Source: Lytechinus pictus (lineage: Eukaryota). Taken from it: 64,000 bases of DNA. The DNA lies in contig NC_087251.1 in the NCBI RefSeq assembly GCF_037042905.1, forward strand, positions 1 through 64,000, given 5' to 3'. Made by a program: the position numbers and the translations under genes. Below the pieces are notes generated by a model. The model worked only from the letters and a program-made list of their open reading frames with translations, searched no databases and was not told where the DNA came from. Below are positions 1 through 64,000 of the stretch, piece by piece. How positions within the stretch are numbered: the first letter of the stretch is position 1; each line of letters begins with the position of its first letter.

Positions 1-3000
1 ACCCCTCACCCTACCCCCACCCCCTAACCCTAACCCCTAACCCTAACCCTAACCCTAACCTAACCCTAACCCTATAACCTAACCCTAACCCTAACCCTAA
101 CCCTAACCCTAACCCTACCCTACTAACCTAACCCTAACCCTAACCCACTAACCCTAACCCTAACCCTAACCCTAACCCTAACCCTAACCCTAACCCTAAC
201 CCTAACCCTAACCCTAACCCAACCCTAACCCTAACCCTAACCCTAACCCTAACCCTAACCCTAACCCTAACCCTAACCCCTAACCCTAACCCTAACCCTA
301 ACCCTAACCCTAACCCTAACCCTAACCCTAACCCTAACCCTAACCCTAACCCTAACCCTAACCCTAACCCTAACCCTAACCCTAACCCTAACCCTAACCC
401 TAACCCTAACCCTAACCCTAACCCTAACCCTAACCCTAACCCTAACCCTAACCCCTAACCCTAACCCTAACCCTAACCCTAACCCTAACCCTAACCCTAA
501 CCCTAACCCTAACCCTAACCCTAACCCTAACCCTAACCCTAACCCTAACCCTAACCCTAACCCTAACCCTAACCCTAACCCTAACCCTAACCCTAACCCT
601 AACCCTAACCCTAACCCTAACCCTAACCCTAACCCTAACCCTAACCCTAACCCTAACCCTAACCCTAACCCTAACCCTAACCCTAACCCTAACCCTAACC
701 CTAACCCTAACCCTAACCCTAACCCTAACCCTAACCCTAACCCTAACCCTAACCCTAACCCTAACCCTAACCCTAACCCTAACCCTAACCCTAACCCTAA
801 CCCTAACCCTAACCCTAACCCTAACCCTAACCCTAACCCTAACCCTAACCCTAACCCTAACCCTAACCCTAACCCTAACCCTAACCCTAACCCTAACCCT
901 AACCCTAACCTAACCCTAACCCTAACCCTAACCCTAACCCTAACCCTAACCCTAACCCTAACCCTAACCCTAACCCTAACCCTAACCCTAACCCTAACCC
1001 TAACCCTAACCCTAACCCTAACCCTAACCCTAACCCTAACCCTAACCCTAACCCTAACCCTAACCCTAACCCTAACCCTAACCCTAACCCTAACCCTAAC
1101 CCTAACCCTAACCCTAACCCTAACCCTAACCCTAACCCTAACCCTAACCCTAACCCTAACCCTAACCCTAACCCTAACCCTAACCCTAACCCTAACCCTA
1201 ACCCTAACCCTAACCCTAACCCTAACCCTAACCCTAACCCTAACCCTAACCCTAACCCTAACCCTAACCCTAACCCTAACCCTAACCCTAACCCTAACCC
1301 TAACCCTAACCCTAACCCTAACCCTAACCCTAACCCTAACCCTAACCCTAACCCTAACCCTAACCCTAACCCTAACCCTAACCCTAACCCTAACCCTAAC
1401 CCTAACCCTAACCCTAACCCTAACCCTAACCCTAACCCTAACCCTAACCCTAACCCTAACCCTAACCCTAACCCTAACCCTAACCCTAACCCTAACCCTA
1501 ACCCTAACCCTAACCCTAACCCTAACCCTAACCCTAACCCTAACCCTAACCCTAACCCTAACCCTAACCCTAACCCTAACCCTAACCCTAACCCTAACCC
1601 TAACCCTAACCCTAACCCTAACCCTAACCCTAACCCTAACCCTAACCCTAACCCTAACCCTAACCTAACCCTAACCCTAACCCTAACCCTAACCCTAACC
1701 CTAACCCTAACCCTAACCCTAACCCTAACCCTAACCCTAACCCTAACCCTAACCCTAACCCTAACCCTAACCCTAACCCTAACCCTAACCCTAACCCTAA
1801 CCCTAACCCTAACCCTAACCCTAACCCTAACCCTAACCCTAACCCTAACCCTAACCCTAACCCTAACCCTAACCCTAACCCTAACCCTAACCCTAACCCT
1901 AACCCTAACCCTAACCCTAACCCTAACCCTAACCCTAACCCTAACCCTAACCCTAACCCTAACCCTAACCCTAACCCTAACCCTAACCCTAACCCTAACC
2001 CTAACCCTAACCCTAACCCTAACCCTAACCCTAACCCTAACCCTAACCCTAACCCTAACCCTAACCCTAACCCTAACCCTAACCCTAACCCTAACCCTAA
2101 CCCTAACCCTAACCCTAACCCTAACCCTAACCCTAACCCTAACCCTAACCCTAACCCTAACCCTAACCCTAACCCTAACCCTAACCCTAACCCTAACCCT
2201 AACCCTAACCCTAACCCTAACCCTAACCCTAACCCTAACCCTAACCCTAACCCTAACCCTAACCCTAACCCTAACCCTAACCCTAACCCTAACCCTAACC
2301 CTAACCCTAACCCTAACCCTAACCCTAACCCTAACCCTAACCCTAACCCTAACCCTAACCCTAACCCTAACCCTAACCCTAACCCTAACCCTAACCCTAA
2401 CCCTAACCCTAACCCTAACCCTAACCCTAACCCTAACCCTAACCCTAACCCTAACCCTAACCCTAACCCTAACCCTAACCCTAACCCTAACCCTAACCCT
2501 AACCCTAACCCTAACCCTAACCCTAACCCTAACCCTAACCCTAACCCTAACCCTAACCCTAACCCTAACCCTAACCCTAACCCTAACCCTAACCCTAACC
2601 CTAACCCTAACCCTAACCCTAACCCTAACCCTAACCCTAACCCTAACCCTAACCCTAACCCTAACCCTAACCCTAACCCTAACCCTAACCCTAACCCTAA
2701 CCCTAACCCTAACCCTAACCCTAACCCTAACCCTAACCCTAACCCTAACCCTAACCCTAACCCTAACCCTAACCCTAACCCTAACCCTAACCCTAACCCT
2801 AACCCTAACCCTAACCCTAACCCTAACCCTAACCCTAACCCTAACCCTAACCCTAACCCTAACCCTAACCCTAACCCTAACCCTAACCCTAACCCTAACC
2901 CTAACCCTAACCCTAACCCTAACCCTAACCCTAACCCTAACCCTAACCCTAACCCTAACCCTAACCCTAACCCTAACCCTAACCCTAACCCTAACCCTAA

Positions 3001-6000
3001 CCCTAACCCTAACCCTAACCCTAACCCTAACCCTAACCCTAACCCTAACCCTAACCCTAACCCTAACCCTAACCCTAACCCTAACCCTAACCCTAACCCT
3101 AACCCTAACCCTAACCCTAACCCTAACCCTAACCCTAACCCTAACCCTAACCCTAACCCTAACCCTAACCCTAACCCTAACCCTAACCCTAACCCTAACC
3201 CTAACCCTAACCCTAACCCTAACCCTAACCCTAACCCTAACCCTAACCCTAACCCTAACCCTAACCCTAACCCTAACCCTAACCCTAACCCTAACCCTAA
3301 CCCTAACCCTAACCCTAACCCTAACCCTAACCCTAACCCTAACCCTAACCCTAACCCTAACCCTAACCCTAACCCTAACCCTAACCCTAACCCTAACCCT
3401 AACCCTAACCCTAACCCTAACCCTAACCCTAACCCTAACCCTAACCCTAACCCTAACCCTAACCCTAACCCTAACCCTAACCCTAACCCTAACCCTAACC
3501 CTAACCCTAACCCTAACCCTAACCCTAACCCTAACCCTAACCCTAACCCTAACCCTAACCCTAACCCTAACCCTAACCCTAACCCTAACCCTAACCCTAA
3601 CCCTAACCCTAACCCTAACCCTAACCCTAACCCTAACCCTAACCCTAACCCTAACCCTAACCCTAACCCTAACCCTAACCCTAACCCTAACCCTAACCCT
3701 AACCCTAACCCTAACCCTAACCCTAACCCTAACCCTAACCCTAACCCTAACCCTAACCCTAACCCTAACCCTAACCCTAACCCTAACCCTAACCCTAACC
3801 CTAACCCTAACCCTAACCCTAACCCTAACCCTAACCCTAACCCTAACCCTAACCCTAACCCTAACCCTAACCCTAACCCTAACCCTAACCCTAACCCTAA
3901 CCCTAACCCTAACCCTAACCCTAACCCTAACCCTAACCCTAACCCTAACCCTAACCCTAACCCTAACCCTAACCCTAACCCTAACCCTAACCCTAACCCT
4001 AACCCTAACCCTAACCCTAACCCTAACCCTAACCCTAACCCTAACCCTAACCCTAACCCTAACCCTAACCCTAACCCTAACCCTAACCCTAACCCTAACC
4101 CTAACCCTAACCCTAACCCTAACCCTAACCCTAACCCTAACCCTAACCCTAACCCTAACCCTAACCCTAACCCTAACCCTAACCCTAACCCTAACCCTAA
4201 CCCTAACCCTAACCCTAACCCTAACCCTAACCCTAACCCTAACCCTAACCCTAACCCTAACCCTAACCCTAACCCTAACCCTAACCCTAACCCTAACCCT
4301 AACCCTAACCCTAACCCTAACCCTAACCCTAACCCTAACCCTAACCCTAACCCTAACCCTAACCCTAACCCTAACCCTAACCCTAACCCTAACCCTAACC
4401 CTAACCCTAACCCTAACCCTAACCCTAACCCTAACCCTAACCCTAACCCTAACCCTAACCCTAACCCTAACCCTAACCCTAACCCTAACCCTAACCCTAA
4501 CCCTAACCCTAACCCTAACCCTAACCCTAACCCTAACCCTAACCCTAACCCTAACCCTAACCCTAACCCTAACCCTAACCCTAACCCTAACCCTAACCCT
4601 AACCCTAACCCTAACCCTAACCCTAACCCTAACCCTAACCCTAACCCTAACCCTAACCCTAACCCTAACCCTAACCCTAACCCTAACCCTAACCCTAACC
4701 CTAACCCTAACCCTAACCCTAACCCTAACCCTAACCCTAACCCTAACCCTAACCCTAACCCTAACCCTAACCCTAACCCTAACCCTAACCCTAACCCTAA
4801 CCCTAACCCTAACCCTAACCCTAACCCTAACCCTAACCCTAACCCTAACCCTAACCCTAACCCTAACCCTAACCCTAACCCTAACCCTAACCCTAACCCT
4901 AACCCTAACCCTAACCCTAACCCTAACCCTAACCCTAACCCTAACCCTAACCCTAACCCTAACCCTAACCCTAACCCTAACCCTAACCCTAACCCTAACC
5001 CTAACCCTAACCCTAACCCTAACCCTAACCCTAACCCTAACCCTAACCCTAACCCTAACCCTAACCCTAACCCTAACCCTAACCCTAACCCTAACCCTAA
5101 CCCTAACCCTAACCCTAACCCTAACCCTAACCCTAACCCTAACCCTAACCCTAACCCTAACCCTAACCCTAACCCTAACCCTAACCCTAACCCTAACCCT
5201 AACCCTAACCCTAACCCTAACCCTAACCCTAACCCTAACCCTAACCCTAACCCTAACCCTAACCCTAACCCTAACCCTAACCCTAACCCTAACCCTAACC
5301 CTAACCCTAACCCTAACCCTAACCCTAACCCTAACCCTAACCCTAACCCTAACCCTAACCCTAACCCTAACCCTAACCCTAACCCTAACCCTAACCCTAA
5401 CCCTAACCCTAACCCTAACCCTAACCCTAACCCTAACCCTAACCCTAACCCTAACCCTAACCCTAACCCTAACCCTAACCCTAACCCTAACCCTAACCCT
5501 AACCCTAACCCTAACCCTAACCCTAACCCTAACCCTAACCCTAACCCTAACCCTAACCCTAACCCTAACCCTAACCCTAACCCTAACCCTAACCCTAACC
5601 CTAACCCTAACCCTAACCCTAACCCTAACCCTAACCCTAACCCTAACCCTAACCCTAACCCTAACCCTAACCCTAACCCTAACCCTAACCCTAACCCTAA
5701 CCCTAACCCTAACCCTAACCCTAACCCTAACCCTAACCCTAACCCTAACCCTAACCCTAACCCTAACCCTAACCCTAACCCTAACCCTAACCCTAACCCT
5801 AACCCTAACCCTAACCCTAACCCTAACCCTAACCCTAACCCTAACCCTAACCCTAACCCTAACCCTAACCCTAACCCTAACCCTAACCCTAACCCTAACC
5901 CTAACCCTAACCCTAACCCTAACCCTAACCCTAACCCTAACCCTAACCTAACCCTAACCCTAACCCTAACCCTAACCCTAACCCTAACCCTAACCCTAAC

Positions 6001-9000
6001 CCTAACCCTAACCCTAACCCTAACCCTAACCCTAACCCTAACCCTAACCCTAACCCTAACCCTAACCCTAACCCTAACCCTAACCCTAACCCTAACCCTA
6101 ACCCTAACCCTAACCCTAACCCTAACCCTAACCCTAACCCTAACCCTAACCCTAACCCTAACCCTAACCCTAACCCTAACCCTAACCCTAACCCTAACCC
6201 TAACCCTAACCCTAACCCTAACCCTAACCCTAACCCTAACCCTAACCCTAACCCTAACCCTAACCCTAACCCTAACCCTAACCCTAACCCTAACCCTAAC
6301 CCTAACCCTAACCCTAACCCTAACCCTAACCCTAACCCTAACCCTAACCCTAACCCTAACCCTAACCCTAACCCTAACCCTAACCCTAACCCTAACCCTA
6401 ACCCTAACCCTAACCCTAACCCTAACCCTAACCCTAACCCTAACCCTAACCCTAACCCTAACCCTAACCCTAACCCTAACCCTAACCCTAACCCTAACCC
6501 TAACCCTAACCCTAACCCTAACCCTAACCCTAACCCTAACCCTAACCCTAACCCTAACCCTAACCCTAACCCTAACCCTAACCCTAACCCTAACCCTAAC
6601 CCTAACCCTAACCCTAACCCTAACCCTAACCCTAACCCTAACCCTAACCCTAACCCTAACCCTAACCCTAACCCTAACCCTAACCCTAACCCTAACCCTA
6701 ACCCTAACCCTAACCCTAACCCTAACCCTAACCCTAACCCTAACCCTAACCCTAACCCTAACCCTAACCCTAACCCTAACCCTAACCCTAACCCTAACCC
6801 TAACCCTAACCCTAACCCTAACCCTAACCCTAACCCTAACCCTAACCCTAACCCTAACCCTAACCCTAACCCTAACCCTAACCCTAACCCTAACCCTAAC
6901 CCTAACCCTAACCCTAACCCTAACCCTAACCCTAACCCTAACCCTAACCCTAACCCTAACCCTAACCCTAACCCTAACCCTAACCCTAACCCTAACCCTA
7001 ACCCTAACCCTAACCCTAACCCTAACCCTAACCCTAACCCTAACCCTAACCCTAACCCTAACCCTAACCCTAACCCTAACCCTAACCCTAACCCTAACCC
7101 TAACCCTAACCCTAACCCTAACCCTAACCCTAACCCTAACCCTAACCCTAACCCTAACCCTAACCCTAACCCTAACCCTAACCCTAACCCTAACCCTAAC
7201 CCTAACCCTAACCCTAACCCTAACCCTAACCCTAACCCTAACCCTAACCCTAACCCTAACCCTAACCCTAACCCTAACCCTAACCCTAACCCTAACCCTA
7301 ACCCTAACCCTAACCCTAACCCTAACCCTAACCCTAACCCTAACCCTAACCCTAACCCTAACCCTAACCCTAACCCTAACCCTAACCCTAACCCTAACCC
7401 TAACCCTAACCCTAACCCTAACCCTAACCCTAACCCTAACCCTAACCCTAACCCTAACCCTAACCCTAACCCTAACCCTAACCCTAACCCTAACCCTAAC
7501 CCTAACCCTAACCCTAACCCTAACCCTAACCCTAACCCTAACCCTAACCCTAACCCTAACCCTAACCCTAACCCTAACCCTAACCCTAACCCTAACCCTA
7601 ACCCTAACCCTAACCCTAACCCTAACCCTAACCCTAACCCTAACCCTAACCCTAACCCTAACCCTAACCCTAACCCTAACCCTAACCCTAACCCTAACCC
7701 TAACCCTAACCCTAACCCTAACCCTAACCCTAACCCTAACCCTAACCCTAACCCTAACCCTAACCCTAACCCTAACCCTAACCCTAACCCTAACCCTAAC
7801 CCTAACCCTAACCCTAACCCTAACCCTAACCCTAACCCTAACCCTAACCCTAACCCTAACCCTAACCCTAACCCTAACCCTAACCCTAACCCTAACCCTA
7901 ACCCTAACCCTAACCCTAACCCTAACCCTAACCCTAACCCTAACCCTAACCCTAACCCTAACCCTAACCCTAACCCTAACCCTAACCCTAACCCTAACCC
8001 TAACCCTAACCCTAACCCTAACCCTAACCCTAACCCTAACCCTAACCCTAACCCTAACCCTAACCCTAACCCTAACCCTAACCCTAACCCTAACCCTAAC
8101 CCTAACCCTAACCCTAACCCTAACCCTAACCCTAACCCTAACCCTAACCCTAACCCTAACCCTAACCCTAACCCTAACCCTAACCCTAACCCTAACCCTA
8201 ACCCTAACCCTAACCCTAACCCTAACCCTAACCCTAACCCTAACCCTAACCCTAACCCTAACCCTAACCCTAACCCTAACCCTAACCCTAACCCTAACCC
8301 TAACCCTAACCCTAACCCTAACCCTAACCCTAACCCTAACCCTAACCCTAACCCTAACCCTAACCCTAACCCTAACCCTAACCCTAACCCTAACCCTAAC
8401 CCTAACCCTAACCCTAACCCTAACCCTAACCCTAACCCTAACCCTAACCCTAACCCTAACCCTAACCCTAACCCTAACCCTAACCCTAACCCTAACCCTA
8501 ACCCTAACCCTAACCCTAACCCTAACCCTAACCCTAACCCTAACCCTAACCCTAACCCTAACCCTAACCCTAACCCTAACCCTAACCCTAACCCTAACCC
8601 TAACCCTAACCCTAACCCTAACCCTAACCCTAACCCTAACCCTAACCCTAACCCTAACCCTAACCCTAACCCTAACCCTAACCCTAACCCTAACCCTAAC
8701 CCTAACCCTAACCCTAACCCTAACCCTAACCCTAACCCTAACCCTAACCCTAACCCTAACCCTAACCCTAACCCTAACCCTAACCCTAACCCTAACCCTA
8801 ACCCTAACCCTAACCCTAACCCTAACCCTAACCCTAACCCTAACCCTAACCCTAACCCTAACCCTAACCCTAACCCTAACCCTAACCCCAACCCCAACCC
8901 CAACCCCAACCCCAACCCCAACCCCAACCCCAACCCCAACCCCAACCCCAACCCCAACCCCAACCCCAACCCCAACCCCAACCCCAACCCCAACCCCAAC

Positions 9001-9696
9001 CCTAACCCCAACCCTAACCCTAACCCTAACCCTAACCCTAACCCTAACCCTAACCCTAACCCTAACCCTAACCCTAACCCTAACCCTAACCCTAACCCTA
9101 ACCCTAACCCTAACCCTAACCCTAACCCTAACCCTAACCTAACCCTAACCCTAACCCTAACCCTAACCCTAACCCTAACCCTAACCCTAACCCTAAACCC
9201 TAAACCCTAAACCCTAAACCCTAAACCCTAAACCCTAACCCTAACCCTAACCCTAACCCTAACCCTAACCCTAACCCCTAACCCTAACCCCCAAACCCTA
9301 ACCCTAAACTAACCCTAACCCTAACCCTAACCCTAACCCTAACCCTAACCCCTAAACCCTAACCCCTAAACCCTAACCCTAACCTAACCCTAACCCAACC
9401 CTTACCCTAACCCTAAACCCTAACCCTAACCCCTAACCCCTAACCCCTAACCCCTAACCCTAACCCTAACCCTAACCCCTAAACCCTAACCCCTAAACCC
9501 TAGCCCTAACCCTAACCCTAACCCTAACCCCTAACCCTAACCCCTAACCCTAACCCTGACCCTAACCCTGACCAAAACCCTGACCCTAACCCTGACCCTG
9601 ACCCTGACCCTGACCCTGACCCTGACCCTAACCCTAACCCTAACCCTAAACCCTAAACCCTAACCCTAACCCTTACCTTTACCCTAACCCTTACCT
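1..9696 (-). repeat. Terminal telomeric array (CCCTAA)n on + / (TTAGGG)n on -
   Basis: Nearly pure CCCTAA from the window start to ~8885, then variant and degenerate units up to the junction at ~9696. C-rich strand on + fits a left chromosome end. Confidence 0.99.
8886..9696 (-). repeat. Proximal telomere variant repeat zone
   Basis: (CCCCAA)19 at 8886-8999, (CCCTAAA)6 at 9191-9232, CCCTGA units at 9554-9625, interspersed with CCCTAA, CCCCTAA and CCTTA. Confidence 0.95.
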
Positions 9697-12372
9697 TGAT
9701 TTATTGGGGCTGCCCCAATAAAAATGTCAGCCGCTTTTCTGTACACATCTAAGAGTCAGAAGTGGTACTATAACTCCGAAAATGAATGGAATTTATCTCA
9801 ATATTAACATATTAATCTCATTCATATTGAAAGGGTGGCGGGATCCCTACTAGCAAAATATTATCTCTATACTAAAGCCTAATCCTAGCAAACAAATTGG
9901 TTTATTTTCTTAAATGACAATGGATAATTTTGTAAAGGAAAGAGTGACCGAAAAAGATAGAGATAGAGAATGAAAAGTTAACGGTAAAGGATACACGGGA
10001 GTCGGTATAAGTTTAAAAAGAATATCTATATAGTTCTGAATCCTAACCAACAAATAGGTTAGACAATTTTGGTTGAGAAGAGAGTGACAGAAAAAAGAGA
10101 GGAAGAGGAGAGTGAGTGAAAGAGGGAGACAGGAAGAAAGAAATAACAAACGAAAGGTAAAGGATACACTAGATTGGGTACAATTCTTAAAAAGAATATT
10201 CGTATAGATCTGGATGAATAACAATGCAATTTTTATCCAACTTCAGGCTTCCCCGATTAAAGCGTGATTTATTGGGGCTACCCCAATAAAAATGTCAGCC
10301 GCTTCTCTGTGCACATCCAAGAGTCAAAAGTGGTAGTATTACACTCAAAATGAAAGGAATTTCTCATAATATTAGTATAAAAATCTCATTCATATTGAAA
10401 GGGTGGCGGGATCCTTCACTAGCAAAAAAATATCTCTTTACCAAAGCCTTACCCTAGAAAACAAATTGGTTTATTTCCTCAAATTACATTGGATAATTTG
10501 GTTTAGGAGAGAATGACCGAAAAGAGAGAGAGACAGAAGAGAGAATGAAAATGTTAAAGGTAAAGGATACACGGGAGTCGGTATAATTTTTAAAAAGAAT
10601 ATCCATATAGTTGTGGATGGATAACAGTGAAATTTTTATCCGACTTCAGGGCTACCCCGATTAAACCTTGATTTATTTGGGCTACCCCAATAAAAATGAC
10701 AGCCGCTTTTCTGTACACATTCAAGAGTCAGAAGTGGTAGTATTATTCAGAAAAAGAAACAAATTTACCCTAAATATCAGTATGCAAATTTCATTATCAT
10801 TGAAAGGGTGGCGGGATCTGTCACTGGGAAAAGTTTATCTATACTAAAACGTAATCGAAACCAACAAATAGGTTAGATAATCTTAGCTAAGGAGAGTGGC
10901 AGAAAAAAAGAGAAGAAGAGGAGAGTGAGAAAGAGAGAACCAACAAGTTAAAGGTAAAGGATAAACGAGAGTAGGTATAATACTTGAAAAGAATATCCAT
11001 GTTGTTCTGGATAAAAAACTGTGAAATTTGTATCCAACTTCAGGGCTTCCCCGATTAAACTGTGATTTATTGGGGCTACCCCAATAAAAAAATGTCAGCC
11101 GCCTCTCTCTACACATCCGAGAGCAAATGGTGGTTGTATTACACATTCAAGAGAGAATTGTGGTAGGGGTAAAGTAGAATCTTCCACTTTCCTGGTGGTA
11201 GTATAACTCCGAAAATGAGAGGAATTTCTCTTAATATTAGTATAAAAATCACATTCATATTGAAAGGGTGACGGGATCCCTCACTAGCAAAAAAATATCT
11301 CTGAGTCATACTAAAGCCCAATCCTAACAAACAAATAAGTTTATTTCTTCACAAAACATTGGATAATTTGGTTAAGGAGAGAGTGACTGAAAAATACAGA
11401 GAAAGAGAGAGAGAATGAAATGTTAAAGGTAAAGGATACACGGGAGTCGGTATAGTTTTTTAAAAGAATATCCATATAGTTGTGGATGGATAACAGTGAA
11501 ATTTTTATCCGAATTCAGGGCTTCCCCGATTAAACTTTGATTTATTGGGGCTGCCCCGATAAAAATGTCAGCCGCTTTTTTGTACACATCCAAAAGTCAG
11601 AAGTGGTAGTATAACTCCGAAAATGAATGGAATTTATCTTAATATTAGCATATTAATCTTATTTATATTGAAAGGGTGGCGGGATCCCTACTAGCCAAAA
11701 ATTATCTCTATTCTAAAGCCTTATCCTAGCAAACAAATTGGTTTATTTTCTTAAATGACATTGGATAATTTTGTTAAGGAAAGAGTGACCGAAAAAGATA
11801 GAGAGAGAGAATGAAAAGTTAAGGGTAGAGGATACACGGGAGTCGGTATAATTTTTAAAAAGAATATCTATATAGTTCTGAATCCTAACCAACAAATAGG
11901 TTAGATAATTTTGGTTGAGGAGAGAGTGACAGAAAAAAGAGAGGAAGAGGAGAGTGAGTGAGAGAGGGAGACAGGAAGATAGAAATAACAAACGAAAGGT
12001 AAAGATACACTAGATTGGGTACAATTCTTAAAAAGAATATCCGTACATTTCTGGATGAATGACAGTGAAATTTGTATCCAACTTCAGGGCTTCCCCGATT
12101 AAACCGTGATTTATTGGGGCTACCCAAATAAAAATGTCAACCGCCTCTCTCTACACATCCGAGAGCAAATGGTGGTTGTATTACACATTCAAGAGAGAAT
12201 TGTGGTAGAAGTAGAATCTTTCACTTTCCTGGTGGTAGTATAACTCCGAAAATGAAAGGAATTTATCTTAATATTAGCATATTAATGTCATTCATATTGA
12301 AAGGGTGGCGGGTTCTTTCACTAGCAAAAAATATCTATATACTAAAGCCTAACCCTAGCAAACAAATAAGTT
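9697..12372 (+). repeat. Subtelomeric complex tandem repeat, 6 units of ~400-570 bp
   Basis: GATTTATTGGGGCT(G/A)CCCCAATAAAAATGTCAGCCGC recurs at ~9698, 10267, 10670, 11064, 11539 and 12108. GGGTGGCGGGATCC..ACTAGC recurs once per unit. Units at 9698 and 11539 are closest to each other (higher-order structure). Confidence 0.93.
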
Positions 12373-12559
12373 TTGTTTGTTTTTTATTATCGAAAACAGG
12401 GACCGTTTGCACTCTTCTTAAAATAGGTCAAAAAGCCTTCACACCCGATTTTTCCCTTTTTTATCTAATTGCGTAACATTTTGTATCAAGTGGTACATTT
12501 CAGTTATTTATATTTCTTCTTATTCATACAACTTTGTGTGTGGTACATTAAACAATATG

Positions 12560-13920
12560 TTATGTAAACTAATTAGATGATTGCCTTTTCATCAGAAAAG
12601 ATATATCTCTCTATTTTGTTTTATTCATTAATAAGTTCAAACAATATGTCGTGTTCTTTTCTCCTTAATCCATTTTCCAAGGGCTTCTATTTTCCACCTT
12701 TCGTCTGTCTTGGATATTTTTTCTCTTTTTTTTTTCTTTTGTTTACAGGAGCCCTACAAGATTTGCAAATACGGACTTTTATTGTCGAGTTCCAAGGTGA
12801 GTTGACTGACTTTAAAAGCTTATCCTTCGAGTTTAATTGTTAACAAAATATTTTAATGAATTCTTTTGAAAGACATACTTGGCAATATAAAGGATGCTCT
12901 TACATCATCCATGTCGTAGTCCATTTTTCAAAGAAGACAAAATAACATTTTATTCATATAATGTAAACAGATGAAAAAATTAATAAATTTTGATTCAATA
13001 GATCGTGCAACAACAGTTTATATCGACGACTCCTTCATCTTATTTCAATAATATCTTTACTGTTGTAATTGTTTTATTCCATTCAGATAAACTTGATATG
13101 AAAGAAATAACGTTGGTCTTAATGAAACGAGGTCAAATAAACAGATTACATAAGGTTTCTTATCCTTCTCGTACTCATTTAAAAAGGAAGCTGTCTGGTT
13201 ATGATGTCACGTGTTATTGCTTAACAGATCGCACTGCGGACTGCCATTTGTGATGACACAGGACGAAATATTTATGTTAATTGAAAGAAATAGAAGAAAA
13301 TGGACCAATGTAAACGAAGCTCGTAAGCACGTACAGTATGTGAAATACTTTTCAAAGCGAGCAACTTGGGAAATGCTAAAAAAAAATTTACTTTTGTAAA
13401 AAGGGACTTTTTTTTTAATATGAACATTGAGAAGGGGATTTTCCATGGCTGTAAATCTTCCTTGTTGTATGCTTCTATTGAAATCTACCACACGGGCCCG
13501 AAGATCCGCAAGTACTAGTCGTTTTTGTGTTCCATTTCTATATTCGGCAAATAGACGGAACATCAAGTTCACCCTTTCACTTACATTATTAACTATGCTT
13601 TTCCAAGCAAACAATTACTTGCACCATCCAAGCGGGAGTCGTCCATATTTCACAAAAATAAGCATTTTCCCGTTATGTGTGGACAAATACAACGCTCCTT
13701 CCCAAAAAAGGAAATGAGGAAAGAAAGAATTGAAATGTCTCACCATGTATAACGCATACAAAAAGTAAATCATCTGATGGTCTTGGACCTTACAGGATTC
13801 TCGGATACAGCAAACTCCGATTTCTCAAATGAACAAATAATAAATCACAGCCATAATGACAAACACCATCTTAAGGCAGTCCAATGTTGTCTCCATGCCT
13901 CGAACGCAATGGAAGAAATG
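12560..13920 (-). pseudogene. Decayed intronless ORF with two RING-finger-like motifs
   Basis: One minus frame has only ~3 stops over ~290 codons (13920-13050) in AT-rich DNA. Manual translation gives KPYVICL...LSYQVYL and FFICL...EHPLYCQVCL...RICKSCRAP, with frameshifts and stops. Confidence 0.4.
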
Positions 13921-14920
13921 AGCTATTCATAAGTTGAGCTAACACTGGAGTGAGCAAGAAAGTGTACTTATACGGTAACGAAAAAGAAAGTATTATGACC
14001 TGATTATAGTATGATCATTGACAGGAGCTCCTAATGGCTCCACGATTTGATCCATGTGACAAGGAGCATCAACTGCTTGGTAACAAAATAATTACAACAG
14101 TTTTAGGTTTTAAATGTTTATTTGACCATTCATAGCTATTTTGTAATTTCATAGCAGGGAGAAGCACTTTTGGCCACCCCTCCCCTAAGATCTCGGTCGG
14201 AGATCGCGCAATCGCGCCGAAAATTCGCACGCACGTTATATTCGTGTCTTAATCTCTCAATAATGCCAAAATATTTGAAATTAATTTTTGATTGACTATG
14301 CTAATTAATTCATATGATCATAATTTGGCTGCAAATCAATAATATTGCTCTTTAAACTTTAAATATTGGTCTGGACACTCATTTTAGGATTTTTACTATA
14401 TGTATACTAAAAACAGGAAATAGCTAGTGTTCTATATACTTAAATGTTATTTTCTTTATTTTTTATATACTTTTTTATTTATTAGGTTTGTATTTTATTT
14501 GAAGGAAATCTTCTGGAACACTATTTACAAGTGAAAGAAAAAGACTTAAAAAAATAAAATTTTTATGAAAATATGTATTACTGTACAAGGCCTATAGTAG
14601 CGCCAATGCCTCTATACCCAAACAATAACCATAACCCTGACTGTATGGACTTTCCACATTAGTATAACACGCATGTGTACAAAGTCTATGGGAGTTTCGG
14701 ACATATGATATATTTTTCCTTTTTTATAAACAAACCCTATAGAATTTTTTTTCCCCAACTATAGTTTTTTACATGTTTTAGAACATTTTATAGCTATAAA
14801 AAAAAAAATTAAAAAAAAATACTTTGAAATTTTTTCGAATTTCCCCATAGGTATAACACGTGTGTACAAAGTCTATGGAGAATGGATGGCGGGATCCGCC
14901 ACTAGCGCAAAGTGCCTCTA

Positions 14921-14983
14921 TACCTAACCCTAACCCTAACCCTAACCCTAACCCTAACCCTAACCCTATCCCTAACCCTAACC

Positions 14984-15024
<41 letters not shown>

Positions 15025-15034
15025 CCCTAACCCT
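14921..15034 (-). repeat. Interstitial telomeric tract, ~19 CCCTAA units, same polarity as the terminal array
   Basis: Direct reading; one CCCTAT and one CCCTAAA variant. Confidence 0.97.
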
Positions 15035-15145
15035 TACAAAAACGTAAAAATTACCATATTTTTTGCATGGTGAGCACTTTCCCCTTTTGGCTAATGAAGC
15101 CCCAACCCTTCCCCCACTTTGAAAACTGTTCAGCGGCTGCTGAAC

Positions 15146-17709
15146 TTGTTCCATGACAATTGCTCCGGCGACAATTGCTCCGGACAGTTGCTCCGCCGAC
15201 AGTTGCTCCGTCGACACTTGCTCCGCCGATATTTGCTCCGTCGACACTTGCTCCGCCAATATTTGCTCCGTCGACATCTGCTCCGCCGATATTTGCTCCG
15301 CCGATAATTGCTCCGCCGATATCTGCTCCGATTATACGACAATTGCTCCGCGACAATTGCTTCACCTTCAATTGCTCCGCCGTCATGTGCTTAGATAACA
15401 AAATTGCACGAACATCTTACAAATTGTTTTGTTCTTATTATTTATTAATTTATTTCATCCCCCCCCCCCCCCATCATCACAGCTTTCTGCTTAAAAAAAC
15501 AAATTGTTCTCCCTGCCGCTGACACTTGGCAAATTGTGAATCTGGATTTTTGTTCATATATTATTATCATTGGTTTCACTCCGGTTTTGAGCTGGGAGAG
15601 AATGTGGGTGGGGGGGTGCAGGAAACAATAACTCTTCTGCTTTCCAGCAACTTATACACCATACATTCGCGCGGGCTTCCCTCTCCTCTCTCTCCCCCTT
15701 TCTCGTTTTGTTCTTTCACGCCATTTATTTTCATTATCAGCATTTTAATTTTTATCGATATTTTTTACTACGTCTTGGGCCTTATCTACCCTTAAACCTT
15801 TTTTCTTTTAATTTGTTTCAATGATCATCACTGGCGTACAGATGGGCGAGGGGCGTGCTAGGGGTCACGGATCCCCCCCATTCTCCCAACCAATGGGAAA
15901 AAAAAGAATAAAGGAAAGGAAAATAAATGTCATCCTTGTCTGGCCCCCTCCATTTTTTTGTTGGCTCATTACGCTACTGGTGAGTCACTATAAAATTAGA
16001 GTTCGGTTGTATTTTGTTCTATTCTGTGCAATAGCAACAATATAAATATATTTTTGATAAATGAATATAATGTATGTATCTCTCTCATAACGTCTAAACA
16101 AATAATGTTGTTTTTAAAAGACAATAACATATATACCAGTAATATATAAAAACAACATTATTTGTTTAGACGTTATGAGAGAGATACATACATATATTCA
16201 TTTATTAAAATATATTAATATTGTGGCAAATATTATTATATGGCTTTTCTGGTAAATATATCCAAAATATTCAATTAGCGCATCACGCTCTCATTTCTTT
16301 TACGAGATATCCCCCAAGGTATGCTTCATTTTTACAATTAAAAAAAAATGCGTATAAATAGAAAGGGGACATTTATACGCATTTTTTTTATATTGTAAAC
16401 ATGAAGCATATCTCGGGGGGAGATCTCGTAAAAGAAATGAGAGTGCGATGCGCTAATTGAATATTTTAATTATCCTTTTTCTATCAGTGAAGAATACAAT
16501 CATGATCAACATAAAACACAAAAGCAACTCACTATTATATACAGTGCATCCCACAAAAAACGAAACCGAGATTTATCGATGATTTATCATAACTTAATCA
16601 CAATTACAATAGACAAATGACCTACCATTGTAAAGCTTAGAATCTCCTCTTTCATCTGAAACTACTGAGATTATTTCTCATTCACGCATGAGTGAGTAAA
16701 ATCAATTTGAAGAGGGGATACCAAAATGTCACTTGGCGGGCTGTATCTGGGTTTCAAAAAGAAAACCACAATTTTAAAAATTTCAATATCTGCTCTTTAA
16801 TTTGATACCTCAATTACAGAGAATAGTCAAGAAATAACAAAGTTCTGGCTATTTGAAATAAGGCTTGAATTTCAATAAATTCATATAATGAAGAGGTTTT
16901 ACAAGCTAGCGTTCAAACTCACTCGACACTCCGTTTTGTTGACGGTCAGCCATGCATTAAGCCTTTTGTTAACCGTGCGATAGTTTCTGTGGGAAACCGG
17001 TGAAAACACGTTTTTAGGCAATATTTGAAATCAGTGCCTAAAAATACCCCTATATGCCAAATTTCAGTGTCACATGCCATGTAAAACTAAAAAAAATGAC
17101 ATTTAATGATTTTTCATGGCGGCCATCTTGGATTTCAAAATGGCGGCCGATGGTCAAATCGCTTGGGGCCGGCAATTTTTTAAATCAGCGCCCTAAAATA
17201 CCCCTGTATACCAAATTTCACACTTTCTGCCAGATCCGAGCATCTTGGCCATTTTTTGTCACATAACCGCTCCACTAATATACAAATTTGTAAATTGACG
17301 TCTTCAGCCTGTGCTCTAATTGTTATGCGCATGAAAGTACGAATAAATAAATAAATAGTCGTCGCATTATCGGAGCAATGTACGGCGGAGCAGATGTCGG
17401 CGGAGCAAATATTGATTTTGGCGGAGCAGATATCGGCGGAGCAATTTTCCGTGGAGCAGATGTCGGCGGAGCAGATGTCGGTGGGGCAAATATCGGCGGA
17501 GCAATTGTCGTATAATCGGAGCAGATGTCGGCGGAGCAATTTTCGGCGGAGCAAGTGTCGACGGAGCAAATATCGGCGGAGCAAGTGTCGACGGAGCACC
17601 TGTAGGCGGAGCAACTGTCCGGAGCAATTGTCGGCGGAGCACTTGTCGTATTTTGCGTAGCAATTGTCGGCGGAGCAGATGTCGGCGGAGCAATTGTCGG
17701 GTCACCACC
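15146..17709 (+). mobile_element. Non-autonomous Mutator/Phantom-like foldback DNA transposon, ~2.56 kb
   Basis: Both ends are inverted arrays of ~15-nt GACA(A/C/G)TTGCTCCGCC units (15148-15380 and 17370-17706). 9-bp direct repeat GCTGAACTT at 15139-15147 and 17710-17718 (alternative register CTGCTGAAC/CCGCTGAAC). 9-bp TSDs are typical of MULEs. Confidence 0.8.
16542..17014 (+). mobile_element. Partial Tc1/mariner-type MITE end inside the MULE
   Basis: TA|CAGTGCATCCCACAAAAAAACGAAAC terminus resembles the TA|CAGTGCGTCCCAAAAAAA end at 55682. No partner TIR seen. Confidence 0.5.
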
Positions 17710-17818
17710 GCTGAACTTACGAACTTTTCGTTTCCCTGGATGTTAAATCTCTTGATATCCCCACTATACCAAAAGCACATGGAGACAATGGAATATTGCT
17801 TGTCCTTATCGTGCTATA

Positions 17819-18734
17819 CAGAGTGAGTCAGAAAAAATGTCCCACTTTTGTAAAGTTGAATTGTTTAAAATATGAATATTTAATCATTAGTTTCATGATA
17901 TGTCTTGATAGAGGTATCCTCCCAGTACATTCAGGTACCTTTTTCATTTGATCCCCTGCACGCATGACTGAACAGCGGACAATCTTTAGAAGACTGTCAG
18001 ATCTCACTTGCGCCAAGTTACAGGGTGGGGAATAAAACATTCTTTTGAACAAAGACAGTCCGACAGACTGAAACACACACACACACACAAACACACACAC
18101 GTACGCACACACAAACACATGCACACGCACTGGCAGCTGCCAAATCAGGCAAGCCCTTTTATAGGCAAGTGCAAAAAAAGCACAGACATCCATTGTAAAT
18201 TTTAATTGTTAACCAACAAAAGACATAACCAGCATATTGGATTTATGTGCACTTGATAGTGATGATGAAGATCAAGATCAAGATCAAGATGATGACAATG
18301 AGGATGATGATGATGATATGATGGCGGTAGTGAATGTGTTTTAAGGGGAAAGATTGTCGGGAATTGCCACTTAAACATTCAGCGATCTTGCTAAAAATCA
18401 ATGCTTAATCAGAAAAGAGAAAATTATGAACCAGTTATTACCATGTGTGTTGTGTGTGTTTGTGTGTGTGTGAGCATGCCAGTCTGTCTATCTGACTGTC
18501 GTTGTCTAAAGCACTGTTTTATTCATCACCCAGTAACTTGGCGCAAGTGAGATCTGACAGTCTTCTAAAGATTGTCCGATGTTCAGTCATGCGTGCACGG
18601 GATCAAATGAAAATGGTACCTGAATGTACTTGGAGGATACCTCTATCAAGACATATCATGAAACTAATGATTAAATATTCATATTTTAAACAATTCAACT
18701 TTACAAACGTGGGACATTTTTCTGACTCACTCTG
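17819..18734. mobile_element. Tc1/mariner-type MITE, 916 bp
   Basis: ~250-bp TIRs (CAGAGTGAGTCAGAAAAAATGTCCCAC...GTGGGACATTTTTCTGACTCACTCTG) flanked by TA on both sides. Confidence 0.92.
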
Positions 18735-18944
18735 TATAATGAAGGAATTCCCATTGTGTATTTATCTCTTCACCCAAATACAGACCTTGTAGTTTTACCC
18801 TTAAGCTTTTTGGTTCGTTATTGGAATAATCATCAGATTCTGGGCTGCTTAAAGGATCCCCTTGGATCAAGTAAGCTTGTATTAAAACAGAAAAATCGGA
18901 TAATAAGATCATTGAACGTTTGGGAACAATTGGACAAATATTAA

Positions 18945-19396
18945 AGGCCAAGTCAACTCCAACAAAAAGTTGCTTTGAATACAAAGAGAAATATCACACA
19001 TGCATAACACAGAAAATTTCATCAAAATCGGGTGTAAAATAAGAAAGATATGATATTTTAAAGTTTCACTTAATATCACAAAACATCCTGGTCGGTATGC
19101 AAATGAGGGGACTGATGACATCAACCGCTCACTATTTCTTTGTAATTTATTCTATGAATTATGAAATATTTCCATTTTCTCCTCATTGTCATAAGAAACA
19201 AAGTTTTATTCCGTCCTGATCATGTGGAATTACCATTGTTTTAACAATTGTGGTTCGACCAAGAGGGTACTAGTGTCAAATTTGTGAAAATTGAAATATT
19301 GTATAATTGAAACAATAAAAACAAAAAATATGGTGAGTGAGTGACATCATTAACTCGCTCATTTGCATATCATTGAGTTGTGCATATAACTGTTTT
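18945..19396 (+). mobile_element. Truncated Kolobok-like non-autonomous element
   Basis: TTAA|AGGCCAAGTCAACTCC start, AAATTTCATCAAAATCGG motif and internal ATGCAAAT/TGACATCA inverted motifs. Only one terminus visible; it abuts the LINE RT. Confidence 0.5.
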
Positions 19397-22060
19397 ACAA
19401 GATGTGTGTTGTTTAAAAATACAGGTCCGGGTAAATTAGCGATCGTATTGCTGAATAAGATATAATTTGATTTATTGATATTTAGAGACAATTTATTGGA
19501 AAGTATCCAGTTAAGAAGAAAAATCAGTTCATGATTTAGTGTTTGTAAGAGAGTTTGAGGATTTTTGTGAGAGATAAATATATTGGAGTCGTCTGCAAAC
19601 AGAAGGAATGAAAGAATATTAGAACACACTTTTGAAAGTCATTAATGTAAATGAGAAATAATAAAGGGCCTAGTAAAGACCCCTGTGGCACTCCGCATGT
19701 AATAAGTTTTTTATGAGATTATTTATTGTTAATACATACAAACTGCTGACGGTTAGATAGATAACTTCTGAACCACTTTCCACGTATTCCATAATGTGAT
19801 AATTTGAAAATAAGAATGTCATGATTAATTGTATCAAAGGCCTTGGAGAAGTCCAGAAATAAACCAACAGTATGAGAAAAGGCGTCTATTGATGTAGCTA
19901 TTTTATCTATAAACATTAATAATGCATGGGTAGTTGAATGTTTCTTTCTAAAACCAAATTGAACCTTCGATAAAATATTATATTTATTTAGAAAATTAAC
20001 AGTGCGGGAGTATATTATTTTTTCGAGAATTTTGGAAAAAGAGCATAAGAGCGAAATGGGACGATAATTTCCAATATCATGTTTATTACCTTTCTTATGT
20101 ATCGGTATGACCTTTGATATTTTCATTTTTTCTGGTACTACCCCAGTTATTAAAGATAAGTTGAGTGAATAAGTTAGCGGTTGTACTATTTCATTTATAG
20201 TCTTCTTCAAAAGAAAATTCGTAATATTATCATACCCAGAGCTTTTTTTAGTTTTCAAATCTTTAACAATGATCATAATTTCACGAGAAGTAATGGGAGT
20301 AAAAAATATAGATTGACCGTTCGGTTCTTTTAAAAACGATCGAAAATCAACATCGGAATTTGGAATGTCGCGGGCAAGATTTGGGCCAATATTTATGAAA
20401 TAATAATTAAATGTTTCAGCAATCAACATTGGATTTCTATTTTCGGAGCTGTTGATCATAATTGTAGAAATAGATGGTGATTTTGTTTTTTTATTTAGAA
20501 AATTGTTTATCACCTTCCACGTACTTGAGACATCATATTTGTTTTCTTCAAATGGTCTAGAAAAATAATTCTTTTTAGCGGTCCGAAGTAAAGTAGTAAG
20601 GGTATTACGATATGAAGAGTATCGACGTTTACTTTGATCTGATTTAATTTTTTTGTGCTTATAAAAGAGACGATTTTTCCGGTTAATACAACGAAGAAGA
20701 GCCGTAGTGATCCAGGGAGATCTCGGAGTTTTTTTGTAGTTCCGAGATGAAGACTTCAAAGGAATGTTGGTATTATACAAATTAAGAAACCTGTTAACAA
20801 AAATATTATATGCTTCATTAGGGTCGGAATTTGTGTACACCTGAGACCAGTCGGCTTGTGCTAATCATTCTCTAAATTTGTATAAATTGTGTTCAGAAAA
20901 GTTACGGGTCATAGACCTGGAGCAGTCTATGATATGTTCGGGGGTTGGGGAAAAAGTTAATACGGGGAAGTGATCAGACATATCACTGATAATAATTCCG
21001 GAACTTAAGCATTGATCAACATTTGTAAAAATGTTATCTATAAGGGTTGAAGATACATCAGATATTCGAGTGGGTTTGTTAATTAAAGGTAAAAACGATT
21101 TCGAAAGCATTATATCATAAAATTGTTGACATACATTACACGAGTTACATTTCAAGAGATCTAAATTAAAATTTCCCATAATAAAGCATACTTTATTTTC
21201 TAGAGTTGGTGCAGATAAAAGGCCCTCAAGTAATTCAAAAAAATCAAGAGGATTTGCTTGAGGTGGTTTATAAATTTCCCCGATGACAATATTTTTCCCT
21301 CTTGGGACAATAATTTCAACAAAAACAGTTTCAGCAAGGTTTGACATTTGATTTAATTCCTCTAAAGACTTCGTTTGAAACTGGTTTAAGACGTACAATC
21401 CCACCTCCACCGGTTTTGTTTTTTCGATTATTCCCAAAATATATATACCTATCTAAAAGATGTAATGGATAATTTCCATCAGTCAGCCAGGTTTCGCATA
21501 ACCCAATAACAGAGATATCAAAAGATAATTTGTCAAGAAATTATTTGAAATTGTCCACATTTTTTTAGAGGCTTCTAATATTAAAATGGAAGAAAGACAT
21601 ATCTTTTTTAAGGGCGGAAGATTCTTTAACAAATTCATTTTCAGTCAGGTATTTAGATTCAGATATTGGTGACAAAAGGTCGTTAGGATCGATTGTTACG
21701 GAAAGAGATTGCATTTCACGATTTAGCTGTTCAGAAATACTTTCTTCAAAATTATCTGCACCATCTCAGTGACTAGGAAGAAACTGTGGTTGTGAATTGT
21801 TAAACAAGGAAGTAAATTCATTCTCATCTAAAGAATGCATTGGGAAAACATCCATACTCATCGGCATAGCACAAAGATTCGGAAGAATGCAAAGGTAAAT
21901 GCGTACATAGCAGAGACTGTAAATGTTATCTTTAGTAGAACATTGCAATTGATCAAAATAACAGACGTATATCGATATATGAATCCATTGTAACAAAAGG
22001 AACATCTGGAAAATTTAGGCCTATTACATAATGTTACGGAATGTCTACACGGCTCCTGCA
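19397..22060 (-). mobile_element. Degraded CR1/L2-group LINE ORF2 (APE endonuclease + reverse transcriptase)
   Basis: APE motifs (IYKPP, MGNFNLDL, PTRI..STLIDNIF, SDHFPV) in ORF 20865-21437. RT motifs (YRPISLL, QFGFR, FLDFSKAFDTINH) in 19719-20840 and LFADD near 19590. Frameshifted; 3' end cut at ~19397. Confidence 0.93.
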
Positions 22061-23663
22061 TAATGTACCAAAGTTTAAAGCATTCTGAATGATATGCTCC
22101 TGTATACAAAGACAAGTAAGAGTTGAAGGCAATAGTTACCACCAAAAAGTAAAATACAAACATGTAAAGCAATGTCCCTGAAAGACACAATAAAAAGCTG
22201 ATGAATAAAACATCACTGTTTGCCAGTATCATTGCCATTGTGTTCTTTATGCCACCGTTAAAATGATTCGATAGAAAAGGTCTAAGCTTTTTTATTTTTT
22301 AAATAAGGTGTACAGAAAAAAGGTCACAAAACTCGCAATATACAAACTGGGCATATTTATATGCAAGCGATAATAATTACAGCTTGTTTAATGTACGTAG
22401 GCAGAAAAAAAAGAGCATTACGAAAATAACTCAGATAACATAGGACGATGATAGATACATAAAATATGCTAAAGGATAAAACTTTTAAGCTATCCCTTTT
22501 TTCAATCCAACACATCTTCAAAACATTATCTTTCTTCAATTTTAAGCATCTTTTAATGAAAAAAAAATAAGCAAAACATATTCGTAGGCTGATTTGACAA
22601 ATGTTGAATGCAAAAAATGCAATATTTTTTTTTTTATTCTCGATCTCCTTTTCTTTTATCATTCTTCATACAGAAGAAACATAATTTTACTCTTATTCTA
22701 TCACGCAAATCTTGCATAATTCATTTATATTTTAAGGATAAAATAAAAGGATTTTTATTTCGTTTCATTCAAGATGCGAGCATCAGTCAGCCAGCGACCA
22801 AATTAAAAAATCTATTTCCCAGATATTATGTACATATTAATATAAATGTGTCCATTTTCAGATTATTTTATTTTTTATTTTTCGTACAAAAAAAAATGAT
22901 ATACGTTTCTGTGTCCGATTATCAAAAAAGCTACATGCAAAGGGAAAATGCAATATAATGAAGAAACAAAAAACACATTAAAACGTGTTATGCTTCTGAA
23001 AACTGAGTGTGTATATATTCTTCAGTGAAATAAACCTAAAACAGTTTACTTTTTAACAAAGTTTCAAATTACATGAATTAGTTACTTTATTAACCTGTTT
23101 TTAGCAAGCAAATGTTATTAAGTGATATGAAATTCCAATTACGCAAGAAATATATCACTTGTTTTGCCTATATTATCAAGATCATTCTGTTCATCAAAAG
23201 AACCTTTTATTTTCTCCTCTTATTCATGAGTTATTTTTTTTTAAAGTTCATTTTCCATTCGGTTTTCCATGCTATAAACCACTGAATATTTTCATCTGCT
23301 CTATTTTGTATGAAAAAAGTAGAGATTTAAAAATCATATACAAGCATGCCTTTTCAGGTATCTATGATAAGTAGAGCATAATAAGGAGAAAGCTATAGTG
23401 CATTTGCAATATAATAAAACCAAGGCCATAGTTGTATCATCTAGCTTCCTGTATTTGAAAATGATAATTCAGATCTAGTCTTTATCTGCTCATTTTTATA
23501 TGACAAGATAGATTCATTGATATTTTTTTATCAAAAAGGAAAAAAATTGTTTTGTGCACGTGATTCACTTGCCAAAAAGTTCATCTCTAATTAGGCTTCC
23601 AAGCAGGTAAGCATCTTCATCTGCTTTTGTTGTTGTTGTTCTCTTTTAAACATCACACATTAC

Positions 23664-24041
23664 CTCTGCCGTTGCACATCTCGGGCAACCGTTGCCAAGG
23701 ACCCAATGTTGGCCCTTACATCATCCGTTGCATCGAGTAAATGGTTTCCGATCAGCTGCGTGGTAGGGCCAGAGTTTATATCTTGGGCGGCCCTTTTCAG
23801 CCCCTGCCTTACCTGCAGCACTGCGGGGTGAGACTGATCCGTCGGGTGATTATGGGCAACACGCCCCTGGGGGTTGCCATAAGCTGGTGGTCCATCTGTG
23901 GTTATTGCCCCACTACAATGGGAACTCCGCTGAAATTCGCACTGCCAGCGAATTTGTCCTGTTTGTAGGCTTCTTTTTTTACGTAAAGAAACCCTTCATG
24001 TCCGAGTTTGACCCCCCTCTGATGTTTTCGATTATTTTCAT
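23664..24041 (-). pseudogene. First exon of a FLYWCH-domain MULE (Phantom-like) transposase, absent from the ORF track
   Basis: Manual translation with +1 nt in a G6 run (~24012-24017) and an A7 run (~23974-23980): MKIIENIRGGxKLGHEGFLYVKKRSLQTGQIRWQCEFQRSSHCSGAITTDGPPAYGNPQGRVAHNHPTDQSHPAVLQVRQGLKRAAQDINSGPTTQLIGNHLLDATDDVRANIGSLATVARDVQRQR, then AG|GTAATG donor. W-x-C-x6-C...HNH matches the FLYWCH finger. Downstream DDE exons not found. Confidence 0.8.
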
Positions 24042-26350
24042 TGTGTATGTATATGGAAGGCCGATAGTGCCAAAAACGTGAACTACCATACGTATGCTCA
24101 AAAAAGAGTACGTGTTCTTTGTTAAGAGTACGTGTTCTCCGTTAAGAGTACGTGTGCTCTAATGGACCAATCAGCGAGCTCGATTTGGGTTTTATGCACG
24201 CGTATGCTTTTACCATACGTCAGCTTGTAGCATACGTATGGTATATACCATACGTATGGTTATTTAGCGAATAGCATACGTATGCGCAGACTTTGGGTGA
24301 AGTGTTTGTGACTGTCCAATCAGAATCTCCGTTATAGCAGATCCTGTGCCAAACTCACTGTAGTGAATGCACGTGGTCGTCCGTGTCTGCCACTGAACCA
24401 CTGAAATATACCTCTACGTAGTGGTATAGATCAGTGCGCTGAGCGATACCACTAGGTAGTGTGTGCTTGTGTGTAGGGGGTATATATAGGATGTGTCAGA
24501 ATTGATCCCCCCCCCCCAAGAAAAAAGAGTGTAGGTTGCAGGCTGGAACTTAGTGGAGGAAAGATTTTATGCAGACAATTTATGCCCTATTCACCTCAGT
24601 ACTCTTGAGGATACCTCGGTTGTTATACTGGATGAAAATTCACCGGATTTTTGTTGTTTCACAACACTACTCGAATTGTGATTGAATCTAACTATACCGG
24701 AAGTACCTAATAATTTAATGATAGCCTTCCGTTTCTCAATAGGATTAAGGTCTGTTTCTATATCAAAATACTGGAAAGTTGTTCTTCCATCAGTCCTAGG
24801 TCAGTTTGTAGTATGGTTTGGGGCTCGATCCACCCTGCATATGATGAAGACGGTGGTATATCATGCGCGTATTCTGGAGGGATGGGGGCTTTAGGCGTAT
24901 TGTCAAAAGTGTGTGTGCGTCTTTACCTTTATATTCTACGGCGAACCCGCTGAGCGTGCCATTGTCCATTTTTCTTTCCTACGGGTCAGTGCTCTTGCCA
25001 TTCAAGACGCCAGCGTGCCCTTTTGCAGCGAAAACGGAAGCGTCCGCTTTTATCTTTTCTTTTGACACCCCCCGGTTGGCTCTCCGAAGATATGTTTTTG
25101 CATGAGCGCCCTCTATGTCCACGATATCGGTGTTTTAGGCCCGATCTCTAGTCACTGATCTGAATATCGTTGTGTCCTTGTATCGGTGTGCCTAGTCCAG
25201 TGGGGTATATATTTTCCAAAGTTACGCTTTCACAATTTCTTTTGATAATTTTTCGTTTCGGGTTTCAGTATATGACAAAGTTCAATTAGATTTAGATTTC
25301 ATTTCTTTAATAGAACAATTAAGCTTTAGCCCTTTAGCACGAGCATTTTTTTTTTTTGAAGAATATACCGTTAAGATATTGACTTTCTAAAAGTAAGTGT
25401 TCAAGCGCGGGTGAGATTTTATTTTATCACACTGAGCCCACACAGTCAGCATTGTCGGGTGAAAAGGAAAAATATGGAGTTGTCCTTAACATCTTTGTAA
25501 ACGAAATGCAAAGCCCCTCACAAAAGATGCTATATAAATCATACCTGGGTCCAAAAATGATGGCATTTAAATTTATACATTGAAACGCTACTGTGACAAA
25601 AAAAAATAAATACATAAGATGCAAGCTTTTTTTTGTGTGTGGAAAAAAGATGAACACTAAGGGCATCGTTGAAATTCAGATTTGAGCTAAACATAGGCCT
25701 ATATCTAATTTAGCCGAAGTGCACATCAATTTTACTCTTATTATACATGTTTAAAAATTGCCATGTTAGAAACTCATATATTCACACATAATACAGATGC
25801 CGTGCAAAACAAACGAATAAAATATCATTAATTTGAATGTTAAATATCAAATTGGATGCTCAAGCAGTCATATCGGTCATTGTAGATTAAATGCACAATT
25901 CTTGAATTTCATTGCCCGAAATTCAGAACAAAAAGTACTTTCGTTACTTTGTAAGACCATTACAAACATCTTTACCTTCGAACGAAATCAAAAGCACTTA
26001 ACAAATAAATATTGAAATTATCAAAGTTGAGGTAGTCTTGACCGTGAATTGAGTTGAGTGTTAATAAAGGAATCATAGCGTCTTCTAATGAATCCATTCT
26101 AAACTTTGAATGACCGATGAAAAATATCGCGTGAATTAAAATGCAAATTAACACATTTAAGTGACTCCGACATGATATCGAACAGGAAAACCAATATTAT
26201 CTTTTTACCTGGGATCCGTCTTTATTCTCTTATATAAATTTCCCCTGTGATCTACTATATGACCTAGTGTTTTTTATTACCATCCTGGAGCCACAGAACC
26301 GAAGGGGGTCTGGGGCTGAGGCCTCCACAAGTACCATGATTTTATGCATG

Positions 26351-27012
26351 ATGTAGTGAATCCGGGGGGGGGGGTTATCCGGCCCGTGCGCCCCCCCCCC
26401 CCCCCTTGAGAGCCATTATCAATTTTGTTAATGTAAATATGCCATTTTTACACAAGACTAGTGTGCCCCCTTTGAAACTCACAGCATGTATTTTAATGAG
26501 AATATGTCGTTCATACACAAGTGAAGACCTTCACTTTAGCTTAGTAAACACCCCTTTTCCAAATATATTTGGTTATTAAAATGCACAGAGAGATGGTAGG
26601 CAAAGAATATAACTCGAATGTTCATATTAAGAGTCAACCTATCAAGAGGGAAGTTACATGGTTAATTACAAATGTGTTGATAAAATATCACTCGAACGTT
26701 ATGTTATAATCTGCTTCGCCAAACAGTTTTTATGTAATATTGCTCTTTATAAAGGCAAGTATTAAACTACATTAAATGTCGAAATGTTGATAAATATAAT
26801 GGAAGCCATATTAAAATGCACATTACGAAAAGAAACAAAATCAAGGTTCTAGAATGGGGACAAAAAGAGAACAAGAAAACTACCAATTTGATGCTCATTT
26901 TAATTCCCCGATAGCCGGACGTTGAAAATGACATGGGCCAGCGCATTGCAAGCTGTATTTAACGGCTTACCCCATTGTCAAGGTAGATTTAAATGACCCC
27001 ATTCTTGATTGG
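26351..27012 (+). repeat. ~660-bp direct repeat, copy 1
   Basis: Colinear with 29113-29777 (ATGTAGTGAATCCGGGG...CCCCATTCTTGATTGG), roughly 90% identical by eye. Confidence 0.9.
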
Positions 27013-28801
27013 GGAGATTACCCTATATTCTTGAACATAGAGGTGGTCTGACTGGTGGCGGATTTCAATAGAAATGACCCCTTGATTGGTGGGGGTATTT
27101 CAATGGGAGATTACCACTTTGTCAGCGCGGGCGACTGTCTTGATACTTTGATGTTCCCCGATGTGTCTTCTATTCGAAAATCGTGTTTGCAACTAATCCC
27201 AATTATGAGACTATTTGGCATCAAAATGAAAGCCTAACAAAAAGAAAAAAAAAGAAGGGAAAAAAGAGAGGAGAAAAGGAATAGGGAAGGGAGGAAAGGG
27301 AAAAAAGGTAGCTTTGTGGTTTTTTTTTCTCAAAAGAGAAACTCCTTCACTCTTGCTCTAAATTTATATATGGATTTTGCTTCCGCGCTGCGCGCAGTTA
27401 AATGATAATATTGAAGTTCTCCATTGTTTCCCCCACCCTTTCTCTAACCCTGTTAAAGTTCAAATGTATACATTAGGGCATGGAATTAGAGTAAGGTTAG
27501 GCCGAAGTATATGAAGTTATCTTTTTTTTTTTTTTGATTGCGCAACTTCTGGACGGGTCGGCCCTTGGCGGGTAAAATCTTTATATCAATTACTGCCGTC
27601 ACCTCCATAAAGTAAACTTCTCCTGCTTTTCAGCTCATCACTAAACAACCATATTTTGGGGCAAACAGGTCCCTAATTTAAAAAGAGGAAGGTATAAAAT
27701 TCGTGTCGTATTAGATAGAAAAGTACAATATTTATTATCAAATTCTATTAAACTTCATGTCATTTCCCTGCACATTCATCTCCTGTCCTGTTTTGCGCAC
27801 TCAGTTTGGAATTTTGAATGACACTTACGGTTCTTTATAATTCAAAATGAAGCGCTCCAGGATAAGTCAAAGAAATAAGGCATCCTTTTTTATATAATTT
27901 CAATGAATCACAGAAGTTTCAACTTTTTGCGCACTATTTTCCTTGTAATGAAGTTCAATAATCTTATTGAATTAGACCTGATGGGGTATTAGAGATTTCT
28001 GCATTTGATGAAACGTCCGCCATTTGATACTTCAGAGTTTCATTGCTCTGCGCGGGGAGGAATATCTTCCTCCCGGCATATACACTTCTTCTCCTCTGTT
28101 TTGCGAGTTACGCACTATCGCTAAATTGTTTGTAATCAAATCTGATCTTTCCAAGGGAAGTATTCAATATGTCTTTGACAATACCCTTTTATCGGGACCC
28201 TTTTCATGGCAGAAACAAATTGAAAAAACGCTTTAGCCTCCGCGCTTCGCGCGGGGTTATTATTATTTTAATTTCCTCCATTGTATTCCTTTTTTATGCG
28301 TTCGCTCACAATCACTTTTGAAAACAAGGTTCATGAAAAAAGGTTCAAAATCACAATATTGTCAACTGAATTGGAGCTGATACTAGAGAGACGGCTCCTT
28401 TTCATTTTAATTTATGAAACACCAAAAGCTTCGCAAAGGGAGGGGGAAACTCCCCCTCCCTGCACCCACCCCCTAGGGAGCGCGCTTCGCGCGCTCCGTA
28501 GGTGTTGGCACGCTTCGCGTGCGATTACCGCCCCCTCCAAAATGAAATCCTGGCTACGCGGTTGTCTTCTTCCTATCAAAATTAATCTGCAATGTGTGTG
28601 TGTCAAATATTGCAAATTAGATTCCCAGTGTCTAAGGTAAACATAATTTACCGACGTAAAGTTAGTAATACGAAAGCCTCTTTGGCCTATAGTTTTCCTT
28701 CCAACTTTTTATTTCACCTCTTAATCGTATAGCTGCATTCTGTATAGCTTGCATATTTAAATATACAAAATAAAAATCAATAAACGTACAGGAAATGGTA
28801 A

Positions 28802-28929
28802 TACCTCGGTCACATTTGCTCTACGGCGGCCATACGGCGAGTCGAAAACAGAAACCTCCTATATTTAGCTGGTACAAAAACTTAAAACGACTGTTTTCGA
28901 CTCGCCTTAGAACAAATGTGACCGAGGTA
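28802..28929. mobile_element. Short internally deleted MITE
   Basis: TACCTCGGTCACATTTG...CAAATGTGACCGAGGTA TIR plus inner GGCGAGTCGAAAACAG/CTGTTTTCGACTCGCC inverted pair. Confidence 0.7.
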
Positions 28930-29112
28930 TTTGGCATACTAGGTCAACAAGGATGGAGTGCATGCGGGTGCGGATCCTGCCGGAGTAACACAATACAATC
29001 CAATAGGCGCCGTATAAACAATAGTTGGGCTGTCAAAAGTATTGTGGTCTATATTTTTACCTCTATAAAAAGAAGTCAGTGGGTCTATATTCTGCACCTG
29101 GAGGGTACAGAT

Positions 29113-29777
29113 ATGTAGTGAATCCGGGGGGGGGGGAAGCATCCGACCGGTGCGCCCCCCCCCCCCCCATTTGAAAGCCATTATCAATTTTGTTAATATA
29201 AATATGCCATTTCTATACAAGTTTGCCCCCTTTGAAACTCACCGCATGTATTTTAATGAGAATATGTCGTTCATACACAAGTAATGACGTTCACTTTTGC
29301 CTGGTAAACACCCATTTTCCAAATATATTTGGTTATTAAAATACACAGAGAGATGGTAGGCAAAGAATATAACTCGAATGTTCATATTAAGCGTATACCT
29401 ATAAAGAGGGAAGTTACATGCTTAATTAAAAATGTGTTGATAAAATATCAGTCGGAAGTTATGTTATAATCTGCTTAGCCAAACAGGTTTTTTAATATGT
29501 AATATTGCTCTTTATAAAGCCAAGTATCAAACTACATTAAATCTCGAAATGTTGAGAAACATAATGGAAACAATATTAAAATGCACATTACGAAAAGAAA
29601 CAAAATCAAGGTTCTAGTATGGGGACAAAACGAGCACAAGAAAACTACCCATTTGATGCTCATTTTAATTCCCCGAAAGCCGGACGTTGAAAATAAAATG
29701 GGTCAACGTATTGCAAGCTGTATTTAACGGCTTACCCCATTGTCAAGGTAGATTTAAATTACCCCATTCTTGATTGG
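29113..29777 (+). repeat. ~660-bp direct repeat, copy 2
   Basis: See copy 1 at 26351-27012. Confidence 0.9.
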
Positions 29778-32700
29778 AGCACAAAATGTTAATAATCAGA
29801 CAATAAAAAAATAAATCTTTACAGAACACTTTTTTTTAAATGATTTCAATTTCCGAGCTGAAATATGTTATGTGTATTGACTTCAAAATTTGATATTTTA
29901 AGTTCCATATGTGTAAATCACCTAAAAGGCAATGCGAGCGCGAAGCTTGAGCGAAAATGTTGTATAATGACATGAAATAATTTTAAAAAATTGTTTTCGA
30001 AGTCTTTCCCTCCTCTTATTTATTCAATAGTTTTCCTCCTCCTATGTTTTTTTTCTCTCCTCTCCTCTCATTTCCCTTTTTCCCTTTTTTTTTTTTTTTT
30101 GTCTTTCTTTCCCCCGGCTTTTTGCTCCGCCAATAGAGGAAGGAGGGAGGGGGCAAGCCCCTTGCCCCCCAGGATCCAACTCTGGAAAAATCTACCAGAA
30201 AGTTATAAACAGGCAGATTCAAAAGAGAAATTAAAATCCGTGTTAAAACTTTTTTTTTTTTTGGGGGGGGGGGGTTAAATAGCCTTTCCCGCCGCATTTG
30301 AAGCCCCTCTACGTTTTTCAGCCTACTGTGAACTGTGCAATTACTTTAATTTTTGGTGAAAATTAGATGGCCATCCATTCTCTCTCTTTTTAATCGAAAT
30401 ATAATCTATGTATTTCAGGATCATGATTATGAAAACCTTTTATAACAAAAATGATAAAGGAAAAACGCGTCTCAAGTTGTACATGGTTCATTGCTGCATA
30501 ATATACCAATCATCTTCATTTGTTAATATTCAATCATCAACATTATCACTGATATTATTATTCGCATTATCATGTCCGTTAATATCACTTCAAAGTTATG
30601 ATTACTATCATCATCACTGTTATCATCATCATCACCATCATCATTCATTCATTATATATTTCCAATCGTTCTCCAATATCAATTTTATATTTTATATAAT
30701 TAAAAATATATGAAAGATAATGGTAATGACTATGGTGATGCTGGTAATCATGAATATTAGATCCGTTACGTGAGATAATTTATGCGATTTTACACGCTAA
30801 TCGCTACTCGATGATGGTGAAAGAAATCTTTTAAATAGCACAAAAGAAGTCGGGGCGGTAGTTACTACACGTACTTTATTACACTATATTATTACCAAAG
30901 ATTCCCCATCGGACGGGCCAACGGTCTTTTGAAGTAGGTTCATCTAATCACGACAGCGGATATAGGGAATTAAAGTCTGTGAGCGTCTCCCATTGTTTTC
31001 TGTGGCGAACCCGCTGAGCATGCTATTGTAAATGATTCTCTACTATACGGGTGAGTGATCTTGCTTTTTCAAGATCATAGGCCTGGGCAAAAAAATATGA
31101 AAAGTTCTATGAGTATCAATGCCAAGCAATCCTGAAAGGTCAATAATGTTCAATTCTCTTGATGGAGAAGACTATAATTTATCATGGCCCTATTTGCTTT
31201 TGCTTTTAGGCCAGTAAGTGTACTAACTAATATAAATAATAATTACATTCCATTTATTTTAGAGTAATGATCTAATGTTGATGTTACCTATTCTACATTA
31301 TCTCCCTGCAGCTTTTTGTTACCATTTTGTCATCTTTTAATTTATTTCCCACCGTGCTTTTGCATTACATAGGCCTAGTTCGGAATGATTTGTTCTTTCT
31401 CAAATGTTTTTCTTTCGTACATTTTCCCGCTTTCCTTCCTTTTCCATTAAAAATGTTTTTTTCTTCGTTTTCTTTTCCCTTTCCCTTTCCTTTTCCTCCT
31501 TTCCTTTTCCCCTTTCCTTCCCCTTTCCCTTTCTTTCTACCTCCCTTTTATCTTTTTCCCGTTTTTCTTTTATTTTCCCGGTGAAATCCGCCAGGGGGGG
31601 GCAACTTGCCCCCCCCCCTGCCCCCCCCCCCCCCCCCGCCTGTTACGCCACTGGCTACGGCATGGTCTTCTGATTCGTGTGAAATTAAATCGACGGGTTG
31701 GCTCCCCCACAGTCATTCCAATCGGGCGGAACGGGTAATTATCATAGGTCCAAGAACTCATGGGCAATGGCAGAGCTAGGGAAGCGATCTGCAGATGTAA
31801 GAGGGTTTCCTGTTTGCAATTCTCCCACTCGATTTTTGTCACTTGTATTTCTTATTAATCTTTTTACCTCCTCATTTCTTTATTTCCTTGCATTAATTCT
31901 TCTTCCTTTTATCTTTGAATCTTTAATCCATTTTTCCGTCGCCGCAAATAGGAGCCCGCTTCAACCCCTATAATCATGTTGCTTTTGTTATCTTTCCTAT
32001 CCTGATAATTACTGATGTGGTATAAGTGCTATAGGTTCCTACATTAGCAATTCGATAACTATATTTCTTCGGTACACGATTTTCCCTTTCTCTTTCTCAT
32101 GTTTTTCTTAAATCTTAGTAGTTATTTTTTTTTTCTTCTCTCAATTTCTTTTCACTCATTTTCCTTTTTTATTCACTTATTTTGCTCTGTATATCTTTTC
32201 ATGAAATATTGCTAGAAGGGGTTCGCAATCAGATTAAAGTTGCGGCCAATTTAACTCCGAGCTTTTATGCTTCATTTTTCTTCATTCTCTTCTTGTTACC
32301 TGAATGAACAAAGAATAAAGAACCGTTTCAGCATGGCCACTCCATGTCTAATTCCCCTCTGTTCCCCTTTCACTCTTTCCCTTCCCCCCTTTATTTCTCC
32401 CCCATCGTCCACCAGCTCTCTCTACTTCTTTCCCCTTATTTTCTGTCTCTATCCATTTCCATATTATTTTGTCCCCCCCCCCTCTCCCGTTGATTATCGA
32501 TCCTAAAATTCTTCCCCTTTCAAATTTCCTTTTTTTTCTCTTTCAACTGTTTTCCTCCATATTTTTGTTCACCCTTCCTCTTCTTCCATCCCAATATTAT
32601 TTTCCTATTTCTCTCTGTTTCCCCTTCATTTTCTTTCCCTATGACTTGTTAGTTTTCTTCTTCCTCTTTTCACCTTCCCTTTTGGTCCCGCTTCTTTAAA

Positions 32701-33645
32701 ACAAGGAGATAAAGAAATTATCCCGGGGAAATGGTTGCCCGTCCAAAAATTGAACAAACTATTAAAAACAGTTTCTAATAAATCTTTGATATATCTATGC
32801 GTAATAGTGTCAAGCTGTTCCGGTCATATTTATTTTATCATTCTATTTCCTTCTGTCCTTTTTTTTTTGTGGGGGGGGGGGGGCTCCCGACATTTGTTTC
32901 AGATGCGAGTTATAATGAACATTACAAATTGACGTGAATTCTACGAATGGCTTAGGCCTACGAAACGAAAATGTGCGGAATCTTATTTTCCCACCTAAAA
33001 CATCATGAATTGACTCTCTTCCAATTGCAAAAAAAAGAGAGGTTTTCATGGTTATTGCAGCAAATTCGAAAGATCCGTATCGATTTATGACACGTGTGTG
33101 ATTTTTTATTAAGCTACCGTGGCTTTATGAATGCACCCGAACTTCCATTACAGACATGATAGATGCGAACCACAGTTCAGAACAGTGACCCGAACTCTCC
33201 GATCCGACAGTCAATATGAAGGCACGCATTTGTTTTGGTCGTAGAGGGAGCTATTTAGAATAGATTCTTCGGTATTTCGACAGGAATTAAGACTTGCAGG
33301 AAAGACGAACAAAAGAACGGTGGCATCAATGGGCCTTTGATGGCGGCCGTTCCTTTGAAGAGAAGGGAACGTTGGGCAGGAAAGCCGAAGCGAAAACCCG
33401 GATGCAGGAAAGACGGTATAGAACGGTGCATGGACTTTTGACAAGCTCCCTTAGGGTCCCTGGCCCCCGGGGTAGTAGGCGAAAAGGAGGCGGCAATAAG
33501 GGGAAGGAAAGAAAAAAAAAGAAAAATGGAGAGAAAAAGAGGGAAAAGAGGGAGGATAGAGAGAAGATATAAAGGAGAGGGAAGGGGGTGAAAGGGGGGG
33601 GAGGGGAAAGAGAGAAAAAAGGCGAACAAAAAGGAAGAGAGAGAG

Positions 33646-34342
33646 AGGGTGCCAAATTGAGCTGTAATGAGGGGGCGCCAAACTGACTTTAAACTTTGGA
33701 GGGAGCGCCAAATTGATGTTCTACCTAGTGGGCACCGAAATGATATTCAACGGGGGGGGGGGGCGCCGCCAAATTGATATTCCACTGGGGGCGTCAAACT
33801 GACATGTAACGGGGGCACCAAACAGACCTTAAACTTGGGGGCGCCAAATTGATGTTTGACCTGGGGGACGCCAAATTGACTTTCAATTCTTTTTTTCAAT
33901 TCTTTTATTTCATTTCCATTCAAAACATAATACAAAGTAATATAAAGTAATACAAATCAAGTACAATTTTACAGAAGGGCATTCTTACTTCGTAAAAAAA
34001 ACAGAAAATAACGGTATAATATAGAGCATAAATGGAAATGAGGGGGATCCACTAAAAAGCAAATCTTGTAAATTGTGGATCCCCCTTGGACCTTAAACTT
34101 AGGGGCGACAAATTGTCCTGTAAGGAGGGCGTGCTGAACTGACCTTAAACATGGGGGCGTCAAATTGATGTTCCACATAAGGGGCGCCAAATTGATGTTC
34201 GACCTTCGAGGGGGGGGGGCACCAAATTGATATTGGATCTAGGGGGCGCCAAATTTACCTTAAACACAGGGGCGTCAAGTTGATGTTCCACCTAGGTACG
34301 GTAAGTTATGTTGTTCGACCTAGGGGGCGTCAAATTCACCTG
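33646..34342 (+). repeat. ~29-bp minisatellite in two blocks
   Basis: GGGGGCG(C/T)CAAA(T/C)TGA(TGTTCCACCT/CCTTAAAC) units at 33646-33880 and ~34085-34342. Confidence 0.8.
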
Positions 34343-34385
<43 letters not shown>

Positions 34386-34521
34386 CCAAAGGATGGAAAA
34401 GAAAATTTTCCTCTTTTCTAACTGAGCCTATACATGTCATTTCCTTTCCTCTTTTTTTTTATGTTTTATTGAAATAAATCAATATAATTACATATTTACA
34501 CGATTGGAATGAGTCGAAATA

Positions 34522-37500
34522 CAGTGCCGGCCGCGGGAAACGTCACAGTGCCCCCTAGGGCGAACGCGGTAGCCCGTAGCGGACATTTGAGGGGAGCGGA
34601 CGAGGGAAGACGCCCGCGTCCGCTCCCCTAGGACATGAGTGCCCTCGGGGAGCGCCCGCGTCTATCCTAGGGTGTTTCCCTAGGATGTTCTGCCGTGCAT
34701 TCTTGGTCGAAAGAGGTGGTCTGATTTGACACATTCGTTCAAGACTGCATGTGATTTTTATCTCATATCAAGCATAAGTTTTCGATCATTTATCGTGGAT
34801 AAAATCTGTTATGAAAATTACAAAGTTTTGGGTTGATAACTGGGGTTTTAGGCTTTTTCACCGAATGACTTATTGTGTTCGATTACACACTGGCACCAGC
34901 GTAAAGGGTCCATTCCTATGAATATTCTTCCCGTGGTGTCCGTTATTTCATTCACTGACACGGTTAGCCGTGATCGTAAATGAGTTTCTGACAAAGGAGC
35001 AGGTATTTGTCGATTTTGACCCTACATTCAGGAGGTCGTCCTAGAACTATTTACTCTATTCTTTCCCTGCATGGTCATCCTTTTTTTATATACCCTGACA
35101 TGCCTTTCAGGCGCGGATCTACGAGATGCAGATAAAAGGGAGAAGAAGAAAGCAAAAATGAAAGAAAATGCGAAAAGGAAGGGATGGATTGAAGACGAGA
35201 AGGAAAGAGATAAGAGAAATAGAACAAGTGAGAGAAGGGGAAAGGGAAGAAAGAGAAAATAGAGGGGGGGGCGAATAGGAGAAAGAGGGAGAGGGGGTAA
35301 AGAAAAGAAATAAGATAAAGGTGAAATGGAGAAGAAAACAGAGGGGATGAAAAAAGGGAAGGTGAGACAGAAAGAAAAGAGGGAAAAAGAGAAAAGGAAA
35401 ATAGATTGAAAATCGAAGGGGAGAAGAAGAGACAAAGGAAGAAAAGGAAGAAGGACATAATGAGAAAGAGAGAAGGATAAGGAGGGAAAATTAAATAAAG
35501 TGAAAAAGGGAGACATAATAAAATGGAGTAAAAAGGTGGAGGAGGGAAGAGAAGGAAGGGTGCAGGAAAAGGTAAGAAGTACAGGGGACAAAAGAAGTGG
35601 GACTTAAGAAAAAGTAGAGGAAAAGAGAGAAAGCGGGAAGAAAAATTTGGGAAATTGTCCAGTTTATCATGTCAGAAAATACTTTAGTTATTCGCATCTG
35701 CCCATTTTTACGCTGATGACAAATATTGAACATTCTTGCGCTCAATCTTGTAATTATTTTCTCTCACCATGCTCACAATTCCTGCTCTCGTTGCATCAAT
35801 TAAAAACTTGTCCCGAATTAACATCCGCTCATTCAAGAAAGAAGAAAGAAAAAGGAAAGAAAAAGGAAAAAACGAAGGGATGGAAGGAAAATAGAAAAAG
35901 TGAGAGAAGGAGAAGGGAGCGAAGAAATGAAGGGGAAAAGGGAGAAAGAGAAAATAGGGGGGCTTATTGTTTCATGGTAATATGGATACCCTATAGTTCT
36001 GCAGTACTTAGTTATGAAACTTGTTTTACTCAGTAATGCTCACGCGTGATGATTAAAGGGATTTTCGACTATATAGAGGTGAACCGGGACGGGGCTTTCA
36101 TTCATTAACTTGGCTTGACTAACTCCTTTGTTCCCCGGAAAGAATTGTTAGGTTTGATAGTTAGCGTTTGCGTGAGCACCCACCAAAACTCTTAACAAAA
36201 GAAAAGAATGGTTTGTATAGCTCCATTCTTGCTTTGTCGGCAAGTGATAATTAACTCGTTAAGTACCCATTCCACACACTACGTCATAGTAGCTTTCGAA
36301 AACATACTTTTACTTGGGTATGTGTTTAAACATTGAAGCTAAATGTGCTAAAAAAAATAAATAGTTACATTATGTAAATAGCTTTTGTTGCTTTGCTCTG
36401 AAGCGCATTGAGCATCCAATCAAGATGGAAAGTGTGCTTTACAAATATCATGTATTATTATTTTTAGCTGCCATATAACACTGAATTCTGTATTATACCA
36501 AGTTGTGACTTGGTTTTATCATTTCCAATTCATATAACAAAATATATTTCGAAGGAAAATCTTGCTTTACTGAAAAAAAAAATGTTTATAACTTTAATTG
36601 ATGTCCGACTAATCTATCAATATAAAACCGCAGTTCGTAAATATGATAGTTTAATATTAACTCCGACGTCAAATATTTGTGTTATTATCATCATGTATGT
36701 ATATCAGGGATATTAATATTCGTTTTAATCCCATCTATAATTTTGTATAAAATTACGCGAAATATATGCGTTGTTCTCATCATGAAGCTGGAACCCCTCT
36801 TCTTGCTTCTCCTTTATTATTTCCACCACTTTCATCTCTTCCCAATTCGAATATCTACCAATGTAACTTAAAAACCGCAATAGAGAGCTGTTAATGTGAT
36901 AAGATGTTTTAGCAAAAAGATAAATCTGTTACATCTGTTACATTGAGGTAAATTTATACTTTTATAGGGTGAGGGTTTTAGAGACCCGATTTGAACCGAA
37001 ATGAAAAGAATATCCTCATTTATTGTTGCTAACGCATCAACAAATTAATCCCCCCCCCCCCCCATTTCTATGAACATCCTGTCATAAATTGGGAAGCGGA
37101 TGTGATCAAAGGAGATCAAAGGTGTGGGGTGGGGAGCAAGACTCTACCAGACTATTGACAATAACAAAAGAACCAAATAACAAATCGATGAGCACAACCA
37201 GTTTTGCTGGCGTTCGCTTTTGCACGTCTACTTTGTATGATCTTGGTCATACTAGTATTCGTTTTCAACGTACCTTTCATTCCCTTTATTAGGGTTTTAT
37301 CAACCATGTCAACGAATTGACGATCCCAATATTGACCGCACGTTTGTTTTAACATAATGAGAATTCGCAAATGCCCTTGATATTCATAATTCTATTTTAT
37401 TTTAAGTTTGTCATTAATGTTTGTTAACATTCACTCTGTTAATAACTTTTCAATTTTGATTTACCAAAAAAATCAAGTCTGCTTATTATTGTCTTTTATC

Positions 37501-38716
37501 TATTAAATTTTTTTTTTTTTTTGATATGCCTTTCTTTCTTCTTTCCTAATTCCACCCTGTGCACCCCATTAAAACTCAATGAAGAATGTTTCAAATGTTA
37601 TCTAGTTCTTACACTGTTCATAAGGAGATGGGATTATGTGTATAGTTCACGCTGAAGGGAGAGGAATTGGTACGTATGGGAAAAAAAACTTATCCCAAAA
37701 GATAGAGAATTGATCTCCATGACATTAAATCACAATTGTGTCCTATTTTTTAAAACAAGTTTGTATGATACATGTATGTCTCCCACGTAAGGCGTAAGGA
37801 AAAAAGTTTACCTAATGCATCAAATTAGATTAATTGTTTAGATTCATTGCGGTAAAAGAAAAATAATAAATTCGATGTTCCAGCCAGGGTGACCAGATTT
37901 CACAAAATTAAATACGGGACAATCGACAAAGTACTATGTACCATCGGATCGACCGAGCCAGGCCAAAAAATCAACAAAAAGGCTACACAATGTTAGACTT
38001 GTTAATGTAATATATTAAGAAAGGGGAAGGGAGGGTGAGCAGAAGAAAGAAAAGAGAAAAAAATGAGGAAACAAGAAATGATTTGAGAGGAAAGAAAAAA
38101 TAAGGAAAAATTAAAAGGAAAAAAGTTTGAATAAAAGGATGAAAGAAAGAATAAAAGACAGATAACGGTTTCCGTCATTACTTGAAATGAATAAAGAAAG
38201 AAAGAATTAAAATAAAGGAAGGAAAGATGAATAAATGTTTGAAAGAAAAAACATAAGGAGAGAAAAGAGAAAGAAAGAAAAAGAATTCCTTCATTATTTA
38301 AAAGAAACAAAGACAGAAGAAAACAGGAAGGAATCAAAGAAAGAAGAAAGGGAAAGAAGGAATAAGGGAAAAGAATTAAAAAGGGAAAACGTAACTTAAA
38401 AAATGAAAGAAAAGAAAACAAATAGCATCTAAAAAAAAAAATAATAATCTACAATAGATTCCAATCACGCTACTTTAAAAACATAATGGTCTATCACAAG
38501 ATAACCAAAGTACATGCACATGTAAACATAATGCATGGTACGTATCCTAGGGTTCCCTAGGATAAGTGCGGGCACGGCCAATATTATAGAGCACGCAGGA
38601 GACTGCGGGCGCGGCTAAACGCCCTAGTCTGCTCCCCTTGAATACCCTCGGTTAGACGCGAAAGCCCCCTAGGGTGTTTGCGTGCTCGGGCGTGACGTTT
38701 CCGGAGGCGGGCACTG
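34522..38716. mobile_element. 4.2-kb TA-flanked DNA transposon nested in the 21-kb element
   Basis: Imperfect TIRs CAGTGCCGGCCGCGGGAAACGTCAC and GTGACGTTTCCGGAGGCGGGCACTG, TA on both sides, GC-rich subterminal regions with repeated CCCTAGG. No transposase recognised. Confidence 0.7.
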
Positions 38717-39299
38717 TACGTACATAATGTACAAGGTAATTTCCTCTTTATCTTCCCACTTTTCTTCCTTTTCTTTTACTTTTCTGTCATCCACCTCTCT
38801 CTTATGTTTCATATTTTTTTCCAAATATATACCCTTTTTTCTTTTATTTTTTGTCTTCTTGTTCTCTTCCGTGTTCCCATTTTTATTTTCCCTTTTTTTT
38901 TTTTTTTTTTTTTGGGGGGGGGGGGTGGTGACGCCTATCAGTCCCTAGATCTGTTATCCATCTTTATCCTGTTCGTTCCCCTTTTCCTTACCCCTCCTCT
39001 CCCCCCCCCCCTATTTCTATCTCTATCTCTCTCTCTCTCTCTCTTCCTCATGAGGGGCAGGCGAAGGGGATACCCCTCCAGTTTCACTGGATCCGTTTCT
39101 TTATCTTCAAATTCTCTCTCCCATTTACCTTTTTCTTTATGTCTTATATCTTCCTTTTATGTTTGTCTTTTTTCCGGGGGGGGGTAATGGCTCCTCTGGA
39201 CCCCGGATCCGTTTGTCTTCTTTCTCTTTTTATTATTATTATTTTTTTTTTTTTTTTTGGGGGGGGATCCCCGGATACGTTTCCCTTTCTTTAACTCTT

Positions 39300-40952
39300 T
39301 TTTTTTAACACAGTGTTAATATGCTTTGTCCATTTCATAAGTGGGTCAATAGTAACTCCAAGATATTTTAATCTATCTACGTTTTCCAATTTTAGATTTT
39401 TAGATGATATATGAATTTTACATATATTTTTTTTATTTTCTGTACTGAGTCAAATACCATAACTTTGGTTTTGTCGACGTTAATATACATTTCGTTTTTG
39501 TCCAACCACTCATTAATCATATCAAACTGTGATTGTAAATAATGTTCCAAATTCTCTTCAGTTTTTGTTTTACAAAATATTACCGTATCATCAGCATATA
39601 AAGCGAGTTTTGAAGATGGTATAAAATCTATATTGGCAATATCATTTATGAAAATACTAAAAATCAATGGGCAAAGGGTTGAACCCTGATGGATTCCTGT
39701 TTTACTATTAACGAATCACTTAAAGTACTATTTATTCAAACACGTTGTATCCTGCCTGTGATGTATGATTTAAACCAATTATATTCATTTTCTTTTATGC
39801 CATAGCATGACAATTTCTTTAACAGTTTCTCATGCGGTATAACATGGAATGCTTTACGGAGGTCTAAAAACACACCACCTATTATAAACCCACTGTTAAT
39901 ATTTTTAATATATTCTGAAATATCAAGAAGGCAAGAAATGGTCGAGTGGAAATAAAGGCCGAAAACATGATTGGTTGTCAGCAGTGGCGTACCTATGATT
40001 TTTCAAGGGGGGGGGGTCAAATTCGTCCGCCAAAAAAATTGACATGCAAAGAAAAAAAAGGTCTTCAATCACAAATAAAGGATTTCGCACCAGAAAAAAA
40101 AATTGACAAGCAAAAAAAAAAAAAAGTTTTCTAGTTCAAAGGAGCGGTCCACTTGTGGCTCGTCAGGGATCAGTTGTGACTCGTCGTGGGGGGGGGGGGG
40201 CAGGGATACATCCCTTGCATGGGTTGTGACTCGTCAGAGTGGCAGTCTGCCCCCTCTGCCCCCCCCCCCCCCCCCCGTAGGTACGCTAATGGTTATCAGT
40301 CAATAGAGGATGCTCATTTAAATACTCATATAACTGTTGGTGAATTCGTTTTTCTAATATTTTACTTGGTATTGACAAAATAGATAATTATGGGTCTATA
40401 ATTCATCGGTTGAGTCTTATCGCCACTTTTATATATGGGTATTATTTTTGATAGTTTAAAATCATTGGGTACACTGCCTGTTTTAAGTGAAGAGTTATAT
40501 ATATATATGTTAGTGGTTTAACAATGATAATAGCAGCAAATTTTAACAACGTAGGATGTAAGCCATCAAGACCGTATAGGCTTTACGCGTATCAATACTA
40601 TTCAGTTCTTTTAATACAAAATCCTCTGTAATATCTGAAAAAGAAAAGGTATCCTATGTGGTTGGTACATTTTGCATATAGTTGTCATCAGTATGTACAT
40701 CATGTTGGCTTTGCGTACTGGAGCCCTTTATTTTATCTGCGAAACTATTAAACATTTGATTTAATACATTACCAATTTCTACATTGTTTTCGATTTTCAC
40801 ACTTTCATGTTCTATCTTAAAAAATTATTTCAGACTCCGACTTTTTGGCTTGTAGGAGTTCTTTTATTACTTTCCATTTTTGTTTTAGATCATTTTTCGC
40901 GAAATCTTTGAATTTGTTACAATAATATTCCCGTTTCGACTTTTTGTTCCTA

Positions 40953-41008
<56 letters not shown>

Positions 41009-41150
41009 ATTTATTATATATTTATTATATTCTTTCCAAAAATATTCAATTTTTTTATATCAAAAGTACATTTGCATTTATCAAATTTTGCTTTGATCTC
41101 TATCTCTTGAAAGTAACAAATAATCATCTGTTATGAAATGTTTACTTAGA
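39300..41150 (-). mobile_element. Heavily decayed LINE RT fragment
   Basis: GVFLDLRKAF (~39850-39880), GIHQGSTLCPLIFSIFINDI (~39640-39700), LYADD (~39590) and INVDKTKVM. Interrupted by a MITE. Confidence 0.85.
39982..40291. mobile_element. hAT-like MITE
   Basis: CAGTGGCGTACCT...AGGTACGCTAATG; 8-bp TSD GTTGTCAG/GTTATCAG. Confidence 0.8.
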
Positions 41151-41620
41151 AACACATTATTCTTCAAGATTACCAATAGTGTATAGAGTGTCCAGTTTGA
41201 GGTCGGAAAATCAATTTTTTAACTCGCACTTCGAGAACGCGTCGATTGTTGAGATAATCATACTCATGATTGCAAATAATGCTCATAACCTCTAGTTTTC
41301 ATCTCAGAAAATAGGAAATTATTAATAATAAATTATAATATTTAGGGAGGATTTTTCTTGCAAAAAGGTTTTAGACTGCTGAGGTTGACTATATTGAAAC
41401 AGAGAAAAAAAAATAACCGACGCACCTTTATGGGGGGGGGGGGCACGTGCACGTGGCCCCAACAAATTTCGTGTGCCCCCAGGTGCCCCCCTAAAAATTT
41501 GATGGATGCCAAAAAAAAGCGGAAACAATCATATTCATTTTAGACTTTTTATTGTGTCAAAAATTTCCTTCGTAAAAGATTTCCTTCTTCGATTAACATC
41601 ACCTGCCCTCTTGTATGGCG

Positions 41621-41877
41621 CACTAGCGTACCTACGGGGGGGGGCAGTCTGCCCCCCCCCCCTGACGAGCCACAACCCATACAACAGACATATCCATGCC
41701 CCCCTGACGAGCTTGAAAGACCTTTTTTGCCCCCCTGACGAACTTGAAGACCTTTATTGCCCCCCCCCCCCTGACGAGCTTGAAGGCCTTTTTTTTTTTT
41801 TTTTTGCTTGCTTGTCAGAAATTTTTGCCGGGCGATTTTGCCCCCCCCCCCTGTGGAAAATCCTAGGTACGCCACTG
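41621..41877. mobile_element. hAT-like MITE, same family
   Basis: CACTAGCGTACCT...AGGTACGCCACTG; 8-bp TSD GTATGGCG/ATATGGCG. Confidence 0.82.
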
Positions 41878-42929
41878 ATATGGCGCACATCTCGGGCCCC
41901 TGCTACCGGTATACCTGTATCTTTCCCATATAGGCGTATGAGCCCGGGGGTGTTGGCCCCCAAATATTTTATAAATTGATGATAATCGGGGAACCTGGGT
42001 CATTTGCAAATATTCGGGAAACAAAGTGCTAAAAATATCCTCAAAAATTTGGAGTAATTTTATATCTGAATGCACATGTATTCATATTCATACGCTTTTA
42101 TAACCAACTTTTCTCACTTGCTCTTAATAAAATCTAAAAGGCTGATATTCTGGCAATATTGATATTGTTAAGCCCTCCCGCCCCCCCCCCCCCTCCCCCA
42201 CAAAGGTGTGCTCGTACGCCCGTACCCACTCACCGTACACAAAACTACTTTGGGGATTTTGCAAGAAGGGGTAGCGCTTTTGTCGGTGCCAAAATAAACT
42301 CAAATAATCAATACCATATCACACTAATCCCTTTTTTATGAAATAAAGGAAAAACACTTAACTATATATATAAATATTTTAAATATACAATTTTCAAAGC
42401 TTGCTCCCTCCATTCTCTAGCACTCGTACATTCTCTTCAAGTTGTGACATTGTATTTAACTTTTATATGCAGGAAATGTTCACGAGGACATAATGTAATT
42501 TTAGATTAACATGCTTTCCCTATAACTCTTGCTTTTGATATCCCAAAATCCTCCGAATCTCTATCAGACCTGGGAGGGGAAACGCCCGCATTTCTTCTCC
42601 CGGTCGCATTGCAGTTTAACAGTCATTAATCTGCTAAAAATTGATCATTTATTATACCACTTTAAAGTCATGCTTTATTACAATATCCACAACTTATATT
42701 CCATTCCGGAAAACTGCATGGCTTGTATGTACTCCCTGTGTCTCTCAATCGTCATTTCATTTCCTTACTAGACATGGCTATTTATACTTTGCGAAGCGTT
42801 CGCTCGTTCGCACATTTAAGTGAATTGCATGGATTCTTGCCTAATATACCCCCAATAAAACTGACTACTTGTGCTGTTGGTTAACGGGAATAAATTTCTG
42901 CTATTCTGGAGTATTCCATTCGCACACAA

Positions 42930-44655
42930 AGACGCAGTACAAACATGCATCAGAAAACTTTTATTGAGACCCCAAATGCAACATTTTCCCTGCCCTGAGA
43001 TGGGGACACCCCTTCCCAGACACTCCACCGCTCGGTCGCTCTGCTCCCTGGCAATGTTCTCTTTCAACGATAATATCTTCTTATCAGGAGTACATCACAC
43101 ACCACATAAAAAAATTACAACACAAAATATGCACAGAAAGCATGTTTTTCTGACAACAAAATATTCCCCTGCTCTGGGAGAGGGACCTCTCCTCCCAGAA
43201 ACTCACCCATCCGGTCCCTTCGCTCCCTCACATTTTTTCTTCCAACAATTCCCGCTTTACAGAGTATGTCATTATTCATATCAATATAATCACAGCACAA
43301 ACATGGTTCAAACAGGTTTATTTTTGAGACGCCTAAATTATTTTTCCCTGCCGCTGCATAATGGGGACACCGTCTCCCACACACTCCTACGTTTGGTAGC
43401 TTTGCTCCCTTGCAATTTATTTTATTTTTTTACAGATAATTTCCACTCTTGAGTAGTACTTAACACACCGCATAATCACATCACAAATGTGCACCAGAAA
43501 TCTTGTTTTTGAAATACAATGCAAAATTTTCCCTTCTGTGGGACACCCTCCTCCCAGACCACCCCCCCCCCCGCTCGGTCGCTTTGCTCCCTCGCAATTT
43601 TTTTCTTTTAACAATACTTCCACTATTGAATAGTACATCACACACCACATAATCACATCACAAATATACACCAGAAATCTTGTTTTTGAGATACAATGCA
43701 ACATTTTCCCTGTTGTGGGACACCCCCCCCCCCGCTCGCTTTGCTCCCTCACAATTTTCTCTTTTAACAATACTTCCACTATTGAGTAGTACATCACACA
43801 CCACATAATCACATCACAAATATGCACCAGAAATCTTTTTTTTTTTTTTTTTTAGATACAATGCAAAATTTTCCCTTCTGTGGGACACCCTCCTCCCAGA
43901 CCCCCCCCCCCCCCGCTCGGTCGCTTTGCTCCCTCGCTATTTTCTCTTTTAACAATACTTCCACTATTGAATAGTACATCACACACCACATAATCACATC
44001 ACAAATATACACCAGAAATCTTGTTTTTGAGATACAATGCAAAATTTTCCCTGTTGTGGGACACCCCCCCCCCCGCTCGCTTTGCTCCCTCACAATTTTC
44101 TCTTTTAACAATACTTCCACTATTGAGTAGTACATCACACACCACATAATCACATCACAAATATGCACCAGAAATCTTTTTTTTTATTTTTTTTTAGATA
44201 CAATGCAAAATTTTCCCTTCTGTGGGACACCCTCCTCCCAGACCACCCCCCCGCTCGGTCGCTTTGCTCCCTCGCTATTTTCTCTTTTAACAATACTTCC
44301 ACTATTGAGTAGTACATCACACACCACATAATCACATCACAAATATGCACCAGAAATTTTGTTTTTGAGATACAATGCAAAATTTTCCCTGTTGTGGGAC
44401 ACCCTCCTGCCAGACCCCCCCCCCCCCCCCGCTCGCTTTGCTCCCTCACAATTTCTCTTTTAACAATACTTCCACTATTGAGTAGTACATCACACACCAC
44501 ATAATCACATCACAAATATGCACCAGAAATCTTGTTTTTTTTTTTTTTTTTAAATACAATGCAAAATTTTCCCTTCTGTGGGACACCCTCCTCCCAGACC
44601 ACCCCCCCCCCCGCACGGTCGCTTTGCTCCCTCGCAATTTTCTCTTTTAACAATA
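42930..44655 (+). repeat. Tandem repeat of ~155-185 bp units with alternating A/B variants
   Basis: ATCACATCACAAAT anchors at ~43474, 43652, 43808, 43993, 44149, 44331 and 44503; ~3 degenerate units upstream. Confidence 0.92.
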
Positions 44656-45819
44656 ATAGATCTCTATTTAGCAGTATGTGCATAATATGCATTATCATAC
44701 ATACATTGCGCACTAGCAATCGCGCTTCCGAACTTCAATGAAAGGCTTCATGTGATTGGTCAAAGTGATAAGAACGAATATCAGAATGGACTGAGCATAC
44801 GTATGCTTTTAGCTGACGTGAGATATTAGCATACGCGTTCTCAACTCATACGTATGCTACCAGCTGACGTATGGTAAAAGCATACGCGTGCATAAAACCC
44901 AAATCGAGCTCGCTGATTGGTCCATTAGAGCACACGTACTCTTAACGGAGAACACGTACTCTTAACAAAGAACACGTACTCTTTTTTTAGCATACGTATG
45001 GTAGTTCACGTTTTTGGCACTATCGGCTTTCCATATATGTACACTGTACCAACGCCTTGTCTTCACGTAAGACGTACACGCTGTGTAATGAAAATGACCC
45101 CCCCCCCCCCCCTCTCCCCGGCAACGCGCTCTAACACCCATGCCTATATCCCATCATACGTTCCTCGACGCTCCTAGAAAAAAATCGCAGTGGGACGCCC
45201 CAAGTTCCAGGGAATATCATGGGCGTCCACTGGCGTATAGATCGGGGCGGCTTGGGGGCCATGTGCCCCCAAATAATTCACGACCAAGAAAAAAAGAGAA
45301 CAAGATAGAAAATGAAATGGAAAGGGTGAAATGGTATATTATTTTATGAATATTATGTCAAACTCTTTAAAAAAAAATCGATTTCTGTATTAAAGATGTC
45401 AAAAATTTTGCTCGCTCGCTCGCATCTGGCTAGAACTATTGTTCCATCAGCCAATTTTGGCTCATTATGCCACTGTGAGGGTCAGACCAGTGGGCATATA
45501 AATGATCCCAGCTCGCATATTGCGCTATTTAGTAAGATACGGAACATGATTGTGTGTTCTTTTTTAATTGTTCCGTTTTCATAACCTATGAAAAAAAGTT
45601 TCAGCTTACCTTACATGTAGCTCCCCCATAATTTAATTGGCGAGATACGTATCCTTTTGATTGATTTCTGGAACGGATATCAAAATATTTTGAAATATTT
45701 AAAAACAAAATGAAAGGAAGGAGAATGAAATATAATACAAATAATACTACTATTAATGATAACAATAATGATGATAATAATAATAATGAAAATAATAATA
45801 ATAATAATAACAATCATCT

Positions 45820-46510
45820 GGTTGGCTATAATGCGCTTAAGACATTGTATGTATCTAAGCGCTTACATACCCATCACCCCGGTCATCATTTAAAACAGCT
45901 ATTCCCGCACACAACGTATGCACATCCTCCACTCCCTGGGGAGTATTCCAGCCTGTCACTGATGAGGCGCACACAATGCACGACAAGCTACAATGACTTT
46001 CACATCTTACAATTTAGCACCTGGGTTGAGAATGGCAAAGCGTGAATTAACGACTTGCCAAAGGATGCTACACCGCGGTGGAAATCGAAAACACGACCCT
46101 TTAAGTACAAGACAAGAGTCAGAACCGCTTCACCACACCACCACTAGCGTACCTAAGGGGGGTGGCAGACTGCCCCTCCCCCCTGACGAGTCACAACTCA
46201 TGTAGGGGACGTATCCCTGCCCCCTGACGAGTCACAACTGATACAGGGGACGTGCCCCCCCCCCCTTTTGAGAAGCCAAATTAATAATTTGTAATGTAAA
46301 AATGCAATGAAAACCTTTTTTTTTTTTTTTTTTTTTTTTTTGCTTGTCAAATTTTTTGTGTGGTAAGAAATGCTTTATTGTGGTTGAAGAACTTTTATAT
46401 TTTATTTTATTTTTTTGCTTGTCACATTTTTTCGCGGACGAAATATCCTCCAAAAATTTGCCCCCCTTCTGGAAAATCCTAGGTACGCCAGTGCACACCA
46501 CGACGCTTCA
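45820..46510 (-). mobile_element. tRNA-derived SINE with its head interrupted by a MITE
   Basis: Minus-strand decayed A box and B box (GTTTTCGATTTCC) at ~46075-46135, followed by CCTTTGGCAAG and CTCAACCCAGGTG core-like motifs. An (AAT)n tract lies at the tail side. Confidence 0.65.
46142..46493. mobile_element. hAT-like MITE, same family
   Basis: CACTAGCGTACCT...AGGTACGCCAGTG with a perfect 8-bp TSD CACACCAC. Confidence 0.88.
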
Positions 46511-46682
46511 ACTTTAAACTTTAGTCTTTAGTTAGGACTAACCCTATAAAGAATAATAATAAAAATCCGCTTTTAGCGGCTGATCGGCGAAAATGTGGAT
46601 GAAAACGTCCCCCCCCCTTCCCTATTGGCGAAAGCTTGGTCCACTCCTTGAATATGTCTCAAGTTCACGATCACAATATTTC

Positions 46683-48177
46683 CCTTTTCTGGTAAATATA
46701 TCCAAAATATTCAATTAGCGCATCGCACTCTCATTTCTTTTACGAGATATCCCCCCCCCCCCGAGATATGCTTGTTGTTTACAATTTTTTAAAATGCGTA
46801 TAAATGTCCCCTTTCCAGGTCAATAACAGCTCGCGCTTTGTGCTCGCATTATAAATTCAGTGAGATGCGTATTGGGTTTCATGAATTTGTAACTATATTA
46901 TTAAGGGTATATATATTATTGTCTTTTAAAAATAACATTATTTGTTTAGACGTTATGAGAGAGATACATACATACATTCATTTATTAAAATATATTCATA
47001 TTGTCGCTGTTGCACAGATGAGGAAAAAAAAATACAACCGAAGTCTAGTTTTATAGTAACTCACCAGTAGCGTAATGAGCCAACAAAAAATGGAGGGGGC
47101 CAGACAAGGATGACATTTATTTTCCTTTCCTTTATTCTTTTTTTTTTTCATTGGTAGGGAGAATGGGGGGATCCGTGACCCCTAGCACGCCCCTCCCCCA
47201 TCTGTACGCCAGTGATGATCATACTTTCGTTTGAAACAAATTTAAAGAAGAAAGATGCAAGGGTAGATAAGGCCCAAGACGTAATAAAAACTTATTGATA
47301 AAAATATAAATAATTATAATGCTGACAAATGTACAATAAATCAAGCGGTCACCAATGAAAATAAACAGCGTGAAAGAACAAAACGAGAAAGAGCGAGAGA
47401 GAGAGCTATACAGCCCGCGCGAAGGTATGGTGTATAAGTTGCTGGAAAGCAGAAGCAGAAGAGATATTGTGTCCAACACCCCCCCCCCCCCCCCCATTCT
47501 CTCCCCGCTCAAGACCGGAGTGAATATGAGCAAAGATCCAGATTCACAATTTCAATTGGGAGTGTGTCATTCCCTTTCTCCGTTACAATTTGTCAAGTGG
47601 CAGCGGCAGGGAGAACAATTTGTTTTTTTAAGCAGAAAGCTGTGATGATAGGGAGGGAATGAAATAATAAAACATTAACGAATAACAAAAACAAAAACAA
47701 AACAAAAACAAAACAATTTGTATCAGGATGAATTTCTTATCGTTTAAACATAGACAAACTTGGAGAAATAAGATGTTCATGCAATTGTCGTATAATCCGA
47801 GCACATGACGGCGGAGCAATTGACGGCGGAGCAATTGTCGCGGAGCAATTGTATAATCGGAGCAGATGTCGGCTGAGCAATTTTTGGCGGAGCAGATGTC
47901 GGCGGAGCAAATATCGGCGGAGCAATTGTCGCGGAGTAATTGTCGTATAATCTGAGCAATTTTCGGCGGAGCAAATATCGGCCCAGCAATTGTCGTATAA
48001 TCGGAGCAATTTTCGGCGGAGTAATTTTCGGCGGAGCAGATGTCGACGGAGCAAATATCGGCGGAGCAAGTGTCGACGGAGCGACTGTCGGCGGAGCAAC
48101 TGTCCGGAGCAATTGTCGGCGGAGCAGTTGTCGTATTTTGCGTAGCAATTGTCGGCGGAGCAATTGTCATGGAACCC
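46683..48177 (-). mobile_element. Terminal arm of a second copy of the foldback MULE
   Basis: Inverted homologue of 15146-16467, including the GGAGCAATTGTC array (47780-48170) ending GTCATGGAACC. It points toward the transposase exon at 24041. Confidence 0.85.
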
Positions 48178-48824
48178 TTAATATATAGCTTCCCCTGTCA
48201 ACCGGGCCCTGTTTCGCCCCTGCTCAAAATCGGGTTCGCGCTTGATTATTAATTTGTTATAAAACGTCTAGCATTGACGCGCGCACATACACGAATATTC
48301 AACAAGTATATCAGATGAAGACGTGAAGTCAGCAATCACCCCGATTGCGCTGGTATAATATTCACAGCACGCACACACATAAAGCATTCTATATCTGACT
48401 CTCGATCGCTTCTCCCTGCATAGCCTATGCAATAGCAAATAGTGCGAAATAGTACGTGGTGGCTTTGTGTGAGAAATATAACTTTGCTATTCGGTTGTAC
48501 ATACATACTAATTGTGGAATATGTCTGTTTGATTATTATCGGCGAGACCTCAGCCTGTACGAATTGTGATTAATTGCTTCTGGTGTTAAAATCGAATCTG
48601 TTGTTGATATCAAGCTCGAACCGATGGTTGTGTTCTACGGGTGATCTCTGCAGTGGGTATTACATTTCGCGCGGGTATAAGCAGAAAGTTAATAGCTCAT
48701 TATACTGGCTCTTTTATGCACTGAGGATTAAATCGGCTGTAAACACAACTCGTTTCGTGCAGCTCATACACTACTCGCGAAGAAATAGGCGGTGATTTGG
48801 ATTGCATGAGTGGAGAGCTATTAA

Positions 48825-49157
<333 letters not shown>

Positions 49158-49784
49158 GCATAGATGAATAGTCTCGCCCTTATTTAAGCAAATTCTCTAT
49201 TGAAATTCCTTTGGTCACCGTTTGCTGCTGTTTAAATTTGCATAATATTATTGCAATTACGCGTCCAGGTAAACTGATGCAATTAAAGTTATATGAAGGT
49301 AATAAAAGAATACTCGCTATTTTCAACTTCTTACGCGAATAAGCACCTAAACCCATGTATATTTTATGACAATGAGACTTCAAAAATCGTTATTTCATTA
49401 TCTTCGTATATTAAATATATATATATTCAATTCAAGACTTTATTCCAGACACAGCTCCATAAATAATTATGTATAGAGAGTAGAACAAGTTATAAAATAA
49501 TCACACTAAAATGGTTCTTAAAAAAATATGAATACACAAAACAAAACAACAGCAATGTATGAAAAGTACAATGGAAATATTTACAAATGGCAATATGAGT
49601 AACTTGTTTCAATAAAAAATAGATATACATACGTAACTATTTTAGTAGATCACGACTCATAACTTTGCCATCAATTGTTGTATCAATGCTTCCACAATGG
49701 GTTGACCAGTATACTTACAATAGTATTTTCAGACATGTCAATTCTCTCAACAAACTTAAAAGTTTAGTTTCTAACAACGGCTTG

Positions 49785-49829
<45 letters not shown>

Positions 49830-50213
49830 CATGTATACATATACATGTATAAATATACACACAAACACAGTCATGCTAAAAAAGGTAAGTAAACCCCTCC
49901 GGAAAATGCACTCCTTCATGCTGAGTGTTGGATGTAGACATCAACACTACAATGTTCGGCTAGCCCAGAGAAACAAATTTATCACCTGATTTCACAATTA
50001 AATATGGGAGAACAATTTAAATATGTTCAATTTCTGGTCGGATTCACTGTAGTTTGAGCACCACTGTATGTTATATATTAAGATATATGTTTGTGTACAT
50101 ATATACTCTACATATACATACAGAGTTCGCCATCTTTAATTGTTAATTGTTACAGAGGTTTGATTTATTTTCATGTATATAGCAGCATATTTACATAATA
50201 TATTTCATATTAA

Positions 50214-50960
50214 CTTAAAAGGACTGGGCTATTTGAGATGCATTGAGTTCTTGGGGCATGATCCCCCCCCCCCCCTTCTGATCTCAGCCGCCGTTCGCGC
50301 GATCCCGCCGAAGTTTGGCACGCACATTCTTTACCACATAAAATACAAAACAATATTTAAACAATCTGAAAATAATTATTTTTATTATGAATAAGATATG
50401 CAAATTTATTCTTGAAAAACATAATTTCGTATTATAACTCCCAATTTCACTTCATATTTCTTATTTTATTTCCAGATGTCGTCTTTGTAATCTGATTTAA
50501 AGGTTTCCACAAAGCAAAAATTGAAAGCCAATTTTTATCTTGTGTATTTCTTTGTTTCTAGAATGTCTTATTTATTTCTTTTTTTTCATCTTTTGTTCTT
50601 CATTGTTTTTTTTTTCAATGTAAATTTTTACAGACCATTTTAACAACTAAATCAAACCCTAAATTGATTATCCAGACCAATTACAACGAAAAATAATCAT
50701 CCTTTTATGAATTTCATCTGCCATAGACTTTGTACACAAAGAATAAAAATGAGCCATTTTCGGCATGACATTGTCTCGTAAAAAGTCATGTGGCGTCGTG
50801 ATGCTATACCCGCATGTCGCAAATTTGGTCTCAAAAGTTGTGCTAGAGTTCCAAAGAAAAAAGTCAAAAAATTTTGCGGCCCTATCCTTTTGCGTTTCGG
50901 AAATATCGCGCGAAGCGTTGAGGAGGGCATCATGCCCCCCCCCCCCCCGTCGTTTTAGGG
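50214..50960. mobile_element. piggyBac-like non-autonomous element
   Basis: TTAA at 50210-50213 and 50961-50964; right end ...CGTTTTAGGG, decayed left end CTTAAAAGGACTGGG. A related fragment lies at ~14150-14590. Confidence 0.65.
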
Positions 50961-51889
50961 TTAAGCCAGTCTGTTATTTCGTTACATGTGACATGGGCCC
51001 ATTTAAGTATTATCACATAAACAATAGTCTTTGATCACGTTGGCATGATAAAACATTCGTAAATCGTTATATAAGCACACTGTATAGATATATTAGCAGG
51101 GGTGGCACTCTTGTTTGACAGACGTAGAGCTCGAATGATTTTTAAGGGGTTTTATTTTATTACACAGTTTTCAATATAGTATCATGACTTTTTCATTCTT
51201 TCATCCAATTTTCTAATAGATTTGCAAAACAATTAGGGGCGGTTGCCCACTCTGCTCTTGCTTATTTTGGTTTCGCACCTGTATTCCTGCAGTTATGAAT
51301 TTCTCACTGAACATTCCCTGTTGAAAATGACCTAGTAACAACTAGGTATTAAATTCAATGTAATTTATAGTTCACACCATGCGTCATTATATGAATATTC
51401 TGCTGAAGATGTCGTTGATTGCATTGATATTGCCCCAAAATGTATTCTAATGGTTTCATATTTTTTCTTCCTTTTTAATTATATATTTGTATATAATTTC
51501 AGTATTATTTCTTAGTAAGTATTGCTATATTTATGTAAAATTATGTTTACGTTCCTCTTTTCTTGTTGTAAAATACTACAATTCATCTCATGCTGCGAAT
51601 CAATCTTGAAATAGAATACCATTGTTCATTCAATCAAAATGGTTTGGAAAGACTGGAACATCGCTTTGTCCCCTTCTTTTCACATAGAACATAAAAGAGC
51701 AATTTGACAGAGATAATTATTTTGGGATTGTCCAATTCTTCTTCCCTAATAAGGGGAATTTTTTATCATATTTGTGTTCTCTTCAAGTGAATACGATTTA
51801 CATTATAAGAATAATATTAATGATAATGATATAGGGAATTCATATAACGCACATATAGGTGTTCGTTGCTCATATGTTACCCCTGCTAA

Positions 51890-52319
51890 AGCCCCCATCA
51901 CACTTATTCCGAATCAAACAGAATTGGCTGGAAAGAAAACACTATTGTTCGACCACCAGCTGTTCATTTAAATCTACTTCGAACACCGTTCGAAAATACC
52001 CCTCGAATGTTTTGAACATGACCAAAACCTTCGGGACGGCCAAAAGAAATGACAAAAATATTTCGAATTCACTCAGAATGCAGTCAGAATATTTAGAATG
52101 CGCCTAGAATGTCCAAGAATGTAGCACGAATTATCTATCCGACTATATTGCGGTTCAGTTTGACTAGTGTAATATGATTCACCTGGTCAATTTACTTAAT
52201 TTCAACTCCAGTTTGGTGAATTGATAAGTTCGTCCCAAAATTTCTAGATTTTTTGATTATTTTTTTCGTTCCAGCTTCTGCTTGATACCTGTCGATTCCG
52301 AATAAGTGTGATGGGGGCT
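51890..52319. mobile_element. PIF/Harbinger-like MITE
   Basis: TIR AGCCCCCATCACACTTATTC(C/G)GAATC; 3-bp TSD TAA on both sides. Confidence 0.85.
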
Positions 52320-53373
52320 TAAGCTAGTGTCCTGATTCCGGTGTTCACAGCTTTGTGAAGAATTTCTTCCTACCGTTACCCATTTTCCTTCCCTGGTTTG
52401 AGTGCAGCACATTGTGTATCACTTTCTTGCTATAGGAAATAACGACATGGTTGGGATTCGAACTCACGACCAGTTCTACCTTAAAGTTCGAAGACTAATT
52501 CGTTTGTTTTGTTACTCAAAAGATGTCAATTTCGCATCTCCATTTTCGTGAGAAATAAAATCTAATCCAATTATTTGAATATTTCCCAAATTTTGTGTAT
52601 GCCTATGATTTTCAGACATGGTTAGTGTACATGGAGCCCAATTATTAATGTTAATATTCGAATACATTTCCAATTTATTTATTAATTTTAGAATGGACAT
52701 TGATTATATTTTATTAGAAATTAATTAGGCCTACTTTAATCCATTCCATTTTGTATTGTGCTCAAAATTTCGGTCACAAAGCATCTTTGAACCATGAAAG
52801 TACAACAAAAAGGCATCTGAAATGCGTGTGATAAGTATGATAAGAGGAGCAAGAAATTTGTTTCGTTCTTAAAGCGGTGAATAAAATGTATTATTACATC
52901 TGAGGGTGCATCATTTAAAATGCATGGGGTTAGAACGCCGAGATTTAACTATTCGCTTCAATTTCACCTCTCTCATTCCTGATTACGGAATGAGCTCTTG
53001 CAATAATCGAGTATGACAATATGGCAAAGTGACATAGTATCAGGCAGTTGGGAGAGACAGTATGGAGCAAATACACTGATGTCGAGTCCACAATCATGCA
53101 GGGTTGTGATAATAACATACTCTACCAAAAGAAAGAATAGGCGATTAAATTTGTAGATTATGATGATGAGCCTTTAGTCTACCATAGAATAAACCACCCC
53201 CCCCCCATCCCAGCGAATACAGCAAGCATATTATGACTAACCCTATGCTCTACACACAAAATATATACATGATTGTTCTCGATAGTGCGGGTATATTAGT
53301 GATTATATTGGCGGTCGCTGGTAGGTAATGCTGTCTTCAGTCAGATCACCGGGTTTAATATATTCTTATTATT

Positions 53374-54046
53374 TAGTGGCGACACCAGAATTTTTATTCT
53401 TGGGGGGGCCTACATTTTGGGGCCAAGGTGAACACAATTTTTTTTGCCCGTTTCAGGAAATCCAGCGCAAAGCGTATGATATAGGTCATACCGACTTGAA
53501 AATGGACTATTTTTATCCAGAGATGATAAATGGTCGCTCAAAGCACTTTTCATAACAATAAACAGGATGGGTATCTAATTAATCCTATTGTGCCAGCGCG
53601 TAGAGCGAGCTGAAAATGTTTGATATTTAGCTTTTTTTGTAATAATAAACATGCAGGATGTATATCTTGCTGAAACAAATAATAAAAACTCGAACCATGA
53701 GATTAATGATTTGGGCTTATTGACTTGAACGCTGAATTAATTATTCTATTGAAGAGATTATTTGTCTCAATCAAAGCCACTTACGTAATGACTTGAAAGG
53801 TTTCTGTTAGTGACTAATATTGTTTCGAGCTAATAGTGACTGGATGAGAAAAAAAATAAAATTGGGGGTGTGGAAAATGCTGTTGCGGAGCACCTTACAG
53901 CTTGAGTAGGATGTTATGACAGCTATATTTTTTTTTCAACTTTCGAAATTTCGAAGGGGGAGGGGGGGGCAAGTAGAAGTGGCAACGATCCTGACTGGGG
54001 TGCAAATGCCCCCATGCACTGCCCTAACCCCTTGGTGTCGCCACTG
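53374..54046. mobile_element. Old hAT-like MITE
   Basis: AGTGGCGACACCA...TGGTGTCGCCACTG inverted ends; TSD not recognisable. Confidence 0.5.
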
Positions 54047-55040
54047 TTTATCTGTTCATAAGCCAAAGAGATTGTATATGAAATCGCCTGTACACTCTGA
54101 AGTGAAATGTTGCATCACGATAGAAAACTGCCGATGTATGGTCAGTTCTTAAAATGTTAGATTTGGCCTTTCTACATAATCATATTCAAAACTGAGTGAA
54201 AAATAATCAAACCTGATTTCTTGTTAAAGCGTTTAGAGCGATACGTCGTCAATAACAATATTAAGGTAAAAGGAGCGAACAATTAAATGTTATCGCTTTG
54301 TTGTAAATTGGTTAAAACTGCCTTTTTTGTAACAATTTGGCCCGATACGCCATATATGGACCCCCAAAATAAATTAACTATTAAAATGAAATAAAATACT
54401 CATTACGCCACGCACTCTTTAAACTGATCACCATATAATTGTTTACTTTTGCATTGTTTTGTGGTTGTTTTTTGCTTTTTTTTTTGTTCTCCATTATATT
54501 CCCTCTGTTTTGTTGTTTATTCTATATTTTTCTCCTAACACTGAGGAAGGCCAGGTGCCCAAAGCTTTACGGCTCGTGTAGCTCTGCGTCATTTGTGACC
54601 ACACACACACACATATATAATATATATGTATATACAAAAATATATATGTGTGTATATATATATATACAGTTATATATATATATATATATAAATGTGTAAA
54701 GTTATACATGTACAACAGCTTTGGCAACTCCTTTATCTTAATATTGTAAAGAAATGGATGAAGAGAACAATGGTAGGCGTAGCTTAAATCAAGGTTCCCC
54801 AGAGCTATCCCCAGAGTTGCCAAAGCTGTTGTACATGTATAACTTTACACATTTGTATACTTTCTCCCATACGTGTACTGTATCAAAGCAATAGCTTTGA
54901 TCCAGCTGAAGCATGGCGGCTTGTCATTGTTCGAAACCCACCTTCATCCGACAAAGGAAATTATAATTGGTATAGTGTCTAAAATCTGTCTATCTGACGG
55001 TCAATCGGATCGGGGTCGCCCTAGCCACTAACCCGTCTCT

Positions 55041-55491
55041 TACCGTGTTTACACTTAATCGGCATTTGAATCGGCTCGCGGTTCTGAACCGCGAGCCGAT
55101 GCAGCATCGGCTTTTTCATAGCGTGTAAACGCGAGTAACTTGAATCGGCTCGCGGTTCAGAACCGGCAATTTGCACCACCAAAGTAGTAGGTTCTGAACC
55201 GCGAGCCGATGCAGAATCGGCTTTTTTACAACGTGTAAACAGAAAGCCGATTCTGCACCGGCAATTTGTGCGCATTTCAATTACTTTACCATTGTGACGT
55301 AATTGTTAGCGCACTGATCAAGCGTTGTCTTTATTATGACGTATATTGTAGGTATGCGTATCATTTCAAGTTTTTGCATCGGCTCGCGGTTCTGAACCGC
55401 AAGCTGTAACAACGTGTAAACGCAATCCAAATGCCGATTCTGCATCGGCATTTGGTTCAGAACCAAATGCCGATTAAGTGTAAACACGGTA
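55041..55491. mobile_element. PIF/Harbinger-like MITE inserted in the tRNA acceptor stem
   Basis: TIR TACCGTGTTTACACTTAATCGGCATTTG; 3-bp TSD TCT (55038-55040, 55492-55494); internal palindromic repeats. Confidence 0.88.

Positions 55492-64000: not shown

Follow-up and report, generated by a model that had tools for sequence, protein, structure and literature searches.

Helitrons of Paramecium aurelia enter C-rich telomere repeats and leave internal tracts behind (PMC13085455). Among the HINE / DINE-1 elements, non-autonomous Helentrons of the HLE2 type (PMC4067079, PMC7492417, PMC11417382), mite HINEs carry a 3' subterminal repeat that lies 38-60 bases before the terminus (PMC4067079), and oyster HINEs have stem-loops of 5-7 bp with loops of at most 4 bases and tandem repeats that adjoin a 60-base right module (PMC7492417). 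Helentrons are on record in a sea urchin. Two kinds of retroelement are also relevant. The eel element UnaL2 has a hairpin whose loop reads GGAUA and, in most cases, three repeats at its end (PMC1636434), and endonuclease-less Penelope-like elements have a telomere-attaching 3' end defined by a hammerhead (PMC6431247).

We analyzed a window of 64,000 nucleotides from Lytechinus pictus (contig NC_087251.1, positions 1 to 64,000). The window opens with a terminal telomere array, (CCCTAA)n on the plus strand at 3-9696 (about 1611 copies), whose variant repeats are confined to the proximal 900 bases. An internal telomere tract at 14923-15034 (plus strand, 112 bases, 18.5 copies, 96% matches) has the same polarity, and the 9.7-14.9 kb block between them meets this tract exactly at a short module that contains a hairpin. 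Both points agree with the original prediction, whose quoted string for this junction matches 14885-14930 exactly. The sequence also bore out the recurrence of the module, followed by telomere-like words, in all six subtelomeric units. Full copies start at 9833, 10401, 10806, 11266, 11674, 12303 and 14884 (n=7), and the partial copy noted near 14597-14640 is present at 14598-14646. These seven full copies and one partial copy, with telomere-like words after each, are the only ones in the window.

The array copies, all on the plus strand, vary in their telomere words. Unit 1 (9829-9889) has three eroded words that match the telomere repeat at 13 of 18 positions. Matches are 13/18 in unit 2 (10397-10458), 11/18 in unit 3 (10802-10861), 13/18 in unit 4 (11262-11328), 12/18 in unit 5 (11670-11730) and 14/18 in unit 6 (12299-12359). 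The three eroded words quoted earlier describe units 1, 2 and 6 correctly, but unit 3 is poorer. Unit 3 also has CTGG in place of CTAG, unit 4 has an insertion of 5 bases, and CTCTATAC is exact in three of the eight copies. Overall, the 18 bases 3' of the module agree with the telomere repeat at 11-14 positions in the six units and at 14 in the partial copy, a level that no more than 0.6% of background windows reach. With the telomere words left out, a 40-base core scored 32-42 against the six array copies, compared with a best background score of 28 (406 windows, both strands). A profile built from these six copies, likewise without telomere words, was searched against 9690-64000 and found 14880-14922 at E 2.7e-4; no other match in that range fell below E 1.3. 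The partial copy (plus strand) retains the final 20 bases of the module, has no hairpin and continues into four to five eroded telomere words. It matched the full module at E 0.36 by single-sequence search and at E 0.01 by BLAST with the telomere words included. All eight copies point the same way and have their repeats proximally, a count that comprises only three independent copies at one chromosome end. Telomere repeats on the distal side occur at unit 1 only.

The proposed TGGCGG/CCGCCA hairpin is perfect at 14887-14901 in the intact module (14879-14922), where a 6-bp stem encloses a 3-base loop and is followed by 21 bases up to the telomere tract; it is imperfect in the six array copies and missing from the partial copy. 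Its fold energy as DNA is -6.7 kcal/mol, compared with -0.1 to -2.3 kcal/mol in the array copies. No two-sided change indicative of covariation was found among the module copies. Homology ends just outside the hairpin, where identity drops from 120/174 to 38/180 cells. At this boundary TT or TTT stands on the minus strand, although TT close to a hairpin is frequent (12 of 25 rows).

The six distal copies lie in head-to-tail units on the plus strand. Unit 1 (9697-10264, 568 bases) abuts the telomere and has a duplicated sub-block at about 10039-10215. Unit 2 spans 10265-10668 (404 bases), and unit 3 (10669-11062, 394 bases) is the most diverged, with 76-80% identity to the others. Unit 4 (11063-11537, 475 bases) has an extra stretch of ~65 bases in common with unit 6. 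Unit 5 (11538-12106, 569 bases) is 94% like unit 1. Unit 6 (12107-12373) is incomplete and departs from the unit sequence ~14 bases past its telomere-like words. Each unit starts with a palindrome that has a 10-bp stem. In unit 1 it occupies 9700-9722, with 3 bases between it and the junction with the terminal telomere, and it is perfect also at 10268-10290 and 11066-11088. In all five inner units the bases before the palindrome match the telomere repeat at 6-7 of 18 positions, the chance level.

Units 4 and 6 are 93% alike and, together with the pairing of units 1 and 5, indicate higher-order duplication. In 14 of 66 columns, at least five of the six array copies share a state that is absent from the intact copy. 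The sequence downstream of the telomere words is the same across all six units, and flanks are common on both sides. The array has the head-to-tail units, shared derived changes and higher-order duplication of a subtelomeric tandem satellite. Judged by their sequences, the shared substitutions and common flanks show that the six distal copies are one such satellite with a single ancestor. The satellite grew by unequal exchange or slippage after that ancestor's hairpin and three telomere words had decayed. The independent module junctions number three, not eight, and tandem units ought not be counted as separate insertions.

Proximal to the array, the stretch at 12374-14173 occurs just once in the window, carries no family assignment and includes an exon-like 48-base piece with splice signals (12749-12796). 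Searches for a coding remnant at 12.4-14.1 kb returned little. Pfam, applied to 12 read-through frames, gave a sub-threshold zinc-ribbon as its sole match; one minus frame had no match among 1.84 billion proteins, one plus frame compared with longer proteins gave 0 of 60 candidates confirmed, and the remaining four frames were covered by Pfam only. No transposase remnant was found in these searches. A decayed repeat at 14174-14540 (plus strand) is ~60% like an interspersed, TTAA-flanked repeat at 50210-50964. It precedes two plus-strand copies of a sequence that we call Motif X (14648-14696 and 14837-14880), which are 86% alike. The first has an 18-base word in common with 50721-50738, reversed, and the likeness between the two stops where the module starts. 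The flanks on both sides differ among the three independent contexts, so an element body cannot be defined.

We tentatively favor the explanation that a small, non-autonomous DNA element of the rolling-circle (Helitron-like) kind adjoins the telomere repeats here, that the 45-base module would be its conserved end, and that the block joined an older telomere there by insertion or recombination. Homology runs for only ~60 bases, starting on the hairpin side and including the telomere words, which is what a common element end should give, and a whole-unit profile matches the intact copy over 14879-14940 only (E 2.8e-8). Element insertion into the repeats could have placed the 5.2 kb block distal to the older telomere; alternatively, recombination or break-induced copying may have proceeded through the element's CCCTAA run. 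The array would later have been capped by telomerase inside a unit. The original prediction, which had the block appended by a terminal-addition system or by recombination, was right about a junction exactly at the module and may be right about recombination there, but the chain is not supported for the six units. Nothing suggests present activity.

The minus strand presents the order of a HINE right end within 42 bases: a repeat tract, a candidate subterminal repeat, a short stem-loop and TT, the 42 bases being measured from the candidate subterminal repeat to TT. Its stem-loop is of the size seen in oyster HINEs, and an association with tandem repeats is common to both. HLE2 elements insert between T and T with no duplication and have an autonomous Rep/Helicase partner. 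Unlike HINE / DINE-1 elements, the block showed no inverted partner, left module or empty site in the window, and its tract is the telomere repeat. The inverted partner expected of a HINE pair (11-17 bases) was not found in the array, in the block or out to 20 kb, and the best scores were equalled by 12-100% of shuffles. Such a partner would be missing from a truncated copy too. A second element end was likewise not found in the block, and a candidate left end that each unit might contain (minus strand, near 10575-10597) was no better than shuffles. CTAG was rejected as a Helitron terminus since homology continues beyond it. A canonical Helitron (HLE1) was also rejected: CTAG lies 0 bases from the hairpin with C next, and the first CTAA comes 22 bases on rather than about 11. 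HLE1 elements have a 16-20 base palindrome ~11 bases before CTRR and insert at A/T; the palindrome of the module has 15 bases. The subterminal repeat of oyster Cg_HINE_11_12 matches at 8/11 positions on the minus strand in left-end sense, a post hoc choice from 11 families that carries little weight.

The plus-strand layout resembles the Paramecium right end, with an inward-pointing stem-loop module and then C-rich repeats (PMC13085455). In both systems the repeats are long in one copy and reduced to a few degenerate words in others, satellites lie between telomere and module, and a palindrome adjoins the terminal telomere. Paramecium copies all have telomere repeats on both sides, with an absolute orientation bias and tracts of variable length. 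The block differs in its animal host and its lack of a transposase, and it represents a single chromosome end; its array words were copied with the unit, whereas Paramecium words vary between copies. By analogy, the module could mark an animal version of these telomere-capping Helitrons, extending chromosome ends beside telomerase, but we regard this as quite improbable. Our literature search found no echinoderm report of telomere-capping Helitrons, and nothing in the block shows that the chromosome was lengthened through successive additions of such elements.

Alternatively, the module could be the plus-strand 3' tail of a retroposon, comprising a stem-loop, 21 bases and (CCCUAA)n that primes on telomeric DNA. 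This is doubtful in our view; a stringent-type LINE or SINE, though unlikely, would be a better candidate than an endonuclease-less Penelope-like element, which is very unlikely. The three independent copies would represent short 5'-truncated insertions or terminal additions, one of them later amplified. Consistent with this, the telomere-side junction is constant in all three contexts and the other side varies (about 45 versus 20 bases), and no copy is more than 5.3 kb away from the telomere. Most changes that the array copies carry in the right hairpin arm still allow a G-T pair on the plus strand. Stringent LINE and SINE tails such as that of UnaL2 (PMC1636434) combine a GGAU-type loop hairpin with a short tandem tail, and here a 5-bp stem closes GGATC and three words follow in the array. 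The module nevertheless has only a short stem-loop, 21 bases from the tail, whereas such a tail should be shared with an autonomous LINE and come with a target-site duplication. No partner LINE was found in the window, and no duplication was convincing: the flanks share words of 5-6 bases, and a word of 6 occurs in 13% of control pairs. An L2-like 3' end near 62050 was not matched by the module profile. No module has telomere repeats before it, contrary to expectation for short terminal scraps.

A Penelope-like origin fares worse. In line with the original observation, six frames of 12360-14922 gave no reverse transcriptase (RT), which these elements would have either in themselves or in trans. 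The hammerhead that an Athena/Terminon reading would place directly ahead of the reverse-complement telomere repeats did not appear: Rfam on 9690-15200 gave four matches at E 1.4-6.4, none of them a ribozyme, and the core motif, allowing one mismatch, was absent near all seven full modules. Athena/Terminon and Coprina elements (PMC6431247, PMC8557442) resemble the block in having a structured module and then C-rich telomere repeats of the same polarity, but the block lacks the hammerhead, the RT and variable truncation points between its six units, and Athena is described as rotifer-specific (PMC8557442). The C-rich repeats at the 3' end, directed away from the tip, are present as predicted but are not specific to Penelope-like elements. 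The polarity does not discriminate, since it would result equally from healing, from recombination or from an insertion that enters the C-rich strand; telomere insertion that gives internal tracts of matching polarity is described in Paramecium (PMC13085455), and we infer the same for healing and recombination.

Equally doubtful is an origin with no dedicated system, in which the module comes from the interior of some ordinary DNA element with inverted repeats that happens to carry CCCTAA, or is an old subtelomere-telomere junction, spread locally by ectopic recombination and break-induced replication. Internal telomere tracts of such polarity are commonplace in subtelomeres, and we count this in favor of recombination. 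The array shows repeated unequal exchange, and in two of three contexts the module directly adjoins sequence related to the interspersed TTAA-flanked repeat. However, homology ends almost at the edge of a perfect hairpin, a few bases away at most, and not arbitrarily, the relative at 50210-50964 is module-free, and the supposed arms around the partial copy are unlike (33% of shuffles score equally). The proposed chain of separately added, 5'-truncated and telomere-capped Penelope-like elements is not supported, as all six units have the same erosions and the same post-word sequence.

Exact-pattern scans for the module outside the window returned five loci in metagenomes, one in prokaryote genomes and 0, 7 and 0 in viral contigs, collections that are not where animal repeats are kept. 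At none of the 13 loci does the match carry on through the remaining module sequence or to telomere repeats, and we take them as chance. Four module words turned up in two unrelated papers only and were absent from the PMC4067079 supplements. If the module marks many chromosome ends in one orientation, it would represent a telomere-targeting mobile element in an animal whose telomeres consist of ordinary telomerase repeats, and would show one way in which subtelomeres and internal telomere tracts are built.

The Helitron-like explanation would also make the array an ordinary outcome, the conversion of a transposon-like end into a small subtelomeric satellite, for which there is a cnidarian precedent. 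Hydractinia has Helitron-like subtelomeric arrays of a 372-base unit (HSymSHlR, PMC11934779), and the array resembles them in its ~400-base unit and local tandem growth by a chromosome end. The likeness is one of layout, and the Hydractinia arrays reach megabases compared with six units here. Hydractinia is, like the present host, a marine invertebrate.

The shared module is real, and a small subtelomeric satellite that bears a transposon-like end accounts for most of it. These 64 kb are our only source of sequence evidence. The window opens with 9.7 kb of (CCCTAA)n and therefore represents a left chromosome end; beyond this terminal telomere the DNA is 30-45% G+C and contains many repeats. 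The original prediction placed a shared hairpin-plus-telomere-repeat module in all six units of a subtelomeric tandem array (9697-12373) and beside an internal telomere tract (14923-15034); the module comprises a short hairpin, about 21 further bases and telomere-like words. These copies were found. The string quoted in that prediction was located at 14885-14930, six more copies start at 9833, 10401, 10806, 11266, 11674 and 12303, and a partial copy starts at 14598. With the telomere words left out, the module core scores 32-42 and none of 406 background windows exceeds 28; a profile built from the six array copies matches the intact copy (14879-14922) at E 2.7e-4. The likeness among copies is beyond chance and does not need the telomere words. 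The array-copy profile revealed no further copy between 15.1 and 64 kb, where the next match has an E of 1.3.

The words that follow the module are telomere-like at 11-14 of 18 bases. Only the copy adjoining the internal tract has a perfect hairpin. Array copies retain part of it, chiefly through G-T pairs, and none of them shows two-sided hairpin changes in the counted alignment, which takes in the hairpin-less partial copy. In a duplicated sub-block (region of 10042-10061 and 11886-11905; unit 3 near 10858-10876), the last telomere-like word pairs into a 6-bp hairpin with a reversed word lying 8 bases further along, and some of the "eroded telomere" may thus be an arm of a hairpin.

The array units, 394-569 bases long, are 76-94% identical in their first part. 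Units 1 and 5 (94%) and units 4 and 6 (93%) pair with one another, which indicates higher-order duplication. In the alignment, 14 of 66 columns show a state that five or all six array copies have in common and that is absent from the intact copy, including a change in the right hairpin arm and changes in the first telomere word. All six units carry the same sequence past the telomere words; unit 6 keeps about 14 bases of it before the array stops. Separate priming on a telomere overhang would be expected to leave fresh repeats of differing length, together with differing truncation points, as we infer from excerpts of PMC6431247. The common erosions, the same sequence after the words and the lack of varied tracts or truncations therefore argue that the array arose from a single event and then grew in tandem. 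The proposed chain of separately added elements thus gives way, for the six units, to one tandem satellite. This origin is very probable, and the satellite layer stands under every reading of the module.

Three independent contexts contain the module: the ancestor of the array, the partial copy and the intact copy. They all have the same junction on the telomere side. Around the intact copy, a profile of the whole unit finds a match only at 14879-14940, and identity just beyond the hairpin falls from 120/174 to 38/180 cells. A short repeat, motif X, adjoins the intact copy on the left (14837-14880) and has a second copy at 14648-14696. A short stretch common to unlike neighbours and bounded by a hairpin resembles an element end, and we tentatively read the module as the end of a rolling-circle (Helitron-like) element. 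Read from the minus strand, G-rich repeats come first, followed by a candidate subterminal repeat of 15 bases, a gap of 7 bases, a hairpin (6-bp stem, 3-base loop) and, 4 bases later, TT; the candidate repeat through TT spans 42 bases. In excerpts of PMC4067079, the 3' subterminal repeat of mite HINEs (non-autonomous Helentrons) lies 38-60 bases from the end, a range that takes in the module's 42 bases. Oyster HINEs, in the portions of PMC7492417 consulted, have stem-loops of matching size and tandem repeats that abut a 60-base right module. Read from the plus strand, the module resembles the right end of the telomere-inserting Helitrons of Paramecium (PMC13085455), in which an inward-pointing stem-loop precedes C-rich repeats; either strand may be the acting one. 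Four observations count against both strand readings: no inverted partner of the candidate subterminal repeat was found in 9.7-20 kb, TT near a hairpin is common (12 of 25 rows), canonical Helitron spacing does not fit the module, and the hairpin is missing from the partial copy. That the module marks a mobile element targeting telomeres in an animal is improbable. The literature covered, which leaves out most subscription journals and repeat databases, held no prior account of the module or of echinoderm telomere-targeting Helitrons; the family may be catalogued already.

A retroposon tail of any kind would explain why the 3' junction is fixed and why the partial copy is shorter, and the module resembles the eel UnaL2 tail in excerpts of PMC1636434. 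However, it comes without a partner element or a target duplication, and we consider such a tail unlikely. Plain recombination, or an origin of the module inside an inverted-repeat element, is likewise unlikely. There is a slim chance that the module is of some kind outside these readings. The end of an endonuclease-less Penelope-like element, as originally proposed, is very improbable, and the hammerhead of that family is absent.

The block between the two telomere tracts (9.7-14.9 kb) contains no recognizable protein family and no ribozyme. It also lacks a reverse transcriptase, as the original prediction held; the nearest such frame (minus strand, 19719-20861; match to RVT_1 at E 2.9e-17) has motifs that resemble those of a LINE and has no link to the module. 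Motif X has 18 bases in common with an interspersed repeat at 50.2-51.0 kb (50210-50964, TTAA at each end), a decayed relative of which occupies 14174-14540 (score 133 versus 36 +/- 6). An exon-like piece of 48 bases (12749-12796) has a strong pyrimidine tract, an AG acceptor and a GTGAGT donor, with plus-strand open stretches downstream (13327-13929); no homologue was found. Satellite, DNA without an assigned family plus the exon-like piece, and DNA-transposon-like debris lie side by side, making the block a mosaic.

At their proximal ends (9680-9696 and 15028-15040), both telomere tracts finish with the variant word CCCTTAC, which does not occur in the terminal array's first 8800 bases and may mark the addition of new telomere. 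Unit 1 meets the terminal telomere 3 bases ahead of a 10-bp palindrome, a weak coincidence given two marked sites per ~480-base unit.

A foldback element (15148-17709), which resembles sea urchin TU elements, has long inverted arms built of 15-base repeats, nested palindromes (16070-16193 and 16264-16467) and a flanking 9-base direct repeat (15139-15147 and 17710-17718). A solitary foldback arm lies at 47790-48168. Broken LINE-like frames occur at 19276-21452 (minus), 39392-39715 (minus) and 61247-62068 (plus), the last of which closes with a stem-like stretch plus an (ATT)n tail. A minus-strand frame fragment (23663-23995) has a weak FLYWCH zinc-finger match (E 4e-4, under the curated cut-off). 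A G+C-rich island in A+T-rich DNA (38543-38740) opens with a 10-bp palindrome and has no match to the module profile. Units of 341 bases are tandemly repeated at 43441-44655 (3.5 copies, 93% matches), and the perfect hairpins clustered at 55070-55474 have related loops, two of these hairpins having stems of 14 bp. At 48855-49154, a small frame combines a membrane-like stretch with an InaF motif (PF15018, E 2.1e-16); it lies 39 kb from the telomere and probably represents a host gene.

Follow-up and report, generated by a model that had tools for sequence, protein, structure and literature searches.

IS3EU DNA transposons are described as having TA..TA ends and usually 6-bp target site duplications (TSDs) (PMC10045372), and the termini of the IS3EU/GingerRoot group are given as TAYGG..CCRTA (PMC12730594). 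As reported from Selaginella, GingerRoot elements measure 3.9–12.9 kb, were recorded with a distance between terminal inverted repeats (TIRs) limited to 30 kb, have TIRs of 100–150 bp and include copies that lost the transposase and bear acquired DNA in the form of host-gene fragments (PMC6839031). Pack-MULEs offer a second parallel, being non-autonomous TIR elements that multiply an interior unrelated to transposition (PMC6839031). Other superfamilies are told apart by their TSDs, namely AWWT in Sola1 (PMC3845634), TWA in PIF/Harbinger (PMC4482050) and TA in Tc1/mariner (PMC6839031). Published work on giant, non-autonomous or nested DNA transposons includes studies of plants and algae.

Here, we analyzed the first 64,000 nucleotides of Lytechinus pictus contig NC_087251.1 (the window), a repeat-dense subtelomere. 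The 21-kb element that it contains is, with good probability, a gene-less copy of an IS3EU/GingerRoot-type family of about 8 kb, likely moved in trans, which grew from 8.2 to 21 kb when two high-copy transposons likely jumped in later. The family core (7–10 kb) lies inside the GingerRoot size range, the TIRs are of the same order of length as in Selaginella, and copies without a transposase but with acquired DNA are common to both. In contrast, the acquired DNA here consists of a LINE relic, MITEs and a satellite; the copies reach 21–33 kb (68.5 kb in a sister family) and thus exceed the Selaginella sizes; and no paired copy of the window family, i.e. one with both termini present, carries a transposase.

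Terminal structure and superfamily assignment

The sequence-only reading had proposed a large non-autonomous TIR transposon without a recognisable transposase, which our analysis bears out (Table 1). The two TIRs differ at three of 189 positions (8, 48 and 175; 98.4% identity), close to the earlier estimate of about 98%, and the subterminal regions beyond them are distinct in sequence, as had been noted. The subterminal repeat arrays were also found: CATACGTATG occurs at seven sites, each within 250 bp of the element ends and with no further site in the 64-kb window, and AAGAGTACGTGT occurs three times in each of the two TIRs. The palindromes are putative transposase-binding sites.

Table 1 Features of the element, its nested inserts and its insertion site (positions in the window; a dot marks features given without strand)
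Feature	Position	Strand	Remarks
Host repeat, left part	23627..24045	-	broken FLYWCH ORF relic, ATG 24041
Left TSD, TATGTA	24046..24051	+	6 bp; single copy in paralogous empty sites
Predicted IS3EU-type element	24052-45035		20,984 bp; two 189-bp TIRs, TSD outside
Left TIR	24052..24240	+	189 bp; starts TATGGAAGGCC; CATACGTATG palindromes and AAGAGTACGTGT three times
Core segment A, left subterminal region	24241..24893	+	common to family copies; ends in TTA target of insert 1
Nested insert 1, gene-less, PIF/Harbinger-like	24894..33450	.	8,557 bp; GG..CC ends, TTA TSD
Duplication inside insert 1	26351-27012/29113-29777		90.9% identity
Core segment B	33451..34521	+	TA target of insert 2 at its end; short degenerate repeats at 33647-34341
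Nested insert 2, gene-less, Tc1/mariner-like	34522..38716	.	4,195 bp; CAGTG..CACTG ends, TA TSD
Core segment C	38717..44846	+	common to family copies
Captured LINE relic	39305..41134	-	RT frames 39739-40002 and 39395-39715
MITE-like insert 1, inside LINE relic	39982..40289	.	in six other copies; empty in C7b
MITE-like insert 2	41624..41878	.	in C9a, C11, C3, C6b; empty in C6a, C8a, C8b
Subterminal satellite	42935..44655	+	units of ~170-180 bp; unit number differs among copies
Right TIR	44847..45035	-	189 bp; terminates in GGCTTTCCATA
Right TSD, TATGTA	45036..45041	+	
Host repeat, right part, upstream of FLYWCH relic	45042..46900	-	right limit approximate

All seven paired copies share the terminal bases TATGG..CCATA. 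Five of them are flanked by a perfect 6-bp TSD, each of a different sequence (TATGTA, GACGAC, CTCCAC, GGTCAG and CATGTA), and two (C9a and C9b) lack a TSD. MULE TSDs usually span 9–11 bp; the element differs from Pack-MULEs in its 6-bp TSD and in that no parental host gene was identified. Judged by its ends and TSD, the element carries the IS3EU/GingerRoot signature, with TAYGG..CCRTA termini and a 6-bp TSD without fixed sequence, and its TIRs exceed the 30-bp minimum used for IS3EU/GingerRoot TIRs. TA..TA ends combined with 6-bp TSDs argue for IS3EU rather than Sola1, with which the element has in common that both are TIR DNA transposons. Repbase groups non-autonomous elements by equal TSD length and at most one mismatch in positions 1–11 (PMC4455052); over these terminal 11 bases, the window ends match a transposase-bearing element on C13 at 10/11 and 11/11 positions, within that rule. 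The window family may already be present in Repbase.

Family copies and the shared core

Without its two large inserts, the element reduces to a core of about 8.2 kb, which is colinear at ten other loci with 1.1–6.0% substitution. Six other paired copies, on four contigs, have the 8.2-kb interior between the same two ends, and the TIRs are thus not short independent MITEs, as the sequence-only reading had allowed. Its expectation that the interior would be colinear elsewhere holds for the 8.2 kb, but not for a full 21-kb payload. The window copy forms a star with its nearest core copies C9a, C9b and C11 at 1.1–1.3% divergence, with a core branch length of about 0.6%, and insert 1 is about 1.0% from another copy; as a mobile unit, the interior is thus not old, contrary to the earlier impression. 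TIR identity does not date the insertion of a DNA transposon, and the TIRs are in fact more conserved than the interior, with C8b differing by 1.1–2.6% in the TIRs and by 6% inside. Altogether, this is a low-copy family of about 8 kb, whose interior multiplied together with the TIRs.

The two MITE-like inserts travelled with the core; the second is present in five related copies and its site is empty in three more distant ones. The copies could be read as a record of accretion, running from LINE capture to the first and then the second MITE-like insert and finally to copy-specific large inserts. Large family copies hold private extras, such as a triplicated LINE-bearing unit in C8a and other inserts in C6b and C7b, and solo or chimeric family ends exist at C2a, C2b, C18 and C6b.

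Candidate sources of transposase

None of 131 open reading frames of at least 50 aa was recognised as a transposase. Between the TIRs of the window family, we found no intact enzyme: among 89 genomic PF24764 matches, only a broken cluster at C18 lies near a family end. There, an rva_4 transposase, now broken (PF24764, E 3e-34), lies immediately next to a truncated, 92%-identical piece of the family left end, and this relic is all that emerged of the transposase sought between identical TIRs. Among 12 rva_4 loci scanned, the window family TIR is present at C18 only, and a tblastn search with 60 frames from rva_4 loci detected transposase similarity among family regions only at C18.

The C18 transposase shares 70–80% protein identity with the enzyme at C13/C19. 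The C13 sister element has a perfect CCGCAG TSD, open rva_4 exons and D-34-E spacing, and the sister family, with near-identical termini, includes an open transposase, located in a copy of 68.5 kb whose TSD is perfect. At four loci, PF24764 transposases are surrounded by TAYG..CRTA ends and 6-bp TSDs, features that suggest an IS3EU-type assignment for these enzymes. The likeness of the window ends to those of C13/C19 does not extend beyond roughly 24 terminal bases (17 of the first 25 agree), and a 300-bp local alignment with the C19 end scored 63, inside the range of 300 shuffles (maximum 67). A 24-base end pattern gave 49 matches and none in a reversed control; it finds the window and C19 ends by construction because it was built from them. 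The right end of the C19 sister copy was not found within C19:4518000-4597999, and a sister pair at C8:18.97 Mb lacks a TSD. The element was likely moved by an IS3EU transposase supplied in trans, which may have been the now-broken C18-type enzyme or the C13/C19 sister enzyme. The open C13/C19 transposase, whose ends are known, lends itself to biochemical work.

Two large nested inserts and the order of events

Inserts 1 and 2 together account for 12.75 kb, or 61% of the element length. Insert 1, with an imperfect TIR around TTGTCAAAAG, is a high-copy element; TTA stands on both of its sides in the window, and TTA or TAA precedes the left end in three other copies. It resembles PIF/Harbinger elements in its TWA-type TSD, a label drawn from TSD and ends only, and is gene-less at 8.6 kb. 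It contains the duplication of about 10% divergence reported earlier. CAGTG ends are typical of Tc1, and insert 2 joins such ends to a TA TSD, seen in the window and in the C6b, C17 and C11 copies; it is likewise gene-less, at 4.2 kb, and has at least 174 candidates in the genome.

Insert 1 is missing from all nine testable other core copies and insert 2 from all ten, with a clean single target (TTA in the case of insert 1) in each. Four junction searches, each among the best 40 of 174–252 candidates, found the junction spanned by the window only. We therefore favor an order in which the core would have inserted first by cut-and-paste transposition and both large inserts would have followed.

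Alternatively, both inserts may have entered a donor element of the same IS3EU-type family, after which all 21 kb jumped once and left no second copy. With both TIRs and its TSD intact, the 21-kb composite has the structure needed to move; nested inserts of smaller size were carried along, as the second MITE-like insert shows, and perfect TSDs are likewise found at copies of 33.0, 33.1 and 68.5 kb in the family and its sister. Of the five copies of insert 2 compared, none is very close, the nearest being 3.2% away. On the other hand, the absence of both inserts from the nine to ten other copies and the window-only junctions speak against such a jump, the star of the window copy, C9a, C9b and C11 fits a burst of one ~8-kb master, and the private extras differ from one large family copy to the next. 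We regard a single 21-kb jump as unlikely. As to age, a full-length copy of insert 1 at C4, whose right-end TSD was not recovered by pattern search, is 0.98% away, about equal to the core radiation. The 3.2% for insert 2 appears older than expected for a last arrival, with five of at least 174 candidates compared.

A related and rather doubtful proposition is that IS3EU transposases tolerate very long donors, such that gene-less elements snowball and composites of 21, 33 and 68 kb jump whole. If true, each event would reshuffle repeats over tens of kilobases, and the size tolerance of these transposases would be unusual. The overall significance of the locus is modest; the gain is a non-autonomous IS3EU family resolved in detail, for which empty sites, a tree of the copies and a stepwise record of accretion are available.

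Interior contents and the insertion site

The remaining interior consists mainly of repeats. The decayed LINE noted earlier yields an RVT_1 match (39395–39715, E 7e-15), the sole Pfam match above cut-off, and has free relatives of about 82% identity at C19:5.23 Mb and C8:39.01 Mb. The MITEs and the satellite seen in the sequence-only reading are likewise present (Table 1). For the exon-like relics it described, no Pfam family matched; no non-TE domain passed the cut-off in the 131 frames, Rfam gave no match over 23000–46500, and only repeat relatives were found for 40300–40940. Two sub-cut-off Spore_YabQ matches in satellite frames were discarded as composition artefacts. One kilobase of the core (41900–42900) occurs only within family copies, and no donor locus was found for it. 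Instead of an old genomic payload, the interior thus holds other repeats and this family-only sequence, and no host-gene cargo was found among the frames of at least 50 aa. Since two common mobile elements lie inside and likely landed later, we regard the locus as an ordinary transposon nest and not as a vehicle for old host DNA.

The earlier reading had set the limits at 24051..45036 with an ATAT duplication and considered either Sola1 (AWWT) or a TA TSD with TGG..CCA ends, in an element with a 21-kb payload of old genomic DNA. ATAT can indeed be read at both junctions of the window copy, and TA flanks TGG..CCA in all copies. However, each ATAT is made up of three terminal element bases and one TSD base and is not duplicated in the other copies, four of which have 6-bp TSDs outside TA..TA (five of seven with the window); paralogous empty sites gain no extra TA or ATAT, and the interior offers no host-gene domain and is 61% high-copy transposon. 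Both versions are therefore highly improbable, and the corrected, variable 6-bp TSD prevents such elements from being misfiled as Sola1.

Empty sites come from the host repeat, whose left part has about 30 paralogous matches genome-wide. Among 14 paralogs read, five have TATGTA once and then the right flank, seven lack the last two TATGTA bases and two have a deletion across the site; empty sites thus exist in host-repeat paralogs, but the allele predicted by the earlier reading was seen in 0/14. Five contig sets from sequencing runs share 9–10% of the sequence words; in four of them, compared with 22000–27000, no contig bridges either junction. That two short elements or solo ends flank resident subtelomeric DNA that never moved is scarcely credible: although solo and chimeric family ends are known and the subtelomere is repeat-dense, the flanks join seamlessly in the paralogs, the window copy has a perfect TSD, and six other paired copies contain the 8.2-kb interior between the same ends.

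A FLYWCH relic (E 4e-4, under the Pfam cut-off) starts just beyond the left element end, and the insertion upstream of its start codon is real, at a distance of 10 bp rather than the 13 bp first given. Since frameshifts or stops already disrupt this ORF in the window and in 12/12 paralogs with the ATG located, the insertion is unlikely to matter. The right part of the host repeat is colinear with its paralogs except for a 350-bp insert at 46144–46494.

Termini and classification of the element

The inverted repeats proposed in the sequence-only reading are real: they extend over 189 bp, with mismatches at positions 8, 48 and 175, and diverge beyond. The subterminal arrays could likewise be confirmed, with CATACGTATG at seven sites, every one near an end, and AAGAGTACGTGT three times in each TIR, and the duplication (90.9%), satellite and RT relic were found at the positions originally reported. 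Two genome searches with the ends resulted in 34 and 30 matches, and both termini were present in seven copies of 7,227, 7,748, 7,933, 9,430, 9,616, 20,984 (window copy) and 33,004 bp. All seven paired copies start with TATGG and end with CCATA; perfect and mutually different 6-bp TSDs flank five of them, and none was found at the other two (C9a and C9b). The window copy has TATGTA on each side, and the ATAT formerly taken as its duplication consists of three terminal bases and one base of this true TSD. Among the family copies the TIRs are more conserved than the interiors, as would be expected if continued movement was limited to copies with good ends.

The cited passages describe IS3EU families, a single lineage with GingerRoot, as having TA..TA ends and usually 6-bp TSDs (PMC10045372), and fungal members as having TAYGG..CCRTA termini (PMC12730594). 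GingerRoot elements are given as 3.9–12.9 kb long with TIRs of 100–150 bp; gene fragments are present in 22 of the 77, in most cases with the transposase missing (PMC6839031). In this genome, the IS3EU transposase domain PF24764 (rva_4) has 89 matches; TAYG..CRTA ends with perfect 6-bp TSDs surround three of the 12 scanned rva_4 loci, and an element on contig C13 is a fourth once extended. Sola1, for which AWWT is described as required (PMC3845634), was rejected on the 6-bp TATGTA. Altogether, the window element is genuine and well resolved; it represents a new family (one that may already stand in Repbase) within a known superfamily, and was enlarged through ordinary nesting.

Nested inserts and the age of the composite

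Three segments of the window element, 8,232 bp in total, are colinear with other copies. The substitution distance of these copies from the window copy is 1.1–1.3% for C9a, C9b and C11, 1.6% for C3, 2.2% for C6b, approximately 3.5% for C6a and C8a, 4.4% for C2c, 5.5% for C7b and 6.0% for C8b. The segments are separated by two large inserts. Insert 1, which contains the duplication, would fit PIF/Harbinger by its target duplication and ends, the superfamily TSD being given as TWA (PMC4482050); it has about 250 candidates genome-wide, and a full-length copy lies at 0.98% distance. Insert 2 has about 175 candidates and differs by 3.2–4.8% from the five compared copies.

The insert-1 site is empty in 9/9 testable copies and the insert-2 site in 10/10, and among the best 40 of 174–252 candidates in each of four junction searches, only the window spans the insert junctions. 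That both inserts are private to the window copy, and that its sisters of about 8–10 kb form a star-like cluster, favours later nesting and argues against the whole 21-kb composite having moved here in one jump. Such a jump is possible, since insert 1 and the family radiation are of similar age and none of the few compared copies is close to insert 2, and we regard it as improbable. In other large copies the cause of the size differs for each: C8a is enlarged by a triplicated LINE-bearing unit, and the 68,522-bp C13 sister partly by an insert-1-family element.

The small nested inserts travelled with the core, as their presence and absence agree with the copy tree. MITE1 is present in six other copies and its site is empty in C7b; the window copy shares MITE2 with C9a, C11, C3 and C6b, and the site is empty in C6a, C8a and C8b (counts cover copies with an anchor). 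Free relatives of the LINE relic (about 82% identity) lack MITE1. For 41900–42900, all 13 other matches fall inside family copies, and the genome search gave no donor locus. A Pfam scan of 131 window-element frames (at least 50 aa, remaining after a low-complexity filter) yielded RVT_1 as the only match above cut-off; another RT frame scored below it, as did two frames within the satellite.

Coordinates of the window element, related loci and other window features
Feature	Location	Remarks
Window element	24052-45035	
Colinear core	24052-24893, 33451-34521, 38717-45035	
Insert 1	24894-33450	8,557 bp; TTA duplication, GG..CC ends
Insert 2	34522-38716	4,195 bp; TA duplication, CAGTG..CACTG ends
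MITE1	39982-40289	inside LINE relic
MITE2	41624-41878	
Insert-2-family element (4.2 kb, Tc1/mariner-like)	C6:27348311-27352589	independent landing in another family copy, at window position ~24697, differing from the window's site
Second family or chimeras	C2:63348442; C2:63314042; C9:23445727-23457799; C6:27362892	
Family copies in copies of one host repeat	C11:22829808; C9:24757131	~21 bp apart, opposite orientation
Truncated family left end joined to IS3EU transposase exon	C18:2008756-2010468	~408-bp unit, about four times in tandem
Comparable array, decayed, built of rva_4 pieces	C4:22.36-22.40 Mb	
IS3EU element	C13:6324011-6392532	68,522 bp; perfect CCGCAG TSD; open rva_4 exons; left end doubled in tandem
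Partial twin of C13 element	C19:4532194 onward	
Sister pair	C5:48690221-48723290	33,070 bp; AACCAC TSD
Telomeric CCCTAA repeats	3-9695	
Degenerate satellite, telomere-adjacent	9700-12380	~400-570 bp
Internal telomeric tract	14923-15034	112 bp
15-bp GGCGGAGCA-type-array element	15146-17700, 46684-48168	inverted, 32 kb apart
Third GGCGGAGCA-type array	17361-17700	
LINE-like	19276-21452 (-)	endonuclease- and RT-like frames interrupted by stops (by eye)
Frame	48825-49157 (+)	110 aa; transmembrane-like stretch
Inverted pairs, fold-back or MITE-like	17815-18738, 54741-55662, 55676-57502	arms 69-580 bp

Genomic setting and empty sites

Contig C7 of an 812-Mb genome begins with the window, and the telomeric repeats at this end make the element subtelomeric. 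Its host is itself a repeat with 31 other genome matches. Among the best 14 of these, five show an empty site, with a single TATGTA directly joined to the right flank of the window (in one case for only 4 bases, followed by another insert); in seven, TATGTA lacks the final two bases, and two have a deletion across the site. The empty allele that had been predicted from the sequence occurs in none of the 14. The host repeat carries a FLYWCH relic (E 4e-4, below cut-off), whose ATG lies 10 bp from the element; this reading frame is interrupted both in the window and in 12/12 paralogs where the ATG was located. Two further family copies sit in separate copies of one host repeat (C11 and C9 in the table), possibly reflecting target preference or local hopping.

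Source of the transposase

No paired family copy encodes a transposase. On C18, a broken, tandemly repeated rva_4 exon is joined to bases 88–291 of the family left end (at 92% identity); the closest relatives of this exon are the C13 and C19 elements (70–80% protein identity). These two are 98.8% identical to each other and have open exons with D-34-E spacing. Their ends begin with TATGGAAAGCC and match the window ends at 10/11 and 11/11 bases, which, with equal TSD length, agrees with the Repbase rule for filing non-autonomous elements as worded in the cited passage (PMC4455052). The likeness ceases after about 24 bases, and a 300-bp alignment of these ends is no better than shuffles. From the transposase-less copies, the C18 fusion and this short terminal match we infer a mobiliser that may have been either a C18-type enzyme, broken now in this assembly, or the C13/C19 sister enzyme acting in trans.

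Neighbouring families and other features of the window

The family of the window element forms chimeras with a second one, which has TATGGTGGGCC ends and subterminal arrays of 22 bp. The C2 and C6 chimeras join at the same place in the TIR (base ~165–170), suggesting a single insertion into the TIR that was multiplied afterwards. Within the window, the two inverted copies of the 15-bp-array element bracket the transposon. The 110-aa frame, which we take to resemble InaF-motif proteins, is possibly a host exon.
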